Origin: Azolla caroliniana
Lineage: Eukaryota > Plantae > Polypodiophyta
Direction: 5' to 3'
DNA: 64,000 nucleotides
Assembly: GCA_043228905.1 (NCBI GenBank)
Contig: JBHGNT010000006.1
Location: 22,258,001-22,322,000, forward strand
The position numbers and the translations under genes were made by a program. The notes under the pieces are model-generated. The model was not told where the DNA came from. It saw nothing but the letters and a program-made list of their open reading frames with translations, and made no database searches. Numbering within the stretch: position 1 is the stretch's first letter; each line of letters starts with the position of its first letter. This document shows positions 1 to 64,000 of this stretch, in pieces.

Positions 1-3000
1 AAGTTCAAGTTTCAGTGCTATTTGGATCAAACTAAGGTAAATTATTTTTAACTCCAAACTATATGGTTAATCAGATGCAACTATAAGGTGCTATTTACAC
101 CAAACCAATGAAATATATTATATTAGGAAATAGAACTTCTCGTGCAATTGGATTAAATTAAGGTACATTTTATATGTGGAAATTAGAAATTTTGGTTCTA
201 TCCAGATTGGACCAATCTTAAATTCGTGTACTCTAAAGTCGAAGTTTCAATGTTATTTGGTTCAGGACTCCGCATAAGCTTTTCTAAAACTGTCTCATTG
301 GGTGGAAAATTGGATTTGTCTAAGTCTCATCGGAGATTCAAATCAGATAAAATTCCTTTTATTATTATTATTATTGTTAATGTGGCATCCTCACAAAAGA
401 CAATTAGCTTAAGAGATTCTGGGATAGAATGTAACTGATTGCTGTCTATGCATATGTTGGATTATGAGATGAGTTACTTATTGTAACTTTTGCTGTTAAT
501 GCTAATAATTTAAGGAATGCATTTAGATCCATGAAAGTTAGGATTGTTTACAATGTATATTTATATACTATCTATTTAAAGTTAACTAGCAATTGAATGT
601 AATCTTTTACACATGTAATCCTTCTCTGTTTATGCCCTTCCAATTTTCACTTTACTGCATGAAAGAAATATGCAAAGGTGGTTTGTAGCATTATTTGCCT
701 TGCATTTTAGACCTTCTTCACCATTTTTTTTTTAGGTATACAAAATGGGACCAAGCTCGCAAATCTGGATGGTGGATAATAGCTCTGTGAAGACTTTATC
801 AAAGGTATAAACTTCTTATGTTCACACAGCTTTAACAACTCGTTTTAGTGTTTGTAATTTCTTGTTGGATGTTTTTGTAAGTAAAAAAGTGTTACAAAAA
901 TTCCCATTATCTTTCTCTTGTTTATGTAAGAAATTATTTCAATGCATACAAAGTGAAGCTAATCAGCAAACCTATATTTGAAGTTTGGGCAGTTTTTGGA
1001 TTTTTGTATAGCCATTCAAGATTGCGATTTCAGGCTTTTATGCATACTTTGAGAGTCATACATCTAAATACATGTTATGCATGAAGTGAAGCTTCTTGCG
1101 TTTCTTAAATTTTAGAAGATGAAACTTAAACAGGCAGAACACAATATGACAATGTGGGAAGCCCATTCTTGGTTTCTTTATAGTCTTTCTTTTTCTCGCT
1201 ATTCTTTCTAAGCCTTTATAGCATAGAAGGTGGGATCTCATTAAAATCGTTTTTTATTTCTGTTACTCTATATTTTATCTTCATACAAAAAGATAACACG
1301 TTTTCACTTTGTTAAACATCATATAGACGCCCTCTGCAAAAGCCTTTGCAGTTTGCTGCAAGTCAGAAGAAGCAAGCAGCGCATTATTAACAGCAGTTCA
1401 TGAATGGAAGTCAACAGGTATTGTACTCCTGTTTAGTATTGTCTATAGATGCATATGTATTATTGCATGATTTGTAGGTTGTCCTGCATTCACTTCAATG
1501 AAAATACATGTATGCATTCTTGTTCTACACATACCTGGTATTTAATGTCTATAAAAAAGGACCATAGATGATTAACATTAATATTTAGAATTTGATGTAT
1601 CGTATATTTAGTTTGTTGTTCTGAGTATATGATTGTGTAAGAAGATGCATCAAAGTTCTGGATTGATATGGACGCATATTTCTTTGGTAGCATGGAAGTA
1701 ATTACACAGTATGCTCAAAATTTTGTAATGCTACAGGGTGTCTGGAAAATGGTATTATGGAACCTATAAAAAATTCAAGTAAGTTTGATGAAAAGATTGA
1801 GTCATCATCTGCCAAACTGTACTTCCATTATTATGGGCAGCTACTTCATCAGCAAAACATGCTTCAAGATTATGTGAGAACAGGTATACTCCATGTATAT
1901 CAATATGTGTGAAGTCATATACCTTATATCACACATGCAAACTGTAAGTAAGAATTTTATCACCCAATGGTGCTTCCAAAGGTTAGAGATTTATGAGGAG
2001 TACAGAGTCATAGTTTCCATGCAAAATATTCATCGTATTTTGTTTATATAATGATGCTATAATATATTTAGTTTCATTAAATTTTGTTTTCTGTACAGGA
2101 ACTTACTACGCAGCTGTTTTAGAAAACTACCTTGATTTTCAAGGACGGGTAGTGGTCGATATTGGAGCTGGAAGTGGAATATTGTCACTCTTTGCTGCTC
2201 AGGTAATGGTTTACTATTCCTGAACTCTACCTCGAGTCTGATTGCAAACCAATTCTTAGAATTCAGAAACCTCAACAGTTCATTTCCTTGATATTCTCCC
2301 ATTATAGCCTTTGACAGCCCTTCAGGATGACACCAAAAAATTCTCCTCCAAGACCTTTGAGCTGCTTTTCTGAGAATCCTATGATTTCATATCACATGTC
2401 CCAAACAAGTTTGTTATAGATCCCCCCTTTAATACATTATTAATTCACTCTCATATGATTACCAACTTGCATTCTCTTGCATATGGTTAACTACTTGCAT
2501 TCTCACATTTATGGATGTGATGACCTTGGGATGTGGTAATATACTTCCAACACATTCGTTCTTTTTTTGCTATGCTGTATACCAACTACAAAGTTATGCA
2601 CTCCATGAATTCATTAAAGACTACTATGGACAACTCAAAGGTCCAGTTCCGTAACCCCGCCTCTAGCACACATTGTTTACATTTGCTAGCTCAGAATTTA
2701 TGAACTTTCTATCAAAATTTTAAAATAGCATTGTCGATGCTAATACTAAGCTCAAGAAACCCAGTGTTCTTGTTTCTCAAATCTTGGAAGCAGGTTTATG
2801 CCAATGATTCTTCTGGTAGGTTTATGATTTATTATTTTAATTTAAATAAACTTCCCCAAGTTTGTGATAAAATAGGATTCATCACAAAAATCTGAATTGG
2901 TTATTGATGATAAAGAAGTTATCTTATATACGCCATCGAGACTCATTCATGTGAACATGAATGTGTCAAAGGATTTCTAAGTTTAGCCTTGCGTAGTACA

Positions 3001-6000
3001 ATTTGAAGGGTTAGAAATATCATTATTACCAAGCTTTGATGTAAAGAGATGATATCCTTTGTATTTGAAATTTTTGGAAGCTTCTTCTCTTCTTGCATTG
3101 TAGAGCATGCCAAGCAAAGAATACATTTTGCCGGTAAACAATTATTGGAATATAATCAGACTGTCACAGCATTATTCCTCTGGTGATACAACTTATATTC
3201 ACATCTCCGAAAGATACAAACTGAGCTGGAAATTATTTCAGAAGTCTTGCTGAAGATTATATATTTCTTATCTGTATACCTTCTTCAAAATCTGAGATCA
3301 TAGAGCAACAGCTAAGAAATTTCTTTCAGACGTTTTGATCATGATCAATAATGATTTATGAAAAGGACTGAGAAATTGTAGAGCGTTTTGTGCCTCAGGT
3401 GTATCAGTTATATCCTATCAACGTCAGTGTTATTGTCCATCATATACATCAAGCTAATGGAGGATATATGCACTCCAATTTTTCAGTTCTCATAATTCAT
3501 TGATCCCTTGGATGATCAAATTTTTTGTTTAAAGAGATATCTTTCTCCTTGCACTATGGATTTTTGAAGTATTGTTAAGGAAAGATAAACCTTGCTTTGT
3601 GAACCTTCTAAATTTCTTTTAGTTCCTTTCTGTATGATTACTACATGAGAACATGAGCCACCCTTCAGAGAATGCTATAATGGTCCTCTGCTCGAAATCC
3701 TGTCACTTGTTTACTTGCAAAATTAAATTCTCTCTGATTGCCAATATACCTCACCTATATATAATTTTGATTACTTGTGTGTGTTCCAAGAAGGGAGAAA
3801 AGACCTGATTTTTCTGCATCACTAAAAGACCTTGAGTATAAGGAATATCATCTGGATAGCATTTCATCATGCTTGAGGCTTCCCTAAATATAGTACACCC
3901 ACCTTTCCTTGGATTTACATTCTTTCATAGTCGACCGCTGTAAGTGATATGACTATTTCCTTATTGATAAATTCAATTATGACATCTATACACACACTCA
4001 TATATATGTTATGATGACTTACTGTAATAGGTATTTTTTATTGAGAATATTGTGCATAAATTTACATGATCGAATTTAATATGGTCAATATGTAATATCC
4101 AACTACCACTTACCAACCTTTGAGTAGTATCTTTATGTTTGGGTTTCAATTGTGCAGGCAGGGGCCAAACGTGTCTATGCAATAGAGGCGTCTGGAATGG
4201 CAGAATATGCCCGCAAACTCATCGCAGGAAACCCTGCCCTCAGCTCTGTCATAACTGTAAGTTTTGTTAAGATATTGTGGTGCTGGCAAGTTGCTGCTCT
4301 GTGATTAACCATTGGCTGTTCTGATTGTAGGTAATCCATGGTAAAGTTGAAGATGTTGAGCTTCCAGAAAAAGCGGATGTGTTGATTTCAGAGCCTTTGG
4401 GTAAGTGCTACTAGAATAGTTTTTTCTTGTTTTTGATTTGGCTATTGCCTTTTATAAAGAGGAAGTGATCATACACTCTATATTAGTATAAGTATACCAA
4501 CAATAAAATAAAAAATAGTGATATTAACATCCATTCCTTATAGAGTTTCTTTGGTGAAATGCTGGAGTATAATACGTTTGCTGCTGTGTAAATTTGATTC
4601 AAATATCGTGACGCAGGAGCTATCATTGTTATATTCTTGATTGTTTATCTCCTCATAAATGATAATATGGATGTGTGACAGGGACCTTACTTGTAAATGA
4701 ACGCATGCTGGAGTCGTACATAATTTCACGGGATCGTTTCCTTAAGCCAGCTGGGAAAATGTTCCCAACTCTTGGAAGGTTTTCTTTCAACTGTCTATTT
4801 GAGTTGCACCAAACATTTTAGGAATAGTTTTTTTAATGTGACTAATGCCTAGTAAAATGTGTTTCACAAAACTGATATCGGGTGCTTTAACAGGATCCAT
4901 ATGGCTCCTTTTAGCGATGAATATCTTCATGTTGAGATTGCTAGTAAGGTAAGAAGACTCTCTTCCACTTTGTTTTATTGTTTGCATGGTGCATACAATC
5001 TCTCGTCTCTTTGCACATGAGTTTTGTTTGACATGTTCTTTTGTGTGTTTGTGTTTCTGATAATGGAAAAGTAGTATCATTGAATTTGAATTTGTACTTG
5101 GCTACAGTCAGAGGCAGTTTAACGTGAGTGACCTTAATGGGCAAACCCATTTATGAATTAAATTTCCCATTTCAAAGTTTTGTTTGCCTCTGCATCTTGT
5201 TTGGTTGTATAACCATTGGCGATTTCTTTGAGGTTAATGAAAGAAGCATATTCACATGTTATTAGTATTAAAATTAAAATCCAAGCAGAGATGTGTCTGA
5301 TCTAATGTCTTGCGTTGATTCCACCCAAAAACTCAGCTGAAGGCACTCTTTTCCTTCACTGGATTCTTGTTCTCGCTTCATGCTTGAAGCATCTTCCGAT
5401 AGATTAATGTATAATAACATATAGACAAGAGAAAGAAAGAATAGAGTCTATTAACATCTTGAAAGAGGAAAAATTGCCCTGTAACGCGAAGCAAGAGATT
5501 GCGGTTATGGAAGAGAATAGATTGCAGCTGGAGGCAACTTGCAAGACAAGGAGAAATGAAATAAATATGTGTTACAGAGAGGACTCTGAGAATTATGGTT
5601 GGCTGCTGTGCAGAAATGAGCTATGAAGATGACGAGACAGTAGTTACCATGAAGAAGTGTGAAGAAGACACTGATTAGGTTTGTGGACAGGCATGGAGAA
5701 GAGTGTGCGGAAGCTTCAATGTGAAGCATAGGTCAACATTAGTTCAGCATACTAACTGCAGATAGTATGCTGATGTATATGCTTCTGGCTTCTCTTTAAC
5801 AGAACCTTATTCAATTTCTTGGGGGTTTTAGAATGCATCTTAAATGCAGATCTGGCTGTTTCTTTCAGTTTAGATTCGCCTTACCTCATTATAGTTCTTT
5901 TTTCTTTGATGATTTTATGTTCGTAGCTTTGTGATATATGCTTTTACATTGATTCAGCAAAGACTTCTGACGATAATCTTTTTCTAATGCTTGGATTAAT

Positions 6001-8808
6001 TTGAAAACCTTTCTCAAACAATATAACTACACTAGTATTTGATCTCTTTCAAACAAGTTGGTTCACTGAAACTGGTTCATTGCAGGCCTTATTCTGGCAA
6101 CAACCTAATTACTATGGCGTTGATCTTACTGCATTGTATGACACGGCTTTCCATGGGTATTTTTCTCAGGTATAATGTTTTCTTAAACAGAAAGTGTTTC
6201 TCAAACACACAATTATATCTTATCCTTTGGAACACTTTTGATGTTGCAGCCAGTTGTGGATGCTTTTGACCCGAGATTGCTTGTGGCACCTTCTATTTCC
6301 CATACCATAGACTTTACAAAAATAAAGGTGCGAGGTTTCACGTTTTTCTAATTGTTAACAAGGAAATTATTCTACCAAATTGTTCTCGCTATTAAAGCAC
6401 AGTTGTCTGGTTTCAGGAAGAAGAGTTCTATGAAATAAACATTCCTTTGAATTTCACTGTAACAATGGCTACTCGAATTCACGGTCTTGCTTGCTGGTTT
6501 GATGTCCTCTTTGATGGAAGGTATAACTTGTTTCTGTAGGTGTTGATTTAAATTTTTTATATGGTATACATGTATACTATACAATATGAAGCAATCAAGG
6601 TTTCTACATCACCTGAATGAAAATGATCAATCCATGTCATTGATGTGTGATATGTGATGGAATTTAGTTCTGGGATTGTGAAATTGCTCTAGGTTAATGC
6701 TTCAATAATAGATGAAGTTCCCTTTTCCTATTTCAGAAGTATAGGTGCAAAAGTAAACCTTAATAACTAGAGAATTTGTAATTGTAAAGCAGTATCATCC
6801 AATATGATGGTATCTTCCCATTACCTATTATATGCGATTCCTTGATGTGTCTCATTAATATATGCATCTATGCTCAGCTAAGATGATTGTTTAAATGTTC
6901 AGCTTGGCTCAAAGGTGGTTAACAACTGCTCCAGGAACAGCAACCACTCATTGGTACCAGATACGTTGTGTTTTATCCCAACCATTATATGTAATGGCAG
7001 GTCAAGAAATAACTGGGCACTTGAGTATGATTGCTCATAGTGCACAGAGTTACACACTAAACCTTACCATGTCTGGTAAGTAAAATAAAACCAGCATTTG
7101 TTTGCAACTCATTACCAAGATGAAGTTTTATTAACATTAGGGCTCCAAAAACCATTTTTCAGTCAAGGTTTGGGGTGCATCGGGTCAAGCGATTCTGCAA
7201 ACTTCTTCAGGAAAGTTGGATTTGAAGGAGCCATATTACAGGATGTCACAGCCACAAGCTTATGCATGGACGCAGGAGCAGATGAACCAGATGCAACAAC
7301 AATTGGTATGCTTTCCAATCTTTTAATTTGACTTATGTCTTTTGTGATAAGATTATACCTTAATATGGGAATACAAATGCTACCTATATGAAATAAATAT
7401 TTATTGATGTGTGATTCTACCAATAAATGCTCTTTGTTGAATTCATAGGCATGCATGACACTCATATGCCAGGAATCTACAATTTATGTTCTTTTTGTTC
7501 TATTGGTCAGGTTTGACTTCGCTGCTTTTGGCATTCCTTTTGTCCTTGAGGCTATAGCATTAGAATCCTACCCAACATCTTCTGGGAAAAATCGAATGGT
7601 TTTTGTTTTATCATTGGCAAGTCAGACAGTCAAATGTCCATTCAAATGTCATCCTAACCAATCAATGTATTTAATAATGTATTGGCTGACATCCCTTGTA
7701 CAATTAATTGAGTGTATAATCTCCTCAATTCAATTTGTGGTCTCTGCAAGTGATAGAATTTTGTAATGCATATCATATTCACCCCTGTTTATATACTAAT
7801 CTTTAAACAGCTCTATCCTTTGTTTGCTGGGATTTACTAATGGCCTGAAACCACCAAAAAATGTACTGGATCATTATGATTGAGAAAATCGTTTTTGAAA
7901 CAGTTCGTATTTACCCCTGTTTTTTTAATCCTGTCTTTAAACTACTGCATCCTTTGTTTTTGTTCTCTAGGTTGTACTGATCACCCAAAAGTGACAAAGA
8001 TGGCATGTCTTGATTTTCTTTGTAAAATGTTTGCTGGGTCATTTAAGAACCGTAATGAAAAATAGAATTATTGAAACATTTCATATTCCACCCCCTCAGT
8101 CTTTAAACTGCTTGGTGGTTCTTGGGGATGTATTGGTTACCGTAAAGTGATGGCAATGTGGTTTCTTTAAATTTGCTTTGCAAATGTGTACCTGTAGAAA
8201 TATGGTGTTTTTGAAACAGTTCATGCTCAGAACTTGTTTTGGATACTGTCCGTTAAATTGTTTGATGCAGTTTGCTGGGATGCATTGATTTTCCCTAACA
8301 AAGTCCTATTTTTCAAGGATACTGACGCGAATGACGTCTTTTGATATGAGAACACACTACTCATAGCTAATTATTCAGGGGCATTAATGTTCATGACACA
8401 TGCTAGGATTGAAAGCCTTTGATGGCTTATTTTATGATTGAAAGGGACTAATGATTTGGATTCAAGGACACTGATGACACCTGTGAATCAAAGCCACTGC
8501 TGCTTATGACTATCATATGATGATTCAATCCCTGTAATGGCAAGACTTAAGATTCTACCTCATGAAAACTTACGATTATTCAAGGGAAAATCGAAGCCAA
8601 AATCTTGGATGAAACATGATTTTTTTTTCTGCATTTGCAGGCAAGTCAAACTTCTCAGCAGCCACAAATACAGCCATCTCCAATTCAAGCAGACCCGATT
8701 GCAGCTGTGCAACAGCAATTTTCCGGCTCTACTATTAAGTCTGTAAAAAATGAGCAACTGCAAGCAAATCAAGATCAACCACCACCATCTGTGTATCATC
8801 AGGTTTAA
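1..8808 (+). CDS. PRMT4: Protein arginine methyltransferase PRMT4/CARM1-like, multi-exon, 5' end outside window
   Basis: GT-AG exons read in frame: <1-36, 736-804, 1327-1417, 1737-1883, 2099-2202, 4158-4256, 4331-4400, 4682-4778, 4894-4948, 6086-6169, 6250-6327, 6417-6520, 6903-7075, 7163-7305, 8641-8808 (TAA). Translation shows [25 protein letters not shown]-binding VVDIGAGSG, double-E loop [21 protein letters not shown] loop (TTHWYQ) and a Q-rich C-terminal tail, all typical of plant PRMT4. Confidence 0.95.
7770..8300. repeat. Degenerate intronic tandem repeat (~4 diverged copies) in last PRMT4 intron
   Basis: Recurring cores such as cccctgttt..., tctttaaac(a/t)gc and gtttgctggga at ~7780, ~7915, ~8095 and ~8250. 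Confidence 0.45.
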
Positions 8809-10519
8809 CAAAAAAAATCCTTGCTGTACGGGTGTAAAAAGAAATTCAAGATTGATTCTCCATTTAAAAAGGTTTTCGGGTCTCTTTTTCAACCGAATTT
8901 TCTTTGATGATGAGGGAAGTGGATAACTATATTACCACCTTGGATTCGTAATGTGAACCAAATATTCTTATTCCTTGAGGTTCAGCCTCATGGTTTTCCT
9001 ACAGTGTTGGTTTTCACCTTCATTTGCAATGCAAAAGCTGAGATTGACGATATTTTGTATTCCATTTATCTCAAAATTCGCTTCATGTCGAAGCCAAAAC
9101 CGTAAACAAGATTTGATTGGTTTAGTTAGAGAAAATTTGGATTACAAACCTCTCTGTTTGGCAATTTGCATTTACAGTGTCATGTAATCCAAATCGGGAT
9201 TTGCAAAAGTTGCAGCGGCTACTTGCCATTATTATTTTATGATCATTTTGAGTTCTTGATGTAGCCAATGATAATAGAGGATGATTACATGGATTGGGTT
9301 TGACAGTCTTACGAGGATATGAGAAATACTCTTGACACATGAAAAATTAGCCATAGAATCAAATTAATTGACATCTGAATTGAGGATTTGGTATCTGAAC
9401 TGACACATAATAATTGGAAAGATTTGGTTTCTATGCGCCGATATTGAATCTGTTACCTTGGACATTGAGAATTTGTATACCTCTTCCCTCATATATGAAT
9501 AAATCAGATTGCTTATTGCACATGTTACCGAAGGGTACAGAGATTACCAATGACTTGCAACAGCAAACTAGAATCCAAATACATTTGTAAAGAACTGCCC
9601 ACAATATACAACAAACAAAAAAGTTTTAACACGCAGATGAAAAATAATAAGGTAATCAAAGCAATTAATGCTACATGATAGGTAGATGCAGGTGCAATAG
9701 TGGAACAAAAGTGCCAGGGCATGCAAAATACACTAATCAGAATGTATTGATTATCTAAGCAGTTATTGATGTAGCATGTGTTACAATCCAATATAGTTTC
9801 ACAAAAGCTATAATTTGCAAATTTATGAGCTTTAGATTATCCAAAATTTGCAAATTCTTTATGTTTTTGTCATTTGTAACTCAAATACCAGCTTTGCTGT
9901 ATGGAATACATGCATTGCTAAAATAAGTAAAAAACAAAAATCGGCAGTGGGTAAGACAAATGATGAACTCCATGATGGCTCAATAAAATATAGAACACAA
10001 TTAGCTTCCTATTTATCTGTAGATTGTGAAGATGTATAGATGAAGATTGTTGATCACAACTTAATCATAATCTTCAATGGTTAGCTATCAATATCTAATA
10101 CTAACACACAATGAAGTAATCTTATAATCTCTCGCATAATTGTTGTAAACAATGGTGATGGTTCAATATGAGTTTGGGATTTTGAGGTTGAAACTTTATT
10201 AGGTGGCTGGCAACAGAAAACATGAACATTGAGGTGGTAGACCAATTTTGCTATCCAGACATGTAATGATGCAACCAACTTTGATCATCCAAAATCATGT
10301 GCAAAATGTAGTGGCATCCTCATGAAGTGACATACATGTATGATGACAGAACAAAAATTGTTATCAATGGTCATCTTATTCACTCATTTGGCAAGCAATT
10401 TTAGTAGAGAAACTTCGGAATAATTAAGAATGTTTTCTTATGAATGATTTCATCATTATTTTTATTTACTTATTTCTTCTCAAATATTGAAGGTGTTCAG
10501 AAACTTAAAATCAATGGCT

Positions 10520-10860
10520 TGGGTGATACGGGTGGCCAAGTGTGGACGGTAGGTAGACACACAATCCTACTACTACAACAACTAGAAACAAAGATGAAAC
10601 CCTAAAATCTAAAATTTGTAATGATACGGGCAGCCAAGCGTAGACAAACAATCCTACTACTACAACAACAACTACAAACCAGATGAAACCCTACAATCTA
10701 AAATTTGGAATGCTATGGGCGGGCGAGCAAACAACTACTACATATCTTGCGACGACCGGTTTTGACGGACAGATGAAACCCTAATAATCTAGAATTTGGA
10801 ATGATACAGGTGGGCGGGTGAGCAAACAACTACATTATCTCGCGACAAGCGGGTTTTCAC
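10520..10860. repeat. ~90-bp tandem repeat (~3.5 copies) containing telo-box AAACCCTA
   Basis: gatgaaaccctaxaatctaxaatttgxaatgxtaxggg recurs at ~10593, ~10682 and ~10772, with a partial unit at ~10525. Confidence 0.8.
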
Positions 10861-11008
10861 GAATTGCTCTGTTTCTGTCTGTGTTATCTCTGTTTTTTGT
10901 CTCAGGGTTTCACGAATTGAGGAAACCCTAAGATCCCGAACCATCGGAAGCCTACGGGAGTGACGGTGTGTGTGTTAGGTTTTGGGTTGTAACATGTGCT
11001 TTAGATAA

Positions 11009-11096
11009 GACCCACATCTGGAGGAGTGCCTTTTTTTGTCCGCCCAAGTGTGAACACGAGCAGGATTAGGGTTTCTTGCCCTGGCCACATATAAAA
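11009..11096 (+). promoter_or_regulatory. snoRNA-type promoter: USE-like element, telo-box, TATA
   Basis: GACCCACATCTG (11009-11020, resembles plant snRNA USE RTCCCACATCG), TTAGGGTTT (11066-11074), and TATAAAA (11090-11096) about 35 nt upstream of the predicted U13 5' end. Confidence 0.65.
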
Positions 11097-11123
11097 GCTG
11101 AGGCTATGGCGCCTCTGTAACTC

Positions 11124-11255
11124 GATCCTTCTCTGTTCTACTGAGAAAATGATGAGAGGCCCATCCTCGCTGCGCTTGTCGCTCTGTCTGCGAGAGAAGA
11201 TGACCAGCCCCAACTTTTTCCTTGTTACAAATATGGCATTTTGCCTCATCTGACC
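11124..11255 (+). ncRNA. U13: U13/SNORD13 (snR45, plant snoR105/108-like) box C/D snoRNA guiding 18S rRNA helix-45 ac4C
   Basis: 5' GATCCTTC (11124-11131) is complementary to the 18S 3' end GAAGGAUC. Box C ATGATGA at 11149-11155. CCTTGTTAC (11220-11228) is complementary to 18S GUAACAAGG. GAGGC/GCCTC internal stem; box D CTGA at 11250-11253 followed by CC. Same layout as vertebrate U13 (AUCCUU...UGAUGA...CCUUGUUAC...CUGACC). Confidence 0.88.
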
Positions 11256-12107
11256 CCAATCCTCGTGAACAGAGAAGGATTCGTTAATTTGTTGCTAATT
11301 TGTGGGTTTCGTGTTCGCTAGGGAACAGAGAAGGATTAATTAGTTTGATTTGTTGCTAATATGTGGGTTTCATGTTGGCTAAGCAGGCTTTCTATCGGCT
11401 ACGAATCTTTAGCAGTTCGTTGTGTTTATCAGTAACTATATGCTGTTTTCTGATAGGAAAGATTGGTGTTGTGTTATATGTCGATTCTCTTCAATTCTGC
11501 GACGTTTTGTAGTTTGTGATGGGTGGGATTAAGTTTCTGCTATCTCGTATTTGTCTTCGTGTGCTCTTGGGCGTAGTCGGAATTTTTGGGTATACTGGTC
11601 TGTAATTGGTATAATTGATATAATCTTTGTTCTATGCACTTTAGATTGGAACAGCAGGTTTGTGCATGAATGTTTAGTTTCCGTTAGGTTTCAGTACCTA
11701 AAGGCGTGATCCAATGTGTACGTTTCTGACATTCAGATGCAATTGTAGATTGTGCAGGGATTGTTTGATCGTATGTGAATTAATTTGTTAGGTTCTTTTA
11801 TCTAGATATATTACCTTGCATGTAGGTATATAATATTCGGTAAAGCTGGCAGTTAATCTGCATGTTATGAAATTTTGAGCATGGCAATGACTGTTGTGAA
11901 GGATTTCCACTCTGAACTCGTGGGTCTTGTTAAGTCACCTTTAACTGTTCTAATTGTAACTATGATAACCTGTACCTTGGGTAACAGGTTGTTTGCAAAG
12001 AACTGTGTTTGCATCCAGGTTCTGCGTCGAAGGTTGAATAGCTTATCTTGGTAAATGGACCGGATACAAGGCTTGTGAAGATTTTTAGTGTTTGTCATTA
12101 CAGCACT

Positions 12108-12175
12108 TCATGAAGATTTTGTAAATTCGTCGATTTTCTGTCAATCCTATAGTGATATGCATGAACTTCTGAATC
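12108..12175 (+). ncRNA. Possible box C/D snoRNA (snoR14-like 18S guide), weak
   Basis: C-like ATGAAGA (12110-12116), 12-nt TCTGTCAATCCT (12137-12148) antisense to conserved 18S AGGAUUGACAGA, and CTGA (12169-12172). The D' box is non-canonical and the terminal stem is poor. Confidence 0.3.
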
Positions 12176-12776
12176 ACTTTGGGTGATCGGATCATGTGTG
12201 ATGTAAATTCTTTATCCGTCGGGTGGGTTACCACGTTTTTGTCTCTTCAGAATGTAATAATAAGAATTGGTTGTATTTGTCACCCTTTTCGTTTATTGTG
12301 ACTTTTCTGGCCTTAGTTGAGATAGTGAATGTGTTCTTTCTGTTCCGCTGAGTATTTAGAGCGAATATGGTGGTCTTTTGTATTCTGTTCAAATGGTTTT
12401 TGAAGAAGAGTGTTGTAATCACTTGTGGTTTTCTGTTCAAATGGTATGCCATGAAGTTATTCTGAATTGTGTTTCACCAACCTTTGTATCTGAACTATCT
12501 GGCAAGGTTTTCGTGTATTTGTTGAAGGTGTAGGAGTTGGTAAATGTGGCTTGTCTTCGTGCTAAATATCAATTATACGCGGACGTAGGTCGTGCAAGTG
12601 TTTAAGTGGAAGCAACATACGCATTGGGTACAGTTCAATGGCTTCCAGCCGCCAGTTATGAAATGAAGTCAGGTGGTCGAACTGCCCAACATAAGGAAGC
12701 TGCTGCCTTGTAAGTGGGTTTTAAGAAACAGATATGTGTCTTGTTCAGGAAACCCCAAATGTAAAGCACGGCTCGT

Positions 12777-13645
12777 TGTAGTTGAAATTATGGCCCGAAT
12801 TATCCCAAACTTAAGCACTGAGACGTTGTAGAACTTTATATTTCAATACTCGCGTGGCATCAAAGTGTCGGAACTAAAAGTACCATCACATTTGGGAGAT
12901 CGTCATCTACAAGAAGCAACCCCTAGATCGATACTTTGGGATCTAAGAGAACAAATCGGACCACTACAAGTATACAAGCAAAACATAGTTGAATCTGAAG
13001 AAGCTGAACTTGGGTCAAAAATCGGCATGGCCAAAACAAGGTGAAAAGGAGAACCAAAAGTTTGAAGATGTAATCAACTCAAGGAAGCCAGAACGAGAAA
13101 GGACAATCGAAGGGCAAGTCTTAAAGGAGCTAGAAGCTGATCACCGATTTGATAACGCGGTAGAGGATCAACATACGAAGGCAACCGATGGCCTACAGGC
13201 CGAAAGTTGAATCGGCAACTGGCCTATTGGCTAAAGTTGACATTACCTTTGCCGATTGGCTTATAAAATACAAATTGTAGTTTAAATTTAGAAATGTAAT
13301 TTAAGCTTTACAGGGGAGCTATCATTCATATGGTATGTAAATAAAGTAGTTCTTTTATGGGCGATAAAAGTCCTACTTTGCCCAAACTCCTAGTGTGCAC
13401 ACATAAACTTAGTTAGAGTTTTATATAAGAGCATGCAATTGAGACTTGTAACACAATTCGGGTGGTAATTGTAAATCAATGTCTCTTGAGTAGAAGTCGT
13501 GTAATTGTCCTCTTGTTCTTTTGTCTCTGCATACTCATTCATTCTCTTCTTGCTACCTTGTTGTTTGCCTAACCTATTAACGGATCGTACTTGGTTCCTT
13601 GGCACTAGTTGGCTCACCACGAGGAAGAAGTTGGCTTAGACAACA
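12777..13645 (+). mobile_element. LTR-like remnant
   Basis: TG...CA bounded segment (tgtagttg...agacaaca) with TATA (tataaaa ~13262) and AATAAA; no target-site duplication or partner LTR seen. Confidence 0.4.
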
Positions 13646-13815
13646 TTATTTGTCTTCAGCTATGACACGCTTGTGTGTACTATTCGAGCGAAACCACTAG
13701 AGTCAAAAGCGGTAAAGGCTTGTCATGCTTAGGGCTCGTTGAGCTTTCGCTTGTGAAGCTTTCACTCGTCAAGCTTTCATATGTCAAGGTTTTGCTCGTC
13801 AGAAAAGTTTAGGGT

Positions 13816-14750
13816 TGTAGTTGGGATTAACGCAATGACTCGTGTGATGATTAGCACATGATTAAGGAGAATACATACGAGATTAGGAAGAAAATTTAGA
13901 CAAAATTATGCAAGACTTAAGTTACAAAATTATGGCTTATATGCCAGTTAGGCTAGATACCATGATTTCGACGGTTTATACAAATTTGATCAACAGATTA
14001 AAACACAAAACACAAATGAACCCAACTCAAAGGGGCTAAATAGTATTCGGTGAAGGTGAGTCTAGCGGGCACCGAGCCTGACTACCTCCGAAGGCTAATT
14101 TGCCTCGAATCGGAGTAGTTTTCTTGCCACTACAACCTCCCTTCAATAACTGACGCGTGAGTTAGCCCGTCCTTATCCCGAATCTGTTGACATGTGGGCG
14201 TTCTCCATCGTGGAGAAGACAACCAAAGCTCTGAGTAGATGATCACCGAAATGTAGAAGAAGTCGTCGTAGAAGAAACCCAAAAACTCAAACTCTAGTTG
14301 TCAAGTACGAAGCAAAACCCTCATAACCAAGAAAACTCACACGGAAGAAGAAACCCTAGATGCTTACAAGAAAGAAAAGAATCCCTAAAACTTGTAAGCA
14401 AAGAATCCCTAAAACCTAGTGGTTCCCTTCCAACAACCAAATTGGTGACCTCCTAAAAAAGAAGAAGATGATGAAACCCTAAAAACCAAAACCCTAATGG
14501 TGCTCTCCCGAGCTCCAAAATTGGCGACCGGAAATAAGCCATCTTCTCCCCCTTATATAAAGGAAAAGGGGCGTTTATTTTGACATTAAATGCTTTTATT
14601 ATTCCCTTTTCCTAAAAAGCAAGGAGAACTCACTTTGTACACACTGAATAATATTTATTTATATATATATATTCTTCTGAAATGTGGAGTGGAACCTCAC
14701 TCTTTCTCGTTCTTGTCCTTTGGCCATGCCACATCGCGACACCTTCAACA
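13816..14750 (-). mobile_element. LTR-like remnant, reverse orientation, truncating the adjacent copia
   Basis: TG...CA ends (tgtagttggg...cttcaaca), reverse TATA ccccttatataaagg and an aaacccta/gaaga-rich R/U5-like tract; the copia reading frame stops at 14751. Confidence 0.45.
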
Positions 14751-16377
14751 ATTTGAATGGTCTCTAGCATTGATTAGTGAGTATATGAGGAGAACTCGCT
14801 AACATTACCTGTCACATGTCTAGATGCACCAGGATCAATTATTTATTTGGTGTAAAGGCAAGAGCATGTGTGTAACTAATACCTTTGGCTGAATAAGTTT
14901 CAGTAGGAAGTTTACCCTTAATCATGAATGAAGTGGGTATATTCTCAATGACACTCTTCTTGTCATTTGCGGGTCTTTGTTTCCTCCTAAGTATTGCCAA
15001 GATAGTTTGATCCTTTTCGATGAGCACCACCTTACCTCCTTCCTCTTCTTCTATTACCATCAAGTTGCCCAGTGACCTCCTCTTCCACTTTTTGGTCCCC
15101 ACAAGCATGACCTCTTTATTCTCTCTTTGGGTGTTTTAGGGCAAACTTTCTTTAAGTGACCCACTTCACCACAATTGTAGCATTTTCAATTTTTACTTCC
15201 ACTTGAATTTGATACCATCAATGCCGATTGCACCACTAGAAGTTCGGTGGTGTCAAAGAGTAGCTTCATTGTTACAATTGCCTCATCAAGTGTGGGAATT
15301 TCAGCCTTTGTTAGAAAAACTACCCTTCTTTGATTGAACGACGAGTTGAGATGTTTCAAAAATTACATGATTCTCCTTTGAACAAAAACCTCCCTCTTAC
15401 ATTGAGGATCATTGCATATTATCACATGTGAGAAATGATCATAGTGAACCCATAAACGCTCCAGTTCTATGGTATACTCCTGAATTGTCTTATCTCCTTG
15501 CCAAAAACATCTATCTCTTACTCAATTTGAAACACTCTCATGTGATTTTCCGTCCAAGCATAGGATTTTAGTAATTTCTCTTAAATATCCTTCACATTTT
15601 GAATTCTATCAACAATGGTGGCAATTGATGGAGCCAAGGAGTTGAGAACCCAAGTGTATAAAGACATGTAGGTAGCTTTGCATGTTTTTCATTCACTACT
15701 CATTTTAACAAGAGGTCCTTTCTCTTCTCCTATAAGATAGCCATCGAGACCTCTCCCTACAAAGGCACCCATAATCCGACATGACCAACTCAAGTACGTG
15801 GTTGGTCCATCGAGTTTGAAGTTAAATGGAAGGAGTTCAAGTCTAGGTGGTGAATGTGTTCCCGTCACACCTTGAAATGCTACAATCTCAACTTGCTTCA
15901 TGTATTTCACCAATATTTTCACCTCATCCTCTTCAATTCTAATAATATGTCATTCATCTTCTCAATCTAGACTATCTCTTTTCTTCTCTTTTGACTTCTT
16001 TTATCAAGTCACCTCTCAATCACATAGCACTGTCATCCTAACGGGAGAAGCCCCCCCCTTCCTCTCTTGGATGTTACGATAGTGTTGATATTGACCGATG
16101 TCTTACCAGTAGTGGGGCAGATGTAGGGTTTGGCAGAGCTGCAAGGGACCAACGAGCAACAACCTTGCTCTAATATCAAATTGCAAAATGAACATTCTCC
16201 TTTCATTTGTTCTCAAGAGTATGCATATATGTTACAACAAGAGAGAAAATACAAAGATCGCTTACCTCCCATAAGGACGAGAAGGCTCCTCCTTATAAAG
16301 GCCAAGATATGGTTGTTGGGCTAACTAGCTGTTGCGGTTGTCTAGCCATTGGGCTACAACTTTAATCATTCTCAACA
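14751..16377 (-). mobile_element. Degenerate Ty1/copia LTR retrotransposon (5' LTR, PBS, gag, start of protease)
   Basis: Short LTR ~16182-16377 (TGTTGAGA...CA). Degenerate tRNA-Met-type PBS TGATATTAGAGCA (rc of 16166-16178). Gag N-terminus FKLDGPTTYLSW, zinc knuckle CYNCGEVGHLKKVCP (~15140-15182) and protease motif IDPGASRHVTG (~14805-14838); frame broken by stops. Confidence 0.85.
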
Positions 16378-16674
16378 ATTTTAAATGACTTATGATGTAC
16401 TTGATTAAAACAGGTGACATTATGAGTCCAAACCACATTTACAAATCTTTACAAGGTTTCTTATCTTCTCTTTGTACAAATAATCCTAGCTAGCATTGCC
16501 TCTCATAATGATGCATTGACACTCCCCAACAAACTCCTGGTAAGATTAGTTTGCAAATTCTAGCCTTGAAAGCCCACATGGAGGTTGTTAGATACAATCA
16601 TATAATGCATTCAAGCAAAATATGACATCTTTGGATGAGGTAGTTTATATCAGGTTTCATACTTCAACCATGCG

Positions 16675-19185
16675 TTAGCACAATGCATTCTGAAACGATT
16701 GTCTTCCAAGTTCCTCATTCCCCCATTTTCTACAAGAATGCATGAGAGTTTGCCACATTGCAATATGGGACCAGAATGGTAGCTTCTCAACCATTGCCAC
16801 TGCATTCTCTAGTTGACCTATTCTGCCATAAAGATCAATCAAGCATGTGTAGTGTTCACGGTTTGGAAGGATACCATAGTTTTCACTCATGAGGTCAAAA
16901 TAGGATTTTCCTTTGTCAAACGAAACTGTGTGACGGCAAGCATTGAGAATATTTACAAATGTAATTACATTGGGTAGTATGCCTTCACCAACCATACTCT
17001 CAAAGATACTGAAAACATTTTGACTCTCTCCAATCTGAGCATACCCTGCAATTAGAGCAGTCCATGCCACTGTATCTTTGATTAGAAGATTTTTAAAGAC
17101 TTCTCGTGCTTGAGTAAGAGATCCACACCTTGCATACATGTTAACTAAAGTGTTTCCAACCACTATGTCTCTTTCAAACCCGTTCTTTTCGATGTGTATG
17201 TGTATTTCTCTACCCTTCTCTATAGCTCCTATGCTGGTACAAGCTTTAAGGCCACAGATAAACGTGATCAGATTTGGAGAGACTCGATCAAACTGCATCT
17301 TTTCGAAACATGAAAGTGCTTCTTCACTGAATCCATGTTCAACATATCCTCCGATTAGTGCAGTCCATGATACAACATCACGAACTATAAGGCTGTCGAA
17401 CACTTTCTGGGCTTGAGTGAGAAATCCAAATTTGACATACATATCCACCAACGCGTTGCCAATATATATGTCACTTTGCAATAAGCCCCTTCTATCTATT
17501 TCAATGTGTATTTCTCCGCCCTTCTCTATCGCCCTTGTGCTAGCACAAGCTTTTAAGATGCAGACAAATGTGAAAGAATTTGGTGAAACATTCATCAGCT
17601 TCATCTCTTCAAAACATTCAAGTGCTTCTTCAGCTTGCCCATGATCAACATATCCAGAAATGAGTGTTGTCCACGCAATCACACTTTGGATTGGTATTTT
17701 GTTAAACACTTCTCGTGCTTGGATGAATAACCCCTGCTTAGCATACATATCAATCAATGCATTCCCAACAAGTTGGTCGGTTTGGAGGAGGCCCCTCCTT
17801 TTGATTTCGTCATATATTTCTTCAGCTCTTTCACTGGCACCTATAAGGTAACAAGCTTTCAAGCTGTGAACAAATGTGCTCGCATTCGGCAAAATCCCCT
17901 CAATCTGCATGTGTTCCAGAAAAGTAAGTGCTTCTGCACCATGTCCTTGTTCTGCATATCCTTTGATTAGTGCTGTCCACGAAGTTATGTTTCGGGCAGG
18001 GATAAAATCTATGACTTGCCTTGCTTTGTAAAACAGGCCACATTTGACATACATTTCCACCAAGATGTTTCCAATCAAGGTGTTGCTTTCCAACAAACCC
18101 TTCCTTTCGATTTCGGCATGTATTTCCTGGCCTTCATGTGTTGCTTCTATGTTGCCACACGCTCCCAAGATGCAAACATATGTGATAGGGTTTGGAACTA
18201 TACCTTTGAATTTCATTTGTTTGAAACAATTAAGTGCTTCAAACTCATATCCATGTTCAGCATATCCAGCAATTAGTGCATTCCAAGTAACAATATTTCG
18301 AGATGGAAGCTTGTTGAACAATTCTTGGGCTTTTATGAGAAATCCACATTTAGCATACATATGAACCAAGGTGCTTCCTATAATGATATCTGATTCAAGA
18401 AATCCTTTTCTTACGATCTCTGAATGTATTTCTTGGCCTTTCTCTATGGCTCTGATGGTTGCACAAGCTTTCAAACTGCATACAAAAGTGACAGCATTTG
18501 GGGAAACACCATCAAGCCGCATCTGATCAAAACAATTGAGTGCTTCTTTACCAACTCCATGTTCAGCATATCCAGAAATTAGTGCTGTCCAAGAGACTAC
18601 ATCTCGTGATGGAAGTGCAACAAACACTTGCCTTGCTTTTGATAGTAAACCAACTTTGACATACATATCAACAAGGGCACTGCCAACAAATGGGTCTAAT
18701 TCTACTAGCTTGCATCTATCAATATGTGCGTGAATTTTGCGGCATCTTTCCAGGTCTTTCATCTTTGAACAAGATTTCAGCAAAGACACAAAAGTATGTC
18801 CATTTGGATGAAGAGAATCTTCACACTTTTGCATTTTCTCATACAAAGTTATGGCATTTTGTGGCATTCCACATCTGGCATACCCCATAATCATAGAATC
18901 CCATGAGGATTTTTTCTTATGCAACAATCTATCGAAAATCTGTTGTGCATTAATCATACTTCCAATTTCTACTAATGTGGAAACTAGGCAGTTTCCAAGA
19001 AATGTATGTGTTTCAAGACCTATTTTATGCAAATAGGTTTGTAAATGAAGTGTACTCTCAATGTTTCTCTCCTTTTTACACTTGAACAATAAGTGTGAAA
19101 GGCTGACAATGGGAGGCTGAGGAATCAACTCATTTTGTAATGAACATAGTTCAGGGTACACAGTGGCCGACAACATGATCTTCAT
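16675..19185 (-). CDS. PLS-class pentatricopeptide repeat protein (836 aa), intronless ORF, ends within E1 domain, no DYW
   Basis: Seven P-L-S triplets (repeated SWTALIxGY...TFVCxLKAC...VGNxLVDMYxKCG), then HYTCLIDLYGRIG...WQTLMHSCRKWGN and a stop. Probable 5'UTR introns with acceptor at ~19196 and donors at ~19266 and ~20835. Confidence 0.95.
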   Translation of the reverse strand: MKIMLSATVYPELCSLQNELIPQPPIVSLSHLLFKCKKERNIESTLHLQTYLHKIGLETHTFLGNCLVSTLVEIGSMINAQQIFDRLLHKKKSSWDSMIMGYARCGMPQNAITLYEKMQKCEDSLHPNGHTFVSLLKSCSKMKDLERCRKIHAHIDRCKLVELDPFVGSALVDMYVKVGLLSKARQVFVALPSRDVVSWTALISGYAEHGVGKEALNCFDQMRLDGVSPNAVTFVCSLKACATIRAIEKGQEIHSEIVRKGFLESDIIIGSTLVHMYAKCGFLIKAQELFNKLPSRNIVTWNALIAGYAEHGYEFEALNCFKQMKFKGIVPNPITYVCILGACGNIEATHEGQEIHAEIERKGLLESNTLIGNILVEMYVKCGLFYKARQVIDFIPARNITSWTALIKGYAEQGHGAEALTFLEHMQIEGILPNASTFVHSLKACYLIGASERAEEIYDEIKRRGLLQTDQLVGNALIDMYAKQGLFIQAREVFNKIPIQSVIAWTTLISGYVDHGQAEEALECFEEMKLMNVSPNSFTFVCILKACASTRAIEKGGEIHIEIDRRGLLQSDIYIGNALVDMYVKFGFLTQAQKVFDSLIVRDVVSWTALIGGYVEHGFSEEALSCFEKMQFDRVSPNLITFICGLKACTSIGAIEKGREIHIHIEKNGFERDIVVGNTLVNMYARCGSLTQAREVFKNLLIKDTVAWTALIAGYAQIGESQNVFSIFESMVGEGILPNVITFVNILNACRHTVSFDKGKSYFDLMSENYGILPNREHYTCLIDLYGRIGQLENAVAMVEKLPFWSHIAMWQTLMHSCRKWGNEELGRQSFQNALC

Positions 19186-19475
19186 TATAACTAGCCTGTT
19201 TGTCTCTTTGTTTCTTTTTCAGCAAGCATAACAATATGAAAATGTGTATGGCATGAATTGTACTTACGAATTTAATACCGTTTCAATGAAAAACAAAACT
19301 TTACTAGAGAGAAAAAGAAACATAGTACATCTAATCCAATCAAATCATTCCACAATCGAGACTCATCAATTATGTTAGTAATAACAGGAGTTGCGATATT
19401 TTCACTGTCCTGGTGCTATTTCTCTCGGAATATGCATTTCTAAGGTTCCACTGGGAGAAACCTGTATCATTTGCC

Positions 19476-19548
19476 CAGATGGTTTAGCTCAGTTGGTAAG
19501 GTTATCTGACAGAGACCAGAAGGTCATATGTTAATCCCTTAAATTCTG
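19476..19548 (+). other. tRNA-derived (SINE-head or pseudo-tRNA) sequence
   Basis: A-box TAGCTCAGTTGG, tctga/ccaga anticodon-like stem and degenerate B-box GTTAATCCC; not a complete cloverleaf. Confidence 0.5.
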
Positions 19549-19679
19549 TACAGGTATCTAGTAAAGTAGTGCAAACAGCAAGATTTGGAGCTCGTTGTAT
19601 GGGTTAGTAAAAACATGGCTTACCATTACAGTAATGCCCAAAAACAAGAAAATAAAACAGACATGAGCATCATTATATC

Positions 19680-20330
19680 AATAAACTCAGAACAATATCT
19701 GATTCACGTTTACACAACTACAATACAGAAAAATAAGTGATAAAATCACCATTATATTGATGTATTTGAAACATAAGAGGCAATCATAGGATGAAATCAC
19801 TAATAGATTGGCCCACTCAAACAATGCAAACATCGGAGAGAAAATCATTATATAAATCAATTCAGAAGAATATCCAGTCAATAGTTACACAACTAACTTC
19901 AATATGTAAATAAAGGATAAAATCATTGCTATGGCAATCAAGTACCCAACTCACATTTACAAAAATTAAAATATGTTAACAAGAATCAATACAAAACAAT
20001 ACCTGGTTCACATTTACACAACCTTAAGATGTGAAAGTAGGAGAAAATAAGCATTATATATCAATAAATTAAAAACAAGACCCTATTCACATTTAAACAA
20101 CTCCAAGGTGCAAACATGAGAGTAATATTTCAGTATATGAATAAATTCAGAACAGTAACCAATTTGGATTTACATAACCTCAAGATGTGAACATTACTGC
20201 GACCCTTCAAAATAATAGGCAACTCCACAATGCAAAGATGAAAGAAAATCATCGTTGTAAGAATCAATTCAGAACAATAAACAATTTGGATTTACACAAT
20301 CTCGACATGCAAACATTGGAGAAAATCACA
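19680..20330. repeat. Degenerate ~80-bp tandem repeat in the probable PPR 5'UTR intron
   Basis: Recurring aataaattcagaacaata...atttacacaacct(c/t)aagatg units. Confidence 0.55.
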
Positions 20331-20919
20331 ATTGCAGAGATCCTTAAAATCAAAACTCAATTCAAATTAGATAATACACAGTAATACTTCAAAAATATAT
20401 ATTAATCACGAGGAGAAAACCAGAGTACATTGATTCAATTTGACAGAATGCTCAATCCACATTTATACAGATAAAAAACGCAAACAAACGAGAATACCAA
20501 CATTCGAAGATCAAATTCAAAGCAATGAAAACATTGGACGGATACGATCATTATATAGATAAAATCGGTAAAATACCCAATAGACCTCCATCAAGCATTG
20601 AATGCTGGCGTTTTGTTGGATTAAATAATGGATAGCGTTGAAACATCTCTTTCTCTTATTTAATATTCTTCTTGTTTTTCTTTTTCTCTCTTCCTTCTTT
20701 CTAGATGTCAATTTGGAATCAGAAGACGCCACATTTTTGTTATTCGGTGGATCAAGCAAAAATCATCATCGTTGTCATAGTCATCCTTTTCCTTCTTCCT
20801 TCTTCTGCTTATTCTTCGACAATGAAAATGCTTACAAAGAGAGATTTTCCGATGGTAAGTAAGAAAAAGAACAGAACGAAGCAACTGTCTTTGGCGAAAG
20901 GAAGTTAAGGAAAGCGCAT

Positions 20920-20990
20920 GATTAGGGTCTAGCGTTGGCTAGAGAATTTAGGGTTAGGGTTTAAGGAGGGCTTTACTGTGTAGGGTTCTC
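20920..20990 (-). promoter_or_regulatory. Telo-box cluster at probable PPR transcription start
   Basis: Several (T)TAGGGT(T) motifs (AAACCCTA on minus strand) beside a pyrimidine-rich first exon upstream of the donor at ~20835. Confidence 0.45.
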
Positions 20991-21159
20991 AAAGCTCATG
21001 CCTTTGACGTTTTCTTTATTTCCACAAACTGCCCCTATAAGTTTATATTTCCTGAAATACCCCTCAAGCTTACGATGAAGCATCGGGTTCCGAAAACTTG
21101 TCTTTGTCGATCCACATGGTACGCGCACGACCCACAACAGTTAAGACTAAATTTCGGGC

Positions 21160-21615
21160 CTTCAATAAATCAACAAGGCTACATCCATCCAGATGAGATG
21201 GTCGGGATTTCTGCGAGAAGCTAGGTGAGAAATGCATTTCGGAATGATGAACAAGGGTACATCCATCCAGATGGGATGGTCGGGATTTCTGCGAGAAGCT
21301 AGGTGATAAGTGCATTTCAGAATGATGAACACCCCCATCTCCTCATCCTTTTTGACCCACACCACATTAGATATTTAAGCGTCGGTTCCAGAACTTGTCT
21401 GTCCGCTGTTACGTGCACAAACCCACCATTTTAAAGTTTGTTTCTGGCCTCTACTCAACGGTACATCCATTCATATATGTTGAGGTGTCAAAATGGTTCA
21501 TCATCCAGATGAATTGGGGGGTGAAAAGAGTTCGTCATCCATATGAGCTAGGGGGTCAAAATGGTTCGTCATCCAAATGAGTTGGGCAAGATTTCTACAA
21601 GAAGTTCAGGTGATG
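21160..21615. repeat. 72-bp direct repeat (2 near-identical copies plus a diverged third) with short inverted repeats; probable DNA-transposon subterminal debris
   Basis: acatccatccagatg(a/g)gatggtcgggatttctgcgagaagctaggtga at ~21181 and ~21259, diverged copy at ~21570. Confidence 0.65.
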
Positions 21616-22248
21616 CACACATTTGTACATCCTTGTTGTCTTGAAGAATGCCAATAAGCATATTGATGATTGGGAGCATAGGACGTAAAATTCGTGTTTG
21701 TCTAGCATAACATTCGTTTTCCTATGTTGGAAAACGAATGCGAATGTTATTCAAACATGCTTGTGTTTTTTTTTGTTTTTTTCCCATTTTTTAATGTTTT
21801 TTTCCATTTTTAAGGCTTATTTACCTCATAATAAATAGTTAATCCAAAAGTATGGTATTTATCATTCTTTGAGGGTGTTTTTCTTACGCGAATGCGAATG
21901 CACATATGGTACGTATGGTTCATACTATGATTGGGACCATGAGGCTTTCACTTTATTTGTCTTTATTAACTCATAAATATACCAAGAATGGTGTTTTGTT
22001 CTTCATGGTTATATTGTAGAGAATTTCTAGTATAGTCTTGAAGAAGCTACAATCTTTTAGTATATCTATGAATTAGGCACCATATTCTAATCCTCTTAGT
22101 GAAAGACACAGTGGGATAAGGTCATGTTTTGGAGGTGCACAACACATGCATTGTTCTTCATCAAACTTCAACGATTCGAAAAAGTTGAAAAAACATACTT
22201 TTTAAAACCGAACAAGTTTTGAAGCTACAATGGCAATAGAGAGAGATG

Positions 22249-22751
22249 GATTACAATGTACCTTCAATCAAATCTAGACTTGATTGTTGCAGAATATGTA
22301 ATTCTTGTGACTGAGACCATATATCTCGATAATTGGGAGGATATGAAGCCTTGTCCTAGTTGTTCGTAAATGCCATGATTCTTCTCTAGCTTTCCAACAT
22401 GGCATCCCTCATAATAACCAAACTCAACCGAACCATACGATTGAACTATGATAAGAGGTTGTCGTAAATACCACAAGTCTTCTTTGCTATAAAGGATGCG
22501 ATGTTGGAATGCCAAAGAAGAATCATGGTATTTATGATGATCTCTTATCATAATTCAATCATATGGCTCGGTTGAGTTCGGTTATTACAAGGGATGCCAT
22601 GTTGGGATGCTAGAGAAGAATCGTGCCATTTATGAACAACTAGGACAAGGTTTCATATACCTCCCAATTATCAAGATATATGGTCTCTGTCACAAGAACT
22701 ACATATTCTACAACAATCAAGTCTAGATTTGATTGAATGTACATTGTAATC
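22249..22751. repeat. ~500-bp foldback (long inverted repeat, short loop)
   Basis: Left arm gattacaatgtaccttcaatcaaatctagacttgattgttg... is the reverse complement of right arm ...caacaatcaagtctagatttgattgaatgtacattgtaatc over ~240 nt; flanked by (GA)n and (TC)n. Confidence 0.9.
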
Positions 22752-22793
22752 TCTCTCTCTCCCCCCCTCCCCCCTACAGCCCAAAAAATGAGA

Positions 22794-23452
22794 TGTTGTC
22801 AAGTGTTAAGTATTCGGCACTCGGCACTCGGCACACCGGTTGTGGAGATTGTGGCGCCAAGAAGAGACATCAAGCTCAACCAACCTTAGGAAAAAAGAGG
22901 AAACAATGTAGGCCAATGGGCAACCTAGTGTGAAAGGGAGACACTTGCCTTGTAAAAAGCTATAAAAGACAGCTCTCCTTTGAAAGCTCTCCTTTCTATT
23001 AGTACATTAAGAACTCCTTTTCTATCTCCTTAATCCTTCATTAGAGTTAAGAGAGATTAGGGTTAAGAGCTAAGTAAGTCGAACCCTAATCTCCTCGAAC
23101 TCTTGTATGGTATTAAACATCTTTATATGAAGAAGTGGTGTTAATGATAATATATCTTCTTTGTGTAAAGAGAGAGTAAAGCAAGGGAGAGAGGGAGAGA
23201 AAATAGGTACTGATAGGTAAATGCTAATTAAGATAGTAGCTCGAAGGTGTTCGACAATCACCTTCATCCAATTCGCCATCAAAAGAGTATACGCCGGTCC
23301 GAACTCAAGGCTAACGACATGGAGGGGAGGCATAACTCCATTGGTCTATATATACATTCCGTGAGGTACACAAAGCAACACATCAAGTCCTCAAGTTGTA
23401 GGAGAGTTCTCTCTTTTTACTTGAGAGTGCCGCTCCAATGCGCTCTATAACA
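22794..23452 (+). mobile_element. Possible solo LTR
   Basis: TGTTG...TAACA termini and TATA tataaaa (~22961); no target-site duplication found. Confidence 0.35.
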
Positions 23453-26400
23453 AACTCACGAAATGTTGAATAAGCATTGAACCAACACATTGAGCTTCCT
23501 TAAATGCACAATAACTAAATCATAAGTAGACAATTCATACACCAAATAAAATGAAATAAATAATCCTAATCGTAATTGTAATAATTTAATAATAATATAT
23601 AATTGGCTAAGCATATCACTAAATATAGCACATACACATACAAAACAAAGACGTTGACAACCGTTGATCCCCTATCTGACTACAATGTGCCTCCTAACAA
23701 CCATACTATCATCTATATTACTAATAACACTAAAACTACCATAACTAATGCCTTACCATCCCTCTTCTTTCTCCTCACCTCCACATCCCTCTCTAGCATA
23801 TTTATATCTTTAGCCAAAGGCCCTTTGACCGCAAAGTAGGTGCCTACGTGTTGCTAATCATACCACATTGCCTCAAATCCTAGGATAACTATGCTTTCCC
23901 ATTCATTTATTTATCATGAATTAGCCTTCCCTTTCGGACACAATGATGTCTCCATAACAATATCCTCATCTTGCATGCTCATTTATAGTCATCCTACTTA
24001 GCACTAGACTCCCATGTCTATATAGAGGACCAAACGATATTTCTCTACACTTTCATATGGTTTATACTTCATGCTCACATGTCCTTGAAGTCATTGGAAC
24101 CATTTGTGACTACATGTCCTTTTTTACAAATAGAAATAATAATTATAAGCGATGAGCATATAGATTAAGAAAATAACGGTTTAAGATGGTTTAACCACAT
24201 TGACAACCACTACGCAAAGGAGAAGACACAAACATAAAACACCAAATATTACCTTATCGATATGCGGACGAATTGGATCCAAACGACCTCACCAATAGAG
24301 TCTCAAAGATGTCTCAAGACACCATTATGAAGGTGGTAGCAAGTCCCATTTATATAACGCAACATCGTAGGCTTTTATATCACTACATCTTCCCACGTGT
24401 CATAGGTTCTTAGGGGTTTGTCTAAATCCTAGGATAATTGGTTTCTCGCTTATCCTACCCGTAAACCATTAAATTTGGTTTTACAACTAGTGACGAAGGT
24501 TATGCTTGCTTATCTTTATCTTACATTGATTTCCCACATCGGTCTCTCTTATGATTTCTATGCTCCTTAGGGTTGGGTCCTCCCACACTGTGAATGTGTG
24601 GATTTTAAAATTATAAACATGCTTTCTTCCTAATCTCCTCTTGATGTTAGTGGATTGTTGCCCAACATCCCAAAATATCAAAATTGATGCATGTTTGTAT
24701 ATATGTTGCACATTCTAACCTTTTTGGTCAATTACTACTTCGATAATGCATGTACTTCCGAGAAAAACATTTGAAATCAACGAAATTGTAAGAGACGCCC
24801 ACTATTTGTTACATCGATGAGGAAATTGACCTCTAGTTATATCACATACCTTATTGTGCATGTATGTTGAATGACTGAGAAAATAGAAATGTGCAACTGC
24901 AAATGTAAAACTCCTAAGTTTTGAGACATGGTTGGAGCATTAAAGAGAGTTTATTTTTGGATAAGAAATTAATTCATTGATGGTTGCAAAGAAAACACCA
25001 CCATACATGCACATTCGATCACTATGTTTTGCAAAATTGGAATGCATTAATAATATGTGTATGCATGAGATAATTCGAAATATTGATATAGTTTACATGA
25101 CACGTATCAATTTTTTTGACAATTGCACTTTTGGAATTGCATTGTAAGAGTCTCTTTATTGAATATTCTGGATTTAAAGAACGTTGGATTTAGACTTTAG
25201 GCACAATTATATCATGGTATATGACTACTTTTAGTAATTCAATTACCACTTGTCTAATCATTGCACTTCGAGAAACACGTACATTTTGTACGAGAAATTA
25301 TCTAGATTTCCTTACTGAATATAGCTGTTATTGAAAAAGGCATACCCCAATAAAACAAAATCATTCTCGCTAAATCCAATAAGTGAATATAGGCAATCCA
25401 AGAAGTGAATACAAAATACCTGTCTTAGGTTACATGATTTATGTGACTTTAGATGTTATACCTTATTTGTTTATTCGACATTAGTTTTTCTGGCCCGTCT
25501 ATGTAGGGGAAATGCCTTTAAATCGCTTACGGTAAATCAAGAAAAAGATTTTCATAGAGAAACAAGACATTACGTGCTAACGCACAATGTGAAAATGTTG
25601 CCTTTATTTTATATGTATTATGATAGACTTCAGACCTCCCCACCCATTCAATTTAACAAGTTTATTCCTCACAAATTCATTATTAGCTTATTAAGATTAT
25701 TTTAAAACATGGTGGCAACGTTGTGTGCTTTGAAATATTATGTTTGCGGGTTCAAGTCATATGCAAAGGATATGGTGTAAACTTATGATCATTCACGCTA
25801 ACAATTGCCTCCGAAAATCGTTGTGCGATCTCACTTTCCATAAAACAATGGCATTGCCTAATTTTAAAAGCACATGCAAGATTCCAACACAAACACACAC
25901 ACACACACATGTATTCTTATGTAACAATTTCATGATGCATTTACCTTTGTTCCTAAGATTTCTTTGATATGATTATGTAGCATAAGAACATGGGTCACGT
26001 AAAGTAATCAAAAACTCTCATAAAGGAGTATTGATCTCAACTAACTAAAGATATCTTAAATTTGTGAGAGTTAGCAAAAGCAACTAGAATGTTGCAAGAC
26101 GTGAATGTCAATGGAGGAGGCGACACACCATGGGGGTAAACAAATGAGGAGGAGCCAATGGTTGAGTGCCTCAAGGCAAGACATGGTAAACGAGAATGAG
26201 ACAAAAATGGGTGTCACATGCTAGTAACTAGGCATTCATAAAATAATCAAAAGCACCAGGCAATGATGGACAAAGACCCACATGCGAGTAACATGACATC
26301 CATAGATAACAAGATATATTAAAAACTCTAAACGGGTATGAAATATGGGTTGCTTGCATATTGACCTTGCTTGTTACATGACATGTAAGTCATATTTTCT

Positions 26401-26834
26401 TATTAATTTATACATTGATTGCCTCATCCACTAACTTGTTGTGAAGGTAATAGGTAAGCCAATATTATGATTTGTCAATCTAGCAAATAGAAAAACACGA
26501 GAGCTTGAATGCATCCTTCAAATTCATAATCCAAAAATATCAATTTATTTTCTTAGAGTAAACAATGTTTGGCCTCTTTCTTCACGTGATGGATAAGAGA
26601 AACTAATGCTTAAATGCCATTCCACTCAAATTTGCTCTATATTAACCCCCGTTGGATATGCAATTGGGGAAGGAAATGGTGTACATAAAGCGATAACATG
26701 CCATGTGATATCCTAGCACCATATGCATGAAACATGGGTGGGGCTTTTGCTACTTTGGTGGAATGTGGGTGCATGTGGAGAACTAGTTTCCACTCATTAT
26801 TTTTGAGCCACTCCCTATCCACGATATAAAGGAG

Positions 26835-26838
<4 letters not shown>

Positions 26839-26912
<74 letters not shown>
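26839..26912. repeat. (GA)n microsatellite, ~37 units
   Basis: Seen directly. Confidence 0.95.
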
Positions 26913-26915
<3 letters not shown>

Positions 26916-28922
26916 TTATTGTTGATGTTTGTGAAGAAAACTTATCATTAAGGCGCTTAGACAATTATATTTATACAACAATATAAATCAATGCTTTAGA
27001 GTTATGGAAACACATGTTTATATACGCCTTAACCCTTTTCTTCGGTAGTGGACAATGCACACTCCAACTTTCAAGCATGCTTTTTGAAAGAAACTAAATT
27101 TAATAAAAATTAGCGTAGGGAGGGAGGTATCAACTTCCATCGGCTGATATAAAATTGAACCCTCCATACACTTTCACGAAACTTAGGAATATAAGTCATA
27201 TAAGTCTTGGCTTTCATACATAAAATACAAGTAAAGGGCATTCAATTTGATATCTACCCCTACACATTCGACAAAAACATGTAATCGAGAATCTACTGAA
27301 ATCACGATAGCACTTATTTGCTTCGACACTTTTAACAAAATGTGAGGCATTTAGGGTTTACCCATAGCGAGGAGCATAAAGGTTTGTTTCCTTATAAGAT
27401 TTACACCAACCCTTCCGAGTGTTGGCATCGTTTGCTTTACGCACATTCATCACCATGCAACAAACCTTTATGGTTTGGAATTAGTTTGTCTCTTCCAATT
27501 TCCGAGCCAGTTTTTTGTCCATTTATGTCTATCCTAGCTTGTCACATGTACATTGATTCGAACATCATTTTCGTTGCAAGAATTTATTCGAGTAGTTGAC
27601 AAGATTTGGGCTTCTCTTATGGACAAAACAATATTAATGCACAAAGTGCTTTAAAAACTACATGAATATTTCAATAGAGTAACATATCATTTGACGATAT
27701 TTTCGAACAATTAACAATATTTTTCGATATTCATCATAGAACATTTGTGACATATATATTTATACCAAATCGGTGGTTGGGAAAGGACTTTGACCCAATC
27801 TAATATTGGATATGGTTTTTATCGTATTTTGTCTAATTACTAGACTACAAACCCACTTTGAATCCATGTGTTTTGTGTAGCATTTTTGTACTAGCCTTCG
27901 TGATCCCAGAAAATTAAAGAGAACCCTAACATTGCTAAAGAAGTATCTATTTGCTAATGTGTCATTCACAATGAATTGCTAGCTTCACGAGCATTGTTCA
28001 ATCTACATTTTCATCCACTTGTGTAGATTTTACTTAAATGATGAAAACGTGATATTTAGACAAGCAGGTATATCAGTACATGTATAACCACTTACTAATC
28101 AGACCATTAAATATCACGTTTTGAAGCACGTCCACCCTTCACAAATCATTAAATACAATTACCATTCCATCATGGACTAGTATGTAAGGTGTTGTGTTCG
28201 TGAACAAGCTTATCTAAACTAGGTTAAACATTTCTAAATGAATCAAAATATATCAACATCCATTGATGATTTCACTATAATTCGGAAGAACTTCCTTTTC
28301 TTGATTTGTCTAATCCATTAGAGCTCATGCAAAACCCAATGTACAGTTTCTTGTCATCTCTTATAAGATTGATGCTCCGGGACGACTCCGTCATTGCATG
28401 AATTTCCAAGGAACCAACTTCCCAAAGCCATGATTTAGGAACACACAGTGCGTTTGTCTAGATTTTGTAGTTATCCATCCGTAGTGTAGCGAATGCATGG
28501 GGAATGACATTCATAACTTTGATAGATTATCACAAGTAGATATTAAAATACGAGACATGCGAGAGAGATGTAGTTGTAAGTTCTTCAAAACTATTACGAC
28601 ACATGCCCCAAGGGGCATGCGCCCCCGATCGGCCCAAAGGATGTTCATAGTTAAGTCTCCATTCTATGGCGACAAACCTTCTTTTTTGTTGTTGTTTTGG
28701 TGCCCGACACAAATTCGAGACTCGGGGATTCATTGATTTGTGTTTGTGGAAGCAATAAAAGCATGGGGTGGTCTGTTAGGGTCTGGGGCGGATTTTGTCC
28801 GAGTACGAGGGGCCGATCCGGGCATTGAAAGTGGCTTGTGGCCTTGGGTTCGGACAAAGAGAGAGCAAGGGATTGGTACTGTTGTTAAGTCCCGCATTCT
28901 CTTTGTTTGTCCGGCCGGCCAA

Positions 28923-28968
<46 letters not shown>

Positions 28969-28987
28969 GGTTTGACTCTTGGCAGAA

Positions 28988-29093
28988 GGGGGTGGGTGGG
29001 TGGGGGTGGGGGCCACGTCATCGGGATCCCTGCCGCCACGTGTCCCTTAATGCCTCCCTGGCCTGACACGTGGACTAGCCTCGCCACGTAGGC
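28988..29093 (+). promoter_or_regulatory. G-quadruplex motif plus cluster of four ACGT-core (G-box/ABRE-type) elements upstream of bZIP gene
   Basis: GGGGGTGGGTGGGTGGGGGTGGGGG (28988-29012); GCCACGTCA (29012), GCCACGTGTC (29035), GACACGTGG (29065), GCCACGTAGGC (29083); (GA)n tract at ~28926-28964. Confidence 0.6.
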
Positions 29094-30147
29094 AGGAGAA
29101 GGAAAGAGAAGGAGAAAGAGAAGGAAAAAGAAGGAAGAAAAACAGAGACAGAGAAGACGCAGAAGACGAAGAAGAAGAAACAGGGGATGGGATGAGGAAG
29201 TAGAGGAGGAGGAAGAAGAAAAGAGGAAGAAAGAGAGAATCCATATTATGCATTATGATGATGATGAATCGGCTATGGATTTCTTTCTACCTTTCTCTGT
29301 AATTTAATAGCTGGATCGCAACAGGGCACCCCTCAAAAGCTCTGAGATTATATTACAGGTAGCAACTAAAGAAAGAGAAAGAGAAAGAGAAATAGAGAGA
29401 GAGAGAGGGAGACATCACACACACATAATCACTCTCACACAGACAGAGAATAGCTCTTTTTTCTTCTCTCACCTAAAGAAGCTACATTATTTGTTTATTG
29501 CATGAGAAATCTCCCTTAATTCCTCCCTTCTAATATAATCATAGCTTTTCTTTCCATATCTGCACACAATATCACTTACTTCCCCTTTTCTTTTCTTTTC
29601 TTTGTCGGGCTCTGCTTTTGAAGAGAACCTCCAACATGTTTAGGGTTTCTTTGAAGGAGTCTTTGTCAAAATTAGGTTTTGTTTTCTGAAGGCATTCTTG
29701 GTAAATTATTATTTTTAAAATAAATCCTAGACATATTAGGGTGTTCCCAAAATTTTCAAGATATCGGTGGCGAGTTTTAAGCTCTTTTTTTTAGGGGTGG
29801 GGTGGGGAGAGGGGCTCTGGTTTTGAAGTAATCGTTGACAAATTAGGGTCTGTTTCTTGGGAAAAATATTCTGGTTTTAAACAATTCTTACAGGCTTCCG
29901 GGTGATTTTTTGGTGATGATTTTGAGGAAGTCCTCAACTTTTCTTGAACAAATTAAGGTAGAAATCTTTGATGTTTCTTCAACAAATTAGGGTGTTCCCG
30001 ACATTGCATCAACAAATGGGGGTTCTTGTTTGTTGAACCTCCAGATTGTGAAAGAAATTTGTTTTTCTCTTTGTTTTTTTCTATCATTTCATCAAAGCTC
30101 GAGCGAGAAGCGAAAGGGTATAAGTTGTACAACTGAGTCGATCCATT

Positions 30148-31199
30148 ATGGCTAATGATCAACGTAGTCATGGTGTTGGTATTGATGGTGCATCTATAGA
30201 CTGGTCATTTGCTACATCACAAGCTTATCTTCCTCCCAGAAGCCCTCTCTTCACGAGCGGAAGTTCAGGCAACCTTATCCCGGATAACAATAGCAACAAT
30301 AGTTTCTTCTCGAATTGGCCTAAACTTCCACATTACAACGAGTATGGTGGAAATGGGGTTTCTACTAACCGAAGACATCACCAGAGGACCCCTTCAACTG
30401 GTTTTCTTCCCGTACAGACACCTGCATGGGTCGATGACCTTCTAAACGATGCTCCAGATGTGCCCCCTCCTCCTGGAAAGATTTCTCACCGTCGATCTTC
30501 TAGTGATTCATTTGCCTTCATGGATCAAACCCCGATCTCTGATATGATGTCACCGTCGTCCTCAAACATGATATCGCCATTTTCAAACATGATGTCACCG
30601 ACATCCAATGTGGTCTCAAAGCATGGGAATGGATCGAGAGATATAGATGAGAGATCAGATGCACTTCAGAAGCATAGCACACTCTATTCAAAACCTTTCC
30701 CAAAGCATAATAATGCTGTCCAATCAAATGCCAATGTTAACAATGCTCACATGTCGACGCCAGAGAGGATAAATACCCCGCTTGGGAGCTCATCCGTACC
30801 TTCCGATCATGACAGTGCTAATGCTAGCTCTATGGATGAGAAGAAAACTAGAGGATTTGGGCAGCCAAAGATTGACACTGAAGTGCAAAGTGCTTTGAAA
30901 GCTGAACCTACCACACTATCGACAGGAAAAGGGGAGAGCTCTTCAATGAACGATTCAATTCTTGATCCAAAACGTGCCAAACGGTGAGATTGCTATACAT
31001 ATATATCCGCAACTCCATGTATATCTAGGGTTCCTTTACACAATAAATATCCTGTATGTGTTCCACAGATTTTGGGCGTTTTACACATCTTGTCTCTATC
31101 TCTTGGAATTTTAACTTCTTTTGAAAAGGCGAGTATAATATTGACAAATTTCAAGTTTGATTCCTGATCCCTGGGATGCTAATAGTCTGCCTCTCTCTC

Positions 31200-31232
<33 letters not shown>

Positions 31233-32793
31233 GTCACCGTGCTTACCTAGATGTCATTAACAAATCAGATACCTTAAGCAAACTAGATGATAGGTATGGC
31301 TAAGGGCCATTTTCGTTTCTTTGGTCTCACTTACCTACGTTGGCTTTGTTTCTTTTATTTTTGAAGGATTCTAGCTAATCGACAATCAGCTCAACGGTCA
31401 CGGGTCCGGAAACTCCAATATATATCAGAACTTGAAAGAACAGTGAATATATTGCAGGTCAGAAGCTACATAGACCTAGGGTTTATTGGTATAGGCTTCA
31501 TTAATCATATTACCCCTGGATTATTTTTTCCTACAAATGCCCCTGAGCTTTCAGCATTTTCCACAAACACCTTTGGTGCCCCCCTGAAAGAGAAAAAAAT
31601 GTCAAATTGCCACATAATTTCTCTTCCAAGGGTTGACTGGGGACATTTGGTGAAATAACAAAAACTTATAGGCATGTGGGGAAATAAAGAAAAACTTGGG
31701 CTGAAGATAATGGGACTGTCTTTATCCCAATTGACTCTACTAATGTATAATTATGTGTATGCTTTTAATATAGAATTCAATGTAGGAAGTTGTATCGAAT
31801 TTGATGTTGAATGTTTTTCTTTTTGGATACTCTATTCCAGGAAGAGGTGTCTGCACTATCACCTCAAGTTACGTACCTTGATCGCCATCGGATTATTCTC
31901 AACGTCGATAACAGTGCCATGAAGCAGAGGCTGGCTGCATTGGCTCAGGAAAAACTTTTCAAGGACGGTAAGTCTTTTCAGCTCATAACTACCTCTTTTA
32001 CATTTTTGTGGTAATCTAACTGGTGAATCAACTGTTGAAAGTTTTACAAATTCTTTTATTATTTCTGAGCTGGGATTGAATGGTACCAATGAAGACTAAG
32101 CAAGCTCCTGAAGCATTCCAAATCAATGCAGGGTGGATGATGAAGCCAAATTTAGGCTTGAGTTCATTGTGCCTATTTGGCTTGAGAATGAGCAATTTGC
32201 TTTGTGTGTGTTCCTTATTGCAAGGCTTCTAGGTCTCTAAAGATGTGAATAAGTTTGAATTAGGAATCAATAAGAAGGCTATACTTTAAAGATATGCCCA
32301 TTTGCATGTCTATGGCTTTGTCTGTTATTGGCCATCTGGTTGATGTGAAATGGCCTGAAGGCCAACAGCATCTGTGCATGGTTTGGATTGTTTTAGTTTA
32401 TAGTCCATTGTAGTTGTTTTCTTATAGCAACAAATTCTTTTTTATGCTGGTCCTTACTGCAACTTGCAAATCTATGAGGTGTGCAATCAGTGTTTAGTTG
32501 GTAAATTACTTCATTTGATCTCTTTGTTACCATTGCCTTTTAGAAAGTCAGATATTTTTAAGTAATTTCCTTTATTAGCATCTCCCGTTATAAATGGCAG
32601 TGATGAAGTTTCAACCCTTGCTTGGGTTGTGGAAAGTGATTCTTGTAAATCCATTATTCAGAAGAAATTTTGTTGGTGTGGGTATGCATGATCTCAAATC
32701 TAAAACTATATAAAAAATGCAGCATGAGACCCACTAGTCAAAACTTGAACCCACAACCTTTAAGGTAGCAAAGCATAAGCTTTACCACTTACT

Positions 32794-32840
<47 letters not shown>

Positions 32841-33382
32841 TCGCATTAGTAGGGACATCGAAAGTTCCAAATATATTGTATAAAAGGCAAATGTTTTTTA
32901 ATTTGATTGTCATGTTTCAATCACTATATTTGCACCATTATAGTATAAGTTCTAAAATATATTCTTAAACTTATGATATTTGATCAATAAGAATTCTTTG
33001 CTTGAATTGATCATGGCATGAATATACAGCCCACAATGAAGCTTTGAAGAATGAAGTGCATCGGCTACGACAGCTATATCAACAGCAGCAGCAACAACAA
33101 AACCACACTGGTGACAATAACCAGTCACATTCTAATCTCATACTATCACCACAGCATGAGATTAAAGAATCTAATGAAAAAGGACTGGATGCCACCAAAT
33201 GCGTGGAATATTTATTGAAAGATAACGAAGGCGATTCGATGAAAGACAACATTATTGTACCTTCAAGGTCTCCTCCCTCGATGAAACCTATTGGACCATC
33301 GAGTTGTAATGCAACAGGAGAAAAGACTAAAGGTATAATGAACCCACAAGTAATGCACACTCAACTCCGTTCTGATTTCTGA
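30148..33382 (+). CDS. Group E basic leucine zipper transcription factor (bZIP34/bZIP61-like)
   Basis: Exons 30148-30983, 31367-31457, 31841-31967, 33030-33382. Motifs HHQRTPS, PAWVDDLL, HRRSSSDS and [30 protein letters not shown]...LSPQV...LNVDNSAMKQRLAALAQEKLFKDAHNEALKNEVHRLRQLY. Probable 5'UTR intron ~29359-29893. Confidence 0.93.
32730..32795 (-). other. tRNA-derived SINE-like head in bZIP intron 3
   Basis: Minus strand reads ...AAGTGGTAAAG...GCTACC...GGTTCAAGTTTTGACTAGTGGG (A-box end and B-box); it resembles the tRNA-like segment in the LTR at 61075-61140 and abuts a (GA)n tract. Confidence 0.5.
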
Positions 33383-35632
33383 GTTCAATACACAGAGTTC
33401 TTTTGGACTTCTACAGAAATTCTCTCTAGGATTCTTTCAAGATTGTTTTTTTTTTTCTTTGTCGAAATTGTTTTTGAATAACCTTGTCAGCGAGCTCATC
33501 CTTGGAAGATTGAGCTTGGGACAGTAAACAACATATTCTTATTCCTTTTATTCTTATTCTTTCTTTCTCTTTCTCTCTCACCCTTACAAAAAAGAAGGGC
33601 ATGCTTGTTATGAAGGTATCGACAACGACCCTCGTGCAATTGAGAATACAGTTGATTTGAGACTATATAATTCTTTGTGCTAGCTTTTTTCCCTTTATTC
33701 TAATACAAATATTTTTAATATAATGCCATATTTCAAAGACTTCCAATTGTAGGTCTTTAAAGACCGAGTAAAGTAGGGTTTTTAGGAAACCATTTCCTCT
33801 CTGAAGTATTTTGTGACTTTTAAGGAGTATTTGTGTAAAAGCAAGCTCTAGATACTAAGAAAAAGCATATATTTCTTGTTCTTGCGAGTATTGATTGCGC
33901 ATTCGTGTAAAAACAAAGCTCAGATACAAAGAAAAAGTCAACCATTAATGAAGGGTTATATATATTTCTTGTTCTTGACAATAATTATTGCTTATTGGAA
34001 ATTTCTTCTCCATCGATTGCTAGCTGATCTCGATAGCTTATTGCTTCCCATCTTTTGTTGATTGGTTTCGTAGGGTTGATTTATTGTTATGGTTGGTATA
34101 AGTAGGATGCAATGCATGAGATTATCGTTGCATCAGATTGTGCTTGCCTGTATCAATTGTTTTTTAACTTGCCACTGGTCATTTGCCATGTATGGCTGCT
34201 GTGGGCAAGTGCAAGATTTGATTTTTCACTCTACATGAACTTTGGAAACAAATTTTTAATTGAAGTTGCAAATTGAAGCAAATATACCATCATTATCAAG
34301 ATTTGAATACAGATCCAAACAGTGCAATTTGAAAGAACTAACCAAAATAGACACCTGTTTAGACGTAATGTAATTAAACTTTTACACCACTGCCTCATTT
34401 TTATTTGGGAAAATTACACCTTTGTGCTCTGTGATAGTTGACAAATTACAAACAATGGGGAGGTCAATTTTGGGCAGCTCAATTAAAATGAATGGTATTG
34501 TGGGAATTTCATAAAAGGGGCATTTTGGTAAAGCTGCACATGCATATTTGTGACATTTCATAATAGTACAGATTTATTTTTTCATCTTATGCAGTCAATC
34601 ACCCAACTCATTAACAAAAAAATTGTACCAGAACAAACCAACTCTGAATATCAACCTACAACACATAATGCTTACACCTCAATGTTCATGTAATTTTGAA
34701 ATCAATATATATGTTCCATGAATATTAGATCGTAAGGTATCTTTAATACACATCAAACCAAATTTATCATATTCTCAATTGAATACATTGAGATTGTTGG
34801 TTGGTTATGCGTACTGTTTTAACTTCTTCCAAGGTTCTAGTGTTTGCATTTGCTTGATGCATACGCATAAACTTTTGACTACAAAAACATCTGTTCTTTT
34901 CTGTTGTAAACAGCATTTTAGAATCCATTTAAATTCTTGGTGATCAATAAATTAGATTCATTTCGAAATCAGAAGATAATCAAATCCATATAACGATAGA
35001 CGATAAGGAAAGAAGAGAGCCAAGTTTTGACCATAGATCAACTATAAAGAATAGACAAAACAAAGAGAGGAAGACCTGCCATATAAAGAGAAATAATATG
35101 CAATGGCAATAATTCCATTGTTATAAGATGCGCGGTTATTATAACTTATACTATAAAAGTTACGAATGAAATACAATTTAGTTTTGTATTGTTACAAAAT
35201 CCATTCTAGGTAAATACAACCCAAACAAGATAAAATCTACAAGAACCATGAAAGAAAAATTCCAAGAAGAAATCCTCAAGGGTAACACTAGTTATATATA
35301 TCTGTATATATATGCATATATTGGAAGTACTCCAACATATGGGATATCCATAGGACAAAAACATCAGTCATTCATCACTTGGCAAGAATGACTATACACA
35401 GGCACACATGCATACGTGTGTGTATATATTATATATACATGCAATTGGTAGTTACACTAGTTGCAAACAAACATTCCTGACCAGGAACATGTTAGCCACA
35501 ACTGCATAAATATAACCACACTCTCTCCCTCCCTCTCTCTGTCTCTCTCTCAATAAATAATACTTGAACAAATCACATTGCCTTGGCGTCATAAAAAATC
35601 CTGTGCTATTTTCTAGTTTCTGGATCAAAGAA

Positions 35633-38600
35633 TCACGACCTCGGGCTGATTTTCAAAAGCAACCCAAAATGATCACTTGGTAACACAGGCAGCTTCATGG
35701 TTTGTGACGGTTTCTTCTTCACCTTCGTTTCCTTCTCGAAAGTAACTCCAGGGATTGGTTCCATACCAACTCGTTCAACACTCTTGAGTTGGAAGTTATC
35801 AAGTCGACAAAACATTCTGTCCAGCCTTTTCCTCAGCCGACTACCAAAAAGCATCGGATTCTCTTTGCTATCATATGTAAGCCCTTCCTATAACAACAAT
35901 AAAAAGGATCACAAAAATAAAAATGTCATTGTCATCATTCCTCTTTAAATATTCATAAACACAATGAAGGTGACATGTACATTTTAACGCCCATCATGTC
36001 CCATGAAGGGCAGAATCAAGAAACTAAAAGAAATGTATGAAGTGCCATATCCTATGATGATTTCGGAAATTTTTTGAACAAACTAAATGATGTTAAATTC
36101 CAGTAGTCTCATCTACTGTCAGAATTTGGAGTGGAAAAGGAGAAATAAAAAAGGGATTAAAAAAAAGAGTTCTAATTATTATTTTTTCGCTTCAAAAAGA
36201 GACGCAGTATTGGATGGTTAATATGCCCTTAAATTTCATGTCACAAAGCTACTAAAGTGTTTTCAAAATTTGAGCAGCATTTGATAGAAATAAAGCTCCC
36301 AAACAATAACATGGAAAGTGGTTGAGGAGCAATGATTGTAACAATTTTTTTAACATTATTGGTGTAATATAACCTACAAATAACCCTAATGGATGTAGCA
36401 TAAATTGATGAATAAGAGAAACAACCAAAACATAAGCATGCATACCTCATTGGGCCGTAGTGTCAACCATGCATCGCACCATCCTTGAGGGAGTGGGGGG
36501 TGGCCATCAAGTTTATCATCCCAATTCATATCACCACAGAACACGACATTTGGATGATCTTCTAGAGCATGAAATGCTTGCTTAGCTTGAGTGACACGTT
36601 CGATACTAAACATTTGATCCCATGTTGGAGGAGATGGGCAAGGACTCTCTAGATGAGTCGTCGCAACAACAAACTCTCTGCCTCCTGCTATATCTCCCAC
36701 TTTGGAAATACAAAGCTCCCTACCCATAACAGTATTGCAGTATGGACTCTTACTAAAGCTCGTCTTAGGTACTCTGCTCAACTGTTCAATTGCCAACAAA
36801 CATGAAAAAAATTCAATCAACCAAGCAATCTCTCTCTCTCTCACACACACATTATGTTGTGCATGTTGCACCAAACTACAAACCATCTTTTCAGAAGGGT
36901 GAAATTGCAATCATCAAATCATGCTAGAGCTCATCCCTTTATCTGCGATTCACACCATTGCATGAATACAACTTACTTTATACATTCTCTTTGATGCAAG
37001 ATGGAGCATTAGGACACAGATGAGGAGACACATCAACAATGCATTTCTCGCCTTGAACAAATGCTGGAATCAGACTATCATATTTTCATACAATGCAATG
37101 CATTTGACCACATTCGAGTTTTCTCGCACATTGTCAATCTGGTTCACTCCCTACACACACTACATTGTGTACTCTTGATTGCAACGTTTATGAGTACAGC
37201 TCTTGAACATTGATTCCACACTTACCATGTAAAAAGTGATTCAGATTTGGTCTCATAGGTCATATTTGAACTACAAGGATGATAATAAATTCTATCCATC
37301 TATTTCTCCCATGGACATTAAAACGATATTTATAACTATATCTATGTATATAGGAAGATTGATGGCTTTCTCTCCTACAAGAACGAATTAAGCAACAACT
37401 ATGATATCCTCTTACTTGAAGACAGAAGTAAGCTCGTTTCGAAGCGAATGACGGTGTTACCGAGCACTGATAGTCATTCCACCATGATGAACATTGGAAT
37501 AGGTTATAGATTACTGGGGTCACTTCCTGTATAATAAAAACATATAGTTTACATGATATAGATGCAAATATATATATATATATATATATAACATTTCCAA
37601 TGTTATTATCGTACAATGACCATGTACATCTGTTGTAAATCAAGCTTCTAAGTTTCAAAACTTAATGACAATAATGGTAATATAAACCAAATTCAATGAA
37701 GCACAAAAAAAACTTATACATGACAGAAGTACAAAAGACCAATGATAAATGAGAGCATACATACCTGTAAGCAAACAAAATGTGGGTTATGTTCACAAAT
37801 AATTCCGCCTATGGCATTCATTCTTGCGGTTAGTTCAAGGTCTTCTCTAAACCACACATTGTATGTCAACACAACTATACTCGAATTTCCATCCCCAACT
37901 GTACCAGCTCGCCTTCCTAAAGCCTTCACTACATTGTCACAAGATGAAAGGTTATCTTCTGGGGCAAATAAAACTGATAGACAAATTAATTCGACTTTCA
38001 TAAGAACCATCTTCATTGATAGTGTCTCGATATATCCCTCTCCCTAGAGAAATACACAACTAATATTAAAAATGCGTTCTAAATTGTTCAAAACTATCAC
38101 ATATGACATATCACTAAAAATATCTTCATTAGTAGGATCCAAAATATAATATTTTGCAGTCATGCAGTCAATATATGATAGCAATAATGCCATCATTACT
38201 CACATATGAAAAACATCATTAGAAAGACCTAAATTAGCAGATTCTCAGTATATAATTCTCATAGATGTTTTGCGAGTATGTACTAAGTATGTCCCATTCT
38301 CAAAATCAGAGAGATTTGTTTGCCAAATTATCTATAACTCTGTTCTTAATAAAATGTGATTATGTTAGAGATATTTACAGGAATACCTAGTGGCTGTTTT
38401 ATTCTGTCAATCCCCATAATCTCGATTTTCTGACCAAGCATGTCATAAGAAGCACTACCGGAGCTCGCATTGTCATCACCTGGAGATTTTCTCTTCTTGC
38501 TTCCATTAGAAGTGGTTGATCGGGCCATATTAGAGGCCAAATCCTCGGCGTCCTTGAAGAGAGATTCTTCAGTATTACCAATGCTCTTGAAGAGCGATTC

Positions 38601-39332
38601 TTCGTTGGCCTTGGTATTCTTAAATGGGGATTCCTTTGTTCTCTTTGTATTCTTTGTAATCTTGAAGACAGATTCATCATTGTTTTTGGTATTCTTAGAG
38701 AGAAATTCCTTTGCATTCTTCGTGAGAGATTCTTCTGTATTCTTAATATTCTTGAGGAGCAATTCTTCACCATCCTTCTTCACATTCTTGAAGAGGGAAT
38801 CTTCAAGATTCTCAAAGAGAGACTCCTTGTCATTCTTTTTCTTATTCTGGGATACATTGCTTTCGTTTAGGCTTTGTTGAACAGAAGTGAAAGTGCATGA
38901 CCTTAAGGGCCAGAACTTTGTCCCTTTCTTTCCTACCTTGTTCTCATCGTTACCTTCATCATCATCATCACCATCATCATCCAGTATAGAATCAAACTCT
39001 GCAAATGCATCAAGTGAGATGGAAGATTTGGGAGTTCCACATATATCACATAATACATCAACCTGTTTGTTAAGGAAAGTGCAAGCTCTACAGCCCCATC
39101 TAGATGTATCACGATCAAACAAAGAAGAAGAAGAAGAAGAAGAAGATGATGATGATGATGAAGAAGCAAAAAGCTTCAAAGATGGTGATTGTGATAATGA
39201 AGACAAAAACGGAGAAGGAAGAGAGGGGGAGGGAGGCAGGGGAGGAACCCTCTTAGTTTGTTGGCATACCTGACATGTGTTAGAGATGGCTTGGTTTACA
39301 AAAGTGCAAGATGAACAGCTCCAAAAGGCCAT
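35633..39332 (-). CDS. TDP2: Tyrosyl-DNA phosphodiesterase 2-like protein: two RanBP2-type zinc fingers plus EEP (exonuclease/endonuclease/phosphatase) domain
   Basis: Exons 39332-38387, 37958-37765, 37526-37416, 36781-36446, 35887-35633. Zinc fingers WSCSSCTFVN...CQVC and WGCRACTFLN...CDIC; catalytic motifs TYNVWF, LQEV, THLES, GDMN, LDRMF, PSDHFG. Confidence 0.9.
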
Positions 39333-39812
39333 AGCTCTGCAGAGAGAAGAAACAGGGGAGGGGGGGGAGGGTACATGCAGACCATAAAAACCTTAAATTT
39401 GTTCTAAAATATTTTTAAAAAGACAAAAAAATAGGATGCTCTGTTTCACATTTGAGAGATGGAGGAGAGAAGACAAGACAAGAAGAGTCTTTTGAAGAAG
39501 AAGAAGAAGAGTCTTTCTCATAGTGTTCTCGGATCATCATATTTGATGAAATCCCTGCGTCTGCATCGCAAAACCCATAGGCCCATCATCCATCATGGCC
39601 ACATCGGGTCTCGCCCGACAATTTCCGGGCTCGACTGACCAAAACCCCTCCTAAGCTGAACGCACTTCAAACTTGGCACTACGAACAAACCACGCGTGTC
39701 CACATCAGAGTACATAAGTGTTTCGATGTGGTCAACCCTATCAGTTGCTTGATTAGGCCTCTCAATGACTTTGATGTTGATCTTGCTCCCCGCCTTGATG
39801 CCATGTACGTGA

Positions 39813-40353
39813 TGGGGTAGACGCGATTGTGGTGGAATCTGGCTTTACTTGGAATCTTGACCCTTTTTATCTAATCGATCGTGGGTAAAGGTGATTGTGG
39901 TGGAATTTAGCTTAACTTGGATGTTGGACCCATTTTTCCTAATCGGTAGTGGGTAGAGGTGATTTGTGGTGGAATTTGGCATTACTTGGAATCTTGACCC
40001 ATTTTTACTAATCGGTAGTGGGTAGACGTGATTGTGGTGGAATCTAGCTTAACTTGGATGCTTGACCCATTTTTCCTAATCAGTAGTCGGTAGAGGTGAT
40101 TTGTGGTGGAATCTAGCTTAACTCGGATGTTGGACCCATTTTTCCTAATCGGTAGTCGGTAGAGGTGATTCTGGTAGAAGCTGGCTTTACTTGGAATCTT
40201 GACCCTTTTTATCTAATCAGTTGTGGGTAGAGGTGATTGTGGTGGAATCTAGCTTAACTCATATGCTCGACCCATATTTCCTAATCGGTAGTGGGTAGAG
40301 GTGATTGTGGTGGAATCTAGCTTAACTTGGATGCTCGACCCATTTTTCTTAAT
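39813..40353. repeat. ~68-bp minisatellite, 8 units of two subtypes
   Basis: gtgatt(t)gtggtggaat-like unit starts near 39823, 39891, 39959, 40028, 40096, 40165, 40233, 40301. Confidence 0.92.
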
Positions 40354-41689
40354 TTAGGAGAAACTTACTGACCTTTGACACAGAAACTGTTGATTTGGAT
40401 AGAAAACCCTCATAATGTTTTGCCTTTTAAAACCGTGGTTTGTAAAATCATATAACCTCCATGGTTGGCCAACCTTCTTCCAATGCACACATTTGATGCT
40501 CGTTTGGTGGGTGGCCTAGATTAGTCGGTCTACCACCCACTCGGTGAGGTCCAAGGTGGTGTTTGTTGGATGCTCAACCTTTTCGCTTAGTGGTCGTATG
40601 GCCTTGTTTGCTTTGGCCATCATTTTGTAATTTCTTGATATAAAACTTAATGATGTGATATTTTTTTCCACGTGTGTGAGTGGAAGTGTGCGCACGAGTT
40701 GTTGGCATCAAACAAAGGTCTCACGTGGGACATGGACTTTGCTACATGTAGACAAAAGTTAAAATCTATATCCCATTTCACATCACATGTAAAACTATGA
40801 AAGGGTCCTAAAAACAAATAAAGATATTGCTCCAATGATCATGACTCATGATGCAAGAATTGAAAGCATATTCTCTTTCAAATTTGTTTAAATATGATAA
40901 TCAAGGTTGAATTAGGCATCAAAACAACGGTAAAGACCTTAATTTAATTACGATAAGTGGTGATAGTTCTGATATGCATATCTCAAACATTGGAGATCTT
41001 GGATCAAGTCCTAGGATTTAACTAAAAGGCAAAAACTTGGTAGCTTAGCTCCAAGCACCACCATCAATTTAAAACAAATAGATTCCCCTTGGTCAAGAAA
41101 TGATAAAAACTAAATGCATTTCCATAAGAGATTTGGATGTGAATTTATTGAAAATCGAGATGATTAATTGGATCATCAATTTATTAATATCAAAATTATT
41201 TCCATGGCATGGATCAAGATTGTGGGAAATTCTTCTAAGATGTGTCTTGGAGTGAAATGGTTGACCCTATAATGTTGATTGATTTCAAATCGGAAAGGAG
41301 CATGTCATGGATGGTTCGATATAATGATGGGAATGGTCATGCTAATAAATATCTCACAAATTGATATTCAATTTGCAATCAATTGAACTTCTCGTCGTAC
41401 GAAATTCGTTGTGGATGGATTTGAAATAAAGTTGTGGATGAAACTCGTTGGGTATCTATTGTCCCATCATTCACATACAAAAAAGCGGGTCCCATAACGA
41501 AATAATTTTCGATACAGGAAACAAATGTTACATCCATCCATTTCAATCACCCAAATTAGGAAATAACACTAGAATAAACTAGCAAACAAACAAATCCAAC
41601 AAACAATTGATTTACTTCATATATAAAACCACGGGAACTAGTAAGAGGTTCTAATGAGCTTTGGTTTGAGGTAATCTAATGTATTAATG

Positions 41690-42300
41690 CATAATATGAT
41701 ATGAATGAACATATGATCGAATGATTAAAGGAACAAACAATCTGGATTCTGAAGTGACCATATGAGCTAACATATGATTGATTCGTTTACTCGAAGGGTG
41801 GATTATAAAGAGCTTGGATCCTCACCTAACCTAACATACTAACAAATAATATGATGAGGAATAATAATCAAATGAATGAGCAAACACACGTCGAATCTAT
41901 CAATCCATAGGAAGACAAATATTACTCACTCACATGATCGTTCAAACAAACAAATGAATTGATGTATCCATATGACAACAAATAATCGAATGAACGAATA
42001 TTAATCACAAGATTGTTCAAACAAAGAAACAAATGAATCGATTTATCCATATGACAACGAATAATCGAATGACCGAACAAACGAATGATTGAATGGATGG
42101 ATGAATTCATGCGATGCCGAATAATCGATTGAACAAACAAACAAACGATTGAAATCGATCAATCCAATCTATGAAGTTGAATAATCCAATGAATGCGAAC
42201 AAACGAACGATCCCATTGATGAATCCAGATGCAGACGAATAAACAATCGAATCGAAGGAACGAAGATGAAGTTATCGATCGAATCGATCCATGATTTGCG
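41690..42300. repeat. Degenerate tandem repeats (aacaaacaaatgaatcgat...ataatcgaatg), probable TE subterminal region
   Basis: Multiple diverged copies of aacaaac/aataatcgaatga/atccatatgacaac motifs. Confidence 0.6.
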
Positions 42301-42640
42301 TTTATCAAAATCTAAGGGGCGGCTATTCTAGCAAGGTGATTATCAGTTATCTGACAGGGTAGATCCATCAAAGGAATCCAATCCAACTATCACTGGATTT
42401 AGGTAAGGTAATGGGGGGGTTTCTGGAGACGTTAGCTTTGACCTCTTCTGACATCTCGGGAGTTGGGGTGTCTGATAAATTTTGGGTTTGACCTATTCTG
42501 ATATGTCAACATACACGACAAATTAGTCTAGATAGTTTAATATGGGCAAGAGAATCTGTCAAAATACAGGAATTCCGGTGAAGCCGAAGCCCACTTGGGT
42601 AATAGAGATTGGTGACAGATTATCCGGAAATAAACAAAAA

Positions 42641-42648
42641 GGATATAC
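42641..42648 (+). promoter_or_regulatory. P1BS (PHR1-binding site, GNATATNC) upstream of PHO1
   Basis: GGATATAC about 520 nt upstream of the PHO1 ATG; short motif, so function unproven. Confidence 0.45.
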
Positions 42649-43112
42649 TGTAAAAGTCTCACATACTTTGTCCATTTCTGTTAGTATTGACTATTATATA
42701 CATAAACGTATGTAGAAATCAGCTTATTGTACTCAATCTCGCTTTTCTTTAGCTTATGATCTTTTGATTAACAACTTCTTTCAGCGCACCCTGTAATCCT
42801 CCTCCTCTTCATTTTGGGATTTTGATCCTTTTGATCACACAATCTTAAAACCTAGTTACATATATATAAATCTTGGAGTTTTTTTGGGTTTAGTCATTCG
42901 ATCAGAAATTAGAGCATACACGATTTTGATCTTGATTTTGGGTTTCAAATTTCTGGATTAATAATTTTAACACCTATATATATATGTATGTATGTATGTA
43001 TCTTAGGTTTTTGACTATTTTGATCAACAATCAGCACATATATCTGTTTATTATTCCTTAAACAGATAACTAAATAACTTATTTTGAGTTTCCTCTATAA
43101 TACACAGACACA

Positions 43113-43160
<48 letters not shown>

Positions 43161-43170
43161 ATTTTGAGCT

Positions 43171-46100
43171 ATGGTGAATTTCTATGGAAGCTTAGAGAGC
43201 CAGCTTGTACCGGAATGGGGAGATGCATATTGTGACTATAAGCAACTGAAAAAAGACCTAGAGCATGTGAAGAGCAGTCATGGTAGTGATCAACAATCAC
43301 AAGCAGATGGCCATAGCTTCAAACACATTCGGATGCCGTCATTCCAACACCTTCGAACCCTCACACGCCGTATGTCCAAAAGGCTCGTCAACTTCAATCT
43401 ATCTGTGAAGGTACATTACATACATATATACATATACATATCATTACCAATAACATGCTGTGCATATATATATATATGCGTAAACATACACAGGAACATA
43501 CATATTTACCATATATATGTGTGCATAAATGTTTATACAAATAAACAACGTATGTATACATAAACCCTAAAAACACTACCTGATTAGGGGTTCTGTGTTA
43601 ATGTGTATACACACGAACATACATATTTACTATATATATGTGTTTGCATAAATGTTTATACAAATAAACAACATATGTATACATAAACCCTTAAAACACT
43701 ACATGATTAGGGGTTCAGTGTTAATGCGCATACACATAAACATGCCATATACCAGGTATACATCAGATATACATTTATGAATCTATACATCTACCATGAT
43801 TTAGGAATGGGATTGATTAACATTGTATCAAACATATCTAGTCGAGTACAAAATATCCACACTTTTGTCTGAGAGGGTGTACCTAGTATCTATTAATCAA
43901 GAACTTTAAGGTTTAGGTTTTGTATGTATATACATAAGTATATGATATACCATATTTTAGATGTATATATGCATGTAAATATGATGTGTCAATAATGTAT
44001 TTAAATTTCAGATATTCAGTTCATATTCCAAAATGGGGTGATAATGTTTGTTCTTAGGTGCACTTGCAACAACCCAATGGAAGCTCTGGATTGGAACACG
44101 AGCTTGGATTGTATGAAACTGAGCTATTGATGCCGTGTGAAGACATTGAGGGGGATAAGATTTTCTTTGGAAGATTAGATGGGCAGCTCAACAAAGTGAA
44201 TAAGTTTTACAAGGATAAAGAGGATGAATATCTTGACGTAGGGGAGAAGATCAAAGATCAGTTGATAAAGCTAGAAAAGATTAAAAAGGCACTGATTGAT
44301 AAGCAAGACCTCATGAATCAAGATGGGGAGGATGCCGATTCATCAACATCCTACAGTTTAAGAGGTTGGTGGAATATATTTTGTCATTTATTAGGATTGA
44401 TTGCATTACAGGGTAGCTAGCACTTTAAAAGCATATCAATTAACCTTAGGACTTAAATCTACCTCCAAATCATAGCTGTTGAGATCTAGTCGTCATTCGA
44501 TGGAAGTTTAGCAACTTGTTTGTACCTTAAAGTATGCATATATCCTTGCAATGAGAGAATGGAGAACTCTAGATGAATCAATATAATGAAGAAGTGCACA
44601 ACAGGATAGCTAGTCCTCTATATACTAGTTAAACCCTGGTCAATGTCTAGACTATAGCAGTCCGGACTGTGCAATTGTGAATGATGAAATAAAACTATCT
44701 TGGCCTAATTAAATTCTTTAATGTAATGTTACCTGCATGCTCTTAACACTTCCTATATGTCTTTCTTGGGTCAGCGAATGCTTATGAATTGGAAGAGCGG
44801 AATGATGCTGTCATTGTCAACATGGATCAATCGAATGTGCCGATAAGCAAAGATGAATCTGATCTCTGGAAAGTTTCTAAGGTCAAGCTCAGAACTGATT
44901 CTGAAATGACATCAAATATATTGTTTGGGCTGAATGTTCCTCGAGCTACTCCCACATTAGCACTTGCATCTGTTGCTCAAAAGATTGTCGATGATATCTC
45001 AAACCACATGAAGACCGATGATGCAAGTTCGAGAAGTAATCCCACGAGATTGGATAGAAAACGATTGCAATATGCTGAGAAGATGTTGCGTGATGCGTGC
45101 ATGGAATTATATCGTGGGCTTAACTTATTGAAAAGTTTCAGGTTAGGTCCTTTGACATGAATAGCTTTAGACAACCAACGCTATTGCTCTCTTCACAATA
45201 TCTTAATCAAATGCATTGATCTTGTAGCACCTTGAACTTCACAGCATTCTCCAAAATATTGAAGAAATATGACAAGGTTAGTAAACATCTAAACTTTGTG
45301 GATAGTGAATACATTATCATTTATGGCAGTGCATACAGTGCAAAGCTTTTCATTTTCGTTAATTTTTTCAGACTTCTGGGAGAGATGCCTCTTCATCATA
45401 CATGAAAGTTGTGGACAAAGCTTATTTCCATTCCTCAGATAAGGTATAGTTATAGATAAACCCCCCCCCTCATAAGATTTGAACTTGCATCCATAACATG
45501 TATCATTATTGTATATCCAGTCCAAATCTTCGTATGACTCATATTCCGTTGTGATCATTAGGGCATGTGGATTTCTTTGGCATTTTTGCAAATGCAGAAA
45601 AATGTGTGGCATATGAAAATTTCTCCAAAATTCAACCTTCTTATGGTTTCATCTTGTATTTTCGTTTTTCTTATGCTAGCAGGCCTTAAGATTGATGGAA
45701 GAACTGGAAAAGAAATTCATAAAGCTTTTTGCAAATGGCGATCGCAAGAAGGGTATGGCAGTTTTAAAAGCTTTCCGACAGCCAGCATCTCACAAAGTAA
45801 CCTTCTTTCTAGGTAAGTGCTCTTGAATAGAGATAATGACAAACATTTGGAGAAGGTTGTGTTATGTCTTTTAGTAACTTGTTTTCCTTGGACTCTCATA
45901 TAGGTCTATTCACAGGGTTCTCCTTATCTTGTTTAATTGCCTTCTTTCTCCTGCTTGACGTGAAGTGGTTTCGAAAAGATGAGGTGCTTGATGAAGAAAA
46001 GGATTTGTATCTAACTGCGATGTTTCCACTCTTCAGGTTTGTACATTAATTTCGGTGGAACATATTTCTTTGAATTTATGGTAGAAAATCATTGGTTTGT

Positions 46101-49100
46101 TTGCAAGGCAGTAATTTCACATTAGCTACTTGAAATAACAAAAGCTCATGAGATCATGTTCTTGTTTACTCAGTTCAAGGTTCAAGGAACACTCATTTGC
46201 CACTCACTTTGATATTCTTTTCCACTATATCATTCGTGGCCATAACCCACCTCATCATGTTTGGATGGAACTTTTATGCATTGGAGAGAGAAAGATCAGT
46301 GCTTCCCTTTTCACTATCTTTGATTTTCTTTTACAGCATATTGTTTTTGATGATCATCCACCTCACCATGTTTGGATGGAACTTATATACTTGGAGAGAG
46401 AAGAAGATAAATTATTCATTCATCTTCGGATTCACCCCCGATGTAGAGATAAGATATCGAGAATTGCTGCTTATAGTCTCATGTCTCTCGGCCATAACCA
46501 CAGGGGTTCTTCTTGGTCATTTTGTGATGTATGCAGATTGGACATCATCATTCTTAACTGTCATCATGCCCCTCTCTGTTTTATTGGTATGTCTCTCTTA
46601 ATACAATTCTTAGGCATTTGAAACATCTCTTTTAATTTTCCATTATCAGAAAGTGCATCTCTTAAATTCTGCAACATCATTTTGAGAACATTTATCCTAA
46701 TGTACCTGATTATCATTGGCTTCACATGTCAGAACCATCATTTTGATTGTTTTCTCCTGATATACCGCTTGCTTACATTCATACTGATTTTTAGGCTTCC
46801 GTATTGCTTCTTGTCTGCCCTCTGAATATATGCTACCGATCAACCCGAATGTTCCTTTTATCATGCTTTTGGCATAGTGTTTTGGCACCATTCTACAAAG
46901 TAAGTAATTTGGAAAATCAATCATTGCAATACTACTCAAGACTTTTTATTCACAGATTGCTAACTAGCCAATACTTCAACTTGGATCCTGTTTAGGTTGT
47001 CATGGCAGATTTCTTTCTCGCAGATCAGCTTACGAGCCAGGTATGTTCTATTAAGGCATCAATGTGTAGCAGTTGAGAAATTGTCTTTACGATATCTAGA
47101 AAACCTTTTATTAGGAGTCAATATGAAGGATGTTAGCTTGGATAAAATGATAGACTAGATTGGGTTTATGGATAATTATGGGTTGCCTTTTTGTTCTAGT
47201 GCTCTCCTCTATTCCAGTCAGAGACAGTCCTAGCTGTAGAATAGGATGGACCTAGAGCTTGTGTTGTTAATCTTCAGTAATAATTCTGATTTTACTTTCT
47301 TTCAGGTCTTCATGTTCAGAAATATAGAATATGTGCTTTGCTACAGCATTGTTGGCCATTTTAAAGAGGAAAACATTGCATCCTGTTCTGGAGATAGCGT
47401 GAAGTATCAAGTGATTGCATATATTGTCAGCTTGCTACCATATTGGTGGCGTTTCTTGCAGGTTGGAATATCTTTTCATCACAACTAAATAATGAATTGA
47501 ATTTACTCATGTTAGGTTTCCATATTTGCTTCTCCTCCTACCTTAGACTCACAATTTTCTGAATGAAAATGTGTTTTCAAAGGAAAACTTAATCTCAGAT
47601 TCACCAGTAACTGCATGCTGTTGTAATTTTAATGTTCCATTTCTGTGTACCAAAGGAAATCCTAATCTCACCAATGACTGCATATCAATGTGCTTCTTTC
47701 CATCTATATATATAAACAGAGACTCTGATTTCACATATATGCATGCATGCATGTATACATACATCCCAATGTACATCAAAAAGCAAAAACGATCCATATG
47801 AGCATCAAAAAGCAACATTATATTCACATATTCTTCTTACATATGTATACATACATACACATATGTGTGTGTAATATACATGTTTATGCATACATAACAA
47901 GAAACCCTAATCCTAGAATCACAAATGGATGCATGATATTGTGTTTCTTTTTTAAATACATGTACATACATACTACCTACATACTCATGTGTAAGTATGC
48001 ATGCATCTACATATACCCATATATTCAAATTCAAATACATATATAGATGAGAAACACAAAACGCTAAATTATATATATGTATACATACATACACATATGT
48101 GTGTAATATACATGCATATACCTGTTTATACATACATAACAGGAAACCCTAATCCTAGAATCCCAAATGGATGCATGCCATTATGTTTCTTTTTTAAATA
48201 CATGTACATACATACTACCTACATAATCATGTGTAAGTATGCATGCATCTACATATACCCATATATTCAAATTCAAATACATAAATAGATGAGAAACACA
48301 ATACACTAAAATATATATAAAATGCACATGCTCATATGCAAGCATACATACACATCCACAAACATACACATGCATATGTGACATATGTTTGTATGGGTAT
48401 AGACAAAAGGAAATCATCTAAATCTCAGGCATGCCAATGTGACAGTGTGTGAGGAGGTGGATAGACGAGCGTGACAAATCGCATATCACGAATGGCATGA
48501 AATACATTTCAGCGCTTGTCGCTGCAGGGGCATCTCTCACATTCTCCTTCAACAAGACAACATTGTGGATGTGGGTGTTTATTTTGGCCTCCACTTGGGC
48601 AACAGGGTTTAGTTTGTACTGGGATCTTTGTATTGATTGGGGTCTTCTCAATTGGAATTCAAAGAACTACTTGTTGAGGGATCAACTCATTCTTAAGAAT
48701 AAGAATATTTACTTTGCATCCATGGTATGCACCATTACTCTATAACCTCATTTTATTTTGAGATAGATTTCCATCTTAAAGTGTTGTCATTTTGAGAGAG
48801 ACCTAGAGATGAATCTTAAAAACCTTTACAAATAGAGAGGATTGTTTTCTATTGTTGATATGGCTTTGCAATAGGTGCTTAATGTGGTTTTGAGGTTTGC
48901 TTGGATGCAATCCGTCACGCAAATGGAGTTTTTGAATCTTGATCATCATTTAATTGATTTATTCTTTGCTTCGCTTGAGGTTGTCAGAAGAGGCCATTGG
49001 AATTTCTATAGGTAAGAAATTTTCATAAAACCAATGTATTCATTTTGTATAATAATCATATTTGATTCCTTTGGTATTTATACCAAAGCTTAGAATCCTT

Positions 49101-49197
49101 GAAATTGTGTAACAGGTTAGAAAATGAGCATCTCAACAATGTGGGAAAATTCAGAGCTACCAAGGCGATCCCCCTGCCGTTTGTCGACGATGATTAA
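43171..49197 (+). CDS. PHO1: SPX-EXS phosphate exporter PHO1 family
   Basis: Exons 43171-43410, 44058-44364, 44775-45141, 45228-45276, 45372-45443, 45683-45812, 45904-46036, 46337-46586, 46795-46899, 46996-47040, 47306-47461, 48446-48724, 48875-49011, 49116-49197 (TAA). SPX motifs [44 protein letters not shown]...KILKKYDK; EXS motifs [62 protein letters not shown]. Confidence 0.95.
43480..43735. repeat. ~128-bp tandem duplication in PHO1 intron 1
   Basis: gaacatacatatttac...gcataaatgtttatacaaataaacaac...aaaccct...tgattaggggttc occurs twice. Confidence 0.85.
47820..48320. repeat. ~240-bp tandem duplication (AT/CA-rich) in PHO1 intron 11
   Basis: gaaaccctaatcctagaatc...tacatgtacatacatactacctacata...gatgagaaacaca at ~47900 and ~48143; diverged third copy at ~47655. 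Confidence 0.85.
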
Positions 49198-50169
49198 ATC
49201 ATGCTTGTTTTCCTACATACATTGGATTGGAATTTGAAGCATCAAAGGAGAAAATGACTTACTTGATCGTAGGGTTTACTTTAGGATGACTGATGCTTTA
49301 TCACATTGGAGACCCCTTCTTCAAGTTTGTTCAAGATTGGGCTTTAAATGATTTGTGGATCTTTTTATTGAAGGTTAGTGTGACTCTAGGGAACATTCAT
49401 GAAATTGGAATCTTACCAGATGATTGAAGATTAATGATCACCTACATTTTGTATTATTTCTCTTATTTAATCTAATGGAAGGATTAACAATTTATCTTGC
49501 ATGATAGAATTGTAATATTCAATTGATACCCTCATTTCTTTTAGAATTAACCCACATGTACTCATATCATAAGATTATAGAAAATCACAAAAAACCTATC
49601 TCATGATTAGTTATGTTTATGCACGTAACATAATCCCCTACTTCTGAAGATTGCACTCTTGCAAGGACTATTTGAGGGGAGTGTGTTCTTATGTGTTTTG
49701 CGAACTAGAATGGCCCAAAAACTTATGGCGTTAATTTAGTGTACTCGCATGTAGATAAAGTCTCGGAGCTTAGAAATACCTTCTTATGCTAGTTGGTGTA
49801 AATTTGTGCTTTTTCTTAAGGAGTTGGAACTTGTCTCATGGAATATCTAACATATTTTGCATATCTCGTAAGTAGTGTAGGCGGTGTATATCTCATCATG
49901 ATGAATATTAACATCGATCGAGGCTTTTGGCTAAAATCATATGCCAATCTCAAAGGATTATCCAATGAATGTAACTCCAATGTTATTGTTTCCATAAGCT
50001 TGAAGCATATCCTCATTCATTTGATCACTTGTTTGATTAGTCCATCACACTAATGTCGGTCTATGGCATCCATATTCAAGGTAGTTTTTAGTTCCATAAT
50101 GAACTTTGTCACTCTTTATATGCGTTGGTAACCTAACAGTGGTGGCATTTAATCACATAATCACTAATA

Positions 50170-53100
50170 TCACGATGCCTCTTAGGCGAAAGGAAATGAG
50201 TAGATATGATAACAAGTATACAACATACTCCAAGATGCTTTAATGAGGTTACATCACCATATGTTTACAAAAGAATTATCATTTTAGCCTTACCTACATT
50301 TGGAACACAAACCTCTCTTGTCACCCGGTTGACCACTCCGGCTCAACCAGTCTGGATTCGGTCCACTAATCCAGAGAGAAGTTGGACTACATTTGAACTT
50401 AATAATTGTAAAAATTTTATTCAATGTTCCAAACTTCCTTTTCGTTCACTTGTTTCTTCTAAATCTTTAAGTGAGTATTCTAGTTCATTAATTTATTTGT
50501 GTGTAATTGATCCTGCGCTTCAATTTTATTATTTTAATATTGACGCCACACAATTACCACATTATGAACAACGATTACTCGACTCAATTTTAGACGATTT
50601 TCAAGACGTGTTTCCTAACGAATTGCCACTTACTTTACCACCAAAACGTAATGTGAACCGTCAAATTGAACTCATATCTGGTGCTGCTCTTGTGAGCATT
50701 CCACCTTACCAACTTAGTCGATTAAAAGAGGATGAGATCGCTAAACAACTTAAGGAATACTTGAGTATGGGCCACATTAGGTATAGTAAATCACCTTGGG
50801 GTGCGTCAGTTCTATTAGTTAAGAATAAGGAAGGTTCATGGCGAATGTGTATCAATGATCACCGTTTGAATAAAATGACAATTAAAAATGCATATCCGTT
50901 AGCTCGTGCTGATGATTTGATTGATCGTTTGCATGGGGCCCAATATTTTATGAAAATTGACTTACGAACAGGTTATCATCATATTCGCATTGCCGAGGAT
51001 GATATTCCAAAAACCGCTTTTCGTACGCGCTATGGCCATTATGAGTTTTTAGTCATGCTTTTCTGGTTGACTAATGCTCCAGCCACATTCCAACAAGCAA
51101 TGAATGACGTTTTCCTAGATCAACTCGGTGATTTTGTTGTCGTATTCTTGGATGACATTTTGATATATAGTCGTACCTTGCAAGATCATGTTCAACATGT
51201 TCGATTTGTTTTGCAAAAGTTGCGTGACAACTCTTTCTATGCAAAACATTCAAAATGTGATTTTTTCCAAAAATCTATTGCATACCTAAGTCATTTAATT
51301 ATGGAAAATGGCGTTGAAATTGAATGTTCTCGTATTGAAAAGGTTAAACTTTGGCCCATTCCTCATAATATTCGTGAGCTGCGATCATTCTTAAGGTTTG
51401 TTGGATTTTTACGAAAATCAATTCGTAGTTATTCCAAATTGACTACGCCATTACCTGACCTTTTAAAAAGTCATCCACGTAAGTCTGTCAAACCAATTGC
51501 ATGGAATGAACAACTTGACAAATCATTTGAGACACTCAAAAAGCATGTGTGTCAAGCTCCCACTCTTCTATTACCAGACCCTTCTAAGCCTTTCTCAATC
51601 GAAACCAATGCTAGTGATTATGCTATTGGTGTTGTTCTTTATCAAGGCGGTCACCCTATTGCTTTTGAAAGTAAGAAGCTTGATGCTGCTCAATCTCGGG
51701 ATTTGGTTCAAGAGAAAGAGTTGTTTGCGGTAATGCATGCACTTAAAACATGGAGGCACTATCTCTATCATGAACATCGATTGTTCATCTATGACAATCT
51801 CTATGGAAATAAATTTATGGTTACAACATACCATCAATCATTGAAGTATTTTTGTGACCAACCATATCTTGTTGGTCGTAAAGGCAGTTGGGCTGACCTT
51901 ATGCAAGATTTTGATTTTTCCATATGGTATCGCAAGGGTTCTATGAACACTGTTGCAGATGCTCTTAGTCGCATTAAAGAAGTTAACATGCTTAGCTTCA
52001 CGGAAATAAAATCTGATCTTTTAAATCACCTTCGAGGGAAATACCCTGATGACAGTTATTTCTCAAAATACTGGATGAAAGCTGAATCTGGTTTAGATGT
52101 CGTTACTAGCACTCTACCCTCGAATACGACCTTTCACATTTCAAACGGTTCGCTCTACCGTAGTGGAAAGGTCTGTGTTCTAGATTTACCAAACGTAAAA
52201 TAGAAAATTCTTCATGAATGTCATGATGCACCATCTGCTGGTCATCCTGGAATACAACGCACACTCTTTCTAATCTCGAGTACTTTTTTCTGGCCTAAGA
52301 TGCGCTTTGACGTGCATAAATACGTAACTCAATATGGAACGACTTAAAGCTGCTAGTCTATTAAATCCCTTAGATATTCCTGTTGAGAGATCAAGCTCAA
52401 CTTAGGTTAGTTAGTTTGTCAACCATGTAACTTCGTAGTTACCTAGATAGAATCTAGTTAGAAGTGTTGACTATAACGCCTTAGATAGGACCTTGTACTT
52501 AAGTAGGATAATCTAGATCCTCCACTCCCAAGGTCATTTAATATAGGATTTACATAGTTGTACCTATATTCTCCTCACACATGTGCATCCTTGCACATGA
52601 GATCTATATATACCTCATTGATGATATTTTTGTATTTTGATGATGATAATGCTAATTTAATATAGTTACTCATCCCCCATCTTGTGTTGTTCATAAGTGT
52701 ATCTCTCTCTCTCTCTCTCTCTTCCTCTCACCCACATATACACACATATCACTTAATCTTCCGCTTATCACCTTGCCTTACCCCGTAACGTTTGTAATCC
52801 TTAAACGAGTTGGGTCATCTGCTTATCACCTTGCCTTACCCCATAACGTTGGTATTCATCCTGTTTTTCACGTCAGTCATGTAAAACCGGTTTTAGGCTC
52901 TGGTGTTCACACCATCACAATACAAGATCTTGTAACATTAGAGGATTTTTCTTACAAACCTCATGTTCCTGAACAAATTCTTGATTCTCGTACTAAACGT
53001 TTACGTTCTAAAGAGATTCGACTATTCAAGATCAAATGGATGGATAAACCTATTGATGATGGCACATGGGAATGCAAGCATACTCTTAAGGCACAATTTC

Positions 53101-53618
53101 CTCACTTTATATTGCAAGAGTGCAATCTTTTAAAGTAGGGGAGTATGTTATGTACATATAATGTTGGTGAGGGTAGGTCACTAATATTTATATTAGTGAA
53201 GGGTATGTTCACTAATGTTAAAAAGGGGGCTAATGTGATTAGATAGAAGGAATGATAAGTGCATGCACTAACATGATTTGGGCAACCAATGAATGAAGAT
53301 CCTTTTAGAAAGGCACATCTATTCAAGGGGCCTAGGAAAAGGTATAAATATGAGGCTTAGCTACCCTCATAAGGATTACATTGAAAGGCTATTGTCTTAG
53401 ACACCGGTGGTGCGATCTAGGCTTTCGTCTTGATGATCATCTTTATCTCTTCCAAGGTATTAGTCATCCTAATATCCGGCGGTATGGGACGTTGGTGGTA
53501 GGTTGGCTATGTCTAGATCATAGCTCGAGGGTGGTCGGGTGGAACGAGTTCTTCTATCCAATATATTTTCCTTCTTTTACTTTAGTTTGGTCTATTGATT
53601 AGTAATAGATTCTTAACA
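50170..53618 (+). mobile_element. Decayed Ty3/gypsy chromovirus-type LTR retrotransposon (RT-RNaseH, integrase ZF, chromodomain, PPT, 3' LTR)
   Basis: ORF 50206-52203 has RT (KIDLRTGYHHI, PKTAFRTRYGHYEF, VFLDDILIYS) and RNaseH (ETNASDYAIG, EKELFAV, NTVADALSR). Integrase ZF HECHDAPSAGH follows a stop. Chromodomain EQILDSRTKRLRSKEIRLFKIKW..TWE in ORF 52773-53138. PPT agtaggggagta, then LTR 53146-53618 (TGTTA...TAACA). Gag, protease and integrase core are missing. Confidence 0.9.
52381..52757 (+). mobile_element. Unrelated LTR-like insert at the integrase deletion point
   Basis: Starts TGTTGAGAG and has TATA-like, (CT)n and (CA)n tracts typical of small LTRs; 3' end unclear. Confidence 0.5.
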
Positions 53619-53958
53619 ATTAGATAGATCCAAGTGTATCAGGTGAAATCGTTGATGAAGGAGACAAAATACCGATTCCCGCCAATGCTCACGTTTTGTG
53701 CCGGTCCCCACACATCCGAATGGATGAGATCAAGCCGGTTCTGGCTTCGATTCTTCTCATTGGGGAATAGAAGCCTATGTTGCTTCCCAAGCTGGCAAGC
53801 TTCACATATTTGGCCTTTCCGACCACTGAACTTCGGTAGTCTGAAAACTACGTGTTTCGACTGCAACTCTTGAAGCTTCTGTAAATTGATGTGTCCAATC
53901 CGCTTGTGCCACAAGTCAATGTCCGACTCGACCTTTTGCCCTTTCATGAACATAGTGG
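53619..53958 (-). mobile_element. Ty1/copia pol fragment (GAG-pre-integrase and integrase N-terminus)
   Basis: LWHKRIGH...CEACQLGKQHR...LDLIHSDVWGP...YFVSFINDFT; cut on the left by the gypsy LTR and on the right by the foldback LTR. Confidence 0.9.
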
Positions 53959-55469
53959 CGTCGTGTGGTTCTTCACACATGATATGAAAAATAGTGAAAT
54001 AATTATTTTAGATTAGATTAATGGCTTGGTATAAAAAGATAGACATCTTCAATAGTATCAAAACGCATTTTACTACATATAAAATGGACAACTACATGTC
54101 AAGTTATGTTAATATGAAGTTTGAGAAGATAAGGAAAACATAATTGTCAAATATCCCACATAGATAAGAAACTTTTGGATCCAACACTATATAAGTAGGT
54201 TGAGAACCATTAGTTTATATCTATGTGTTAAGAGCATAGAAGGAATGGTTGAACTTGGGCTACACTTTTCAGATGGACTAATGTGGCTTTACATACATAG
54301 ATATAAACTAATGGTTCTCGACCTACTTATATAGTGTTGGATCCAAAAGTTTCTTATCTATAGTGTTGGATCCATTCCTTCTATGCTCTTAACACATAGA
54401 TATAAACTAATGGTTCTCGACCTACTTATATAGTGTTGGATCCAAAAGTTTCTTATCAATGTGGGATATTTCATAATTATGTTTTCCTTATCTTCTCAAA
54501 CTTCATATTAACATAACTTGATATGTTACAATTGTCCATTTTATATGTAGTAAAATGCGTTTTGAAGCCATTAATCTAATCTAAAATAATTATTTCATTA
54601 TTTTTTATATCGTGTGTGAAGAACCACACGACATTCACCCCCACCAAACCTACACATCCACCGGTATGTGACAATTGTGGTGAGGTTTTATCCTTCAAAC
54701 CAGACGGACGGACGATGACAGAACTGGACTGGACGGATTGGATCGGATTAGATGCAACTGGGTCGAATAGATCGGGCCAGATGCAACCGAACGGATCAGA
54801 TGGGCAACGGTCGAGACGGACGGATCATGCACGGGCCGAACTTTACGGATGATAAGATCATGTGAATGAACTAAAGTAAAGTAAAGTAAAGTAAAGTAAA
54901 GGTCATGTGGATGCATGCAATTGAACTCAAGATGGAAACTGGAGTTCCTTCATGCAAGTACGAGAAGGGAGGAGAAAAGTTATCTCTCGATAATCCATAG
55001 ATCCTAATGGTCCTTAGGGTATCGAATCCATCTCTCATCGACGCCAAGAATCCTAATTATCTTATCGAATCCATCTCTCATCGAAGCCAAGAATCCTAAT
55101 TACCTTATTGAATCCATCTCTCAAGGAAGCTAAATACCCTAATTTTCTAATCGAAGCCAAAAACCCTAATTTTTTTATCGAAGCCAAAAACCCTAATTTT
55201 TTTTATTGAAGCCGAAAACCCTAATTTTTTATTGAAGTCGAAAACCCTAATTTTTTTTATCGAAGCCTAAAACCCTAATTTTCTTATCAAAGCCATATCT
55301 CACAAAGCCTAAACTTCAGTAATCCCAATCTTGGGATTGATTGTAATTTTTCTTTTCCTTTGGTAATGAAAAATATCAAAATTTCTGATTTTCATTAATT
55401 CTTAATACATAACGCAAGAATTTGATATCCTCTGGTCGAAGCCCCCGAGGTCCTGCCTCAAGTTCACGA
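53959..55469 (-). mobile_element. Element C: 3' end of a non-autonomous LTR element whose LTR (53959-54633) is a foldback
   Basis: Termini (C)GTCGTG...CACGACA, followed by the PPT complement TTCACCCCCACC and hairpin CACATCCACCGGTATGTG, the same arrangement as in elements A and B; interrupted at 55470 by element A. Confidence 0.75.
55021..55310. repeat. Graded tandem array (43-bp units changing to ~28-bp telo-box units)
   Basis: atcgaatccatctctcatcga(c/a)gccaagaatcctaatt units change into at(c/t)gaagccaaaaaccctaattttttt units; an (AAAGT)n tract lies at ~54873-54900. Confidence 0.85.
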
Positions 55470-58400
55470 TGTCGCGTTATTACGCGCGTGCGTGTAGGAA
55501 TGGGCGGGACCACGGGGGTCTCGGACGAGGAAGAGATGGGTGTCGAGAAGCCGACTTTTCTCCAGTTTGGGTTAGACTGGTTGTGGTGCACCCCAGAGTG
55601 ATTCCGGACGCATACCAGCGGCTACCGAACACGAGAGAGGAAGAGAGAGAGAGAGACCACACGCACAATACCGACTCAACACACCTCTTGTGTACAGGAA
55701 ACAAAGGGGGAGAAACGCACCTGACACCAACATAGACACAAATACGCACAACCTTATTTATATATATAAATATAGGTGCAAGATACAATACCAGCTTTGA
55801 GCCGGACCAAGGGAGGTTAGGTTGCAATAGTCGCCTACTGCCAAGCTGCTAATCGGGGAGCTCTCGGGCTCGTCGCGCTGAGCGGGGTCTTGCACAGGAG
55901 ACCGAGCAGAAGCAGACCCCACTGAACATACAAGCTCTTTACCGAGTTGAACCCTAAACAGACACGAAGAAGAAGACCTCAAGAAACTCTAAAGTAAGAA
56001 GAACTAACACACCTTCGACCTAAGTGGTATACCCTCCTAACTCAAAATGGGCAACCACTTCAAAAGGGACCCCTCCCTTCCTTTTATAGCCCAAGGAAGG
56101 AGAGGCGTTACAATGTGGGATAAATTCCCGCATCTTATTCTATACATTGTTTCCTACTTTACACGTGCACATGTTGCACACCACCGACTTGCTCGTTCCA
56201 CCCCGGTTTCAAACAATAGCCGGAAATCTTCATGACATCCACCCCCACCAAACCGCACATCCACCGGTATGTGCCAAGAAAGGAAAAGGGTGAGAGATTT
56301 CGGCGACAGTGATTAACCGGGTCATCCGCCTTACCGGCACCCGACCATCTTGCCGGCTCCTTACCGGCGCTGACCCGTCTTGTCGGCTCCTTATCGGCCC
56401 CGATCCGTCGACTCCATCCGACCCACTAGGTCTAACGTTGCGCCTTCCTCCCCGGTCGGTCCTCCCGGATGCCGTTGTCGACTTGGCCACTCCGACTTTG
56501 TCCACCATGTATGCCCTTCGATTGGGCCCCCGGTCACTTCGGTTGTATGTCGGATTCTGCGCCTCGCATGCCGCGTATGTCCCTCCGTCGGTTCGATTGT
56601 CTCCGTGCTCGCCTTCCACAGGCACTTCCCGTGTGTCGTTATCGTTCCCCGAATGCGCATTCGTTCTTCAATCCTTGGGTGACCCCAATACACTCTCCTT
56701 GTTCCTTCTATGGCCACCGTGCCGTGTGGCGTCTTCCGACTTCCTTGTTCGGCACCGCCTGTGCCAAATGTCGTCCCTTACCCGTGCTTGCTTCGGCCCT
56801 CGATGGCCACTCGCACGTCTCTTGTTCCGTTCCGTGCTTACCCCTCACCGGCTTCCTCCCGAAATCGTAACGGGCCAGAAAGGGTTCGGCCACCATCAAC
56901 TCCAGCCTTGCCTGCTCTCGATCCGCTCTTCCTGCATTGCCGGTTCCTGCTTCCTGCCGCCACCATCCTTCTCACTCGGTCTCACGTTGCCACATCGGCT
57001 TGAACTGCCAGTGTCTCCGGGTTGGTGTGAGGATTCCATAGGACCGATCTTTCTTTCTCTTCTCCCTCCATCCGCTTTGTCTTCCAGCCCGGTTTTGGTT
57101 AGTGGCCGATTGCCGTCCCTTTGCTTGATCCCGCTCACCTACTGCCACCATCTTTCTCACTCGGTCTCACGTTGCCACGTCGGCTTGAACTGCCAGTGTC
57201 TCCGGATTGGTGTGAGGATCGCCGTAGGATCGCCCATCCGCACTTCCCACATCGTGGGTTCCCGTTTCCTGCCGCCACCATCCTTCTGACTCGGTCTCAC
57301 GTTGCCATGTCGGCTCGAACTGCCGGTGTCCCCGGATTAGTGTGAGGATCCCATAGGACCGGTCTTTCTTCCTTTGCTTCCGAATCGGTTTGTATAGGCC
57401 GTGACCTCCACGTCCTCGCCACCACCCGCCTTCTCTCCGGTCTTATGTTGATCTGCAACCGCCGTAGTCTCGGGAACGAGTGTGGAGGACCCATACTTCA
57501 GTCAACCGCCTCTTCCGTTTCTCTTCGTCACCGTTGTTCCCCTTTCTTGCGCTTCCCCAACATCTCCCTTCTCTTTCGGTCCCACGTTGCCATGTTGGCT
57601 CGAACTGCCGAAGTCTCCGGTCAAGATGTGGGGTAACCGATTTCGTAACGACTCTCGACGACTCGTCCCAAGCCACCGACCCTTTTAGTGGTGTCGGTGG
57701 ATAGCATCCGTTCTGTGATCAACCAAGCCCGCCTGGGCTTGATTCTCCAATGTCCAGAGTTTCGGCTCCGATGCCAATCCCGCCAGACTCATTCCGAACC
57801 CTTGATCATCTTCCTTTCGATTCCCGACCTTCGCCCGATTGGTCTTTCTCCCCATGTAAAAGAGGGCGGCTCGTTCCGCACCTTCTCCCGTATCGGCACC
57901 TTGATGCCGATTCTAGCCCCGGTCGAACAATCCACGACCGGATCGCGCTCCACCTAAATCGGAGCGCCGTGCGGTTCAGTCCCTGGTCGGGTCGTTTCTT
58001 GGTCTCTTCGTCGACCTTCTCGCGGGCCATCTCCCATCCATCTTCGCTGGCATTGTGCCAGGACTCCTCGATACTGTCATCCTTCTCCTCGGTCTCACAT
58101 GGGCGTAAGGGCTTGAATGCCGAGTTCTCCGGAATTGGTTCCGACGGCTTTTGTCCGTTCCTTTCACGTATCATCTCGCCAACGATTCTCGGTCTCACGC
58201 TGCCGCCTTTCTCCTCTTGGGATTCATGTGGGCACTCGGGCCCAACTACCGTCGTCTTGGGACCAAGAGTGGGAAGACGCGTAGAATCGCCCATCCTATT
58301 TACGTGTAGAATCTTCGTGGTCGGCGGTCGTCTCCTTACCGATCACGCAAGCCCCGCCTGGCCTTGCTTCTCCAATGTCCGGAGCCTCGGGCTGACGTGC

Positions 58401-59424
58401 CCGAAACCGCCGGTCCCAACGTTCCGATTCTGCGACCGGTATATTGGCCTTGTCCTTGGTCGTTCTATCTCCGTAGTCTGAGAGGGCGTTTTGTTCCGCA
58501 CCGTCTCCTGTGCTACTGTGGTACCAGTCTTCTGCCATCTTGTGGGGCAAGCTCGTCTCCTCGGTGTCGGCTCGCGGCCTTGGTCTTTCCTCTTCCTCGA
58601 GCATTGCCTCGAGAGCTACATACGCCTCCGCAATCCTGGCCCCGATGCCGAGCCTTGCTGACTCTCTTTGCCGTTCAGGCTCTTCCCGCTATGATGGCAC
58701 GCCGTTGCGCGCCTTCCTCTTAGCCTTCTTGGCTTGCTCGTCATCTACCCGTTGGCATACCCTTCTGACCTTCGACCAGTCCTCCGTAAGGCCATTCGCT
58801 CCATCCGCGTCTTCGAGCTCAATCCTGATGGGCTCCCGTTCCGCTCGGTTGATCGACCTAACGAACAATAGGACTTTGTTCACCCCCACCAAACCTTGCT
58901 CTCGCTCCGGGAGACGAGCAAGCCATCGCTCGAACTCTCGGAACGTCTTCGTTGCGCCCCGGTGGGTCTTCGCCGATGCCACCCACTAGTCGAAGCCGCG
59001 TCTTCCTCGGCTCTTCCGCCGTCCTCGATATGCCTGCATGAGCGCCTCTTCGAAGGCCTCCCACGAACTATGAGCTTCTTGGAGCTCCTTCACTTCCGTG
59101 TGCATGCGGATGACGACGATCCGACAGAAGAACTCCAGCCTCAATGCCTCGTCTACATTTCGCTCCTCCATTTCCGCATTGTAGGATTCCAAGTAGAATG
59201 GGACTTTGTCCCTGTTGAAACGGCCGACTCTTTCGACCACTCGCTCAACCGCTTGTTGCGTCGTCTCTCTTCTTGTTGTTGCTCGTCCAAACTCCCTCAC
59301 CGCCTCAATGAAAAGTTACCTGAAGTCGTCTTCTTCCAACTCCATTCTCCCTTGCCGCCCCTTCACGTCGGGTTCACCAAATATGTCGCGTTATTACATG
59401 CGTGCATGTAAGAAGGGGCTGGAC
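55470..59424 (-). mobile_element. Element A: gag-only LTR retroelement with tRNA-Trp PBS, gag pseudogenised, 5' LTR truncated
   Basis: 3' LTR 55470-56237 (TGTCG...TGACA), PPT and hairpin 56255-56274. Gag in stop-broken frames (58986-59300 and 58689-58982: FNRDKVPFYLESYNAEM...WEAFEEAL...FD*WV...NGLTEDW). PBS TTCACGTCGGGTTCACCA at 59362-59379. Only ~40 nt of the second LTR (59384-59424). No pol motifs. Confidence 0.85.
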
Positions 59425-59973
59425 TGTCGAATACGAGTGTATAATGGCCGTATTCACACTGTCCCTTTGGACAACCCAAGTTCGGGCTATTTCTGTAAAT
59501 AGCATAAAGGGCAGTTGCCCTAGGATAGTCACTATATAAAGTGACTTTGTAACCTTTAGTGAAGGTTGGTTGTCATTTGTAATGATTGCTATTGGAATAT
59601 AATTGTTCCTTTGTGCCTCTCTCTCTCTCTCTCCCCCTCTGTGTCTATCTTGCTCATGCATACACAGATTCCTTCATCACGAATGTTGCTTGCACTTCCT
59701 TCCGCATTAACGACCTTGCCATAAGACCATACCTCAAACCCCATGTAATTTTTCATTTATAATGTTAATTACATGTTTTTAATTATGCTTCTCTCCCTCT
59801 CTCTCTCTCTTCTAATCGTGTCTTAATTATGTTTCTCTAGTTCGTAATAGCACCTCTCTATTTCATTTCTATTAGTATGGTAATCCTCTTCCCTCCCCGT
59901 AACCCTTGTTTTTAAATTTTAATTATGTTTTTCGTCTCGTATTTTAGTTTTAATCTTAGGTTTATTTATGTCT

Positions 59974-60007
<34 letters not shown>

Positions 60008-60091
60008 AGTTTTAATCTTAGGTTTATTTACGTTTTAATCTCTCACTCTCTCTCTTTCTCTTTAGTTTTAATCTTAGGTTTATTTATGTTT

Positions 60092-60137
<46 letters not shown>

Positions 60138-60498
60138 TTTAATTAGTATGTTAATCCCCCTCCCTTTAAGCCTATCTTTTAATTTTAATTTCTTCTTAAT
60201 TACCCCACCCTTTACTTTATTTTTAGGTTCATGTTTCTAGATTTAGATTTCATGTTTGTTAGTTTTCGGGTTATGTTTTTTGTTTTAGTGTTTATGTTTC
60301 TAATCTTAGTGTTTTAAACCCCCACCCCTCTTCCTTTTTGTTATTCCTAATCATGCCGGCTCCCTCTCCTTTCTTCTACCTCGTCTTCGATTCGGGTGCG
60401 CTCAAATCGAGCGTGGTGTTCCTCTTCGCCTACCTCTACCCGCCGATTATCGACCATTCCGCACTCCTTGTTCCGACCGTAAGGTCCATAAACTTACA
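59425..60498 (+). mobile_element. Truncated unrelated LTR element (LTR ~59425-59679, AT/CT-rich leader, possible ORF start)
   Basis: TG...CA bounded ~255-bp segment with TATATAAA, then (CT)n-rich tandem repeats; inserted in element A's second LTR. Confidence 0.5.
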
Positions 60499-60566
60499 AT
60501 GACGACGATCCGACAGAAGAACTCCAGCCTCAATGCCTCGTCTACATTTCGCTCCTCCATTTCCGC

Positions 60567-63500
60567 TGTCGTGCCTTTCGGCTCCGGATCGTTTGCGTGA
60601 GTCGGGTGGGAACCACCGGGGTTTTGGACTAGGAGGAGGAAGAATTTGAGGCTAATCTTGTGAATCCCACAAGTATTACATTAATCAATATTTATGTAAG
60701 AATATGAATTTAGATTGAAAGAGATAGATTATCTTAAACTTCGTGAATCCCACGAGTATATTTTATTAATTGGTGTTTTAGGAAATATATCCAATTTCCC
60801 AAATATTTTTCACACACCTATTACATTGTGCTCCCCATCCTTATGTAGTGATGGGAGAGACTAAGCATAGCTACATGCTTTTTTTAATCCTTGCTTTTAT
60901 TTGCTAAATATAGTGCTCATGCACGCTAGATGTGCATGAGTCACTTTTTAGTCGCTTGCGTTTTTCTATAAAATATTCACGCACTCTAAAAATACATGAT
61001 TTACCTTTTAATAAAGGTAGGCGCAAATAAAGCACTTATAGTTATTAAATCTATTTATAGAACACTAAAGATAAGGTAGCATAATGGTAAAGTTGAAGTT
61101 TGGCTACGTGGAGGTACAAGGTTCAAATCTTGCCCTATGCACGTGATAAATATCTTGATATTCTTATTTTATTTATTGGTGATAAATATCTTAATATTCT
61201 TATTTTATTTATTTATATGTAATTAAATCGGTTATATTATTTTTACTTTTTCACGTAGTGTACGAAATACACTACGACACTCGCCCCCTCCGAACCCGCA
61301 CATCCTCCGGTATGTGCCGAAGTTGCCGATGCTCGTTGTCTCCCCTTCATCCTCCGTTTATCCCGCTATGTCAACTTTGTCTCTCCATTTTGAGTAGACC
61401 CATTCTTTCCACGCGAACCATTGTCGCCATCCGATCGACCATATTCTTTGTTCTCTCTCATCATATTCTTGGCCCTTGTCATTCGTGGTAGTGTCTTTTA
61501 CTAGCCTCTTTCTTGTCTTCATCAACCTTGACTTTTTTCCGGATCGCTCTCGTCCGATCAACTTTTGATTTGATCGGCTTTCGATCGGATTCGTATTCGG
61601 TCGAATCGGAATCGGTTGTTCGGTTTTGATTGAGTCGGTCTCCTTCCGGCCCGGTTTCGATCTATCGGTTTTGGTTTCGGTTGGCTTTCTTTTCCTCGTT
61701 TTCACCAGCCTCGACCGGTCCAACCTTCGATTGAGTCGGATTAGCTTCTTTCCGGATCCGTCTCGTCCGATTGGCTTTCGGCTAGGTCGGCTTCCATCCA
61801 TATTCGCGTTCGGCCAAGTCAGAACCGATTCGACCCCTTTTCGGGTCGGCTTTCTTTCGGGTCGTCTTTCGGCCGAATCCTCATTCGCCCAGTTCGGCTT
61901 TCGTTTGTGTCGTCTTTCGGCCGAATTCTCTTCCTTTCGGTTCGGCTTTTTTTCGGGTCGACTTTCGGTCGAATCCTCTTTTACCCGGTTAGACTTTCTT
62001 TCGGATCGGAATCCCGTCCGGATCACCTTCCATCCTAACTGGCTTCCGACTTTACCTTTCTTGCCGCCACCTCCCGTCTCTCCGGTCTCACGTTGCTTCT
62101 CAGACACAACTGCCGAAGTCTCTAGGATTAGTGGGTAGGAATCCTCGGTATTATCATCCTCCATTGTTTCACCCATAGCCATATTCTCGGCTATCTCTCC
62201 GTCGTATGCATCGACTTCGACCTTTGTTTTCTCTCCGCCACCTTCCGTCTCTTCGGTCTCACGTTGCCTTTCGAACCCAACCGCCGGAGTCTCTGGAATT
62301 AGTGGTGGGGAAGTCTCGATATGGCCATCTGTCGTTGATTCGTCCATAGCCACCTTCAATTCGATGTCATCTTTCGTGGTGACCTCCTCAATCACATCCA
62401 CTTCACACTCTTTATCTGCATCAATTATGCAAACATCTATTATGCTTACCCCTTTTTGACCCGATGTCTCGGGCACTTGTATCCCGAAATTTCCTTCTAC
62501 ACTTGAATTATCGGCCTTATCCTTCGCCATCGTTCTTTCACAAGACGAGTGGGTGTCTTGTTCCACTCTTTCTCCCGTGGTACCATCATGTTGTATTTCG
62601 GCCTTCATATTGGCTTCATCGTTTTTCCTCAATCGACCATCCTTCATGGGCCATGTCGTTGTTGACGAGATTCTCATCTTCCTCTCATCATGTCTCCGGC
62701 ATACCCTTTCGACTTTGGCCCAATCCTCGGTAAGGCCGTTCGCACCGTCATCATCTTCGAGTTCGATCCCAATGTCCATCCTTTCTTTCCGATCGATCGA
62801 TCTTACGAACATTAAGACTTTATCTTCTCCCACCAATCTTCGTTCCCGCTCCGAGAGTCGAGCAAAACGATGCTCGAACTCTAGGAATGCTTGTGTTGCA
62901 CTTCGGTGGGTCTTCTCCGATGCCACCCATTCGTCGAATTCTCGCCGATCTTTTCCCTTCGATCTCTTGTAATCATATGCCTCTCGTAAAGCTTCTTCGA
63001 ATGATCCCCATGTCAAGTTTTGTTGCCGTATCTTGTGGATTCTCTCTTGTAGCTCATCCGTGGCCACCCGATTGAAGGATGTCACTTGCAATCCTTCTGG
63101 TATCCCACATCGTATCATCTCCGCCTTGTAGTCACGTAGATAGCATGACACATCGTTTCCGTTGAATTGTCCATTTCGTTGTACGAGCCGCTTTACTGCC
63201 CCCGTGATCTCCGACATCGCTCGTTGTTCTTGTAGCATCCGCTCGAACATCATCATCATCGTTATGCTCATTGCCTCTTGTTGATTCTCCATCTCCTTGC
63301 CACCCGCCTTCACGTCGGGTTCACCAACTGTGTCGTGCCTTTCGGCTCCGGATCGTTTGCGTGAGTCGGGTGGGAACCACCGGGGTTTTGGACTAGGAGG
63401 AGGAAGAATTTGAGGCTAATCTTGTGAATCCCACAAGTATTACATTAATCAATATTTATGTAAGAATATGAATTTAGATTGAAAGAGATAGATTATCTTA

Positions 63501-64000
63501 AACTTCGTGAATCCCACGAGTATATTTTATTAATTGGTGTTTTAGGAAATATATCCAATTTCCCAAATATTTTTCACACACCTATTACATTGTGCTCCCC
63601 ATCCTTATGTAGTGATGGGAGAGACTAAGCATAGCTACATGCTTTTTTTAATCCTTGCTTTTATTTGCTAAATATAGTGCTCATGCACGCTAGATGTGCA
63701 TGAGTCACTTTTTAGTCGCTTGCGTTTTTCTATAAAATATTCACGCACTCTAAAAATACATGATTTACCTTTTAATAAAGGTAGGCGCAAATAAAGCACT
63801 TATAGTTATTAAATCTATTTATAGAACACTAAAGATAAGGTAGCATAATGGTAAAGTTGAAGTTTGGCTACGTGGAGGTACAAGGTTCAAATCTTGCCCT
63901 ATGCACGTGATAAATATCTTGATATTCTTATTTTATTTATTGGTGATAAATATCTTAATATTCTTATTTTATTTATTTATATGTAATTAAATCGGTTATA
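60567..64000 (-). mobile_element. Element B: intact, very young gag-only LTR retroelement with tRNA-Trp PBS
   Basis: 3' LTR 60567-61279 (TGTCGT...ACGACA, 713 bp). 5' LTR from 63331 to window end, with no difference seen over the visible ~670 nt. PBS 63309-63326, PPT GGAGGGGGCGAG, ~2.05-kb interior with one ORF. Confidence 0.92.
61358..63292 (-). CDS. Gag-like capsid protein (644 aa from first ATG) with long acidic then basic repetitive tail; no protease, RT or integrase
   Basis: FNGNDVSCYLRDYKAEM...WGSFEEALREAY...FDEWV...FEHRFARLSERE...KVLMFVRSID...NGLTEDWAKVERVC, closely paralleling element A gag; first ATG lies ~16 nt from the PBS. Confidence 0.85.
   Translation of the reverse strand: MENQQEAMSITMMMMFERMLQEQRAMSEITGAVKRLVQRNGQFNGNDVSCYLRDYKAEMIRCGIPEGLQVTSFNRVATDELQERIHKIRQQNLTWGSFEEALREAYDYKRSKGKDRREFDEWVASEKTHRSATQAFLEFEHRFARLSERERRLVGEDKVLMFVRSIDRKERMDIGIELEDDDGANGLTEDWAKVERVCRRHDERKMRISSTTTWPMKDGRLRKNDEANMKAEIQHDGTTGERVEQDTHSSCERTMAKDKADNSSVEGNFGIQVPETSGQKGVSIIDVCIIDADKECEVDVIEEVTTKDDIELKVAMDESTTDGHIETSPPLIPETPAVGFERQRETEETEGGGEKTKVEVDAYDGEIAENMAMGETMEDDNTEDSYPLILETSAVVSEKQRETGETGGGGKKGKVGSQLGWKVIRTGFRSERKSNRVKEDSTESRPEKKPNRKEENSAERRHKRKPNWANEDSAERRPERKPTRKGVESVLTWPNANMDGSRPSRKPIGRDGSGKKLIRLNRRLDRSRLVKTRKRKPTETKTDRSKPGRKETDSIKTEQPIPIRPNTNPIESRSNQKLIGRERSGKKSRLMKTRKRLVKDTTTNDKGQEYDEREQRIWSIGWRQWFAWKEWVYSKWRDKVDIAG

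What the first reader, a model, noticed from the sequence alone, without database searches (positions are those of the whole stretch)
53959..64000. Nested family of gag-only, tRNA-Trp-primed LTR retroelements with conserved cis-ends but unrelated LTR bodies
Seen: three minus-strand elements (C from 53959, A from 55470, B from 60567) share TGTCG...GACA LTR termini (C has C at base 1), LTRs of similar size (675, 768 and 713 bp), a G-rich PPT and a hairpin 18-19 nt from the 3' LTR. A and B also share an identical 18-nt PBS 4 nt from the LTR, related gags that start right after the PBS, and no pol. Their LTR interiors show no similarity by eye. Established: TTCACGTCGGGTTCACCA is the 3' end of plant cytosolic tRNA-Trp, and gag-only non-autonomous elements (TR-GAG) are known in plants. 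Inference: this is a non-autonomous family that supplies its own capsid, borrows RT and integrase in trans, and tolerates or swaps whole LTR bodies while keeping only the ends needed for priming and integration. Such modular LTRs in a Trp-primed lineage may be undescribed.
Basis: partly seen in the sequence, partly recalled or inferred. Interest (0 to 1): 0.8.

Follow-up and report, generated by a model that had tools for sequence, protein, structure and literature searches.

The report
Capsid-only retrotransposon borrowing helper front ends
This is a nest of jumping genes in what is likely a fern, in which an enzyme-less, capsid-only element carries front ends matching several different enzyme-bearing relatives, which suggests it likely survives by switching helpers through recombination, a new example of an already known kind of parasite-on-a-parasite.

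Summary
Partly confirmed. B is an intact, recently inserted non-autonomous LTR element: identical LTRs and a 644-aa ORF (two-lobe capsid plus tail; no zinc knuckle, protease or pol). A is a decayed relative. C is misread: its '675-bp LTR' is a plus-strand LTR of about 1.2-1.5 kb holding an inverted PPT-U3 fragment of its own family, and its coding status is not visible. A fourth LTR-like piece (D) cuts A's 5' LTR. Autonomous partners with the same PBS, CGACA end and PPT hairpin were found. They fit REXdb's Phygy profile (Trp PBS, NCGN sites, no chromodomain or extra RNase H), so Trp priming is known. Unrelated LTR bodies are ordinary: helper families also share none. What is notable is that the non-autonomous capsid C-lobe forms one clade under purifying selection, yet its members carry LTRs, leaders or N-lobes of different helper families. 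B's capsid switches from helper-like to non-autonomous at the lobe boundary, and some relatives keep only one lobe. Gag-only elements, gag recombination and LTR swapping are all published, and short-read contigs may be mosaics. Verdict: new variant of a known kind; interest 0.4.

The parts
63331..64000 (-). B 5' LTR, cut by the window end (would end near 64043)
   Evidence: 670 of 670 nt identical to 60567-61236
63309..63326 (-). B primer binding site, 4 nt from the LTR
   Evidence: its complement equals the 18-nt small RNA listed as miR894 in PMC5846777 Table 3; tRNA-Trp identity recalled
62972..63292 (-). B ORF residues 1-107: N-terminal helix and capsid N-lobe, helper-like
   Evidence: 70 of 101 identical to gag-protease P0007, 36 of 101 to non-autonomous P0005; Arc N-lobe match at model 38-108, Z 8.7, rmsd 2.0, 69 aligned
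62678..62971 (-). B ORF residues 108-205: capsid C-lobe of the non-autonomous clade
   Evidence: 36 of 98 to P0007, 71 of 98 to P0005; clade 100/100; Arc C-lobe match at 112-205, Z 8.3, rmsd 3.0, 79 aligned; dN/dS 0.15-0.28
61358..62677 (-). B ORF tail: acidic, then Lys/Arg-rich (31%), then a Trp-rich end; no CCHC or protease motif
   Evidence: no Pfam family for the whole ORF
61280..61316 (-). B hairpin (61299-61316) and G-rich polypurine tract
   Evidence: same motif in 13 distinct loci, among them pol-bearing L015, L022, L038
60567..61279 (-). B 3' LTR, 713 bp; 3' flank GCGG (NCGN)
   Evidence: 346 nt at 76% to the LTR of L010, which has a helper-type C-lobe
60499..60566 (-). exact 68-nt duplicate of A gag 59110-59177, into which B inserted
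59425..60498 (+). D: LTR-like piece (TGTCG...TTACA), no matching flanks, unassigned family
   Evidence: junctions; first 122 nt 91% to L062; LTR status inferred
59384..59424 (-). 41-nt remnant of A's 5' LTR (U5 end)
   Evidence: 86% to A's 3' LTR end
59362..59379 (-). A primer binding site
58690..59345 (-). A capsid region, two in-frame stops; N-lobe of P0005/P0006 type, C-lobe in the non-autonomous clade
56274..58689 (-). A decayed tail with internal repeats; no pol remnant
   Evidence: tblastn hits to non-autonomous tails only
56238..56273 (-). A hairpin (56256-56273) and polypurine tract
55470..56237 (-). A 3' LTR, 768 bp; 3' flank TCGT (NCGN), inserted about 24 nt from the U5 end of the C-family LTR
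54777..55469 (+). R/U5 part of a plus-strand C-family LTR
   Evidence: 76-85% to L064 LTR positions 560-1177
54290..54697 (-). inverted C-family fragment: 3' stub, hairpin (54653-54670), PPT and partial U3
53959..54288 (+). U3 part of the plus-strand C-family LTR
   Evidence: 79% to L064 LTR positions 2-313
53639..53958 (-). Copia-type pre-integrase fragment that hosts the nest
   Evidence: PF13976, E 1e-16

Best explanation
B and the decayed A belong to a non-autonomous, Phygy-like Ty3/gypsy lineage that encodes capsid plus a tail but no enzymes, and that likely persists by picking up the LTR, leader and capsid N-lobe of different helper families through recombination. Shown: B's structure; helpers with the same PBS, CGACA end and PPT hairpin; one clade of non-autonomous C-lobes that is never followed by knuckle, protease or pol; B's capsid switching parent at the lobe boundary; L050 joining a helper's LTR and capsid to the non-autonomous tail. 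Inferred: RNAs of parasite and helper are co-packaged, reverse transcriptase switches template, and the hybrid inherits a promoter and N-lobe matched to the active helper. Inferred and untested: the protein co-assembles with helper Gag, and the basic tail stands in for the missing nucleocapsid. The unrelated LTR bodies arose by ordinary divergence among helper families.
For: A PBS scan gave 121 loci of about 340 estimated; 92 of 121 matches have GACA 2-8 nt upstream. L015, L022 and L038 carry gag-CCHC-protease and pol ORFs ending in the same hairpin and PPT. Of 35 matches with a scorable C-lobe, 16 of 26 helper-type ones are followed by knuckle/protease or pol, against 0 of 9 non-autonomous-type ones, 4 of which are too short to tell. 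Among 150 listed representatives, 0 of 12 non-autonomous-type proteins with 90 or more residues after the match have CCHC, against 3 of 3 helper-type ones. Trees: B's N-lobe groups with P0004/7/8/9 and L010 (99/99), its C-lobe with A and 14 others (100/100). Triplet test: 42:8 informative sites favour the helper in residues 1-107 and 8:43 in 108-205, p 2e-12, with 9 of 9 triplets at p under 1e-7. The C-lobe data reject grouping B with P0007, p-AU 3e-5. L050's 3' LTR is 97.8% identical over 732 nt to pol-bearing L016's, while its tail is 67% identical to P0015's. L045 starts with L038-type residues fused to the non-autonomous C-lobe. dN/dS is 0.15-0.28 for the C-lobe, with intervals below 0.6 in 6 of 6 pairs. 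Runs X1 and X4, from the organism that best holds the window, cover L038 at 85% or more in 30 of 30 bins.
Against: The N-lobe data do not reject one non-autonomous clade (p-AU 0.14, 71 columns), so rate shifts are not excluded by that test alone. All relatives are short-read contigs, and the families share 40-50 nt at PBS and PPT, where assemblies can jump. L038's two LTRs are only 75-77% alike, and L015's second element has a 3' LTR unlike its upstream LTR, so I dropped it as swap evidence. B's LTR is only 76% alike over 346 nt to L010, which is scored as a helper on about 40 residues; B's actual helper was not recovered. A, L012, L027 and L062 match no helper LTR beyond about 120 nt. Selection is weaker than in helper capsids (0.05-0.11), and the tail gives 0.45-1.04. 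P0010-P0013 lack the C-lobe, so it is not indispensable. The loci may come from other species than the window.
Confidence: 0.68

Rival explanations
1. There is one ordinary old gag-only lineage whose LTRs and N-lobe simply diverged fast, and the apparent swaps are short-read mosaics plus uneven rates.
For: p-AU 0.14 for the N-lobe; mosaic LTRs in L015 and L038; several members match no helper LTR.
Against: B's switch lies inside gag, in the window itself, and recurs in P0002 and L003. B-L010 N-lobe dS is 0.65, lower than dS among non-autonomous C-lobes (0.78-1.13 for B against L045, L064, L033, L015b). L050 has self-consistent LTR ends (97%).
Confidence: 0.17
2. The protein is kept not to help packaging but as an interfering capsid fragment, like the Ty1 p22 C-terminal-domain restriction factor, which limits or redirects helper particles.
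For: C-lobe-only ORFs with different in-frame starts (L064/P0014, P0015, L045/P0016, L015b, L033) under purifying selection (L045 against L064, 0.17). Ty1 p22 and Drt2 structures are among weak fold hits.
Against: B itself has both lobes and identical LTRs; N-lobe-only versions exist (P0010-P0013); the fold hits are generic capsid lobes. The p22 mechanism is recalled beyond the PDB titles.
Confidence: 0.12
3. A, B and C are local deletion derivatives of pol-bearing copies.
For: A is decayed and C is a rearranged fragment.
Against: No pol or protease remnant; of the 16 clusters, P0004, P0007 and P0008 show knuckle and protease and the 13 others show tails instead; purifying selection; identical LTRs in B.
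Confidence: 0.03

Closest known systems
Phygy (REXdb non-chromovirus Ty3/gypsy; PMC6317226)
   Same: Trp-type PBS, NCGN insertion sites, no chromodomain, no extra RNase H, coding region filling the interior; helpers about 7.3-8 kb (my estimate) against 7.7-10 kb.
   Different: Described there as specific to Physcomitrella (later also reported in a liverwort, PMC12885004); here the host is likely a fern. No non-autonomous Phygy appeared in my searches. No Phygy reference sequence could be compared.
RLG_Quinta / RLG_Cereba of wheat (PMC11302176)
   Same: Old non-autonomous lineage with GAG plus an unknown domain; termini, PBS and PPT shared with the helper; recombination involving gag.
   Different: Quinta has one named helper and is centromeric (CRM lineage). 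Here front ends match several helper families, and one-lobe versions occur.
TR-GAG (PMC4350172)
   Same: Under 4 kb (B about 3.5 kb), LTR-PBS-single gag ORF-PPT-LTR, multi-copy, no protease, RT or integrase.
   Different: TR-GAG1 has a zinc finger, a Leu PBS and Copia-type gag, and TR-GAGs are described with 5-bp duplications. B has no knuckle, a long tail and NCGN flanks.
LTR swapping between soybean autonomous and non-autonomous partners (Du et al. 2010; title seen only) and chimeric beet non-autonomous families (PMC13570524)
   Same: Recombination reshuffles LTRs and internal parts between partners.
   Different: Here the crossover also falls inside the capsid gene, at the lobe boundary.

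Membership tests
Phygy | RT/RH/INT fall in the Phygy clade | not testable with these tools
   REXdb fasta and Additional file 1 were too large to read. The nearest named proteins among the 120 listed are Riccia sorocarpa polyproteins, up to 71%.
Phygy | tRNA-Trp PBS | tested here: inconclusive
   The 18-mer ends in CCA on its complement, follows CGACA in many families and equals a conserved plant small RNA; the Trp assignment is recalled.
Phygy | 4-bp NCGN target-site duplication | tested here: inconclusive
   One-sided flanks are NCGN in 4 of 5 checked (B GCGG, A TCGT, L064 ACGG, L038 CCGC; C-family LTR GTGG). No element shows both flanks.
Phygy | no chromodomain, no extra RNase H in pol | tested here: met
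   Pfam on L015 and L038 pol: RT, one RNase H region and integrase; no chromodomain at E up to 0.1.
TatI (also Trp PBS, 4-bp duplication) | additional RNase H domain | tested here: not met
   Only one RNase H region in both pol ORFs.
TR-GAG | LTR, PBS, PPT; under 4 kb | tested here: met
   B about 3.5 kb. A, with two full LTRs, would be about 4.7 kb; C cannot be judged.
TR-GAG | single ORF similar to GAG, no protease, RT, RH or INT | tested here: met
   644-aa ORF; capsid fold; Retrotrans_gag look-alikes at 0.93-0.94 with low shared-feature counts; no enzyme hits.
TR-GAG | two or more copies | tested here: met
   P0002 (85%, 5 members) and L003 (88% over 1025 nt); many near-identical contigs in runs X1, X4, X5.
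TR-GAG | 5-bp target-site duplication; transcription | not testable with these tools
   B's second flank is outside the window; no raw RNA run was available.

The most novel reading that the evidence does not exclude
A satellite retrotransposon that parasitises a whole clan of helpers: its conserved capsid C-lobe with a charged tail inserts into the particles of any Trp-primed helper, while LTR, leader and N-lobe are replaced at each helper turnover, and C-lobe-only forms act as mobile p22-like modulators of helper capsids.
Probability: 0.2. Interest if true: 0.7.

Novelty: new variant of a known kind. Interest (0 to 1): 0.4.

Why it matters
How non-autonomous LTR elements find and keep a helper is unresolved: in sugar beet only 30 of 115 families could be linked to one (PMC13570524). 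This system offers one traceable core with datable helper changes, a natural capsid chimera split at the lobe boundary, and one-lobe variants under selection, so helper switching and the role of parasite-encoded Gag become testable. It would also extend Phygy-like elements to a likely fern. It does not overturn anything: each ingredient has a precedent.

Tried and rejected
No whole genome is held, so no genome-wide clustering was possible. The viral-contig scan found 0 matches. Rfam found 0 matches in the window. Pfam found nothing for B's ORF. Foldseek gave no hit at E up to 0.001, although capsids led the list. The hairpin region alone folds only modestly (z -1.8, 10 of 200 shuffles as good), and covariation was not tested. 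No RNA holder was listed; this says nothing on expression. Contig depths are not copy numbers and were not used as such; no contig spans the nest, so the D and C junctions are not confirmed independently. L015's second element was first read as an LTR swap and then dropped. My idea that C's stub is the end of a non-autonomous ORF was dropped. A suspected RNase H remnant near 56900 got no tblastn support. Rows L107, L030 and L116 were left out of the trees, L025, L007 and L027 also out of the AU tests, and L014 (duplicate of L015) out of the counts. Earlier findings of the scan: none returned. Literature listings (one search listed 20 of 122) showed no title or abstract start on non-autonomous Phygy or fern gag-only elements; subscription papers are not covered. 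Searches did not establish the tRNA origin of miR894.
Full report
Observation. The lengths (675, 768, 713 bp), the shared 18-nt PBS 4 nt from the LTR in A and B, and the hairpin 18-19 nt before the 3' LTR are in the sequence. B is the only complete element: LTRs identical over 670 of 670 visible nt and one open frame of 644 aa at 63292-61358. The interiors of the A, B and C stretches score within shuffles against each other. Two helper pol proteins find nothing in 53500-64000, and three gag-protease proteins hit only the capsid region.

Corrections. C is not a third gag-only element. Window 53960-54288 and 54777-55468 match the 1.2-kb LTR of locus L064 on the plus strand, and 54290-54697 is an inverted piece of the same family with stub, hairpin, PPT and part of U3. 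The two U3 copies agree at 247 of 256 aligned nt, which creates the fold-back seen. A inserted about 24 nt from that LTR's U5 end. A's own 5' LTR is reduced to 41 nt by an LTR-like piece D (59425-60498); 68 nt of A's gag are duplicated on D's far side, and B sits in that duplicate. The order is Copia fragment, C-family LTR, A, D, B. The host is likely a fern: a PPR gene in the window has most of its top named hits in Adiantum and Ceratopteris, at about 34-48% identity.

Helpers. B's N-terminal 215 aa found 16 protein clusters. P0004, P0007 and P0008 continue into a CCHC knuckle and protease motif. A PBS scan of metagenome contigs returned 121 loci of about 340 estimated; 92 of 121 matches follow GACA at 2-8 nt, 47 of them at 4 nt. 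L015, L022 and L038 have gag-protease and pol ORFs and end in the same hairpin and PPT. Pol of L015 and L038 has RT, one RNase H region and integrase, and no chromodomain. REXdb Additional file 5 lists Phygy with tRNA-Trp PBS in 81%, 4-bp NCGN duplications in 100% and no extra domain, and TatI with Trp in 75% but an extra RNase H. Four of 5 one-sided flanks checked are NCGN. The nearest named RT-RH relatives are from the liverwort Riccia, up to 71%. I call the lineage Phygy-like; phylogenetic membership could not be tested because the REXdb sequence supplements were unreadable. Runs X1 and X4, of the organism that best holds the window, cover L038 in 30 of 30 bins at 85% or more.

Are unrelated LTRs special? 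No. Among nine helper-type loci, only the four of one family group (L016, L038, L040, L055) share LTR sequence; L015, L018, L010, L032 and L080 share none, while four pols are 69-84% identical in RT-RH. LTR bodies diverge fast throughout this lineage.

The non-autonomous core. A model of B residues 1-205 (pLDDT 85.8, pTM 0.49, 17 sequences) matches Arc, PNMA2 and Copia capsids at the top of 48,161 chains (best Z 9.9, rmsd 9.6, 160 aligned). Its lobes are at 38-108 and 112-205. These Z values are moderate for a helical fold, but the top 26 rows are all capsid-type entries. In the C-lobe tree A, B and 14 other rows form one clade (100/100), while B's N-lobe groups with the P0007 helper family (99/99) and A's with P0005/P0006 (100/98). 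Informative sites favour the helper 42:8 in residues 1-107 and the non-autonomous P0005 43:8 in 108-205 (p 2e-12; 9 of 9 triplets agree). The AU test rejects B with P0007 on the C-lobe (3e-5) but does not reject one non-autonomous clade on the N-lobe (0.14). None of 9 loci with this C-lobe is followed by knuckle, protease or pol (4 are too short to tell), against 16 of 26 with a helper-type C-lobe; the representative search agrees, 0 of 12 against 3 of 3. dN/dS is 0.15-0.28 in the C-lobe, 0.24 in the N-lobe (B against L003), 0.45-1.04 in the tail and 0.05-0.11 in helper capsids.

Front-end exchange. B's LTR resembles L010's (346 nt, 76%), and those of L064 and L045 resemble L055's (610 nt at 78%, 341 nt at 74%). 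L045's ORF opens with L038-type residues fused to the non-autonomous C-lobe. L050 has a 3' LTR 97.8% identical over 732 nt to pol-bearing L016's, and 87% DNA identity over the capsid ORF, but a tail 67% identical to P0015's. Against this: the loci are short-read contigs that can jump at the shared ends; L038's LTRs are only 75-77% alike; L015's second element was dropped because its 3' LTR differs from its upstream LTR; and A's group matches no helper LTR well. Several relatives keep only the C-lobe (L064, L045, L015b, L033, P0014-P0016) and four only the N-lobe (P0010-P0013), so self-sufficient capsid supply is unlikely for the lineage as a whole.

Mechanism. Shown: structure, helpers, mosaic gag and selection. 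Inferred from general retroelement biology (recalled): co-packaging, priming at the shared PBS and PPT, integration through the shared ends, and template switching that hands the parasite a helper's promoter and N-lobe. Untested: expression, co-assembly and the function of the tail.

Comparison with the literature. TR-GAG is defined as under 4 kb with a single gag ORF (PMC4350172; abstract and passages), and B meets the testable parts. Wheat Quinta encodes GAG plus an unknown domain, shares termini, PBS and PPT with Cereba, and shows recombination around gag (PMC11302176; passages). Beet non-autonomous families are modular and chimeric (PMC13570524; abstract, section 35 part 1 of 2 and section 42). 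LTR swapping in soybean was seen as a reference title only. Also read as passages: PMC6317226 (plus Additional file 5 whole), PMC7466625, PMC6911290, PMC12885004, PMC5846777 and PMC12877858. The listings showed no non-autonomous Phygy-like or fern gag-only element.

Verdict. A real non-autonomous lineage with likely helper switching, in a little-studied gypsy clade: a new variant of a known kind. Interest 0.4.

Noticed in passing
window 59362-59379 and 63309-63326 (+ strand): The PBS complement is letter for letter the most abundant 18-nt 'miR894' small RNA in Cryptomeria (PMC5846777 Table 3), which maps there to gypsy repeats; the authors left its role in silencing open. It is likely a tRNA 3' fragment able to pair with every PBS of this lineage (inference).
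   Followed up: partly
window 59110-59424 and 60499-60566: D appears to be flanked by a duplication of about 315 bp of A (LTR end, PBS, gag start), suggesting an aberrant insertion or recombination between two D copies; testable in the next window.
   Followed up: partly
L028 230-1619 and L078 (minus strand): Two further pol-less elements with the same PBS and hairpin but no match to this gag; L078 has a 646-codon low-complexity frame.
   Followed up: partly
P0009: Helper-type capsid followed by a different knuckle-less tail: possibly a second, independent non-autonomous lineage.
   Followed up: no
window 50200-53138 (+): Decayed chromovirus pol (RT, RNase H, SH3, chromodomain).
   Followed up: no
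window 22239-22761: Long inverted repeat (arms of 102 and 146 nt, 87-93%), MITE-like or another fold-back.
   Followed up: no
window 16675-19218 (-), 30124-30987 (+), 36386-39392 (-): Host genes: an 847-codon PPR frame with 306-nt repeats, a likely bZIP exon and likely TDP2-like exons (the last two named by eye).
   Followed up: partly
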